A stretch of 64,000 bases of DNA from Yuukianura sp. NJ FZ-2021 (taxonomy: Eukaryota), in assembly GCA_046563655.1 (NCBI GenBank), contig CM102288.1, forward strand, positions 1,426,001 to 1,490,000. Reading direction: 5' to 3'. Each line of letters opens with the position of its first letter. Position 1 is the first letter of the stretch. A program made the translations under genes and the position numbers. The notes beneath the pieces are model-generated. The model worked only from the letters and a program-made list of their open reading frames with translations. It was not told the origin of the DNA and searched no databases. This document shows positions 1 to 64,000 of this stretch, piece after piece.

Positions 1-786
1 CTCAAGTTTCGAATCCAGGACAACTTGGATTGACCTTTGATCTAACTCTACAATTCTAAAAAGTTTTGAAAATTTTGAAAAACTAAAAGAATTGCTAACA
101 TTTTGATTCTGTTTTTAGTTTTTCAGTATTTTAGTTTTGAACATTACGTAAACACATTGACTTTACTCGATGCCGTTCACACAAAAATTCTAAGTTTATG
201 TTGTATTATTAATTTTTTTTCCTAAAGTTCAGAAAATTTTTAAATTCTGTGGCATTTATGCTAGGTTTTTCAAAATTCAAAGAGTATATTTCAAATTTTC
301 GAATTTTTTTGTTTTTCGATGTTTTTCTAATTCTGTACAGGTAAAATCTGAGATGCTTAGAAGATGAAGAGTGAAAGATGCCAAGATTCCTTGTCAATTT
401 TTCTGCAGAATTCGACTTTCCCATTGTCTTTTTTTTGTCTTTTTTATGGACTTTTGACTTTTGCTGTTTGTCTGACGCCCACTTACAAACTTCACACTTA
501 GCACTTTTTAGACAAGTCGATCCCTCAGACAAAAAATCAACTGCTAATTCCCTATTGTACACCATACTAATACACTTATGCTATGAACATACAGAGTACA
601 TCTCACAGTACTTACTCAACTACAACATACACAACCCTAAACTTATACCAAAATTACTCACACCTTACTCATCTTACTCACAATTTACAAGGTTTAAGAT
701 TTTAGTTTAAGGTTGAATATTTTTTGAATACGTTTTTAGAACAGAATTCTATAAACAAATCGCTTCTTTTTTGAAAAATTTGTATC

Positions 787-2847
<2,061 letters not shown>

Positions 2848-3309
2848 TTAAGCTCCGTCGTTAAAAACGGATCTTTTATTGAACAGATTTTAGTTTTTTG
2901 AGTTCGATTTTTTGTCCAATTTTTTTTAAAAAAAAATTACAAAACAAACAACGAAATTAATTCAACAGTTTTGTTCTTTTTAACTGCTTTAGATTTTGGA
3001 TTCTTTTTTTTTCATTGCGTCTTTCTGATCTCTGTTTTGTGCCGACTTATAGACAATCATATGCAATGCAACTTATAATTAATTACTAATATATTTTTAA
3101 TTAGTTAGTTAAAATGTCTAAACGCAATCAATTACACTAACTTTAACAAAAATAATATTGTTGAAATAAATTAATCAGTGAAGTTATACATATGATTTCA
3201 ACAAAAAATAATATATAAGGGGTGGTAGGTATACTTGGACTGTTCCCCTTACGGTACTTTTTACAACTTCCGGTTGTAAATTCAATTCGGTTAAAACATT
3301 TTTACTACG

Positions 3310-3399
3310 TTCATTCATAAAAAAGTCACGTGGCACGTATTCATTCAAGAAAAGTCATATGATATTCGGTTCATTCATGAAAAAGTCAGGAGGTATTTC
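3310..3399. repeat. Three 30-bp-period repeats with core TTCATTCA-N(1-2)-AAAAGTCA
   Basis: Cores start at 3310, 3340 and 3370; the sequence between cores differs. Confidence 0.75.
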
Positions 3400-3457
3400 G
3401 AATTGATTTTAGCCGCGAAAATCCAAATTGTATTGTGTTTTCATAAATTTAGAAGCA

Positions 3458-3467
3458 GCGCATGCGC
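3458..3467. promoter_or_regulatory. NRF1/Erect-wing-type palindrome GCGCATGCGC, probably in the LRRFIP promoter
   Basis: Exact consensus match just upstream of + strand donor-like sites (~3536, ~3641) that look like 5'UTR exon ends. Confidence 0.5.
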
Positions 3468-4758
3468 AATACCTCATTTGAGAAACTCCCGCATTTGTGA
3501 TTTTCAGTTTTTCGTTTTTGTGATCAATCGATTTAGGTAATTCGGATTTGCAGTATCATATCGTTATCATTGTTCTACGTCGTCTTCGTCACTGCTTAAT
3601 TGTTGGCACGGTGTGCTGTTGTTTTGTGTGCAGGTCAAAGGTAAGGTCATCGTCATTCCAAGGCTTAGTTACTAAAAGTTAAGTTGTGTCTTGTGTCTGT
3701 TTCTGTGTGACTAATTTCTTTGATCCTACTATTTTAGTGTTCATTCTCTGTGTCTTTTTACAAGTCGACTCGTTCCCTTTATTGCCACTCACGAATTACG
3801 GCGAAACCTGCTTCACGAAGAAAGTGATTCGCTCAATCGATCGAAAGTTAAAAGAAATTTTATTGCATGAGAGATAGTTGATAGTCATTGGTTTAATTCT
3901 TGTTTCGTTTGTTATTTCTAGGAACGATTTGTACAAGAAGTTGCTGTTTTAGATGCTGAAGATACGAGTTTCCGATGTTTGAGGCCATCTGCCGTTGAGA
4001 ATTCCTTTGTATAGGAATTTCCTTTGCAATTCTGAAGATCCAAACGCCAAATCCTGTTTGAGAGGAATATAAGAAGGAGGAGCCCCCTTCAGCTGTCTCT
4101 GGTCTTTCACTACTCAATTCAATCCTCATTCTGTGATAAACAAGTAATTAATTGGCAATCTGTCACTACAACACATCCGGATTCTACACAAACGCAGTTG
4201 CTCACCTCTTCAACTAATCTGTGTCATTCCAGAATCAACTCTAGAGCAGGTCATGGCCAACTTCCTAGCGTTTGTGTCTTAGGTAATGTCCAGAAATCAC
4301 AACTTTTCAGTCACTGTGAGGGCAAAGATTTGTAAATTGTGATTGACCTTATTACTTTTCAGATATGCCAGAAGACGACAGTAAAGAATTGTTTATACAA
4401 ATGCTGGAATAAGGTCACGACGTCTTATTCTGTGCTTCGTCTTACGATTAGTGTGAAGACATAAAGTATATCAAGTGATTCAACTTTAACCAACATTGTG
4501 ATAGAATTCATTCCAACACTACTCTCAACCTACTTATCGTCATCAATTGGATTCAGTAATTTGAGAACAAGAAAGTGTAGCTGAATGATGAAAATGACTC
4601 CAGCAGATTACACTCTCACCGCAATTTCTTGAAACTGCTCGACCACTTAACTTCCTCTTCAAACTAAAACAATCTCTGGTGTTAATGATCAGTTGCTTGC
4701 TGACATTGTACCTTGTTCAACTGAATTGTGCTAAACACTGCCTGGTGGTTGATGGGTA

Positions 4759-7700
4759 ATGGATGACACTGATGGAGGGAAGGAAGAACTCAACAATGTG
4801 GGACACATTGGCAGTAGAAGAAGAATACTTCATAAGGCCCATTTCTCAGCTGAAGATGAAGCGCTGGATACAATTGCCAAGGAGGTAAGTGATCTAAAAC
4901 ATTATGAAACATTTACTGTTTTTCATCTTCTACATTTTACTAGTCGAGTGAGCTTTGTTGTCTAGAAAAAGTCTGTTTTCTTTTCTGGTAATTCAAAATT
5001 CACTTACAGTTATCTTATCTGCTGCGTCCGTTTGTTGTGTTTTACCAGAGAGTTGCCGATTACAGGGGTAAAGGTACCGGAAGAATCGGCAATAATTCAA
5101 TTACTTCGTTAATCTTCTGTTTACTGTTTACATTTGAGGTGGAACTCCTCTTTCTTCTTGCACATCAGGAAATTCAAAAAATTTCCTTCACGCAAGTCAA
5201 GGTAAATAGAATACTTATAGGTACGGTCCTTAAAAATTGTTTTTTCAAAACCGAGTTGCTATGGGATTTTCTTCACTCCATGTTCACTCATTTACAGTGT
5301 TGTTCAAAATTTTCAGCATTTTAGTCTCAATACTTTCGCCGCAAACTTAAAAATAGCTTAAAAACTCGGATGAACCTGTATTTTCACTCGGAGTGACGTC
5401 ACTGTGAGTGAAATTGTAAACAAATAAAGAATCGGTTTTGGTCGCTAAGGCATTTTTGCCGCCCCCTGCACGCAAGTTAGGAAATTCAAAAATTTTCCCC
5501 TTGGAAATTAGGAAATTCAAAAAATTTCCTTCACGGAAGTTAGGAAATTCAAAACTTTTCTTCTTGGAAATTAGGAAATACAAAAAATTTCCTTCACGGA
5601 AGTTAGGAAATTCAAAAATTTTCTTCTTGGAAATTAGGAAATTCAAAAAATTTGGAAATTCAAAAATTTTCTTCTTGGAAATCAGGAAATTCGAAAAAAA
5701 ATTCCTTCTTGGAAATCGCAAATTCAATTGATTGGAAATTGAAACTGAAGACGTCGTTTGCTTAGGTTTTATGAATTTAAAATTTTTCGTTCTTACAGGA
5801 CTGTATCTATGCAAATTCTGTTTTTTAGGAGATTTAGAAAATTCAAAACTGTCACAAGGTTTGATTCGTCATTAGAATTGAATTTGAGAATATTGAATGT
5901 CACTTGTGTACTACAGAGTTCGTAGCACTTGAATTCGCGTTGCAAACTGCAAAGATGCCCGGGAGTTTCTTGGCTTTTCCACACTTCCCACTCTCCGATG
6001 CTTCAAAAAGTTTCTATTTATAACACAAATCAAGACTTTGTACAAGTCTTTCACTCTTGCAGCTTTGTGTTATTTTGCCTCAATTCTTCATCTAAGATGC
6101 ATTTAGTTTTAGTAGTTGTGTAGAGTGTGCGTTTCATTCACCACGAACCCGCAATGGCCGATTCCTCTTTCTTCTACGTCAAAAATTATCGAGCAGAACG
6201 GTTACGTTTTAGTCAAAAATATGCCGGATCCAGTTCAGTTCTTAACAGAGACGATTTGCCTCAAGGGCCAGGTACACTTCGACTGGCTCCGTCTTTAGCC
6301 GGTTCTACTCTGTCTCTAGCCGATTCTTCACACTTCAATTACAGCTTTCAACCGCTCAAAGTATCTTTGGTGTCTCCAGTGCGTCTGACAGGGTTCATTC
6401 CATCTTCGGATGACTTGAGTTCGGCACCGCATCGGTCCGAATATAAACGAACTTTGTCGGGCGGTACCGAGTGGCGGTCGAACAGTGCCGATCCGGAAGT
6501 GAACTTTCAGTATAATCCATACACTCCGAAGTCATATACTGCTCTGCGTGGTACGAGTCTTGATAGAAGAATTAGAAATGGCTTCAGCAGTAGCATTATG
6601 TCACTGGATAGGATGGGAGAAGATCATGGAAGTGTAGCTGCTTATGCCTCGACAGTGTCGTCGTATGCCTGGGATCCTAAGGGCCCACTACACTCGTCCA
6701 AGTACTCTCTGCTGGAAAATGGATTTGAAGAGGTCAAAGGTCAAGGTCACCAGAAACAGAACAATGACTGGAATGCAGGAACTGCATTGGCTCCAGCACC
6801 TCCTCCTCCTCCAGCTCCACCGTTACCTCCAGGTCCAGCAGCAGCGTCTGAAGAAACGGAGGAAATCGCTGGAAGTTGGACTAAGCGACGTCGTCGACCT
6901 TGTCCATCACAAGTCCCTTCGTTTTTAAGCGATGAGGATCATCAAACACTGGCAATAGTAAGTCAGCGATTTAGTGACCTTTGGTCACTTTTCAGCGATT
7001 TTACGCGCCGTTAGCGCGTTTGAATTTCGTTTTCGATGTGTCTGATTCTGGGATTTGTGTTTTCGGATTTTGTGTAAGTCGTTTTCGTGGTGCGGAATAT
7101 TTTATGTCGCTGTGGCTCCTTTTGACACGACAGTTGAATTTGAAATGAAATTGGATTTTAGTTTTTGTATAGATTTTCCTACTTTTTTCGGCTTCTGGTT
7201 TTCTGTTTGAGGGATAATGGAAATGGAATTGGAAATTAGGAATTATTGGTAGGAGTGGGTGGCAGTTTTTGGTAACAATTTGGAGAACTAACCCTGCGGT
7301 TAGCTTTACTTTTTTGGACTAAAGAACTTAATATCCCATTAGAATTCAAGTACTACACAATTTATTAGTAAAGTTACCAGAAGCCAACTCCCTTCCTCTC
7401 TCTCTCCCTTGTGGTCCATTATTCTGCTCTTCAGCAAACAATAGATTTCCAAACAGATCTAAAACTCTGTACATACTTCAGTTGTTCAAGAGATGTGAAA
7501 GTTCATACACAGATTCTCACTGTTCAGACTTTGGAGTCAAGGTGTACATTCGAAATTTCGAAATTTTAGTGAGAGAGACTTTCGAAATTTGATTTTGAAA
7601 ATTGCAATTTATGTCATTCCTCATTTCGTTTCCTTCTGTCGAGAAACGTTCAGAAAGTTAAGACTGAAGTTACTAGGTCAAGTTTTTATTTTAGTGACTT

Positions 7701-10700
7701 GGAAGTTGGGATTTGAAGTTGAGTGTGAAGACAGAAGATTCATTTGCGTTGAAAATGTGAAAATGTTTGACTCTTTGTTGAATTAGTCATTATTCAAGTC
7801 ATCATCATCATAAACTCAGAGTTTGTTTCGTCAAGGTTGACTTTGACCACTACTCACACGCCTCGTCATAGTCTATCTTTGGATTTTTACTTTGTTACTC
7901 CACGTAGTACGTGAAGCTTAACATGAAATTGGAGAGTTCGAGGTGTTCAGGTGGTAATTGACAAACAGAACGAACAGTTTTGGTCTTTGTCGTCTTCTCA
8001 TCTTTGGACTTTGAATTTTATTGAAGAAACTTATACCAAAAGTGACTTTTTGTTATACTAAAAGTGATTTCTTGTTAATACTGAAAGTTCAGTTTTTGAG
8101 GAAATATCAAAGTGTGGTTTTCAACACTAGAACTTCATGACAAGGGAATTGGAGCCTTGGAGGATCCCCATCTGACCTTCTATTTTTCAAAGGCAGCACA
8201 CGCCCCTTCCAAATCCAACCAACTTCTCCCTTGTTTTGGCTGTGGAGTTCCCTAATTTTGTGAAACCAGGAGAGTACGACATTTGAAGGCACAGGAAGGA
8301 CTAAACTTGGACAGATTCACAGAATTAGTGTAGCAGAAGGGGAGTCACCGGCAAAAGACTTAGGAACTTACCGAAATACGGACCCCTTCAGTTGATTTTA
8401 CGAGCTGCATCTGCTTGGTGTTCTAAATCTCTATTTCAAAATTTTAAAAATTGTTCTGTTCGAAATGGATAGTAAAAGTTCCAGAAAAAGTAAAAGGGGA
8501 CAGGGCCCTGGAACTGCTACGAAGAAAACACAGAATACAGCGGCAAATAAGTCAAAGGTCAAGAAAAGTGTGAAAAAGAAGGAAGATGAAGCTCAGAAAG
8601 TTGAAGCGAAGACGCTGGACGCTGAAATGCAGAAAGTTGAAGTGCCGACGCCGGACGCTGAAGTTGAGAAAGTTGAAGTGCCGACGCTGGACGCTGAAGT
8701 GCAGAAAGTTGAAGAAGTGACGCTGGACGCTGAAAAGACAGATTCGGAGCGGTTTGTGGTGGTGGGTGAAAGTAGTGTTAGGGAAGATGAAGTAAATGAA
8801 GAAATCAATGAAAAGATCGATACGGAAAGTGCATTTGGAGCAGAGAAGATAGAGGAAGCTGCACAAGTTGAGGAAAAACCGGAAGGTCAAAGTCACGGAA
8901 TCGCTGAACCTGAAGATCAATTGGGCGTACAGGACATAGTTACGTCCAAAAACGATTCAGCGACGACAACTGAAGCTGAACTTGGTCACGAACGACACGA
9001 CGACGACATTTCGGGTGACCTCCAACCGGAAGTCGTAGTTAGTCAAGACACAACAGATTCCGAAGTTGACAGTGCCAGTGTACCGGAGACGATGAAGCTC
9101 GATCCGAACGCTTTCGGTCCGTCCGAGTCGTCACGTGACGATAGTTCATGTGCCGATGACCTTACGCCGGTCAACGAAACTCCGACCAACGCCAACTTTA
9201 TGACGACTTCAGTCCGAATCCAGTCAGATAAAGAAGACGAATCTTCGTCTACTGAAGTTTGGTGGACAGCAAGGGAAGATTTGGCTGGCGGAAGTGACGA
9301 AGGGAGTCTCCGGGCCACTTCGGCTTTAAGTCTAGACGACCTTAGTGATGGATTGATGGACACCATGTTGTCACCCTCAGGAAGTCACAAGGGCCCAGGA
9401 GCCCTTGAGTGCCATAAACTACCGGTTTTGAGTAGCACTGCGACTGAAACTTGTGTTGAAACTAGAGATGCAACGACTCTGACTGACATTGTGCCACTCC
9501 CTTCTTCCATAAATGGACACAAAGTGCCAGAAAGTCCAACGGGGGAGGTCAAAGGTCGAAAAGTGGACAAAAGTGAGAGTGGACATGGACGAAGAGGAAG
9601 CATTGTTAGGGGTCAGAGTTTGTGTGAGGAGTTTACACCAGAAGATTCGTCAATTGTGGACTATTTAGTTGATGTTCAGGACGGAGTAATGGAATTATAA
9701 AATTATTCATTACGTCAATTAATCATTACGTCATTAATTATTAATTTAGACCAGAAAATTAGTAACCACGGTCGACTTTCTAAATTTTCAGTAGCTTTTC
9801 CTTATTCTGTTCCACCTCGACGTCAGATCTCCTTCTGTGTACCTTGAAAGTTGTAATTTTTAGTCAACCTGCGATTTTAGACTACGTTAAAACTTTAGTT
9901 TGCTAAAAGTTGCTAAGTTTAATGAATAATTATTTCTGTTTTAATTGTTTCAGGCAGAAGCACGACTTGCAGCACGACGACAAGCGAGAGCCGAAGCACG
10001 GGAAATCCGAATGAAGGAACTGGAAAAGCAACAAAAGGAATCCGAGGAGAACGCAGACAGGCACTATGACATGCAGCAGTCCACTGGCAAGTGAAAAACA
10101 CATATTTTAAGAATATATTAATAATATTATGAATTAATGAATAATTTATATTATTTGATGATTTTAGATGTTGTAAATCGTGCAGCGTTTCGGGTAGCCC
10201 TGGGCAATCACCACCGTCCAGCCTCCCATACCCACTCGCTGGGTTCTACAAGCTACCATTCGAGTCGCCGGAGTTCAGAAGAGTCGTCAGAAGATGGTCA
10301 CATGAGCATGAGAGACATGCGGGTAAGTTTTAAGTTGTTGAATTACTAAATTGTAATTAACTAAAAGTGGTGATGGTAGTTTAGAATTTTGTGGTACTTT
10401 TTGAACTTTCTGTCTATTTTCTCTATTTTTCTTCGAAACTAATTCAACTCTCTGTCTGTCTTTCTAAAATTTCCAAATTGCAAAAACGTAGAATGCAAAT
10501 GGACAAATTGATCGCTACGTGATGCTAAGGGTAATCACAAGTTTTTCATCTTTGAATTAATGTTGGTCGTCAACTGTAGCTTTAGCTTAGCTTCTAATGA
10601 ACTGTGTAGCTTCTGTGTCATGTTTCTGTTGAAAATTGAAGAAAGGTTGTAATTGACTTTGTGATTGATTCCACAGCACGAACTGAAGGAGTTGGAGGAC

Positions 10701-12394
10701 AAGTTCCGGAAATCCATGGTGCAGAATGCTCAGTTGGACAATGAGAAGTCAGCCTTGACTTATCATGTAGAACTCCTCAAAGACAAAATAGAAGACCTGG
10801 AGGAGGCTCTGGGTCAAACGACAAGGGACCTCAGAGACAAAAGTAGAGACTGTGAACAGTTGAAACGGGTCACGGCGGAACTGGTAACGAAAATATATTA
10901 ATATATTAAATATAATTTATAAAATGAAATGTTTAATCGATGGTATAATTTTGATTTAGGAACAAAGTGTAAGAGAAGAGCTTGCATTCCTCAAGTACCA
11001 ACTCCAAGAGAAGGAGCAGTTGATCAAAGTAAGATTCTTGGTGCAAGAAGAATTTTGAAATAGGAATTTTTTTTGAAAACTAAATTCGAAATTTTGAAAA
11101 TGTAGGAGTACGGTCTAGTCGTCGTGGAGAATGAGGTGGAAGTGGACGTGGGAAATGGCGAGAGAGAGACGAGGTTGAAGCGGACGTTGGTTACACAAGA
11201 GACGGCCGACGTCCTTTCGACTTTGGGCGAAGGATCTTTAGGTAATAAAACCAAAATTGGAGAAAACAGGATCGTAAAAACTTTATTTGAAATTAATTTG
11301 GAGTAGTTAAAGTAAATGTACTTTTGGTTTTTGATTGTAGACGTCCGATTGCGCAGAGTTTTAGAAGAGAAGAATGAGTTGATGGATGAACTACGAAGAC
11401 TTAAATTGGATTTGGAGGAAGAGCAGAGTCTCAATTCCAAAGGAAATCACAACCATGTAACAAATCACGTCAATGGTCCTGACGGAGATCAATCAGAAAT
11501 ACACCGTGAGGAAACTGAAATTTGAAGCTGAAAATTGAAATTTCATTTTTTTGAAATGATGTGATTTGGGTTTTTCTCATTTTGCAATTTTTTTTTAGGT
11601 GAAGTGAGTAAACAAATGGCAGATTACAAATACAAAATTCAAAAATATGAACAAGAAATCCTTGCATTGCAGGCCAATGTAAGTCATGAGATGTGTGAAT
11701 ATTGTTAAAAATTGTTAGATTAATTAACTTTAAGTTAATTAATTACTTGGTTTGTCTTGATTTATGAAGGTATCGAGGCTAGATGGTCAAGTGAACAGGT
11801 TCAGAAGTGCAGCAGAAGAGGCGGAGACACGAGAAGATGATTTGAAAGTAGAGAAACGAAAACTTCAACGCGAAGTAAGAATTTAACAAAAAAAGTATTT
11901 TTCTTTTTCTGAAATTTTGAAACTTATAGCTGTTTTTAGGGTGGATGTTCTTAAATTTTTATTTGACTTTTTTTTAAGTTTGGAAGCTAAACTTATAACG
12001 GTGGTCTTTGGTTTGGCTTCTTCCTCTTCCTTCCTCTTCTACTTCATTAGGATTTTACTCTGACTTTTTGCATGAGTTCCTTTCTTGTAAATATTTTTTC
12101 ATTACTTTTTTTCAAAATTTGCAACGTGTAGAACAATCTGTGTCAGCGCAAACTTTTCACTGTGTCAAACAAACCTACATTTTCCTATATTCCTGTTAAA
12201 GCGTTGATAGAATATGTGTTTTGGCTTCTAAATTTCAAAATTTTAACTTTGAACTAAAAATGAGTTGACTTTTTTTTGAACAGTTACGGGAAGCTCAATC
12301 GAGGTTAGACGAAGTTGAAACTACAAATTCTCACCTTCAGAAAAGATTGGATAAACTCAAAACGGCAAAGTCAAATTTACTAAAAGATCTTTAG
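4759..12394 (+). CDS. LRRFIP2: Leucine-rich repeat flightless-interacting protein (LRRFIP1/2 family coiled-coil), short-N-terminus isoform
   Basis: Exons 4759-4884, 9954-10086, 10168-10322, 10677-10883, 10960-11028, 11106-11241, 11341-11505, 11599-11678, 11770-11874, 12284-12394. Hallmarks [90 protein letters not shown]. Confidence 0.93.
5469..5720. repeat. Intronic minisatellite, 63-bp period built from two ~31-bp AGGAAATTCAAAAA subunits
   Basis: Units start at 5469, 5532 and 5595, then decay; a related fragment lies at ~5153-5200. Confidence 0.85.
6154..6957 (+). CDS. Alternative first coding exon B of LRRFIP (~268 aa, Ser/Pro-rich)
   Basis: Open frame from ATG 6154 ends ...[13 protein letters not shown]|gtaagt. 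This phase-0 donor matches the acceptor at 9954. Confidence 0.75.
8465..9685 (+). CDS. Alternative first coding exon C of LRRFIP (~407 aa, acidic, probably disordered)
   Basis: 411-aa ORF ending ...[19 protein letters not shown]|gtaatg. Phase-0 donor compatible with exon 9954, but weaker than the other two, so a standalone single-exon ORF is not excluded. Confidence 0.65.
8594..8737 (+). repeat. Coding tandem repeat, 4 x 36 bp ((Q/E)KVExxT(L/P)DAEx)
   Basis: Units start at 8594, 8630, 8666 and 8702. Confidence 0.9.
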
Positions 12395-13974
12395 AAGAAA
12401 TAAAAAACGGAAATCTGAAAAAATCACAATCAAAATGGACTTAAACACGGGACGACTAAAATTCAAACAAAAATGTTGGGGAAAATGCGACAAAAACTTT
12501 TTCATCGTTGAAGATTTTGATTTGACTGCTGGAGCAGTCTCCCGTCTGCCTAGTACTTTGTGAATCGTCCTCGGTTTTAACCTTACTCATGTTCTTAATT
12601 GTTATTTAATTGAATAGTTAATGTAAATGTTATGTTAGTTTAAATGTTAGTTAGGATTTAAGTATTAAAGTCCGTTACCAATCAAATATCGCCACCACAA
12701 GATGAAGGAAGAGAGGCAAAAAACAGTTTTTAGAACTCGGTGCCATGTTTTTAAGATAACTACTTGCCTGTGTAAAAGTATTGGAGAAGTTAGTTAAAAA
12801 GGAGTTGGTTTGTATTAGAATTTAGTGTTAATTGTTGTTATTAATTAGTTAATTGACACTTAAGTATTTGACATATCAATGACTGAATGGTATTAACTAG
12901 ATTGACACGCTCCCTCAATGTCCACCTTTATAAAAACGATTGTCTTTTTGTAACTTCTATAATGAAAGGCAATTCGAATTGAACAATAATTACGTAATTG
13001 TAACTTTAACTGTTCAAATTCTTAATTAACTCGTCGCATTTGTTAATTCGCATGACATGTTTCACACCTTTCTTACTAAAAAAAAATGTTTTCACATTTT
13101 TGGACTTTTAAAAAAATTGCTAAAAACTAGAAACTGACTTTTAAAAAAAGGTGATGCATTAGGGTGTTTTGTTTCGGTGCTCGAAGAAGAACGTGTTTTT
13201 GTGAAAAAAATGGAAGTAGGAAAAGTTTTGTATTAATTACTAATTAATTGATTTTAAAAGTAATTTGTACAACTAAAAGTAATTATTCATAGACGTTTCT
13301 ACAATTTTGAAATTAAATTTCAAAGTTTGAAGTGAAATTTCGAAATTTTGAAAAGTTAACTCTCCACTCATACGGAAGGTCAGAGTCTCCTGGAAATAAA
13401 AAATTTCTCACATTACTGCAAAAATGTTTTCAAAAAAACGAATTATCAAAACTTTGTTGAAATTTGAAACACAGTTGAGAAGGCTGTATGAATTTTCAGA
13501 GTTTTTGAATATCTTTGAAAACTATTTTCGAAATCTGAAATTATAAAACTTTGAAAATTCATAACTTATTCCTAAGTAGACGCCACTTAAAAACTAATTT
13601 TCTTCACTCCTGAACTGAAGCCCAAAATCAGCCACAGAAAAGTTAGCCTAATTTTTATTCGGCGTGGAGAAGCAGCAGAAAAACTACGATTAAAATAAGT
13701 TTCATTTTAAATTCTTTTTTCAAAATTTTTCGTTTGTGGAACTAGAGATATGTGACATGAAATTTTCATCTTGACTGGATAAATGGTGGCAAAGTAATAG
13801 TAAAAATCGCGAAGAAATTTCAAAATTTAACAAAATTTTGAGAGTGTTTTTCGCAAAAAATTTTGCACCAACTTATGCGAAATACTGTTCTGCAACTTGA
13901 ACCGGGCGATGGAGTTGCAGAAATTGCAGCAGAGATCAAATTTTCAGAATTTTTCTAAAATGGGAATTGTGCTT

Positions 13975-14340
13975 TTGTTTTTGGAAGTTTTTGAAAGAGT
14001 CTTTTACATGGGAGGCCTTCGAGAGAGGAGAAAAATAGACAGGAGATTATACGGACCAAAGAGGCAGGTGGCTCCTCTCTGCTTTTTGGATTTTTGTATG
14101 GGAAGGCAAAGGCCACCGACGGCAAAAAAGTTGAGAAAGGCGAGGAGCCTTTGTGGACTGTACGATCCCCGCATAGCTCCCCACAGTTTCAAAGCACACA
14201 ACCTTTAAACTGCTCCGTGTACAATCTCTTCCAAAGAATTAAAAAAATTAAAAAACTTTAAAAATTCATACCTCAGGAACGGAATGCGTTAGAAATCTAA
14301 TCTTTTCACGCCTGAATTCATAATGACCTCAAGTATTTTT
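13975..14340 (+). mobile_element. Dispersed non-coding repeat, copy 1 (probable non-autonomous transposon fragment)
   Basis: Aligns by eye to the reverse complement of ~42353-42710 (shared AAAGAGTCTTTTACATGGGAGGCCTTCG...GGACCAAAGAGGCAGGT...CTCTCTGCTTTTTGGATTTTTGTATGGGAAGGC). Ends approximate. Confidence 0.8.
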
Positions 14341-15763
14341 TAGCGCTTCAGAAAGTTCAAAATCAAACATAAAATTTCGTATCGATTATTAAAAAATGGG
14401 AAGACTTCCGATTTTTCCAGATAGTAATAAATGCCCTGTGTCTCTTTATTTAGTTACCTTGCTTTAACTCAAAGATTTTTAAATAAAAACCCATGATTTT
14501 TACGAAATTTTGCAAAAATTTTGGACTGTCTGCCTTAACTCTAGCACGCAAAATCTCGTTCCAAAAAATTCAAAACTTTTTTAAATGAATTTGGAGTTTT
14601 TAAATTTGGGAAATCAAATTTAATTTTTATTGCTACAAACAGATCCCACTTGAAAAATAATTTGTTTTGTACTCACGCCAAATTCTGCAGCAGAAAATTC
14701 GAATAATTTAGATTCGACGTGACGTTGCAGCATAAAACTAAAATTAAAACAAAAGTCTAACGTCATTTTTTTTTTCAAACCTGAAAATCTTTATTTTTTC
14801 GTTTGTGCAAGTATAGGCCGAAGAGTTTATTACTCTCTATCGCTTCCCATTACCGAGATACGAATTTTCAAAGTTCTTTAATTTTGTGAAAGCTTGTCCA
14901 GATTTTCCTGGATTCCGGATTATCTCTTTTCCGTAAGTATTTTTAGAACAGGATTCAAAAACCTAACATTTGCTAGGCATTTCGCACTTTATGAATCGGA
15001 AGCATTGTTCCAGAGCACATTCCCGTTTATCACTGTTTTAGTACTTTGAGCCGTTACTATCAGCCAAGCCGTTAGCCGTTACGATTTAACGACATCATAA
15101 CCGTTACCATTCTAACGGCTTAAAATTTCTATTGTTTTCAGGTTAGGCTTTTTTGGCTTCTGAAAATTCAAAAACTTGAAAGTCCGGATTTATCTTGTTC
15201 CTGTTGATGCTGGTGGCTACTGCAAGCTAGTTTAAGTCTGATATGAACAAGTTCACGTACGATTTGATGAGAACTTTTTTAAGAAGACAAAGATGTCCAA
15301 GTCATTGGACTTTTGTCACGTCTCCTCGAGTAGCATAAAATGATGATGACGCTCATTAAAAGTCAGTTGACGCAATTTGACAGAAGGAGAACCAAGGTTA
15401 AGGTTCTTCAATTTTTTCAATACTTCGCAATTCGCGAATTTGGAGAGAGGATTAGATGACTAAACTGTAAGAAAAGTTAAGCTTCTGTTGCTTATAGTGA
15501 CTGAAACGAAGTTCTGGATTAGGAATAAGACAAAATCCAGGGTCGAGGTCACGATGGTTCGACCGGATCACCAACTTGAACCTTCGTCCACTGCGCATTC
15601 TACTTCTGTTCAACATTATATAAATAGTCTATCCAGTTCAAAAGCAACCAAAGTTATCACGAGTGGACAGAACGAGAATCACTTCAGCCTAGCAGCTTCT
15701 ACCAGACACATCATCTGCTCAACTGTTCCTTCGTTCTTCGTATTCAATTTGATCATTGTCATC

Positions 15764-17983
<2,220 letters not shown>

Positions 17984-20586
17984 AAAAAAAACATAACATA
18001 TTTTCATTGCAAAAATGTTGGCAAAAAGTTAGGTTTTGCAAAAATCCAAGCGCTACTGTTGTAGTCGCAGCAGGAGTTTCTACGAATCTCAAAAAGTTTG
18101 GATTTTGAATGATTTATTTTTGAAACTTAAAAAGTTTAACTAACTTATTAATTCCAATTAAAACCTTCCACTATATCAAAATTCAAAAATGCTCAAATAC
18201 TACAAAAGTTTTGAAAACAAAAAATGTGTTGTCTAAAAATACTTTTATATTGTTCCGATTCTGTCCCGACTAAAACGTTATGAACTTCCTTCTGAACAGA
18301 ATTTCGACTTTTGAAAAGTTATTAACTTTCTCTCTGAACTACTTTCACCAAGTGGCATTTCGAGAAAAAATAGCTAAATTAATGTAAAATTATATACAAA
18401 AATTATGTTAAAAGTTAATCTGAAAGCATAACTACACTAACCTAACTTGAAAAATTTTTTAGTATATGCTAAAAATGGAACTTGATCCTGAGATTATGCC
18501 GAAGATGAGCTAATGAATGACGCTGCTAATGATTTCTAGGAAGTTGCTGATTTTTTTTTCACTTGTTCCTCTTGTGGCTTGATTAGTCAATTGTTGCAAA
18601 TTCCTGTTAATTACAGGTGAGGTTGGGAGGAGGGCGGTTTTTGCGTTGATTCATTCCCACCTCAGCCAGGCCAGGAGTAGCCTAAAGTCTATTGTGCAAA
18701 ATTCCAATTGGTGAAGATACGTAGGAGGGAGGCTGGCGCCACTCGCTTTCATCTCCACTCCAACATTGTGCAAATATTTGCAAATTTACACTTTCAGCAA
18801 CACAAAGTTCATCCATTCACAAAACTTACTAAGCACCCAAGGAACCCTCCAAAAAGACCTTAAGACTTCTCAATCTAGTTGACCAGAGTGGAATTGTTGG
18901 TGACCATCACCAAAATTTTGAAAAAAATCAAACCTGTTTTGAAACACAAAAATTTCCCCAAAAAACGTGTTTGTTTTTAGTATCAGAAGGGAAGATCTTT
19001 TTGGCTTGTGCCAAATTCAATAAAATTCAAAAAAAAAAAAAAATTTACCCCTACCTAACCCAAAACCTGAAAAAAGAAACACACCCACAAATACAAATAT
19101 TTTGAAATCGAAAGAATTTTGTCAATAAAAACGAAATTTTTTATGAAATTCTAATTTTATAACTTTTAGCCAAATTCTCCGCTTTCTTTTCCAAAAATTC
19201 TTCGTAAATGAGGCTTGTTATAAAAGGTGTCAAAGTTTTGTCCATTTCAGACAGCTTGGCATCAATTTACCAAAAACTGTCATAAATTCAAAAATTCTGT
19301 TCAAACAAGAAACTGTCCGTTTGAACACCATCAATGACAAAATCCTTTCCGTGTCCTTTTTCTTCAAAATTTTGAAAAATGGTGAACTCCATGTCATAAA
19401 CTTTTAGAAGAAAAATTTCCGTTCACAAAATGAGTCCCTTCACCTGAAATTCTGAAATTTTCTGTTTGTTCTTCAAACAGGTAGGTTTCTCTTGGTTTAT
19501 TCAGAACAACAACTTTGAAACGCTCCTAAACTTTCCTATTCTTACAAATTGTAAACTTTTTTTTTGGATTAGCTTTTTCAAAAAAAGCTTTTTTGAAATT
19601 GAACGGTATAGTACAGCCTCTGTCACCGAGAATATTGTTTCCGATGCCAAGCAGTCTCCCATTGTCATCCTTCAAAAAAAAATGCTTTGAGTTCAACAAT
19701 AGCAAATTCCCAAGAATTTTAATCCGATTTACAAAACGAAACTTTTACCAAAAAAAAACTTAGAACTCCCACAATCCAGAAGCTATCTTCACTATAGCCA
19801 ACTTTTTCAAGTGTCCCTTAGAACTGAGAACTTTATAAAAGAAAAATGAAGCTAAGGGCCCCTGGTCCTTGTTTCTAAGGGCCCAGTTTCAGGTGTCAAG
19901 TGTCCATCCACTTGTCTCTCTGTGTGGGCATGACATCGGACCAGTGGACAAGGTGTGAGGATTAAGACAGGAGTAACTATGAGCAGAGTAATTAAGGGCC
20001 CAGTTCCTCTGAGGCCTCGGCCGCCCAAGGGTACCCTTTGCCTTTTCAAAGGGCCCCTATTTTTCTAATTTACACTTGAAAAAGGGCCGATTCCGCACCA
20101 AGTTTGAATGACTTTTGTCGTGTCCAAAGTGGGAATTGGCAGTGTAAAGGAATGAAGAAGCTTCCTTTTGAAAAGACGTTGTTGCGTCTGAGTCGAGATG
20201 TTTCAGTTCAGTGCTAACTCTCATCTCATACAGATCACTTCCTAATCTTGTCCCGTTTTCACCCTACTACGATATAAAAGCAGTGATTAACAATAGGTTG
20301 AACAGGCAGTGTCAAAAGAGAGCAAGTGTCAGAAGGTCAAAGGTCACTCGAGAGATAAACAATCAACTATTTAGTGTTTCTCAAGTTCAAAGCCAAATTG
20401 ACACCAAAAGTGTAAAAGCGTGGCATCAAAACAAGCCATGGACGCTAACGACTTTGGAGTTCTAAAGTGACAAAAGTTGAGTTTAAAAGTGACAAAAATA
20501 AAAATTAAGTAAATAAGTTCAGAAAGTTTTTCTGAAATCTGAAAATTTTAGTGTCTAGTTTTTTGAAAAGTCAAAATTTGATCAAA

Positions 20587-23500
20587 ATGCGTGGAGTTTT
20601 CATTTGGGCTTTGGCTTTACATTTGACCCTGTTGGTCATTTCTTCTGAAGCGACAAAAACACCGAATCGGGTTGACGGAATCCGAAATTTACGAAGGACG
20701 AGCCGATCCAAAATTCCATTGAAAGCGGAAGACGGACGCAAAAAGTCAAAGCGAGCTGGAGGTAAAAGTTTTAAAATTTTGAAAAGTGGTGAAAGTTTTT
20801 GCTCTTTACCTTCTTTTTTGAATTTCTGAAGTTGCAATAAGAGTCTAATTAACATCTCTTAATTAAGATTCTAATTTACACTTCATTGTTTCAGTTTTCG
20901 ATGCTTTTGCTAATTTCCTTTTTTGTTTTGCTAACTTAATGAGAGAGAACGAAGGTCTTTTGAGTATCGGATGAATGCACTTTGGGAAGCGTCTAGTCAG
21001 TTATTGTTAGAGTTGTAAATACTACTATTTTTTTTAGTACATAGACTATTAGTCAGTTTAACTAGTATGTCTAATAAAAACTAGCGAACCATTTTATTTT
21101 GGCAGAGGAAGTATTAACTGTACAAGCACTAACAAAAAGACTCAATTTAGACTTCCATTCAAGTGGGAGACGACGACAGTGATGCACTAAAAGTCATACT
21201 GCGCCATTTTCAAATTTTTGGGATTTACTACATTTTAATTCAAGTTATTTCTGGAGGTTCCCCTCTCTCGTCATAGTCAATTTAAAGTTAATTAGGATGC
21301 GGAACTTTAAACTTCTGGAAAAATAAACTGGTCAGTTAAGGAGTTCAAGTCCCCTACTTCCACCTTATGATTTCAGATTTCCGTTTTAGAAAAAATTTCT
21401 AAATTTCGAAGAAAAAGAAAAAAAAGGTATTTATTAGGGGAAAAGTTGAAATTTTTATTTTACTTTTTTTCAATTTCAAATTGAGACAATTTGAATTGAA
21501 TCCATTGACCCATGGCGAACTGGTGAAAATACTTTAAATTTTTGGATAATTTTTTTTGGCAAATTTTCAACCGGCGTCGAACTGTTCCAATTTTTTTTTT
21601 GAAGAGTTCGTAATTTTGTGTTTGAAATTTATGTTTTAGTGGACACATGCTTTGATATGCTCGAGTTTTTAGCAAAAATTTTAACAAAACTTGTGCAATT
21701 TTTCAAGAAACTGAGCTGATTGTAATGATTGTTTCTGGAAAAAAGGAAGTGAAAGTTGTTTCTGGTGAAAGTTTTATGCTGCTGTTTAATCTCTCGTGTC
21801 TCATGGCGTCGTCCATTCCGATCCGTTGACTTTTGATCTTTAGTTGTCGGAATTGCAAAAAAGTTGCAAGAATGCTTGCAAAAAAGTTGCTCAAAATGGA
21901 AGCGCCAAGAGAAAGGCCTGGCTGGAAGCTGGTAGCACAAAATGAGTGTCTCGAGCAGTTATTGCGCGGCTTGACTTTTAGGGAATATGGAGAGGAGCTT
22001 CGGGAAAAAGATTTTGGCGCCAGGCGGATCTTGTACCAAAAAAATTTTTTTTGCAAGTCTGCAAGTAATTCTTTGGGAAGAAGAGATGTTCACTGGTTGT
22101 GAGAGCTGTTCTTATTAAAGCTATAGAAGAATATCCTAGAAGCTCTTAGATAAGTTGTTAGTAATGTCTTACACTAAAACTCCTTCAGAAAAAGCATCCA
22201 AGAATCGAGGTCCAGCTCACCAGCATCAGACTCTCTTGAGATCTTTTCGTCTATATTTACATTTGGAACAGCTTGATTCCTCAACTTATACTTTACTACT
22301 AATACTAAAAAGTTAGTCTAAAAAGCATCATGTCGTCATTCAATTTACAATAGCCTTACTATACCTCCCCACCCAACAACCTTTCTTCCCCTCCCGCACT
22401 TTTTTTCTCTCCCTGTCCTTGTCTCACTCTCCGACATTTAGAACACCGACTTTTTCTGTCCAATGTTCAAACACTTTTTTTGAATGTTCAAAGACAAACT
22501 TTTGGTTGTGACATGAAAGGAAAAGGAAAATGTTAGGTTAGGAATCTTTTTCCATAACTTACTGAATTCCATTTCCTGGAATGTCCTCAACTTTCTCCTT
22601 GGATGAGCAAATGGAATGGAAACGGAACTGAGCGTCTCCTGCGCTTTGCTTCCTGAACAAAATGAGCTTAAGCGCAGAACTGACGGCGGGTCAGAATGTC
22701 AAAAGAAAATAATTTATCACTCTTCTACGTTTTTCACCAATTCCTAATTTAAATTTCAATTACTTGGAAAAATAACTTTTGTTAAAAAAAAAAGACGTTT
22801 TATGGTAGGAGAATTGAGGAAATGATTCGAAAAGTTGGATTTAAAATTGATTTTTTTTATAAATCAGGCTATAAATCATGTTGAATGGATGAGGAATTGT
22901 TCGATTTGCATTTCCTTATTCACGAATTTATTTCATTTTTAATCCTATTATATTTTATGTTGATTATGTATCGATATTATTTTTACTGGTAAAACTTGCT
23001 TGACAAGCGAGGAGTTTGGTGAAAGTCAAACTTTCACCCTGCAGAGAAATTCATTGTTTAGAGAAATTTAAAAAATGGGGTAAGCTCAAACTTTCCAGTT
23101 TCAAAAACGCGGGAAATAAAATTTCGAATTATGACGCTTTGTTACGTGTCACGTGTTTTCACATTCCAGATTCACTCGCATTCCGCACACTCTTTGTTCT
23201 TGATCTTCTGCTGCTGGATATGAATCAAAGACTTAATCAAAAACTTAAATTTTACAACTTATAATATGTGATTAATTGATTGAATTAGTTTGCTAGTAAA
23301 ATTGTAAGGTAAGATTGCAATAAGTTGCAGTTGCAATAAAGTAGGAATTGAACAGAGTATAAAGCTCTATGGGCATGATTTGTTAAAAATAGTGTGCAAA
23401 TTAGTTAATTACAATTGTAAACAATGGATCTCAAGAATACGGAAATATAAAACCATTTGAATCCTACAAGTTTTCAATACAAATATTTTTGGTTATATGG

Positions 23501-26500
23501 AAAAGGTTTGCGTTTTTATATGGAAAAGACAAGTTTTTCTTCCTGTCCTCGTGTTTTGCCCGTCGCCATTAATTTTTAAGTTTGTTTTGTGTTGAAATTT
23601 TAATTGTTAATTTATTTGTATTGTTTTTGTTCCCTTGCAGAATGCCGCCTCGGGAAAACCGTGCATGAAATTGGAGAGAGCTGGAGTCCAGACTTGGGAG
23701 AGCCCTTTGGAATCATGTACTGCATCCACTGCTCCTGCGAAGCCGTAAGCCAATCAACTAATCAAAGTCAATTGACTCACACCCACGAACAATTAACAAT
23801 GGATGGATGGACAAAGTGCAGTTGGAGTTGGGAACACAAAACAGAGACACTGAAACATGAACCAAACACGTCCTTTTTATTCCAATTGTATGCAAAGTAC
23901 TTTTGTCATTTGCCCACACACCAAAAAAGAGGCAGGGGGAGATACTGGACAAAACTGGTCATGAATTGTTGCCCAATTGTCCACGTCTACGAGAAAACAA
24001 TTAAGACGGAGACAAGTTACGTCTTCAACTCCATAATGTGTCCATCCGTCCAAGCTCAATTGAAAACTCTACTGTAGTTTACTGGGTCTCCAAGTTATGT
24101 AGTCAATAGTTAGTTTAGATATGTGCACTTGACAAGTATCTGAAATCGATCGAGCTGTAACTTACAAGTATCTAAAATTATCGTCCGAAGTTGTACCCTA
24201 AATCCTGGCATATAGAGCGGGCTGTATCTGCCGGTTTTTGCCCCAACAAGCTTTTATCGGTTGAATCTGTTTCATAGTAAATTGGCGTTTGCGCGGTATA
24301 AGCGAGGATTTAGGGTAACTTACACGTATCTAACATAATCGTACGAAGTTGTACCCTAAATCCTCGCATATAGCACGGCATCTTATTATTATTACTTTTT
24401 TTTTGCCCAAGCAATCTTTTATCGGTTAAATCTGTCTGAAACTAAACCAGCATGTGTGCGGTATAAGCGAGGATTTAGAGTAACTTACAAGTATCTTAAA
24501 CCACGTTGTAAAATTGTAGTGGTTGGTGGGGACGGCGGTGTTTGGTGGTATGACGAAGTGTCTTTAGATGACTTTATTAAAGTGTTAGTTAAGTTTTGGC
24601 AGGGAATTGAGCCATCATCCTTCTTCTATTTGCCTTTTGATTAAGTTAGGGACAAGTTGTAAGAGTTATGGTGTTTATAAGAAGACACGGGTAGTCGTAG
24701 TCAAGTGGGAATTGGGAATTGATTCTTAATTCCTTCACAGCGTCTTCGTCGCCCTTGGTCCCATTCCCATCATCATCATCTGCATCTGTGCACCGGATCT
24801 TGTAGTATCTTTACAGTTTCTTGGCTATTTTGCCCAATATTTTCACTATTTTGTTGGGCTAGCCAAAAGGGGAATGTCTGGATTTAGCACTCATTGTTGG
24901 CACAGTGTCAACTGACTGGAGTCCCCAAGTGATCACTCAAAGGTGAAAATATGCATGAAGATACTACTTTTTTAGAGGGAGTAACTATAGGATTGGTTCA
25001 GGAGGAGATGAAGGATAATTCCCGTTCGTTTTCCGCTTGGAATCAAGACATATGTATCATTTGGCATCAAATTTAGATCTTAACGAATCTAAAAAGCTTC
25101 TGCTAGGAAGCTAACTTTTCTTAAAATGTTGCCAAAAAATCAAAAGTTGTGCGCAAACATGACCAATATTAAACCTTATTTTTTCCACATTTTGTTCCAA
25201 AAGTTACTTGCTACTCTGCTGATGATACGCCACAAGAGCCAAATTATTATAAAATGTCGCCTCTTTTTTCTCCCATTTTCTACTTCAATATTTTCATCAC
25301 GGAGCAACCTCAAAAAAACTAAAAATATCACTCGAACTAAAAATCAAAACAACTTTTTTCACACTGGTTGCAACTTTTTTTCAACACAAGCCTTTACTTT
25401 TTTTTCATCATTCGTCCTATCCCCAAACATCGTCACTTTGGAAGGTTAACTAGACTTGGATTGATATTTTTTACAAAATGACAAAAAACAGCACACTTTT
25501 GCATTTTTTGAAATACGTCTCGCCATTTTGGGCTCCTGTGAACTAAAAAGTCGAAATGTGTAAAACTGGAAGCCATAAACACCAATTTTTATATCCAGTT
25601 TAGAGTGTAAAAGTTGGAACATTTTTGGAATCCATTTGAGATTAGGACACAAAAATGTCTGGCTTTTCTAAAATGCTGATGCTGGCACGTACCGAAAAGC
25701 GACACGAGAAGCTTAAAATTTTGGTGTCGAAAACACTTTAAATTTTGTCATAAAAGTTGCATCAGCCTTGATTTGGCTCCAACAAATATTCAGTTCATTT
25801 TTTCAAAAACATTTTTAGTAGCATTCAGTACACGTTAAGCTCACGAGCTTACTTTCAAGTTTACTTTCTAGGAAAAAAGTGAAACATGTTTTTTAAAAAC
25901 CAAAAAAATTCAGAATTTATGAGATTATCGCCTCATTTTCATTGGAAAAAGTCAAAGGGAGGGAAGAAGATGATGTTTTTGGCTCATTTGGCCACACATC
26001 TCAATAAAAATATTTCGGAGATCTTCCTTCCTTTTTACACGCTCTTGCATCTTGATCTTTCTGTTTCAACTTTTTTTCATTTGAAAAAGGAATGATCTTC
26101 CTCCCTTGCCTTATGTGTTGGTGATTTACACTGGCGCCGCTAACATTATCTCCTTTGAATCTTCTTCCTTCTTACATTTTCCCATATTCCCTTTTTTGCA
26201 AAAATCATTCTCTCCTGCGCACCAAACTACTTTTGTGTACAAAAAGGAAATGTACAAAAACGAGAATGAATTGGGCAAATTTCAAAAAAAAAAGTTTGTA
26301 TTTGGGTGTCACGAGGAGGTCAATGGACTTTGGAAATTTTATGAAAACATGATCATTTTTCAAATTTGCAATAAACTTATTTTTAGACACTAATTAATAA
26401 TTGGAAAAATATGGATATCACATTTCACTTCCTCTTTTTTGCACACCACAACAACATTCCTTCTTCACAGAACATGAAATGTGAAGAGATTCATAAATCT

Positions 26501-29500
26501 TTTTTGCAACAGCAAAAAACACAAGAGCCTCTTAACGGTTTTTTTTAATTGAATAAGTCTAGTCGTACCGTAAAAAAACGAGATTCAATTTGCAATAAAA
26601 CGGAACACTTCGAAATTGAAATTTATTTGAGAAAAAAAAATTATCGAGATCTCTAATTTTAAGGAGCGATCTTGATCTCATTATTTTTTGCGCATCTCAA
26701 GACTTGAGCCTCGTTTTTGGCAAGTTTGGCAACTTTTTTTTTCTACTTCGCGGAAAAAAAATGTTATACCAAGCTAGAGCTTATGGGATCTGCTGGACAA
26801 TTGTTATTCTAGGCTTCAACTGTGATTAATCCTGTTGACATTTTTTATATTCTTGGTTTAATTTTTTTGAAAACAGGTACAAAAGAAACGGAAAATTGTG
26901 GGCCGTGTGAGATGTCGGAACGTAAAGAACGAATGTCCGAAATTGGAGTGTTCTGATGCCATTTCCAGTCCTGGACAATGTTGCAAAGTCTGTCCAGAGT
27001 CTCGTCCAAGTAAGTTTGTTTTTTCCAGGACTATCATGGACGGAATCATTTATGGACGGATAGAATGTAAACTAGGATTAGGAAAAACTAAAGTATCCGT
27101 CCATAATTTGCCGTCCAGGAACGTCCGGTTATCATATTTTGGTGAAACCATAAGAAAAACATAAACAGCAAGACATGTGTCACTTGGGACTTCGTCAAGC
27201 GTCAATCTCCTTCCAAGGGAGACTTGAATTGGCACTGGACGGAGCCGGGACATTTCGAATTTGGTCTTTTGTCTTTCATTTTGGTTTTTTTGGAGAGATG
27301 AATGAGATTGGAATAGAAAGATGGTTGGGATGATAGGCCAAATAGGGACGACAATGAAAAGTGACTTATTTGGACTTTGAAAGACAGACGAGAGCCTTAG
27401 TAAAGTTCAACTTCTTGGTTAGTGGGAGACTTTGACTCGTTTTACGTTCAACTTTTTTGTCGGAGAAGTTTTGGACATGAGGACATTGAACAAAAGAAGT
27501 AAAGAGTTAGACAAAAAGTAAACTTTGTAATGAAATTTATGTGACCGACAAACTTCTTTTTCAAGTTTTACTACGCTTTAAGCTGAACATTAAACACTTT
27601 TCTTAATTGATCATTGATCTTCTAACTTTTATGATTTTTGTGTGTCTAGGTTCGGATAATCAAACATCGGATGCTGTTGATGAGAATGACATCAATGAAA
27701 ACAACAAAGGTCAGTTTTTATGACACTCAAGTCGCCGTTTACGTCTTGTTACAGACATGAACTCTTATAAATTATGCCCCAGGAATGTTAAATTATACGA
27801 AAAGAACAAAGAATCCCACGGACATGAAACTTAATTAACATAGACTTCAATTGTTTTTGTCTTTTGTATTCCAGAGTATGCTGCTCTTCTGACCCCAAGG
27901 TCATCGAGCCTCATTAAATCAAATACTGGCCTTGGAGAGCCCATGACCACTGGAATTGCCTCAGCTCGCTTCATGTTTCTCCATCGAAACCTTTACTTTT
28001 CGTTTGTGCATAACCAAGGTCTTCCGAGACCAAAGTTTGTTCAATTTGTTGACCCTGAAGGGAATGTTGTTGAGGAGCAGGAGGTGACCATCAATGTCTA
28101 TCAAGAGGAAACGAAGAAAGTTTGTGGCGTCTGGAAGAAAATCCCACGCGTCTATAGAAAACTACTCAAGGAAGAGAAATTGTTTGCAGCTTTAGTCACA
28201 GAAAAAATTGGAACTGACAATGACCGGTTTCTGGTAAATTTTTTTAGTTTTTGTTACCCTATTTCCTGGCGTATATCGTGTGCGATATCATTTCTTGTCG
28301 AAAACAAAACAAAACAAAATTACACGTTTATAATAATCAGACCTGCCAAAAATATTTATTAAAAACAGCGAAATATTTAAATAAATACAATATTTAATTA
28401 AAAGCTCGAAACATTGATTTTGTTAGCATTCTTAGCATGCATGGGAACTAAATATTTTTGGCATGTCTGATAATAATTACTAATTTTTAATTACTCAAAT
28501 TATCAACCTGCCATTGGTAGGTGCATGTTTCTATTAACTGTTTTTCGAAGAAAAAAAATGTAGAATTTGTTAATTTATACTAAAACCTACTCAAAAAATA
28601 TACGCCGTGAAATAGGGTATTACGGAATTTGACATTGTGAAAGGCATTGAAAACTGTTAATTGTTCGTAATTTCTGAAAGAAACTAAAATATTTTTTTGA
28701 AAATCTTAAAATAGGCTGGACGAATTGCCAAACAGCGACATGTCGCCAATGAACTCTACTCGGCTCTTCTGGAACCTTCAAGTCAAACTCAGGCTGTAAG
28801 CCATTATAACTTTATTTACTGTGTAAAAGTATGCTCTAAACGCTTAAAATTTTTGTTCCCTCCTCCGCTTTTTAATATTTTACTTTTTTGAAAAGATGAA
28901 AATATCTATACAAAAGTGGATCCAAATCCCCAGTGGGCCTGGAAGTTGGAATTCCAATTTCGTGAAATATGGGCTTCCTCTGAATTATTTCCTCAAAACA
29001 GTTATTTTTCAGTTTCAACTTAACTGAAGCTGATAGGTTCTGGTCCTTGCCAATTTCCTAATAGCTTTATGAGTGTTATGACAGATCACTTAAGGATCTT
29101 GTACTACTTTAGTTTTTGAAAAAATAAGCTAAAGTTAATTTTTTTTTCGCAGGGTACAGGAGGAATGGGCGTCCTCACAGTTTCCGCCTCCACGGGTTCC
29201 ATTTACCTCAATTTGATTTTCAGCGGTGAATTTACGGAAGAAAGAGACATTGGCGTGACAGTTCGAATTGCTGATGGCGGCGGAGCTGGAATTGAAGAAA
29301 CCGTGATTTTGCCAAAAATTCAATACGAGTCGAACACGGTTGAAGTGCGAACAATTTTGGAACTGGAGCAACTTCAATCCCTTTCCCGCGGAACACTTTT
29401 CGTTTTGTTGTACTCCAAGCGAAATCCAGCTTTCAAACTCTACGGTGTCATCCAAGCTAGGTAATACAGCGAAAAGCCTGATGTTTTACTCAACTTTTAG

Positions 29501-31917
29501 TTAACTTTCGCTTACACACGTGATTTTTTTCACCAAATTTTGAAAATGGCGGCTAACTTTCATTTCTTTTAGGACAACTTGTGACATATTCGACACCGTT
29601 TTGGCACCGGAAGACGGAAGTGGCAGTGGAGTGAGCAGTGGCCTGGCATGGGTCTACCCACTTCCAGACGGAAGTTGGTCGTTTAGCCTTCAGTTACCAC
29701 CGGAACACGAACCAATCACAAGCAAAATGGAAACTGGACGACGCGTTTTGGAAGAATTGTCGCTCACACTGCAGCCGAACATGACACACGAAGCCGTTTC
29801 GGGCATGTCCACACGCTACTATCAACTTCTGTATGAAGAAAACATTTACTTGACAGTCGTCACAGACCGTGGCACTCTTCGGGGGAAACTGGGCTACCGT
29901 GGATTTGGAGACGCCCAGCTCAGTTCATCTCCTCTGTTGCTCCGACCTCCACCAGGATCCACTGCTCCGCGGCGCGTCGAAGGGCTCCTGTGGCTAGGAA
30001 TTGACGATTCGTGTGCCCTTAACTACCAAGTGACCCTGAGTGAACGACCACAATCAGAGGTCATGCGGATTGAAGTCATGGAGATGCCTGGACTCCATGT
30101 CATGGGCTTACCTGTCCAGAGTTACGTTCTGGACGACTTTGAGGCCAGTGAATTCGAAGGAGAATTTCATGAAATTGACAAGTAGGTGAAAAAAGTTGGT
30201 TTTTTCTTTTACGCCTTCTGTTCAAAACAGCGTCAAGAATTTCCAGTTTGATTTTTTTTTGTTTTTTGAAACAGGAAAACCACTTTTGTAAACATCAACG
30301 CTGGAGATGCTGTTTTCAAAATTGTTCGAGTGAATGATTCAACACTTCTGGCATCGGCTCCTCTTCAAAATGTAAGCAATTGACATTTACATGTAAATAA
30401 AACGATTAGTCGAACCATGAATTAACGAAGTCTTGTTTTTAGATTCGAGTTCCGACAAACTGTTTGCCAATACCGAGACGAGAGTCGTTGGATCCATATA
30501 TAATCGAACCAGAAGACGATTCTGCGCCGACGCCAACTCCGTCAAAATGCTTTTACGATGGATTGATGCGAGATGAATTCAGTCAGTGGTCACCGGAAAA
30601 TGATACTTGTCAAATCTGTAGTTGCCACAAGGGCAGAGTGACCTGGTATGACCTATGGCATTCTATGAATCAAGGTTCCTCGACAAGAATTGTATTTTCT
30701 ACAACATGTTATCCAATAACACCATATTTCAAAATAGGAAGAAAACAATTTTTCCTCCAATTTTCTTCCAATTCTGTTTTTTTTAACTCCTATTTCTCCA
30801 ATTTTTCTTTCTGGTCGACTATTGAAAAAAAAACTGAGTTACTGGACAACTTGTAGAAAAAACATTTTTCTTTGTTTACGAACCTTGCTATTAATACTAC
30901 TGATAATGTTTTTAATGCAGTACTTATTATTTATATTTTGCAGTGACACGGTCATGTGCCCTGCAACGGATTGTGTCAACCCTGTTCTCCTCACTGGAGA
31001 ATGCTGTCGTACCTGTCTTCGTAAGTGTCCAGTTCCAAGTTTATGGACAGTATTTCCAAAATATGAACTTTTTTTTTGAATTTCAGTTTTAATTTTTTTT
31101 GTAAAAATTTAGGAAGTGATAGAATTGAAGCGACGGTTGGAGACAGGAGTTGCGACGTGCAGGGAGATAGGCGACACCCTGCAGGGACTTCGTGGCATCC
31201 CTACCTCCCTCCTGATGGATTCATGTTGTGCACTACTTGCACTTGTAACGTGAGTCAAACACTTTAAAAACTTGTCTAATATCAATTCAAGTCCTTTACA
31301 TTCATCTTTAAATCACAGGCAGACACTTTGACAGTTACTTGTGTCAAGGAAACTTGTCCTGTCCTTAACTGCCCAGCCGATGAGCAGTTCTACTCTCGTC
31401 CGTTGGCTTGTTGCAAGGAATGTCCAGCGGAACGATCAAAAGAGTCGTACCAGGACGATGCTTATCTTGTCTCCCGGGGGCCCTCAGAATCCGACATTCT
31501 AAGGGACGGTGGATGCAAGTTCAGAGGAGAACTCCACACTAATGGGGAAGAATGGAATCATCGCGTAGAGCCCTTCGGATTTACGCCCTGCGTCGTCTGC
31601 TCCTGCCGGGTAACTTTGAATCTTCAAAATTCAGTAGAGAAATTTAGATATTCTGGAATTAAAATTTTGAAATTTGATTTTAATGAAAATAGAACGGGAC
31701 ATCGAAATGCGGGAGACTCAAATGTCCAGCACTGAGCTGCGAAGTGAAAGTGAAGCCGGAGGGTGAATGTTGTCCCGTTTGTGGATCAACGCCAGCAACT
31801 TCGTCACTCGTGCGTCACACTAACGCAAATCCAACACGGAAGAAACCTGACCCCAAAGGTCAGCCACGAGCAGCCAAGCAGCATCGAAGTGACCTGCTAA
31901 GCAGACGAAGACGCTGA
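20587..31917 (+). CDS. sog: Chordin / short gastrulation BMP antagonist
   Basis: Exons 20587-20761, 23641-23744, 26877-27009, 27650-27709, 27875-28233, 28715-28795, 29153-29460, 29573-30181, 30275-30371, 30443-30645, 30944-31020, 31113-31249, 31319-31609, 31693-31917. Signal peptide, CR1 (WSPDLGEPFGIMYCIHCSC...CRNVKNECP), CHRD-repeat region, three C-terminal vWC repeats. Confidence 0.95.
24128..24510. mobile_element. Tandem pair of ~120-bp TA-flanked MITE-like units with a repeated spacer, in sog intron 2
   Basis: Units 24196-24315 and 24354-24480 begin CCCTAAATCCT(G/C)GCATATAG and end TATAAGCGAGGATTTAG(G/A)G, each flanked by TA. Spacer TAACTTACA(A/C)GTATCT recurs at 24158, 24316 and 24481. 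Confidence 0.75.
28257..28617. mobile_element. 361-bp MITE with TA target duplication (Tc1/mariner-pogo type), in a sog intron
   Basis: Left TA|CCCTATTTCCTGGCGTATAT; right ATATACGCCGTGAAATAGGG|TA (18/20 inverted match). Confidence 0.85.
28338..28469. mobile_element. 132-bp hAT-type MITE nested inside the previous element
   Basis: TIRs CAGACCTGCCAAAAATATTTA / TAAATATTTTTGGCATGTCTG (20/21); identical 8-bp flanks ATAATAAT at 28330-28337 and 28470-28477. Confidence 0.8.
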
Positions 31918-33318
31918 AGCAACGAAATCTAAAAGTTTGCCAAGAAAAATGAAGATTTTTCAAAAAAAAACTTCGCCGCGTCGTCCCTCTTTTGAAATTT
32001 TTAAGAAATTTATTTTTTGTTATTTATCCACCACCTCCTCATGCATGAACCTTGTTAATTACAAACTTAATTTAGTTCAGGGTTTGAAATGGATGGATTA
32101 CTAAGCTTGTCCCACAATACACAGAAGAGGTCAAGAGGTCACCACTAATTTTGTATTCAAAGATTGACATCATACTCCTTAATTCAACGGGTTTTGAGTT
32201 TTTTTGAGCTTTTTTTTTGTTTTTATTTCTTTTGACTCTCCCTCCTAAATCTCGTGCTGCTCCTTTTGTTTTAATTTTGAAAATAATTAAATTATGTAAT
32301 TAAAATTAACAAACTAAAAAAAAAGTTTACCAAAGACTGATTAGTACTGGAAGGCAAAGTGGATTGTTTGTTATCCTGCAGAAAGAGGCTCTTTTACGCT
32401 ATAGATTTTTAGAACTACAGAAATTAATAATCAAAAGTTAGTGCTAAAGTCTTAGCTTATTACTAAATTTTAACTTTAGTTTTTAAGAAAAATGACCGTT
32501 TACACAAATAATCCCATCGCTCTCTTTTAAGCTAAAGGTCAAAGGTCAGAGCTCTCATGAATGTAAAATTTGCACTTCCCCACCAGAGTCATTAGTAAAG
32601 AATTTAGTTTTTAGATAAATATTTTAGAAAAATTAAGTTATTGTTTAAAAATTATACAAAAGTTCCTGTTTACTCCATTTTTTTAAATATGGAGTAGAGT
32701 TTTAAATAAGGGAGCTGCAAAGTGTTTGTTTTATGGCATTCCGAAGATTAACTTTAATTTTAATTAAAACTTAACTGAGAATGACTTAATTTGTTGAGAT
32801 TTGAACAATTTTAAATCTCCGAACACGAGCTTGACATTATTTTAAAGTTTTTAGTGAAGTTTGAACTGTTTAAATTCTTGCTCCTGAAGGGCACATTAGT
32901 TAATTGATGGTTGTTAAAAATTAACTAAATTGCGTTAATTAGGTTGTTAATTGATTAAGAGCCTCCCCAGCAGCATACAGAGTCTTAACGTACCTTAATA
33001 CTGGGAGTTGAAAAACGAGTTTGGATTTTGAAAAAGACGTGACAATTGTTTGAAATTATTTTGGAACAGAGGGAAGAAGGTTTTAAAAAATGTCCAATAG
33101 AGTATGCATTATTGTAACTTCTGTTCTAAACTTTTTCGTTTTGTTCAAACTGAAATAATCTAATTAGAACAAAAAATAGTATTGAAAAGTTAATAATTTA
33201 AGAGCTAAATGTGTAGCTTGGATGGGCTGAAAACTGGTTTTTCGGAAAGCCGTAAAATAAAGATCTAAACAATACTAGTTTACAGTTGCACTTTTTTTTT
33301 TGTGGTGGGGCAGTAGTA

Positions 33319-36300
33319 TCACTTTGATTTGGTGGGTCTTGGTGGGGCCGGTGGTGGCTTGATGAAAAACTTACATTTTCGGCGTGGATTCATAAATCGG
33401 CGAGGTGAACATGACCAAGTTTTGGCAAAATGTTCGGAATTTCGAAAAGCTTCGTTGATCATATAAGGCAAAAGGAAACTCCCACGCTTTCCCATTCCAA
33501 CTTTCCTTTCGGGCGTGACAGTTTTGCAAGTATGCTGAAAATGGCATAAATTTTCATAAGTTCGTGGCAAATGTAAGGTCAAAGGTCAAGTTACCCTAGC
33601 CATGGCCAAGTAAAACAGTTGATCTGGTGTATATTTTTCAAAACCAAGCAGAATTTGGTTTTTGGAGGAAGTATACGTTAGGTTTGGATTTCGAACGAGT
33701 GTTTCCCGCAGTAGCTCAGTTGCAGCGACGTAGGCAATGTTTTTTACTCTACCAAAAGTTGCTGTAGGCTCAGCCTGGGACAACGAAACAGTAAGATTAA
33801 AATTTTGAACTTTCTTCAAATTCAAAATTTTGAAATCTTGAAATGTTGTTTTACCTTGACTTCTAAGCGCATGCGTGCCACAACTCGTTTGTAATCGTCA
33901 AATATACATTCGAGCCTTGGAAGGAATTCCATTTCCATTTGTTTTGCAGCAATCACGGACGTTTCTGGCTCTTCCACTACACGCTCCTTTTTATGCAACT
34001 CCAGCACTGCAGAAAGTGTTAAAAAGTTGACCTCTGACCTTTGACATAATTTTCGGAAATTTTAGAAAGTTACAGTCATCTATGGTGTAGTGCATCAAGT
34101 AGAAGGCTCCAACGTAGAATCCAAAACCAGCAATATCAAAAATCCTAGTGAGAAAACTAGCATTAAAACTAATTTAAGTATTTTAGTATAATTTATAGTT
34201 ATAAATCAGGTTTTAATTTACGGAATATCGTTGCCTATAAATGGTTGTTGAAGTGCACCAAATGGAATAGCTGTTAACAACCAAGCGTTAATTACAATTA
34301 AAACTCAGTTTTAACTTTTAACTGCGGACTTACATAAGTATCGTTTTGCTTTTCCAGCCTCTTGTACCGTAGTGACCTTGACATCATCAACAGAGTAGTC
34401 TCCGATTGGCCAAAGATGAAATGGCGGAATATTTTGAAACTTCTTGAGATCGTTTTCAGCTTTGATGGACATCACTTGAATTAAATTCTCAAAGTACTTG
34501 TCCTTGTTCATCTCCAACTACAATCATGACAAAAAAATGCAAATTACAATTAAAAACTTAATTAATTGAAAATGTAATTAATTTAGTTCACCCCTTTGTA
34601 GAATATGTTAACGTAGGGCTCAAAAGTGGAAACGTTGGTTTGAACTATTTTGAAAGTGGCCAGCGTTTCTTGAAATGAATTCAGCATGGCAGTCGGAAAT
34701 GCTTCAGAAACATTCCTCAATACAGAGCCAACAGTGTCAAGGATTTCAGTTACCTGGAGGTGTAGGAACATAATTAATTTTTAGTAATGAATTTGGTTAA
34801 TGGAATTTTCAAATTTCAAGATTAGATTTTGCACCCTTGAATCCAAAGATGTAATTTTTTTCATTTCTTTGGAAAAACGAAGGGCAGCTAAAAGATGGAG
34901 CCTAGAAAACATACTTCGAAAGCACCTCTCATCTGGCCTGAAAATTAAATAATATTAAATTTAACTAAATTTTAACAACTTTGAAGTTTTGAAATTGTTT
35001 CTTTTCTTTGGAAATTTCGAAAAACTAGGATTACGTGAATCCCATATCTCGAAAGACGGGAATCATTGCATCGTAGACGCTTGTGGTCAAGTCTACTGCA
35101 AAGTGTTTGATCAGCGTCCACTGGAAGTATCGCACTATAATGAAATCTAAATTTGAAATATTGAATTAACAATTAATTAACGTTGTTAATTAATTACGGA
35201 TAACGTAGTAAGGTGTATTGTTGAGGAATTCTTCCAGAAGTAGAATGTGGAGTCTATCTTCCTGTTTGAGAATGGATTGAACGTAGTTGAAAAATATGGT
35301 TACGTTTTTGAAATGACGTTGATGGGAGAACAGAGCTGCCACGAGAGAGCCAAATTCGAAGAAACCTTTCTGACCTCAGTAAAAACACAGCAAAGGTCAA
35401 AGGTCAACCTCATAATTTCAAGTGAGTATAACGCAAACCTTAGATGGAATGTAATTTGGATGAAGTTTGGGTGGTTTTGGAGCAAGGATGTCCATTGTAT
35501 CCGGAAATCCAAAGAGTGTGGATGATCTTTTAGATTGAATGTAAACCAATTCTGCTTCAAAATGTATCAAGAGGTAAACAATCGTTTCAATTTCATTGTC
35601 ATCAACAATGTTCAAATCTTTTTTGAAAAGTTGAAAAGTTTTGCGAATTGCGGCGACATAATCTTTTTGATCTTGAGCTTTCATCAAAGTCAGTTCTTTG
35701 TCAGGCGGAGCCAAGTTGAGCTGCGTCAAGTAACCAATGAATCAGTTTTAGAATTAAGTTATGGTTAGGCTAACATTAGGGTGGTAAAAATTGTCAATGT
35801 TAACTACAATGTAATTTACCACAATGTAATTCTCTCTTGCACTGTAAACGTTTATGAAGACGCGTTTGTTAACTCTTCGGAAAATCCGAATAATCGTTCT
35901 GCCGATGTTCATTTTCCCGCTTTTAACAGGATCCATCAGCTTCAATTCAAACAGCAAGTTAATAAATGGCTGAAATCCAACTCTGTTTCGCTCATCTTCG
36001 TTTATGCAAGAGTGATAGAATGGCAAAATTTGATCCACTGGGTACCCATGTACGCGATGGAGTAATCGACCTATAAAAAATGAAATGTTAACCTTTGACC
36101 TTGCTCTAGTGATTCTACCATTACAGTTTTCAATATGATACCTAAAGCTTCGTTGCTAATGTACTCAAATGGAACTCCGTCAGTAATCCTGAGGTAGCCC
36201 CCGCGATTGACATGTGGATTTTTTTTGTAACTTCCACAACTGAAATTGTAGAAATTGTCACACGGATTCGTTTTATTGTCCAGTCCTTCTAAAATCCATT

Positions 36301-37295
36301 CACCTGTTTCAAAAAAGAATGGTTTGAGGAATAATATTTTAAAGGAAGTTGTTAGGATATGCTTCGATGGTGTAACATAGGGGGTTGAAAAATTGTGCAC
36401 AAAAAAAATCTTTTTTTTTTTTGAAAATTTTAATTTAGTATTTTTAGAATCAACTTATGTTCTGTAAATGTACTTACTTAGCTTCAAGCAGTTTCTGGAC
36501 TTGCAAGCGTAAGGGTGTTCAAACACTTCGCTTGATTCTGGAAAAAAAATTGAGTCAAAATTTTGAATTTTTAAAACCATGAAGACTTACGAAGAAGAAA
36601 AATAAACGCTGCAGTATGAAACAGCGTCACGAGCAGCAGCGTTAGAATTAACACAAGAAGGCCACGCCGCCAAGCTGCCGAAGTTTGCCATGATCTAAGC
36701 AATTTTTAATTGAGAAATCATTATTAGTTAAAGAGTATTAGTTTCATTTGAAATTTAAAGCTAAAGTTCACCCATCTTTGTTGTCTTCGTCGTCTTTTTG
36801 ATATTGGTCGTAGTAAATTTCACCCCCCTCTTCGGCTCGTGCAGTTCGTTCGGACACAAATGCATTCACTGCTTCGTTGGCAGTGACAGGCGGATCCACA
36901 AACGGTGTTTCCGAAGTGCTGAGTCGCAGAGCTTCTCCGGTACTTGCGCTTTCCATCGCTGCCGCTCTGGCGACCATCAGTTCGTAGATTGTTTCATTGA
37001 GTCTCTGGCGCATGTCTCCTGCACTTCTGCCTCCAGCACAAGTATCGTAGGACAATGCATGTTGACCTTTGCCAAAACCAGTCAAGAGCTTTGCGAGGTC
37101 AGCAGAGGCCAAGGACACGCGGTGACCTTGAACATGACCTTCCTGAAGTGATGGCTCAGAAACCGAGGACACCGAAGATGTTTCTGTGTTTGCTGGTCCT
37201 TGGAAAGAGTAGTCTTCCACGGATGATGAAAATTCATTTCTGTTTGGCGCATTTCCAAATTGACCTTGACCTTTTGCATTGACAGAAGAACTCAT
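33319..37295 (-). CDS. Neprilysin-like (M13 family) type II membrane protein, copy A, predicted catalytically inactive
   Basis: Multi-exon frame traced without stops: long N-tail, TM (GLLVLILTLLLVTLFHTAAFIFLL), CKSRNC, NPCDNFYNFSCG, FYHSCINE, IPFGALQQPF, TPDQLFYLAMAR, NSEHFAKTWSC...MNPRRKC. HExxH region reads VGAFYLMHYTIDD. Confidence 0.88.
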
Positions 37296-37865
37296 TTCGC
37301 TGAGTCACGCAATACGGTAGAGTTTTAAAACTCACAAGCTTTTTGAAAAACAGAAATTTCTTTCAACTTAGCAAATTTTTTCTTTCTTTCAATACTTTCG
37401 TTGTTTTTGGGTAGTTGAATACTCTAGTTCTTTTTTTTTTGCGTTTCCAAGTAAATGAAAAAAAAATCAAATTTTGATTGTCAAAAGTAGTTTCGTTAAA
37501 ATTTTCATTGCTACAAGTTGAACGCCAGCTAAAAATAAGACATCTTCCTTTCAGGTATATACGTTCAGGAAACAAGCATTAGATATTTAACATTTCATGC
37601 GGCGTGAAGATCAAGGAAAAGTGAAAAACTAAAAATCAAAATTAATTTTGTTCACTAATCTCTTTGCTGTTGTTGTAACTTCAATGTTAAGAATCTGAAC
37701 ATCTTTTTAAACCAGATTTGTCAGATTTTTTGTTGCCTTATAAGTATGAATACTGAAATACTGAAAATCCTTAAATCACTATGAAAATATTCACAGCTTA
37801 TTATAAAATTAGATTAAACATACTGTAATCATGTATCTATCTACACATTTTCTGCTCCAGAAACT

Positions 37866-40800
37866 TCACTTTGATTTGGTGGGTCTCGGTGGAGCTGATG
37901 GTGGCTTCATGAAGAACTTACATTTTCTCCGCGAATTCATAAATCGACGGGGTGAACATGACCAAGTTTTGGCAAAATGTTCGGAATTTCGGAAAGCTGC
38001 GTCTACCAGAAACGGCAAAATTATGCTCCCACGCTTTCCCATTCCAACTTTCCTTTCGGGCGTGACAGTTTTGCAAGTATGCTGAAAATGGAATAAATTT
38101 TCATAAGTTCATGACAAATGTAAGGTCAAAGGTCAAGTTACCCTAGCCATGGCCAAGTAAAACAGTTGATCTGGTGAGTATTTTTCAAAACCAAGCAGAA
38201 TTTGATTTTTGGAGGAAGTATACGTTAGGTTCGAATTTCGAACGAGCGTTTCCAGTAGTAGCTCAGTCGCAGCGACGTAGGCAATGTTTTTTATACGACC
38301 AAAGGCATAGAAAGTGGGATCCATCTGAACCAAAATCCAAATTCAGTTTGATTTTGGTTTTCAATTTTGAAAAATCAACTTTCTGAAATGTTGACCTTGG
38401 GTTCCAGCCGCAAATGGGCAGAAATTCGTCTGAAATCGTCGAACATACATTCGATTCTTGGAATTAGTTCTACTTCCATTTGTTTTTCGGCTGCGACGCT
38501 CGTTTCTGGCTCTTCTACTTCACGATTCTTTTCATACAGAACGAGTACTTAGAAAATGTGAAAAAAATATTTTTTTTTCGTTAAAAAATGTTGATGAACT
38601 TTGACTTTTAGTTGGAGTATTGAGAGCTTACAGTCATCAATTGTGAAATGCATCATGTAGAAAGCTGCAAGATAGAATCCAAAACCAGCCATGTCGAAAA
38701 CTCTGGAAATATAAATATTTAGTTAGTAATTTAAAAAATGTTGGTTTACACAAAGTCAGGATTCAATTTTAATTTACGGAATATCGTTGCCTATAAATGG
38801 TTGTTGAAGTGCACCAAATGGAATAGCTGTTGAAAACGATTAAACCAAGCGTTAATTACAATTAAAAGTAAGTTTTTACTTTTTAATGCAGACTTACATA
38901 AGTATCGTTTTGCTTTTCCAGCCTCTTGTACCGTAGTGACCTTGACATCATCAACAGAGTAGTCTCCGATTGGCCAAAGATGAAATGGCGGAATATTTTG
39001 AAACTTCTTGAGATCGTTTTCAGCTTTGATGGACATCACTTGAATCAAGTTCTCAAAGTACTTGTCCTTGTTCATCTCCAACTACAAACATGAAACCAAA
39101 AATTTCAAAATAATTAAAAACTTAATTAATTGAAAGTGTAATTAATTTAACTCACCCCTTTGTAGAATATGTTAACGTAGGGCTCAAAAGTGGAAACATT
39201 GGTTTGAACTATTTTGAAAGTGGCCAGCGTTTCTTGAAATGATTCCAGCATTGCAGTCGGAAATGCTTCAGAAACATTTTTCAATACAGAACCAACAGTG
39301 TCAAGGATTTCAGACACCTTTTAAAACATATAATCATTAATTAATCATGTAATTTACTAAGTATTTAACTATTTTAATTAATCAAACCCTACCCTAGCAT
39401 TCAGAAACGGAGTATTTTTCAGCTCTTTGGAAAAACGTAGGGCAGCTAAAACATGGAGCCGAGAAAACATACTTCGAAAGCACCTTTCATCCGGTCTGGA
39501 AATAAAATTCAAATAAAATTTCTTTGCATTTTTGTTTTCGAAATTTCGAAAAACTAGGATTACGTGAATCCCATATCTCGAAATACGGGAATCATTGCAT
39601 CGTAAACGTTTGTAGTCAAGTCCACAGCAAAGTGCTTGATCAGAGTCCACTGGAAGTATCGCACTGTGATGAGATCAGAATTTGAAATTGATTTAACAGT
39701 TAATTAACATTGTTAATTAATTACGGATAACGTAGTAAGGTGTATCGTTGAGGAATTCTTCCAGAAGTAGAATGTGGAGTCTATCTTCCTGTTTGAGAAT
39801 GGATTGAACGTAGTTGAAAAATATGGTTACGTTTTTGAAATGACGTTGATGGGAGAACAGAGCTGCCACGAGAGAGCCAAATTCGAAGAAACCTTTCTGA
39901 CCTCATCAAAAACACAACAAAGGTCAAAGGTCAACCTCATAATTTCAAGTGAGCACAACGCAAACCTTAGACGGAATGTAATTTGGATGAAGTTTGGCTG
40001 GTTTTGGAGCAAAAGTGTCCATTTTATCCGGAAATCCAAAGAGAAGCATAGATCTTTTGGATTGAATGTGAACAAGTTCTGCAATAAAATGTGTCAAGAG
40101 GTAGACAATCGTTTCAATTTCATTGTCATCCACAATGTTCAAAGCTGTTTTAAAAAGTTGAAACGTTGTGCGTATTGAGGCAACATAATCTGCTTGGTCT
40201 TTCAATAAAATATACTCTCTGTCCGGGGCAGCCAAGGTGAGCTAAAGGAAGAAAAAATTTCCAAATTTCAATAACTTAAGTTACAATTAGGCTAATATTA
40301 AGTTAATTGTTAACTATTTTTTTTTACCACAATGTAATTCTCTCTCGAACTGTAAACATTTATGAAGACGCGTTTGTAAACTCTTCGGAAAATCCGAATA
40401 ATCGTTCTGCCGATGTTCATTTTCCCGCTTTTGACAGGATCCATCAACTTCAATTCAAACAGCAAGTTAATAAATGGCTGAAATCCAACTCTGTTTCGCT
40501 CATCTTCGTTTATGCAAGAGTGATAGAATGGCAGAATTTGATCCAGTGGGTACCCATGTACACGATGAAGTAATCGACCTAACGAAAATTAGAAAGTTAA
40601 AAAATTAGACCTTGACCTTTTGAAAATTAGAGTGTAGTTTTCAAAATGCCTAATGCTTCGTTGCTGATGTACTCAAATGGAACTCCATCATGAATCCTGA
40701 GGTAACCACCTCGTTTAATATGCGGATTTTTTCTGTATTTTCCGCAAGTGAAATTGTAGAAATTGTCACACGGATTCGTTTTATTGTCAAGTCCTTCTAA

Positions 40801-41800
40801 AATCCATTCACCTGTTTCAAAAAAGAGCCGATTGAGGAATTATATGTTATATTAGGTGGCTAGTATTGTGACCTTGACCTATCGCTTAACATTGAATATA
40901 ATTAATTGTATCAAGAATATCCTTTCTGGGGAAATAATTTAGTATTTTTAGAATCAACTTATGTTCTGGAAATGTACTTACTTAGCTTCAAGCAGTTTCT
41001 GGACTTGCAAGCGTAAGGGTGTTCAAACACTTCGCTTGATTCTGGAAAAAAAACTTCAGTCAAAATTTTGAATTTTTAAAACCATGAAGACTTACGAAGA
41101 AGAAAAATAAACGCTGCAGTATGAAACAGCGTCACGAGCAGCAGCGTTAGAATTAACACAAGAAGGCCACGCCGCCAAGCTGCCGAAGTTTGCCATGATC
41201 TAAGCAATTTTTAATTGAGAAATCATTATTAGTTAAAGAGTATTAGTTTCATTTGAAATTTAAAGCTAAAGTTCACCCATCTTTGTTGTCTTCGTCGTCT
41301 TTTTGATATTGGTCGTAGTAAATTTCACCCCCCTCTTCAGCTCGTGCAGTTCGTTCGGACACAAATGCATTCACAGCTTCGTTTGCAGTGACAGGCGGAT
41401 CCACAAACGGTGTTTCAGAAGTGCTGAGTCGCAGAGCTTCTCCAGTACTTGCGCTTTCCATCGCTGCTGCTCTGGCCACCATCAGTTCGTAGATTGTTTC
41501 ATTGAGTCTCTGGCGCATGTCTCCTGCACTTCTGCCTCCAGCACAAGTATCGTAGGACAATGCATGTTGACCTTTGCCAAAACCAGTCAAGAGCTTTGCA
41601 AGGTCAGCAGAGGCCAAGGACACGCGGTGACCTTGAACATGACCTTCTGGAAGTGATGGCTCGGAAACCGAGGAGACCGAAGACGTTTCGGTGTTTGCTG
41701 GTCCTTGGAAAGAGTAGTCTTCCACTGATGATGAAAATTCATTTCTGTTTGGCGCATTTCCAAATTGACCTTGACCTCTTGTATTGACAGAAAAACTCAT
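37866..41800 (-). CDS. Neprilysin-like (M13 family) copy B, tandem paralog, predicted catalytically inactive
   Basis: Same exon structure as copy A, offset ~4.5 kb. HExxH region reads LAAFYMMHFTIDD. One donor is GC instead of GT (40649-40648). Confidence 0.82.
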
Positions 41801-42352
41801 TTCGGTAAGTCACGCAATACAGTAGAGGTTTCAAAACTCATTAGCTTTTTGAAAAACAGATTTTTTTCCCATCAACTATTTTGGAAGTTTTTTTTATTAT
41901 TCGTTGAATAATATAGTTTTCTTTGCGTTTCCAGGTTAAAAAAAAATTAAATATTGATGTTCAAAAGTAGTTTCGTTGAAATTTTCATTACTACAGGTTG
42001 AACACTACATAAAAATTAACTGTTTTCTTTTTAGGTGTTTACTTGCAGAAACAAGCACAAGATATTCGCTATTTTATACGGCGTGAAAATCAAAGAAAAG
42101 TGAAAAAACTAGCAAATCAGAAAAAAAAAAACTTCATTGTCATTAAACAAAACTTTGAAATTTAATCTCTACAGCTATTTCTGTAAATCAATCGCTCAGT
42201 TCATTGTTCCAAAACAGTTTTTCATGCAATTTAGAGCAGAAATTTCATACAAAACGCAACTTATTTTGACGAAATTTGAAAAAAATCCATGGACTACAGT
42301 TCAGGGATTTTGGCAAAAATCATAAGAATTTCGATTTCTGTTTCATGGGGTT

Positions 42353-42710
42353 AAAAGACGCTTGAGATCATTCTGGATTTATTCGCGAAGGAATTAGCAA
42401 TTTATTACATTCCATTCCTTAGATATGAATTTTTAAAGTTTTTGAATTTTTTGAAATTTTGGAAAGAAATTTTGCATTGTAGAGGGTAGGCTCTGCTTGG
42501 AAACTCTTCGGAGTTATACGGAGTTTAGGCGACTCAAAAAGACTCCTCTCCTTCCTCAACTTTTTTGCCGCTGGCGGCCTTCCCATACAAAAATCCAAAA
42601 AGCAGAGAGGGACTACCTGCCTCTTTGGTCCGCATAATCCCCTGTCTACTCTTCTCCTCTCCCGAAGGCCTCCCATGTAAAAGACTCTTTAGAAAATTTC
42701 AAAAACACAG
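42353..42710 (-). mobile_element. Dispersed non-coding repeat, copy 2
   Basis: Reverse-complement match to ~13975-14340. Ends approximate. Confidence 0.8.
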
Positions 42711-42915
42711 GCATTTGTTTTTCATAACAAAAATCAGCTGTTCCTACTTCATTTTAATTCAAGTTCATAGGCACTTAAGTAAACTACAAGGTAATTCAGT
42801 ATTGTTCACTAACTTTTTAGTTTGGTAAGTTCATTTTTATCTTGTATGAATTAATTTGTTAGGAACTCCACTACCAATTTACACTTGCGATAGATACCGG
42901 GACCGGGTTTCCAAA

Positions 42916-43531
42916 ATGGCTGGAGTGATTGCAGCGTTATTTCCAAAACGATTGCCACATCCTGTAGGATTTTTCGTATATCCACTAACTCTTCACCTTA
43001 GTGCTCAAATTACAGTAAGTGAACTAAACATTGGGAAAACTTAACGATTACGATTGAATGAATGTAGTTTTGATTTGTTATTTTCCCTAGAGTCAAATTC
43101 CCGTGAATAGTCGCCAGAAAAGCACCACTGTTGAGGCGCCATACAAAACAGTCAAAGACTACGCTGATGCCCGCATAGCCCAACCATCCAAAGGGAAGAT
43201 CTACGACAAGAAACCATTCAAAGTGAAACTAATCAAGGGCAAGAAATACGCATGGTGTTGTTGTGGATGGAGTAAATCACAGGTTAGTTACTTGACTAAA
43301 ACATATTCCAAACCTCAATTCCACGTTAACAATGTCGTTGTCCCTGATTTGCAGCCATTTTGTGACGGAACTCACTCCAACTCTCTTCTTCGTATCAAAC
43401 TTATGCCAGTCATCTTCATAGCTCCTGAAACCAATGAATATTGGTTATGCAACTGTAAACAAACGTCCCAGAGACCGTTCTGTGACGGAACACATCGAGA
43501 GGAAGAAATCCAACTTAAGATAAGATCATAG
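42916..43531 (+). CDS. CISD3: CDGSH iron-sulfur domain protein 3 (MiNT/Miner2-like), probably mitochondrial
   Basis: Exons 42916-43014, 43091-43282, 43355-43531. Two CDGSH motifs, WCCCGWSKSQ|PFCDGTH and LCNCKQTSQRPFCDGTH; N-terminus lacks acidic residues, like a presequence. Confidence 0.93.
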
Positions 43532-44670
43532 GCCTTATGGAATTAGTACACCTAGAAATTCATTAAATTCAGCAACGTCGAGTAAGTAAAAATGACCAAG
43601 AAACTACAAAAGAACTTATGTTTTGCGTATTTTATTTTAATAGCAACACTGCTTCTAATCACAACGCAAACTGATCAGTTTAAAGAAATTTGTGATAAGG
43701 AGTAATTTCCAGGAGGTGTTCCAGGATCAAGGAAACTCCATCAATTAGAGTTAAATAAGCTTATGACGAATTACTCAGTAGCTTTTGGACATGCATTTTT
43801 TGGTAATTACTTCCCTACTATAAAATCTAAACTAATTAGAAGTGGGATATCCAGGGACTGGGTGCGGCTGGACATCAGGAAGAGAATTAACTAGAAGAGC
43901 AGTTCCAAAAACGACTTAAAAGTGACGAACTTCTTACATGATTTTTGGTTTTGTTCGGGACATTTTCCGTTTTCGGAATTTTGAAAAAAAAAAAACGTTT
44001 TCATAAATCATAATTAGTTACAAAGAAATAATTTAAGCTACTTAAGAATAAGTTAAAACATGACTAAAAAGCTCATCAAAACAGGAAATATGTTTTAAAA
44101 AACAGTAATCCCACTTTCTCCCATACTTCCCCTCCAATTTTCTTCGAATTCCTGCTCTCCATCACAATCATAATTATAATCATAATTATTATTATAATTA
44201 TAACTATGATTATTATAATTATAATTTAGTAACTAACTACTTATTACTAATAACTGACATGACATGGTTCTCTCTGTCTTAATTTTCTTTGGGCTAAGGA
44301 ACAACCATTTCGAGACTTATAAAAAACGAAACAAAAGGACGCAATGCTTTCTCCTGAGGATTCCAGTTACACTAACTTGCAAGTTGCAACTTAATTGATG
44401 AGCAGAATTAGACGGGATCATAAATCAAGCATTTCAGCTACTAAACTAATTGAAATGAAGGAGAACACAGGTGGGATATAACGGGTACTAGGTTAACTTA
44501 ATATCTTCCATTTAGTTTGTGTAAGGGAGTTGGAGAAGGTTTTTACTAGAGACAACTCCTGTGTTCAGTAGCTATTCAGTGACGAAAATGCTACGTTTCG
44601 GTTTCCATTTTGGAAAAGTCAGTTCTCAATCAACTTGCATGTGAATTAATACCCTTGTGATGTGATGGTG

Positions 44671-47010
44671 CTACTCGATAGCTTTTTGGATAAAGTCCAA
44701 AAACCGTTTGGCATATTGTTCAGGTTCACATGTAGAGATTCCTTCGACGTTGCTTCCATATTTGACTGTTTTGGCTGCTTTGGCAGCTTGTTTTTTCATT
44801 CCATAGTGAGTCAGGACGTCAATCACAGCTAAGAAGTAAATCTCACGCTTTGGTGCACCTGAAAAAGAGGAAAAACGAATCAAATCAATCGACGATTAAC
44901 AGAAATTGAAAAGATTTGGAGAAAATCTTACTAGCATTAGAAGGGATGGCATAAATATCAATTTCTGGAATGATTCTGCCGTCAAATTCAAATTCTCCTT
45001 GGAGTCCAGGAGAGGGAGACTCTGGTGGTGTGGGAACTCCGCCACCTTGACCTGGATGACCTTCATCAGAATCATCCACTTCTTCAACGCCATTTTCATC
45101 CTGTAAAGATTCCATCAAAAGACGTAAATTAGCATCGTTAGAATCAAATATCTGTGAACTTGTCAGTGAAGTGACCGGTGAAAACTAACTTGTGAGTCCG
45201 TCTTGTCCTTTTCGTCCTGCTCAGCCTTGTCACAGTCGTGAACACCAAGGAGGAGAGAGTAATCCATGAGATGGAGCTTCGTCAGAAACTGTTAGCACAA
45301 AACAGTTAATTTTTTAATGTGCTGGATCAATTGGAAGGGGTCATTTATGGTTATGTTCTTGTCGTTACTTCGACATCTGCAGTGAGTGTCTCCATGAGCT
45401 TCTCCTTGGCTTCATCTCCAATGTAAACTTTTCCGCCGTCCCGGATAAAGTCATTGTCCTTCAACGTAGGCAGATCTTTCCCTTTCTCCTTACTTGATGC
45501 TTCTCGGTCCACTGTCGAGCCTTTCAGATCGTACTTCCTGACATGCCGAAAATTAAATGATGAATATTGAGCAATATAAGCTTCTAATATCCGATTCAAC
45601 TCACCGATGAAGTTTAAGGTGGTTGCTAAATACGTTCCTGGAGACGACCATCTGAAAGTTACAACAATTCGGACATTGAGCATTCGGTTCGACCTATGTT
45701 TCCAATTCGCTGAGTTTCAATCTTAATCTTACGTAGTGTTCCACACCATCCACCGTTAATCGATACATGCCAAGATACTGGGGGAGGAGTGTCTTTCCAT
45801 GCCGCTCCACGACAAACTAAAAACAAAAAATGGGTTAACTTTGTTAGATAATTCGTGAGCCCAGAAGTAATTGGTTAAGTTGAATTGCTTACAGGATGAT
45901 ACTGTTTCAGAAGTGAGTGCATCTGCTCGATCTCCTCACTTGTCAGAGTCTTAATAATGTAGATCCTATCCGAGGAAATGTAAAACTTTGCTCCGCTCTT
46001 TCCATGATTTGCGAAATGAAGTGGTTCAGACCTAAAACATCAGTTAGCACGTCATAAAAATGTTCAGTCACAATTTTAGGCTAAAATTTTTAGCACAACG
46101 TAAAGAGAAAGTAATTTCCATACCTTGTGAGACTCTCTCTGTAATCTTGATCATCTACACCAAACCGTTCTCTGAGGTTCCGGAAAACGAGTGGGCAGTA
46201 CTCTTTGACTTTGAAATGACTTGGAAGATTTTCCCTAGAGAAATTCAATCTTAACTAACGAACGCGAAAGAAGAGAAATCCAATTAATTATGTTAAAAGT
46301 GTTGAGTTACTTGTTGAATAAATGATTATCCACACGGGTCTTTGAGTAGGAGCGAAAGTCATCCGGCATTAGCATCACCGGAACATTTACACAAGCCAGA
46401 TCATTAATCTGAAACCAGAAGGAAAAGAGACGTCAATTATCAATTAAATACTAACCATATTGAACATTCAACAGCCTCCCACGTCTCAAATGTTCTGCAC
46501 TGCACTGTAATGTCATGCTTGTCTTAAGTGGAATCCAGTGACATAATTTACTGGACTGAGGTCATGAAAGATCAAATTCATTGTGCACAACAAGCGGAAT
46601 TAGGTACACCGAAATATAAATTGGCAAGGTCATTCTACAAACTTCTGAATTCTGCATAAGTGTAAAAATAGAAATCAGAAGATTGGTTGACACTTGACAC
46701 ATGTTGACTTTGTGGGTTTTGTGGAGTGTGGACATGACAGTTTGGATGTGGCGACATGACACACTTAAGTGAACCACAAAGATCACCAGTCATTACCTAA
46801 TCAATTGCAACTACGTTCCACAGATCAGCTAATTAACAAGTAATTATCATCTCTGCTTTGTTACTAGCAGGAAAATGTATTTTTCCTTACCGCATGATTC
46901 ACTCCCCACATAAAAACTGAAATTAGGGGTTCACTTGCTCGAAATACTTTGACTTTTTGATGTTTGACTCGAATATGCTTTTTCTTCAGTTTGCTCGTGA
47001 CCCCACTCAT
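44671..47010 (-). CDS. PIP4K2: Phosphatidylinositol 5-phosphate 4-kinase (type II PIP kinase)
   Basis: Exons 47010-46891, 46408-46311, 46234-46124, 46031-45893, 45816-45733, 45651-45605, 45537-45369, 45288-45190, 45100-44932, 44858-44671. Motifs [55 protein letters not shown], type-II loop [14 protein letters not shown]. Confidence 0.96.
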
Positions 47011-49092
47011 CTTGATTCCGTTTCAGTCGAGGTCACGCGAAAGTCAGATTCGGTAATTCAGTTGTGAGATCCTTGATTTGATGCTAAAAATGCACTGGAC
47101 AGCCAGTCCTCTCCTCCCGAAACCGATGAAATCTTGTTCCAAAACCAGACGGTAGCGGATGATTGTTTAGACGAAGTCAGATTCAACTGAAAAAAGAAAA
47201 GAAAATGAATGAAAAAGTTAGTTATGTTTTACTTTTTTCAAGGTTTTAGCATTTTTTGTTTATTCTAATGAAAACAACGTAAAAGCTCCTTATTGTAAAC
47301 AAACGGGCGTCTACAATCCAGCAAATTTTTTGGACAAAGGTGAGATAATCGAATGAAAACAAATATCTCCCAGTGTTTATTCTTTCTCCCCCGATAAATC
47401 AATAAAAGTGCCATAAATTATTACGCTTATCCCATTAAAACCTTAACGCCCCGCTGCTCACCGCTATTTATCGTTCGTATTGACGGCTAAAGACCAAGTC
47501 TTCGACTCCTTCCGACAAAACCCTTCACGAGACAATGTAAAATGAACAAGTTGACCTCTAAAATTCAAGGTCAAAACTTTGACTCAAAAATTCTTGATTT
47601 GTGAGCACAGCTGATAAAAATTGACACAATAACCAAAAAAAGTAAACGCCCAAACCTCGCAAAGCAATTACTACACTTTATACTTACGTGTGAAACGGAA
47701 ACCGAATTGACGTTAAAACGATTTGCGAAAAAATGACTCACTAATAGTTGACGGAATATTGTCGTCACCTGCCTGTCGTGAACTCAACCACTAATTTAAC
47801 TAAATTTTGTATGAATGACAACGCCTCAGTGTCATACCTGCCCGTGCAACCGCACTTACCCAAAGATTAAAATGTTGACGTTGACAGCCACAGGATCAAC
47901 CTGATTAGTTGGTGAGACCCTGTAAGTAGTTCCAACACCTTTCCATTGCTGTATTAAGTAGTTGGAATCACAACCAGGATGTGGTTGACAAGCACTCGAA
48001 TGACCAGTTTTACAAATGTTGTGCTGGTTCTGCTGAATCCTGGATATCCTGGACTGATAAAATGCGCAAGTAACGAGATTTTGAGGTGTTGTTGACTTGT
48101 TTGTGTTGTTCTAGGGATTTTGTCCACTGCACTGCGACTGCTACAGACGTTCTTGGTTATCCCAGTACAAATGATCCAAGCCCTCGGATATTCTGCTGGA
48201 TTCTCTGGAAGTATGAAGTATCCACCCTAAACATTTGCTAAAAAAAATCAACCAAAGTAAAAGAACGGGAGAATACGACAAACACTTCAAGCACACTAGA
48301 CACACGCCCCGAGCCAGTCCCTGTATTTTGCCAAAAAATCTCCAGTTGCCAAGTTGTCAAGTTGCGGACTGAGCCGTTACGTGAAAGCCACCCGAAATGA
48401 AAGGATTTTGCGGCTTGTGCAACTTGAACCAAGAGAAGACTTTTATAAAAATTATCAACAGAAATTAAAAGTGCTCTCATTTATTACAATTAATTAGGTA
48501 TTAGTTTCATTACGTGAACAAAACCAATTTGTTATACAACGATACAAATCTACACGCCGTACAACAATATTTTATTGCTTTTTGAAATTAAATTCCAGGG
48601 ATTGATTAAGTTAAAGTCACTGTTCCACCTTGAGAATATGAGTATTTTATTGAAATTTTAGCCAAGGGAAGTGTTAAGTGTTTATTTTATTAAATTTGAA
48701 ACCTAATCATTTATAAGTTTTTTTTTAATTAAAAGATAAAAGAAATTGGAAAGAAAAATGTAAATTTGCACTAACGGAAAATGCAAGAAAGAAGTGGGCA
48801 GTAAGGTGAACTTTTACGGTAACGAACCGGGGGCATTGATCTCAATGTGGCAACAAGGAATGGAAAATTTACAGGGGTAAATTGTTACACTGGGTTGAAT
48901 ACCCATGTGGTTCGCGCACTTTCTAGCCCAATACTTCTGCATGGTCATTTCATTTCTTGCCTTGTCACACTTTGCTGGTCGGTTGATGTTCTTTGATATT
49001 CAATTAAGTTTTGGTCGATTAATCGTTTCGTAACATTTTAAGTCCTCTAAATACTGTAAGTTTATTTTAACAGAAAATTATTTGTCAACGCA

Positions 49093-50184
49093 ATGTCTTC
49101 TCGAAATAATCAATTCGAAGTAAACCCGGTAAGTTTCAGTTCTTGTCAATTTGTAATCAGCTGAAACTTTTTTACGATTTGATTAACTGATTATTGAATT
49201 TACCAATTTCCTGTGGATTTCAGGATGTGGAGAGCTTCATCACTAGCCTCAAGGAAAAGGCAGAAAACAAAGTGAAGGTGGAATTCCCTGCCAAGATTGT
49301 TGAACTCACACAGTTACTGGAGTCAGCTGACTTCAAGTGCAAGGACCCAGCACAGTTTAACCAAAAGGTCAACATTCCAATACCTGATGCCGAGGCAATT
49401 AGACGTGGAACCACTAACTGCAATAGTAGTGTCGCCGACGAATCGGAATCGTCGTCTCCGCCGACAAGAGGCAAGAAGAGGAAACTGGAAGGGGCCAAGC
49501 AAGCAGCCCCGCCGCCACCAGTTGACGTTGAACTTGACAATGGAAAAATTCAAGGTACAAAAGTACTTGCCCTTCCCAGTGGACCTATTTTTTGCAACAC
49601 CAATATTACCCGTCTCATCGACATCGTCAAGCCTCATATACGCGAACTCGTCGAGGATTCTAACCTGGTAAGTTTAGAAAAACGAAAGATATTCTCATGA
49701 AAGTAGTCTGGAATGAAACTAACTTTTCAAAACCAATTTCAGCTGAAAATGTGGATAACGTTCTTGATTCCAAAGATCGAAGATGGGAATAACTTTGGCG
49801 TAAGTATTCAAGAGGACACATTGGGAGAGATCCGCACCGTGGAGGCTGAGGCTGCTGCCTTTTATGAGCAGATCAGTCGGTACTACATGGGACGTGGGAA
49901 GGTCATATCCAAGGTGAGCTACAAACTTCGTTTGTCCACAATTGATCCATCGTTAAACATTTAAAAGCTAAAACTGAAGAGTGATTTTCTTTTAGATTGC
50001 CAAGTACCCTCAATTCGACGATTACAGAAGGCTTGTGAGTGAATTAGACGAAAAGGAATTTTTGAGTCTGCGTATCGTCGTATCCGAGGTTCGCAACCAC
50101 TACGCTGCCCTCTACGATCTAATTACCAAAAACATGGAGAAGATTGTTCGACCGAGATCGTCAAACGCTGAGAACTTATACTAA
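49093..50184 (+). CDS. PSME3: Proteasome activator complex subunit 3 (PA28-gamma / REG-gamma)
   Basis: Exons 49093-49128, 49224-49667, 49743-49913, 49996-50184. Motifs LKMWITFLIPKIEDGNNFGVSIQE, AKYP, insert NLS KKRK, C-terminus RPRSSNAENLY. Confidence 0.96.
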
Positions 50185-50384
50185 GGCATGAACCTCATCG
50201 TCTAACGTCTTTTTACTTTGACTAAGTACTAGCGACGACAAAAGTAACATTGTGTCACTGGTAACTTTACTGAATTAATGAATAGTATACTTAACAACAT
50301 GGCCAGACACTCTCACTTGGTAATCAAGGGATCATTAAACCGAAAAGTCGATTTGCATGGCACCGGCACATTTACCTTTGAAGT

Positions 50385-53300
50385 TTAATTTTCCAGTTGT
50401 TCAGGTTGAACTTGTGGCTCTTCATGGTTTGGATTTTCCATCATCGAGGCTCGTCTAGTAGCTTCCTGTTCGGCTACTTCTGCTTTCCTTTCATCAAGTT
50501 CTTGCTTGACCGCTCTCTTGAAGAATCCCGTCTGCAAGTCAAAGTTCATCATTGACCAACATTCTGTGAATCTTCAATTACTAATTACCTTGTAAAGTCC
50601 AAACATGATCAGAATCAGGAGCAGGAGTGCACCAATTCCGGAACCAATGTACACCCAAGTTGATTTTTCAGAAATTGAAACATCATTGAAATGGATAATT
50701 GTCTGAGCAAACGATTTTCCAGAATGTTCCCCGAACATTTCAACCGATCCCAACGTTTCTACCAGCAAAATCCTTTTGTCGCCCAAAACTCCAGCTGAAA
50801 TTGAGCGGTTTTCAGTAATTTCTGCCAAAAATGTTTTTCTATGACTAAAATAGTGTAGAAGTACCCGTCTGTGAGGCATTTAGGACCATGCCAATTCTGA
50901 TGAGCTCAATGGGTACATTTGGATGGACATTGTACATGTTACAAGTGACATCCATACAATCTTCAGACGGAACATGATCTCCCAAGTTTCCACAACCAAG
51001 GAGCGACATGTTGGAATTTGGCAAAATGCGGTGTACAATTGGCAAGCGCGATTTGAAATTCTCCGCTTCACGTCGTCGTCTTCGCGATTCCAGTTTTGGC
51101 CCGCCTTCTTCGTCGCCTTGAGCCGGAATTTCATGTCGACTGAACTGAGCGAAGTTTCCAACACACTGAATAGCCTAAAAATTATAAGAATTAATTAGTC
51201 TAGCTCAATTAACTCTAACTTCATTCCTCCAAAGTGACATTCCAATCGATAGATTAACAATGGCATACAATAGAAGTAGGGGCTTTGACTCTCAGCAAGG
51301 TTGGACTGCCGCGTTTCTGCGGAATTTTGAAGTTGAAATACAAGATTCCAACTGGAGACGTTCCAGTGAGAATGACCTAAACGAAAAAAAAACGTTGACC
51401 TTTGACCTGTTCAAATATTTTCTTTTAACTTTTTACCTCATAAAGTTGGAAAAAATTGGAATGGACACTGACAGATTGTTCAGGGGGTGTGACTGAGCCA
51501 ATGAGCTTCACTCCCACATCGTTTGCATTCAGTGTCAGCACAAGGTCTTTTGGCACTTGCTTTTTAGAATTCGGGTCATTTCTAGCTTGGACGCTCACAC
51601 CAACTATAAATTCGTCCTGCTCTGCCTTGGCGTAGATTCCAACCAAGGATACTGCAATTGGGAGTTCGATGGGCTAAAACCAACACAAACAAAACGTTTA
51701 TCAATCGAAAATCAATTAGAATTCATTAATTAACACAGTTGTACCTCATCTGCTCGGAGGGGTTTGTTGAGCGTGCAAGTAAAAATGACTGTAGTGTCTT
51801 TTCTCATTTTAGCTTCCCTGTCACTGTGAAATTGACAGTCGGCAGCGGCCGATTGGAAATCAATTCCTTGTTTCGCTGGAACCGTTTGACTTTTGAATGT
51901 AAACGTCACTTCAGCTGAGTAGGCAGGTTCACCACGATTCGTAAGTTTGACGTGAATCCCAAGTCGTTTGGCCCAATTCAAACTAACTCTGAACAAAATC
52001 ATACAATTTTGATTACTTTCTAATTTTTGAAAAATACAAAATTTTGGCTACAGTTCTTAGCGTCTTACTCTGAAATTTTTTGAGAGTTTCCTGGAATGCT
52101 GTCATCGGCCCACCAAGCTTCAATTCCTAACTCTGGAACACAGTGACTTGGATTCTTGCAAGCAGAATTGATGTTAAGTTCTTGTGGAATTATCCTCTTT
52201 TCCCAAGAAAATGGAGCTAATGGCTCAAACACGTCTGGAATAACGTCATCAATCAATTACTAATTAATCAATTACTTCTGCAGATGACCAATCAATTATT
52301 GACCTCTGCCTCCAAGAATCCTTGCTCTGCCAGAAGTCGATTCAATAACGTATTCCACAACTGAGTTATCCTTGCTTGATTTTCCAGCGTACTTGATCAA
52401 TTGCTGAAACGCAATCGGTTCGATTGAAGCCGATTTCTCATTAAGCGCCTAAACACAAAAAACAATGTCGTTATGTTCAACATTTTGACAGATTTTGAAT
52501 TTGAAAATTGATTTTTCAAAAAACGTTCACAAATTAAAGCTGAGTGTTCTTACGACATGTGCCTTGGCTTGTAGTGTTCTGCAATCAAATTGCAGAGCAT
52601 CCGCTTCAAGTTGAAATGTCACCCGATTGCCGCGTTGGTCACCAACGAATGAAAATCTTGGCTGTTGTTGACCAACGTCCATTTCAAATGTCACATCCAA
52701 CCCTACATTATTTTTTTCCAAAAAAATAAAAAAAATTATAAGAAGAGTTTAAAAAAAAACAATTCAAGTATTAAAAATTACTTAAAGTGTACAGGAATTG
52801 CGCTGATTCTGGTGTTACCACTTACTCAGCTTTGTCTGTGCTTCGGTTAGGGCTTTTCCTTTCAGTTTGACACAAGTTAGGACTTGGAATGACCTTTCGT
52901 TAGCCGGAAGTTGCTGAATTGGTTGGCGGGAATTGGTGTCACTGCCCTCAGCGTAGTAGGTCACGCTTGTTTCAAAATCCAGAACTGGGCGTGTCCTGAG
53001 TAGCACAAGTGACTGGGACTTGTAAGCTCCAACGGCCAAATCTATAACAGAGACCAAATGTTAAAGGTCAAAGGTCACTAAGCTGGTAATTTCTTGTTGG
53101 TTTGCAACTTTAGTTGTAGTACCAGGCGTGTAGTTGTGGTCAACATCCAGTGGAGTAGAAAACGAGCACCCGAATCCTTTCACGTTAAGTGACACAGTGC
53201 TGGACACGATTCGAACAATCGGTTTCCATTCCGTCTCCAAACTTTGTTTTCCGTGGTATATATAAACGGCTCCAACATCTTCGTCTTCATATGGAGCTCC

Positions 53301-55317
53301 GATGGCAAAATCTGAAAATATTCACATTTTGAAACAAGATTTTGACCAAAACAGGTCAAAGGTCAACATTTTTCACCTTGAAATCCGTCTTCATTTATGT
53401 CACCCAGTTTGACCATAGCCGATCCGAATCGACCGCCACGCTTGTTTCCAATTCCAGAAGTAATTCGAATAAGGTTTTGACTTTGAACTACGAATCCCGC
53501 TGTGATGACCTTCAAAAATCACCCAAAATGTAATCTTTGTCAAAGGTCAAAGGTCAAAAGTTGACTTACGCCTGGCAGAGTAGCGCTGTAGAGGAAAACT
53601 GTACCATGATCCACAAACTTTTGAGCTCCAGCTACTGTCGTTACTTCGTCATAAGAAGGAGCTCCAATCAGTAGTTCATCGAGACCATCATTGTTGAGGT
53701 CAACCGAGGTCAAGACAGATCCAAAGTAGGATCCAAATTGATCTCCAATCAGAACCGCTTCTTCCTGGATTCCCTCCATTTCTGTTCTACTCATTTTAAA
53801 AATTACGACATAGCCCAACAGACGTCGCCCTCGCGGTGACCCAGCAGCAAATGAAAACACGTCGGCATGATCAAACTGTCTTCGAAAAAATACTCCAGAA
53901 GTCACAGCATATCCTAAAAACCAAAAATTTTCATTAAAATTTCAAAATTTTGAACATAGTCAAAAACGAAACTTTCAATTTCGAAAAACTTGTCATCTGA
54001 TTCGTACTTACCAAAATACTCGTTAGCATATGCCTTATCCTTGCTTCGTTTTCCAATTCGGTAACCATTGAATTGGGATTTTCCAAAAGCATTTTTACGT
54101 CGCGCGTCAAAACGATCACGAGTGGAATCTTGATATCTGACGATAGCTCCTAGAAATTCAAATTTTCAAGGTCAAAGGTCAAATTTTGAAAAATCAAAAT
54201 TTTGAAAACTTACCTCTCCAGACCTGTACTCCGGGTGCTCCCATTAGCAATTGACCTTCGTTAGTCAAGTGCAAAGATACTCCGGCTTGACCGTGGGCTA
54301 AATTTGGCAGTAGAGTTGTATCGTATTCTTGACTATAAAACTGGAATGGCAAGGAGTCCGCAGAAGTTGCAGCTGAAACGTTATTTTTAATGTTAGTTCT
54401 TAACCTTGTTAATTTTAACTTACAAAATTAGAAAATTAGAAATTAGTAAATTAAAAGGTCTCACGGTAAAAGAATGGAATGAGACGATGGGACATGCTGT
54501 CATCAATATTGAGTTGATTCGTTCCAGTGAACATGCACATGCGTTGGGGGTCGAACCAATAGGCAAGGCCATTCACTACAGGATCCTATCAAAAAAAAAT
54601 GTTACAATTAATAAATAATTCATATAATTTATATAATTCATGAATTTTACAATATAATAAACCTTGTCACCGCCGCGGTGCCAATGATGAGCCGAAATAA
54701 CCAGCCGATTTTCACTGGTCACGATGTTTCCTCCAACCCAGTTCCGGTTGTGATACTCATAGTGCGGAGCTCCGGGAGGACAACGGTTACCGCAATCTGG
54801 AACACAAACGTAAAATTCAAAATATGAATTTCAAATTGTTGACCTTTGACCTCCGAAATTTACCACCTAACTCACCACGTATCGGGTCAATATTTAAAGT
54901 TTCACAATAAGGTACGCCAAGGCCATTTCCAAGATTTTCATAAGAGAACAAAGAGCATCTCCAAACAACTCCAGGTTCATCGACATTCCGAGTGACATAG
55001 GTGGGGTCACGAGTCGCGTTGGCCTTTGGGTCACCAATGAAAATCCTAAACAAAATACGTTTTGAAATATGAAATTTGAATTATGGCGGCATTTTTTTGA
55101 GTTTTAATTACCAAGATGTCGGTCGTCCTTGGACACCCTGGATATTGACCAGCCCGCTGCTCCAGCCGAAGTGCCCTCTACGACTGCCCGACTGGAAAAC
55201 AATTGGATTCAAAAGGTCAAAGGGCGTTTGAACTACTTCATCACCGTTCACTTTTTCCAAAAACAAAAGCAGCGTCACTACTTCAAAAACTACTGACAGG
55301 TAACGTGACTGCAACAT
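50385..55317 (-). CDS. Integrin alpha subunit (no I-domain), 19 coding exons
   Basis: Signal peptide, FG-GAP repeats (SYFGSVLTSVDLNNDGLDELLIGAP; RFGSAMVKLGDINEDGFQDFAIGAPY; DLAVGAY), LLRTRPV, NRGEPAY, furin-type RRRRR|E site (~51065-51090), TM (IGSGIGALLLLILIMFGLY) and KTGFFKR. An AG acceptor directly precedes the ATG, implying upstream 5'UTR exon(s). Subfamily not determined. Confidence 0.95.
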
Positions 55318-56699
55318 CCTAAAAAGTTCAAAATCAATTTCAAAAATTTCAATTTCCCCTGCCTAAAATATCATATTCTAAACCAGAATTCCAACAATTT
55401 ATCCAAATTCTAAGCGATTTGTAGTATTTGGTTCTTCTCAAAGTACTTATTTGTGTCAGGAAGTACAAAATTTTGGTCAAAAATGGACATAAGACAGCGT
55501 CATCATAACCACCAAATCCATCCGGGAAAAAACTAGCTTTTTCTAAAATGAGAGTCACTTCCACCGACAATTTACTTAAATTAATCAAACCCTTTTGCCT
55601 AACACTTGAGCAATTCAAACTCCAAATTCTAAAAAAAACGAAAAAATATCACAGACGACGTGCAAAATTTCTTAAAGCATTTCTCTATTACTGTTTCCAT
55701 TTGCTTAGGCAAGACATGAAAAGCTTTCCATTAAAACCTAAAACCTCAATAGAATTGATGCAGAAGAGACACATTTGTTTTTACAATGTGCAGATTCTGC
55801 GACATTTCAAGGACGCCAACAAGCACTGAAGCGTTGAAACCACATTATTTCAATTGGTCAGTTCAATTCCATCATCATTAACTCTAGGTAGACACAAAAA
55901 ACCCGAAAAAAGTCAATCTACAGCATAACATGCAAAATCCCTAGAGAGATCCACCACCACGCTGGAACCGTCGTTGTTACTTTCCCCTCCACAATTCCAT
56001 TTCCATTATTCCATGCTTCCAGTTGAACCTCCCCTGCACTGGAAGAAACACAGTCCACCTACCTACTCTACCTTCAGCATTCTGTCCATCACCAGTCCAC
56101 AAAACTAAAACAAGATATTGAACTTCGGCAGATAGTGACATTTCCCCGCAAATTAGCAACGATAAGTACAGAAACGCATTTTGGGGTATAGTGACGCACA
56201 CCGAAATATTTTTAGTCCATTGCGTTTAGTGTGGGCAGGGGAAAGTTAGGTTCAGCCAGAAAGTTGGGCTCATTTGACCTGTCTCTGTAGAACAAGCTAC
56301 AGTGAAAGCAGTAGTCCGTTACGGAGGATTATTTCTTTACAAAAAAGCACAGAAAAAAAGTTATCAAAATTTTTATAAAAGTTGTTGCTTCTAAACATTT
56401 TTTTTTCATTTTAAAACAATTTTCTGTTTGTTTGAAGTATTTTTTTTGTCCTCATTAGTGCAGTGAAATCGGAGAATTTTTAAAACAAAGTTTTTTTTTT
56501 AAGTGAAAGTTCGCTTTCCACATCGCTGCCGCTGCGCTGTTGGCAAAAAAACACAGTTTTAATTATACTAGAGCCGCTAACGCTTGAACTTCAAGGTCAT
56601 CTGAGGTCATCACCGCAGTATAAAATATTTGAAAGTGTAATCTATTTCAACATAGGTTGAAAATTGAAAAACTTTCTGAAGTTATAACAACAAAGTAGT

Positions 56700-56760
56700 T
56701 GGGTGGGGTGGGTTTAAGGGCTATATAAGCCTTAAAGTGTGGTTTTTGGGTGGGGTGGAT
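56700..56760 (+). promoter_or_regulatory. Candidate TATA promoter of the FNDC5-like gene
   Basis: TATATAA at 56722-56728 between GGGTGGGGTGG boxes. A + strand donor (G|gtaagg, 57039) and acceptor (ttcag, 59235) could lead to the ATG exon. Confidence 0.35.
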
Positions 56761-59527
56761 TAGACAGTGAAAAGAGGAGGTGGGATCGATGGGGTTTGCA
56801 ACATTGATGAATATATGATTGGATTTCTGGACGACTGTGGGACACTCAGGACAAGAAGTGGACGAGGACATTGGAGAAAGTTTAACCTAACCAAAAAATA
56901 CCCCAAGTAAAAACTGACAGTTTCACTGGAATCCCAACAAAAAACGCAAGTCACCCATCGACTTTCTCTCTTATTGTCTTTTGTTCGCTTGTCACAACAC
57001 AGCCAAGGTGGATGGATCATCGGCAGTTTCGTGACATGGTAAGGTCAGACATTCAAAATTTCAAAAAACAACTTCTTTAAAAAAACGCGTTTTTTTTTTA
57101 AAATCTGGTGAAAGTTTAGTCGGAAAAGTAGGCTTAGTGGCTCCACTTTATAAATAATTCTGAGGCTCACTTTGTGTGAGAGTGACAGAAGGGCGTCAAG
57201 GGGCCTGAGAGCAGTGATCACTGTCACTGTCCTTGTCAACTTTGTGTGTACTCACATAAAGCCTAACCTGAAACCATCAGCATCCCAGATTAGGTTAGGT
57301 TTTTCAGAAAATATGTTAGGTTAACGTTAGGCTAGGCGAGGTTAGCCTAACTTTTCTTTGTTCAAGAGGCCGTAAGGAAAGGAATTAGAATTCCAAGTGG
57401 GAGTTCACAACTTTCACCAAAACTTTCATTTATCCATGGAAAGTGAGTTGTTAAATCTCTGCAGGAAAATAAGACAAGACTTTTAGAGAGAATAGACATG
57501 AAAGAACATAATTTTGCAATTTGAATTCAAAATTTCTAGAAAAAAACTGTTTTAAAAAGGGATTCGTCATCGTCACATTTAAAATCCAATTTTCAACCTG
57601 TCTCTCAAAAGTAGACTTACATTTGCATCACTTTCTTAAAAATGAAACATTCTTCCATTTTGCTTTAAGTTTCAATTTCAGTGAATTTGGAAGCATTGGA
57701 GACCTCAGTTCTCAAGAAATTTAAGTTGTTTGCTTTTACAAGTTCCAACACTTTTTCTGAACTTCATTTTTTTAAAAAGTGTTTTAAAATTTAAAGTTTC
57801 TAGAAAGTTTTGTGGAAAAAAGTGTGAGATGGGGGATGGAGAAAGTTCTTGTATTCACACTCGCTTTCTCCACCCTCCAAATCACCACTTTCTCCAAAAA
57901 CTCCTTCCATTCCTCCCAACTAACAAAGAACTTCCATTACAATTCAAAAATTTCCAATAAAATTTCGAAATTGAGCAATCCAAAATGTATTTTTCTTTCT
58001 CCCATTCACATTCCAAATTCAAACCCACCGACTTTCTCTTTAATAAATCAAACAAAATGAAGGTGTACGGCAGAAAATCCAAGAAAATCGCTTGATTTAA
58101 TTGAGTCTTCTCGATTCCTCTCGATTCTAGATTTTCCATCCATCTAACAAACCCAATTCCTTTTCGAACCTCTTTATCAGATTTGTGCTTTCTTAAGCAC
58201 AAGACCAAAAGCCTAAGCTATTTACTCGATTGAACACTTTCGCTTTTCTAACTTAACCTCGCTCAATCTAATCTAACCTTAACAATCTTCTAAAACCTAT
58301 GCGTCTTAAACTGTCAATTATGAATGTTAGGTAAAGTAAGCAGAACTAAGAAAAACCTTCAGAACTTTTACTTTCTCTTTCTCTCTTTTTCTACAAAGTG
58401 GGAAACCTTTGTTAAATTTTGGCCAATTGAAAAGAAAAAAGTTAGGAAAGGCCCCTAACCTAACCTCTGAGAGAGTCAACGGTGTATCCTAGTTTAGTTC
58501 CAGCATGTAATTGGAGAGAAGACTGACAATTGGGCAAGGATCGACTCAATTATTCAGTTGAATCCATTGTCAAATTCATTTGGCATTTAGGAAGAAGCCA
58601 ATAGGTCGAAATGAGGCATTGTGGCTCCGGCCAAATGGAAAATTTCTGTTTTTCAGCAACGTTTCCAACAACTAACAAAAAAATGTACAATGTGTTCCAA
58701 AAGTTCCTTTCTGTTAGAACTTTCTAAACCGAAAAAGGCTATCCAAAGTGACAAACAAAACCTAAAATATGTCCAGCTTCTAAAAACAAAATGAAAAAAA
58801 GTAGTAATCGTAGTTCCATTAGGAGAAAGTAGAAAGTTGATAGGGAGAATGTTAGTTTTGAAGAGCCGTCAAATCAATATTATCATACACCTTACTCATC
58901 AACACTATAAACATCAGGACTACTAGTGGAGGATTTGATTGATTAATTTACTAACTAAATAAAAATGGAAATGTAAGCTTCTGCTTAGTGCTTTGGACAT
59001 TGCACGGGTTCCATCGATTCTTTTTAGTTAAACAAGGACACATAATTTTCTATTTTCAGGAAAAAACAACCTATAAGTGCTTAAGTGTGTTTCAAAACAG
59101 CCAATTATTCATATCAAAAAAGCAAAGCTTTGGCCTTAGCAAAGGTCAAACGATTCTAAATTTCAGCTGCAAATGACCTCTTTAGGAAATCAGAAATTGA
59201 CCAATGACATTGGCTTTCATTTTTGAAAATTTCAGGAGTGAAAATTTATGACGTGACATGGAAGCCACAGTGTCAAAAGGTCACAGAAACCGTCCCACTT
59301 AGGAAAACAGTTTTTAAATTAAAACGAAAACGTTTTGAAAACGACGACGTTTCTCCGTGGGAGTTATGACCAACATGAAGCGGGAACATGACACTAACCA
59401 AACGTCAATTAATAGTTTTAACGTGTTTAACTTACGGAACGAAATTAGTAGATCGTCACTGCATCGTCACTGATTAACTTCTTTGTTCTTGTGCTGTCCA
59501 TACTGATTGTTGATTGGTTGATGGGAA

Positions 59528-61172
59528 ATGTGGGTTTTGGCGGCCATTTTCCTGTCCGTCCTCCAAGCGGCGGCTTCACCCGAGGGTATTTTTCCTGAAA
59601 ATAGTGCAAAAAATAATTAGATTAATGAAATTGTACTAATTTTTAATAAAACTGTATTAGGAACTACTGGACAAACAACTACTATACTCCTACCGATACC
59701 CACCAAATCCTCTGACCACTACTCTCAAAACTTAACAGTAGTGGAAATGACCCCTAGGTAAGGAAAAAGTAACAATTCGCGGGAATTTTTTAAAATTCAA
59801 AAGCAACGTAATGTTTGACCTTTGACATTCCCCCACAAGGTCAATTAGCCTCAGATGGAGTTGTCGGAACCACCACCACGATAAGTACGAAATGACGCTC
59901 AAACCTCTCAAAGCAACGTAAGAACATACAAAACCTTCGTTTGAAACTAATTAAAAGCGATTTTCAATCTATGACCTTTGACCTTGTCCATTTCATAGGT
60001 ACAGGGTTATTGAAACTATTCCGCGGTAAGGTTCCATTTTGAAAAAAAACGTTTCAGTTACGTAAATAAGCGTTTAAGGTCTCATGATTCGTCAATTTCA
60101 GGAATAGTTGTCACCAAACAATAGAAAATCTACTTCCGGACACGGACTACCAAATATTCATAACACTCTTCACTCGTAACATTAGAAAGCGGTCCAACAT
60201 TTTGATAGTAAAAACTCCCAGTAAGTTGACCTCTGACCTTGACCAAATTGAGAAACAGCGGATTAACTAATACATAGATGAGAGTTTAAAATATGTGGCT
60301 TTTTATAGTGGAGGAACCTGAAGTAGAGCTGGAAGAAGTGATGCAAGACGAGCCCTCAAGGGAGCTCAAGATGCCGCAAGTCAAGTTTGTCGAACTAAGT
60401 TTAGTAGGCCTCGCTCTCGCCCTTTGGATTGTTGCCATTGGTAAGATTTGCGTTATTGAATTTAGATGACCTTGACCTTTGACCTCAACTAGTATTCTCT
60501 AGCTCTGTTTTTTCATCGTTGGGGTAAAATCCGTATGCTGCTTCCCTATCAACCGGACTTCAAGGAGAAACCGGCTGGTTCCAGTTGTACAAGTTTCATT
60601 AATCCTCATCTCCAGGTTAAGCAAAACTAGAATCAGCGATTATATTCCAGCCTTTTCGTTGTGATTTCGACTTCTTTGACCTCGATTTTGCTTACAACTT
60701 CTTTGACGTTGATTTTTTGGTTTCAGTTTGCCCATTCAAGGATTCCGCATGAATACCACGGTCAAATTGCCGGTGGTATTTGTTCGATGGGAGCAATGGG
60801 AATGGGACTTGTATCCTCCGTGGCAGTACCTCCAACACCAGTAGCAGTTCCAGCACCAGTACCAGTGACAGACTCCGGCTGTAGTCCCATGAGACCACGT
60901 CTCAATTCATTCATACCAAAAACTACCACGACGGTAAGGAAATTATAAGAAATGAAAGTGTCAGAAGTATTCAATAGAATGGCCACTTACGGAAGGATCA
61001 AAGGTCTGGAAATCGCTTTCACTTTTGTTCTTTTTCATCCTCGTAGATGGAATCATCCAACAAAGTCCCAATGGAACTCCGGATTTACCGGAAGACCAAG
61101 AGTGCCGAATGCCTCAGTCCTACCACCTCCAACTTTCATCCCGACGATGATATTCAATTCATCGACTTTTGA
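59528..61172 (+). CDS. FNDC4/FNDC5 (irisin precursor)-like type I membrane protein with one FN3 domain, ~318 aa
   Basis: Exons 59528-59585, 59661-59757, 59840-59917, 59999-60025, 60102-60220, 60309-60440, 60503-60615, 60727-60933, 61047-61172 join in frame (957 nt). Signal peptide MWVLAAIFLSVLQAAAS; FN3 pattern (NLTVVEMTPRSISLRW...IENLLPDTDYQIFIT); TM/juxtamembrane VELSLVGLALALWIVAIALFFHRWGKIRMLLPYQP resembles the FNDC5 E-x(9-10)-W-x3-IALF TM pattern as I recall it. Confidence 0.8.
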
Positions 61173-62655
61173 GTCCACTTCAGCGGGGTCGACCAAAGTA
61201 CTAGAGAAAACGATCAAAAGAGAAAGAATCGAAAATCAATATCATCTCCAATATTATTCAATAACGTTGAAAACCAAAAGTAGCCTGATGAATAACACAT
61301 AAATATTATGTATAATGCATAATACATTGTACAACACTTTTCGAATAAAATTAGAAGAGACAGGATTCAATCATGGACGGTTTCGGTCCTCCAATTTACT
61401 TACCCCGGAATCGGTCCTACACCAAAAAACAAGCAGTTGCACGACTACTATGCAAAACCGTACTTTGAAATTGATTAATTTGACAATTGGCATTGGCCCT
61501 GGTCAACATTTTAAAACCGTACTTTAAAAACGGTCAGAAATGCATTAACAAAGTAAGTTTACGTTAGCTATATTAGCCTACATTTACAGTCTTACGTGAC
61601 AAATTATCGGTGAAATCTTTCTGTTCAATCAGGCTTCTATAAAAATGAACGGTATTCGTATTCATGTCAAAGGCAGTCTGTGACGTATGCAGTTAATTGG
61701 AATGATCGTTTTCAATGAAGAAGAGTACAAAAGAATCTTCCCCTAAAGTTAACTAACAATTCCATTAACATTTTCAGTCCATCTTTCTTCTGTAGCAGAA
61801 GTTGTTTTGAATCTGATGACTGACACAAAAGGTTTATGAACATCCTCCACTTCGATTACTTCCGCCACTTGCTCCAAATCCCAAACCAGAATCCGCTATC
61901 TGTAATCATAAAAAAAATTAAATTAACAATCAATTCAATTAATCGCAATTATAAAACCATTCACAAACTCATAGCGTGTAACCAATTTAAAAGCCCTAAA
62001 GTTATTTGGGAGATCACGTTAGCTGTTAGCACCACTTCCCGCTCTCTATTGTGAAGAGCTTACAAATTCAAATCTACAAACTCAAAACAAAATACCAAAG
62101 GGGAGAATAGGGAAGAGAGAAGAGGGACATTGGCAGGGGACGGATGGATATTTCTTCAAGCAACTAACACGAGTTACTACAAAGAGGTATAAAGTACTAA
62201 CCACAAATTCCTAACACAGGTAATTTAATCGTTTCAATTCGAGAAAACCAGAATTAATCAATCTGCAGCAGCTTTTTGTACCGTATGTTCTTTTGATTTT
62301 AGGTTAACTGCACAGACACAGGGAAAACAGCGACGACAACGAACAGCTGATTTGAAGCTAACAAGATAGTGGATGCACTTGAGCTAATCACAAGTTGAAG
62401 ATGCGTTCTGTCAACCAATTGTGAACCATTCCATTACCTACGGTGCTTTAAGCTGTCCAGTTCGTAGCGAGAGCATTTTAAGGTATGTGCATACATGATT
62501 TTGGTTAACTAATTCTATGCCCAAGCGAAGGTGCAACTGAATAATGTTTACGCTGTTTCAATTTCAGACCTGCAAAAATTCAAAAGTTAAGACATTTCTG
62601 AAGAATCTATCACAAACAAGAGAGGACTACTTAACAAATCCGGAAGTAAAGGAGA

Positions 62656-63548
62656 ATGGATCCGAATTGGGGCCAAGGCGGTGGACCAGGACCAGGACCA
62701 GTAAGGTCCGCAGGATTCTGGAACACAAGGACCACAATTCACCAAGGCCCTTACCGCCATAGAGGTCGTGGCAGTAGTGGTTGGTATAGAACAAGGAATC
62801 CAAACGACAACTACTACCCACCAAGAACAGGAAATTGGAACAATCAGCGCCCTAATCAACCATACTACCGGACTCCAAATCCATATCGACCCGGCGGATT
62901 TCGGGGAAGGCCGCAGTTCTACTCTACTCCATACGTAAGGTTATCCTCTGTCGGAAATAACCTGCTAAACCCATAACGATAATCGCTAAAATTCTAACGA
63001 TGACCAATGTTTGACATTAAACTTCCTACTCTACGAACCCAATACTTCTAAAACTACACGCAACCAGTTATGACGAAAGTGTAACGTTATCAATCCTTCT
63101 GCAAAAACTAAACTAAAACTGAGTTTCTTTCTAATTTTAGGTACACCCTCCACGTCATATGCTCAAGCTCAACCAAACCAATATCGACAACTGGATAAGT
63201 CCTAAGATGTGGGAAGATCCTTGGGCAGACCTAATGCAACGGTTCGACCCTCCAAAACCAATACCGGATCCAACATCGGTATCCTCACCTCCGACTCCTT
63301 CAAGTTCAAAAGATGCTACTAATCTAAGCCATGATCCTGTTCAAACGTCTAACTCTCTAACTAGTACTGTACTCAATTTACAACCAAGTGATGATGAACC
63401 TGCTAAACTTCAAGAGTCAAAGGAAGAATCAAAAGTTCAAAATAACTCACCAGCTACAGAAGAACTGCAAGACTCAAGCATCGGACCACCGCCGGCCAAA
63501 CGACCTCACATCGTAACTTACGAAACTTTAGAAACATTTCCAGAATAA
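62656..63548 (+). CDS. MPLKIP/TTDN1-like protein (Gly/Pro/Arg/Tyr-rich N-terminus plus EDPW motif)
   Basis: Exons 62656-62934 and 63141-63548 (phase 0). Motif IDNWISPKMWEDPWADL resembles the conserved Y-x2-P-x-M-x-EDPW-x2-L core of MPLKIP. Gene model is solid; family call is tentative. Confidence 0.6.
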
Positions 63549-64000
63549 ATCTAAAATTCCGATTCCAGCAGGTTTTGTGTCACCGTACGTTGGATTCCTA
63601 CAGACAAGAAACAACTCACACATGATTAGTTAATCTCTGGGCAAATTCAACTCTTTATGCAACTAACTATAACTACTCCGACCGCAACCAGACTAATACC
63701 CTAATGTTATTAAACCTAACCTTATTTCCTATCCTTCATGTCCGTTTTTACGTCCAAAACGTTTTACGTGGTCACCTAAATTGTAAAATTGGATGGGGAG
63801 CAGCACTTCCGTGGACATCCGACTCCTGTTTTTCATAAGTTCTACTACGACCATCCTACTTTTTAGTATCTGTTTGGTTACAGTTCTTTACCACGATTGA
63901 TTACCACTGAATTACTGTTTAATTAAAATATCGAGCGTAACACTCCAGAGACAAAAAGAAAATCAATCACCCTTTCCTATAATCCTCTCCCAGCAACCTC

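Follow-up and report, generated by a model that had tools for sequence, protein, structure and literature searches.

Does the head-to-head pairing of an integrin alpha gene with a gene for a small FN3 membrane protein reflect a partnership of receptor and ligand, or the order in which the two genes were inherited? The question arises from a stretch of 64,000 nucleotides from Yuukianura sp. NJ FZ-2021, here called the window, in which the integrin start codon (55317, minus strand) and the start codon of the FN3-TM gene (59528, plus strand) diverge across approximately 4.2 kb. A preliminary description of this DNA had found no other gene between them, and on this both gene models and our searches of the spacer agree. 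It had also taken the second gene for a hidden relative of the irisin precursor FNDC5, and the pair for a candidate receptor–ligand module. The reading that we prefer, with a probability of roughly 0.7, is that these are two divergent membrane-protein genes lying in an inherited gene order of a springtail-like hexapod, and that they form no receptor–ligand module.

Two divergent membrane-protein genes

The coding part of the integrin alpha gene (50385..55317, minus strand) runs from the ATG at 55317 to the stop at 50385, and the curated model comprises 19 exons encoding 1181 amino acids (exons 1–7: 55317-55112, 55045-54864, 54796-54651, 54585-54465, 54372-54214, 54149-54012, 53913-53570; exons 8–13: 53509-53377, 53311-53123, 53041-52826, 52702-52554, 52448-52304, 52234-52069; exons 14–19: 51988-51745, 51673-51437, 51376-51269, 51174-50865, 50794-50589, 50531-50385). 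The model is predicted, with several junctions supported by splice signals alone and exons 7–11 corrected by hand; the automatic splice models, erroneous at exons 7–11 or 15–18, were replaced by a curated mix. FG-GAP matches were obtained with Pfam from the exon translations at E 3e-8 and 6e-4, the former from exon 7 (53570..53913, minus strand; PF01839), which encodes beta-propeller blades and a calcium-binding loop, and Integrin_A_Ig_2 was matched at E 9e-5, its 22.9 bits lying slightly below the cut-off of 24. The model aligns colinearly from end to end with integrin alphas (221 bits for P0046, 196 bits for P0049). An FG-GAP beta-propeller, Ig-like legs, a single transmembrane helix and a GFFKR motif C-terminal to that helix mark the product as an integrin alpha subunit; the last exon (50385..50531, minus strand) encodes the final part of the membrane span, the GFFKR and the tail in the cytoplasm, as read from its ORF translation and the gene model.

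No VWA or I-domain match was found with Pfam in the exon translations, and a run of five arginines lies about 150 residues N-terminal of the transmembrane helix. In alpha subunits a polybasic site is the place of cleavage into heavy and light chains, and the cleaved alphas that have no I-domain comprise the arthropod PS1, PS2 and PS3 groups and the vertebrate alpha3, 5, 6, 7, 8, V and IIb. The window integrin resembles these in its FG-GAP propeller, its D-x-[DN]-x-[DN] calcium loops, its Ig-like legs with a polybasic site in the last of them, its transmembrane helix and its GFFKR, but it is about 24% identical to every full-length reference compared. As part of the best explanation as a whole, we regard it as probably a lineage-divergent integrin alpha without an I-domain and with a poly-arginine candidate cleavage site. 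Immediately 5′ of its ATG stands an acceptor-like tttttag (a good match), so that there may be an upstream non-coding exon and the two transcription start sites (TSSs) may lie less than 4.2 kb apart.

The FN3-TM gene has its coding part at 59528..61172 on the plus strand (ATG 59528, stop 61172), in nine exons (exons 1–5: 59528-59585, 59661-59757, 59840-59917, 59999-60025, 60102-60220; exons 6–9: 60309-60440, 60503-60615, 60727-60933, 61047-61172). Every junction is GT-AG and the frame closes to give exactly 318 amino acids, laid out as a signal peptide (predicted from the hydrophobic N-terminus), an FN3 domain, an acidic stalk, a transmembrane helix and DUF4808. With the exception of exon 1, all exons (2–9) have a tblastn or tblastx counterpart in the contigs L003 or L013. 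Exons 2–5 (59661..60220, plus strand) encode the FN3 ectodomain, at whose start lies an N-x-T site with its N and T near-invariant across the fn3 + PF16066 family. Exon 5 alone gives a weak Pfam fn3 match (E 0.18); exons 2–5 align to the fn3 domains of orthologues, which pass Pfam fn3 at E 6e-10 to 5e-8, and for the Folsomia orthologue (P0248) the AF2 model contains a beta-sandwich with pLDDT 82–97. The acidic stalk, the helix and the cytoplasmic motif LFFHRWGKIRMLLPYQP (DUF4808) are encoded by exons 6–7 (60309..60615, plus strand). Exon 7 alone matches PF16066 (DUF4808) at E 1.8e-11, with 45.1 bits against a cut-off of 27, and carries LFF[HN]RWGKIRMLLPYQP directly after the membrane helix.

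Orthologues are present in the springtails Folsomia (P0248), Orchesella (P0005) and Allacma (P0011), and since they are already annotated there, the gene is not hidden as had been thought. Exon 7 as query retrieved 39 candidates, every one with PF16066, and the best of those with names are from Collembola; PF16066 is likewise present in all 120 profile matches listed of 575, and each of the 20 representatives looked up belongs to Pancrustacea, including Folsomia LOC110862087 and a Drosophila protein. The D. setifemur protein P0234 joins PF16066 and fn3 to the seven-residue string DDVTSTA, which Cobb et al. (2023; PMC10523451) give as the cleavage-region string of Idit. Automatic names within the family vary, with 6 of the 120 listed matches, all insect members, named FNDC4 or FNDC5 by their source and others 'tenascin-R' or 'collagen alpha-1(XIV)'. 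In the ESM Atlas the Folsomia orthologue leads to DUF4808 + fn3 clusters from Arthropoda and Mollusca, and to a chordate FNDC9-like cluster at 0.85 that we treat as a lead only.

The window protein shares with Drosophila Idit and other arthropod fn3 + DUF4808 proteins a signal peptide, a single FN3 domain with an N-terminal N-x-T, a stalk, a transmembrane helix and the invariant LFF[HN]RWGKIRMLLPYQP motif. It differs from the insect members in its FN3 domain, which is only about 27–33% identical, and in its short tail (318 residues in total, against 400–760 in several insect isoforms). Membership in the Iditarod or 'FNDC4/5-like' arthropod family, as proposed earlier, is borne out by the PF16066 match of exon 7 and by the Idit string of P0234. 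The gene belongs to a pancrustacean PF16066 family and, within the same overall explanation, is probably the local orthologue of Drosophila Iditarod (CG33143).

Conservation is unevenly spread along the protein. The columns of the juxtamembrane motif are invariant in alignments of 7 and of 30 family sequences, save L212 (the second Leu of MLLP); its YQP is near-invariant in the 30-sequence alignment, and RWGKIRML was found in 194 of 351 collected proteins. Mean identity between the window protein and 30 family members is 66% in the juxtamembrane segment, 59% in the transmembrane helix, 32% in FN3 and 20% in the stalk.

The spacer and the gene order in related contigs

The start codons are separated by a spacer of 4,210 bp (55318..59527) in which no gene was found: none of its 16 ORFs (53–111 aa) has a Pfam match at E < 0.06, no tRNA was detected at 55318-59527, and the single Rfam match, at 25.6 bits, is far under the gathering score of 117. 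Compared with L003, a related metagenome contig, the spacer has no coding-like conservation and just one conserved non-coding block, of 47 nt (56781..56827), which is 85% identical to L003 3018-3064 (blastn E 2e-8 to 6e-8). The block contains an ATCGAT core and ATTGG (CCAAT in reverse), and its distance to the integrin ATG is 1,464 nt in the window and 1,271 nt in L003. As a structured RNA it was rejected (z-score -0.9, no Rfam match). The candidate TATA previously placed about 1.4 kb from the integrin ATG does exist, as TATATAAG, read directly at 56722-56729 on the plus strand and 1,405 nt from that ATG, but the aligned stretch of L003 is without a TATA. The spacer holds one short tandem repeat, the 11-mer ATCGTCACTGC in 1.9 copies (59452..59472, plus strand), situated 56–76 nt upstream of the FN3 gene ATG. 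Within it lies an initiator-like TCACTG, matched in L003 by TCAGTG at a comparable spacing, and we infer that this region may hold a proximal TSS of the FN3 gene. As a separate observation, a perfect DR1-like 12-mer shows a strong restriction to introns, and the spacer has no copy of it.

The head-to-head order is kept in L003, with the integrin orthologue on the minus strand (1708-71; 46–70% identity over aa 14–430), the FN3-TM orthologue on the plus strand (6444-8230; 41–69% identity, about 48% for the protein) and a spacer of 4,696 bp as against 4,210 bp in the window. The adjacency thus recurs in a related genome, in this one contig. In the upstream sequence of L002, at least 4.8 kb long, we found no integrin (tblastn E up to 50) and no coding-like ORF of at least 70 aa, and L001 has just 1.7 kb of upstream sequence; neither contig counts for or against the integrin linkage. 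By our own post hoc estimate, the chance that an integrin alpha is the immediate neighbour of a given gene is about 1 in 2,000, assuming that a handful of the roughly 20–30 thousand genes encode integrin alphas; the sole independent check on a chance pairing is the same order in L003. The linkage is real and moderately conserved. However, an MPLKIP-like gene downstream of the Iditarod-like gene is matched in L001, L002 and L003 too, and because this next gene is also syntenic, conservation of the pair is indistinguishable from general collinearity, and the idea of a specific linkage loses its footing. Our literature search found no paper joining FNDC5, 'integrin alpha' and synteny.

The alternative that survives best, although we consider it unlikely, is a co-regulated divergent pair: the spacer of 4–5 kb would be a shared control region, the 47-bp block would be a common promoter-proximal or enhancer element, both membrane proteins would be made in the same cells, and selection on the shared DNA would keep the genes together. 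Conserved order and spacer length fit this alternative, as do the lone block (with an ATCGAT and a CCAAT-like core), which lies comparably far from the integrin ATG in both genomes, and the acceptor-like sequence before that ATG, which suggests a 5′UTR exon farther into the spacer. However, the divergent starts of bidirectional promoter pairs typically lie within about 1 kb of each other, and 4,210 bp, a distance between ATGs and not between TSSs, is far beyond that. Moreover, the TATA beside the block is not conserved in L003, the initiator-like motifs 60–75 nt upstream of the FN3 ATG in both genomes suggest that this gene has a proximal start of its own, and the single block may serve one gene only. 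With the downstream neighbour conserved too, no special force is needed to keep the pair together.

Relation to irisin and to alphaV integrins

A further alternative, which strikes us as very improbable, is that the FN3 ectodomain, shed or membrane-bound, binds the window integrin as irisin is reported to bind alphaV-beta5. Besides the linkage kept in L003, it can draw on the irisin–alphaV signalling reported for mammals (PMC11853655), and on the architecture and N-terminal N-x-T site that the family shares with FNDC5. FNDC5 is N-glycosylated at Asn-36, near the domain start (PMC11853655), and BLAST with Idit reportedly gives FNDC5 and FNDC4 as the top hits in human and mouse (Cobb et al., 2023; PMC10523451); CDD is reported to place DUF4808 in the buffalo FN-III family, gene not specified. 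The likeness to FNDC5 and FNDC4 lies in the single-FN3 type-I architecture and the N-glycosylation site near the domain start, and the transmembrane helices of vertebrate FNDC4/5 and of the window family may be alike. When the family profile was searched against solved structures, irisin (4lsd) was the best single-domain chain, with 45.2 bits against 36.2 for the next. With the Folsomia orthologue (P0248) alone, however, irisin came 11th of 17 (13.8 bits, E 0.2), and by fold, Foldseek put it at rank 9–10 of hundreds of FN3 domains (E 1.7e-6; the top match had 2.7e-7). The best 150 of 8,714 matches in an exhaustive search of representatives were dominated by giant multi-FN3 proteins. The FN3 domain of P0248 matches irisin no better than it matches domains of tenascin, NCAM2 or contactin. 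The link of the FN3-TM gene to vertebrate FNDC5 thus appears to be indirect, the FN3 fold being generic and irisin probably not the closest solved FN3.

On the receptor side, the window integrin could not be tied to alphaV or PS2. Its full-length identity is about 24% to each full-length reference compared, in a set without the PS1 to PS5 arthropod alphas, and the best full-length matches were an unnamed wasp alpha, a Nematostella 'alpha-9' and alpha-3b, at 23–24% each. Exon 7 is the sole segment that matches solved integrins, and there alphaV, named earlier in connection with mammalian irisin, scores lowest (alpha5 57 bits, alpha4 52, alphaM 47, alphaIIb 40, alpha6 38, alphaV about 30); the N-terminal and calf-1 ORFs, two of the three exon-bearing integrin ORFs searched, gave no solved-integrin match at E up to 1. 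In a homologue search with the 133-aa propeller ORF, the top rows were occupied by long FG-GAP proteins that lack the leg domains of integrins, and the highest-placed named arthropod match was only 37% identical; the integrin piece led only to generic FG-GAP clusters in the ESM Atlas. Judged by these comparisons, the integrin seems too divergent to be placed in the alphaV/PS2 clade.

The mammalian pair of irisin and alphaV-beta5 also brings together an integrin alpha and an FN3-TM gene of a related family, but there the link is biochemical and not genomic, whereas in the window it is genomic only and the alpha does not look alphaV-like. No integrin beta subunit gene was seen within the stretch examined, and in animals, to our knowledge, a ligand gene is not as a rule linked to that of its receptor. 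The pattern of constraint also runs against a ligand, in that the best-conserved stretch is the membrane helix with the cytoplasmic juxtamembrane segment (59–66% mean identity), and the FN3 ectodomain, at only 32%, is a fast-evolving part of the family. Idit is furthermore described as cell-autonomous in flies (PMC10523451; PMC11853655). Of the receptor–ligand pair that had been proposed, the linkage is real, and the receptor–ligand reading has no support here. We also give very little credence to a combined version, namely a selected, co-regulated pair of an Iditarod/FNDC5-like gene and a lineage-specific integrin, with a control region marked by the 47-bp block and the FN3 domain engaging the integrin in cis or after shedding. 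Pure coincidence of one genome, without conservation, is barely credible. Springtail genomes are gene-dense (129.6 genes/Mb in Folsomia; PMC5490193), so that close neighbours are to be expected for every gene, but L003 contradicts this reading by sharing the order, the orientation and the size of the spacer.

A probable inherited gene order and the Iditarod family

The inherited order that we favour builds on the observed gene models, family membership, spacer content and L003 synteny, from which we infer that the linkage is neutral. The integrin, the Iditarod-like gene and the MPLKIP-like gene would form a conserved block common to related genomes, their adjacency perhaps held by a long spacer that would regulate one of the genes or both and contains a single conserved 47-bp element, which could be a shared control element. 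What counts against a neutral order is that the pair and its spacer size survive at a divergence of about 48% identity for the FN3-TM protein and about 46–70% for the integrin N-terminus, which is substantial for such an arrangement. A second counterpoint is that alpha5, which belongs with alphaV to the RGD-binding group, is the top solved match of the comparable integrin segment.

The Iditarod-like product would be a type-I membrane protein whose single FN3 domain is N-glycosylated and joined by an acidic stalk to the transmembrane helix, with the invariant juxtamembrane motif following on the cytoplasmic side. Its mode of action can be suggested from sequence: most likely it acts at or within the producing cell's own membrane, via this motif, and shedding of the FN3 domain is possible. 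Such membrane-local action fits the cell- and tissue-autonomous role of Idit reported for flies (PMC10523451; PMC11853655).

Were the pair selected and its products partners after all, it would be genomic evidence that a partnership of the irisin family with integrins predates vertebrates, and if the pairing were functional it would offer a genetically tractable invertebrate handle on irisin-family signalling, which is debated, and on whether integrins were ancestral partners. For the present, the value of the locus lies in two gene models that are fixed, an Iditarod family that is pancrustacean, and a small synteny block that is documented. As far as the alignments indicate, the strongest constraint in this family is on the membrane and juxtamembrane segment and not on the 'hormone' domain, which speaks for a receptor-like or cell-autonomous ancestral role.

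The Iditarod-like gene and its family

The gene models bear out the back-to-back arrangement of the integrin alpha gene and the FN3-TM gene. As previously proposed, the latter encodes a protein of 318 aa, in a closed 957-nt frame over nine GT-AG exons on the plus strand (59528-61172), within sequence of eukaryotic character (GC ~37-41%, introns of 57-123 nt). The predicted product has a hydrophobic N-terminus, followed by an FN3 domain (exons 2-5), an acidic stalk with a membrane helix (exon 6) and a cytoplasmic segment beginning LFFHRWGKIRMLLPYQP (exon 7). Exon 7 alone matches DUF4808 (PF16066; Pfam, E 1.8e-11), and all 39 proteins found by searching with it bear PF16066; the closest named matches are from the springtails Orchesella and Allacma, and Daphnia likewise has a family member. 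A profile built from 7 members retrieved 575 proteins. PF16066 was present in 120 of the 120 listed, nearly all of them also with fn3, and the 20 representatives whose names were looked up are all from Pancrustacea (insects of many orders, Folsomia candida LOC110862087, a mantis shrimp, a prawn and a lobster). Mollusc clusters from the ESM Atlas may widen the FN3 + DUF4808 family, as a lead only.

A Drosophila setifemur member (P0234) combines fn3 and PF16066 with the string DDVTSTA, placed by Cobb et al. 2023 (PMC10523451) in the cleavage region of Iditarod (Idit), and the PF16066 family is therefore probably the Iditarod family. Judged by sequence, the window gene is a springtail-like member of it, with 39-40% identity to the Folsomia and Orchesella proteins and 48-56% to the products of two related metagenome contigs, L003 and L013. 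The preliminary description had called the gene hidden, a term that does not fit a family already annotated elsewhere. Intron 4 (60026-60101, 76 nt) separates exon 5 from a preceding exon of just 27 nt; its counterpart is absent in L003, L013 and a third contig, L001, where the coding sequence is continuous, a pattern that suggests a recent gain in the window's lineage. Contig L002 carries a second TM/DUF4808 coding copy (7120-7272 and 10696-10806), 3.5 kb downstream of the first; one possibility is an alternative exon, another a tandem paralogue. No such copy was found in the window.

The link of the Iditarod-like gene to FNDC5 is indirect. FNDC5 and FNDC4 are the best mammalian matches of Idit according to Cobb et al. 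(PMC10523451), whose account emphasises homology in the membrane segment, and FNDC5 has in common with the window family its architecture and an N-x-T site where the FN3 domain begins (PMC11853655). FNDC4 or FNDC5 is the source-given name for 6 of the 120 listed insect members. When the family profile was used, no single-domain solved chain outscored irisin (the FNDC5 ectodomain, 4lsd), with 45 bits against 36 for the runner-up, and the 12 chains ranked above it were all multi-domain proteins. These points favour the link; those that follow are neutral or weigh against it. Tenascin-R and collagen XIV also occur as automatic names within the family. The Folsomia orthologue alone matched irisin at 13.8 bits (E 0.2, rank 11 of 17), outranked by tenascin and NCAM2, and its AlphaFold model (pLDDT 82-97 in the FN3 region, 63 overall) matched at least 500 FN3 chains, with irisin at rank 9-10.

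The integrin alpha gene

The integrin alpha gene was found as claimed on the minus strand, with its ATG at 55317 and its stop at 50385. Our model (19 exons, 1181 aa) was curated by hand and replaces two automatic splice searches, each wrong in places; curation lifted the best-reference alignment score from 194 to 221 bits and regained the canonical propeller patterns. The predicted protein has FG-GAP repeats (Pfam E 3e-8), an Ig-like leg domain slightly below the Pfam cut-off, a five-arginine run within the last leg domain and a membrane helix with GFFKR; no I-domain was found with Pfam. Top full-length identities were 23.7% to an unnamed wasp alpha, 24.4% to a Nematostella 'alpha-9' and 23.3% to alpha-3b. 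Matches to solved integrins were limited to the calcium-loop propeller exon (alpha5 57 bits, alpha4 52, alphaM 47, alphaIIb 40, alpha6 38, alphaV ~30), and two further exon-bearing ORFs matched no solved integrin. A canonical PS1 or PS2 orthologue would be expected to have close insect relatives, and the best named arthropod match reached only 37% identity. Our reading, from a comparison made without PS1 to PS5 references, is of a divergent, possibly lineage-specific alpha. Converging on this gene is one for a PA28 proteasome activator (49191-50184, plus strand; PA28_N E 3e-14, PA28_C E 2e-25), the two stop codons lying ~200 bp apart.

A repeated intronic 12-mer and other features

The 12-mer TGACCTTTGACC reads on the opposite strand as a perfect DR1 direct repeat, a nuclear-receptor half-site pair. 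At up to 1 mismatch it occurs 27 times in the 64 kb, where 0.28 copies would be expected, and 15 of the 27 are exact; examples are at 59816, 59972, 60227 and 60473 on the plus strand and 53066, 53354, 53545 and 54170 on the minus strand. The two modelled genes have 26 introns, of which 10 hold it at this threshold (8 sense, 2 antisense) and 12 at up to 2 mismatches, usually 12-45 nt upstream of the acceptor. No copy at up to 1 mismatch was found in the 4,503 nt of their exons, and none at all in the 4,210-nt spacer between them. Introns 3 and 6 of the L013 orthologue retain the 12-mer amid otherwise diverged intron sequence, and no copy is present in L003. The 12-mer could serve splicing, as an extended branch-site or other intronic element, or could be a relic of how the introns arose; we found no description of it in the literature.

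Elsewhere, the window holds a tandem segmental duplication of ~4 kb (33319-37641 and 37866-42123, 86-91% identity), both copies with matching ORFs, and pieces of genes for a class-V aminotransferase (17330-17755, plus), a CDGSH iron-sulfur domain protein (43091-43528, plus) and PIP5K (45354-45716, minus).

Linkage, constraint and the receptor-ligand reading

A spacer of 4,210 bp (55318-59527) lies between the two start codons. It holds 16 ORFs (53-111 aa), none of which matches Pfam at better than E 0.06; no tRNA was found there, the single Rfam match reached 25.6 bits where the gathering score is 117, and no coding-like conservation was seen against L003. The TATA candidate noted previously is present at 56722-56729 (TATATAAG) but is not conserved in L003. 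The sole spacer stretch that aligns is a 47-nt block (56781-56827, L003 3018-3064; 85% identical, E ~1e-8), which starts 52 nt downstream of TATATAAG, holds ATCGAT and ATTGG cores and is about as far from the integrin ATG in the window as in L003; we regard this block as a candidate enhancer or promoter-proximal element.

In a scan of metagenome contigs, the family profile picked out 37 loci. L003 (15,974 bp) carries an integrin orthologue on the minus strand (1708-71, 46-70% identity over residues 14-430), within which the contig terminates, and an FN3-TM orthologue on the plus strand (6444-8230), with start codons at 1747 and 6444 and thus a spacer of 4,696 bp. L001 extends only 1.7 kb upstream of its FN3-TM locus, and the 4.8 kb upstream in L002 are non-coding, with no integrin in that stretch; neither contig allows the pairing to be judged. 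The pairing is thus preserved in the one other contig, within this clade, in which it could be judged. The next downstream neighbour of the FN3 gene, an MPLKIP-like gene (62650-63545, plus strand; PF15502 E 2e-4, below cut-off) whose product has an N-terminal part rich in Arg/Gly/Asn/Pro/Tyr, is collinear with it in L001, L002 and L003, and the pairing appears to be embedded in a block of general collinearity.

The two genes had been put forward as a candidate receptor-ligand pair, an irisin-integrin module that may be co-expressed. Of this, the assignment to the family stands, as does a degree of conservation of the linkage; the receptor-ligand and co-expression ideas gained no support from anything that our tests covered. 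Against them are the integrin, which by its matches appears not to be alphaV-like, the conservation of the downstream neighbour as well, and the distribution of constraint in the Iditarod-like protein. Mean identity of the window protein to 30 family members, region by region, was 32% for the FN3 domain, 20% for the stalk, 59% for the membrane helix, 66% for the juxtamembrane segment and 23% for the tail; of the structured regions, the ectodomain shows the weakest constraint across the family. We found no paper tying FNDC5 to integrin alpha genes by synteny. Both genes are previously undescribed members of known families. The invariant cytoplasmic motif and fast-evolving ectodomain of the Iditarod-like protein would fit signalling or sorting via the membrane-proximal part, and fit less well with a conserved secreted ligand, a pattern in line with reports that Idit acts tissue-autonomously (PMC10523451, PMC11853655).
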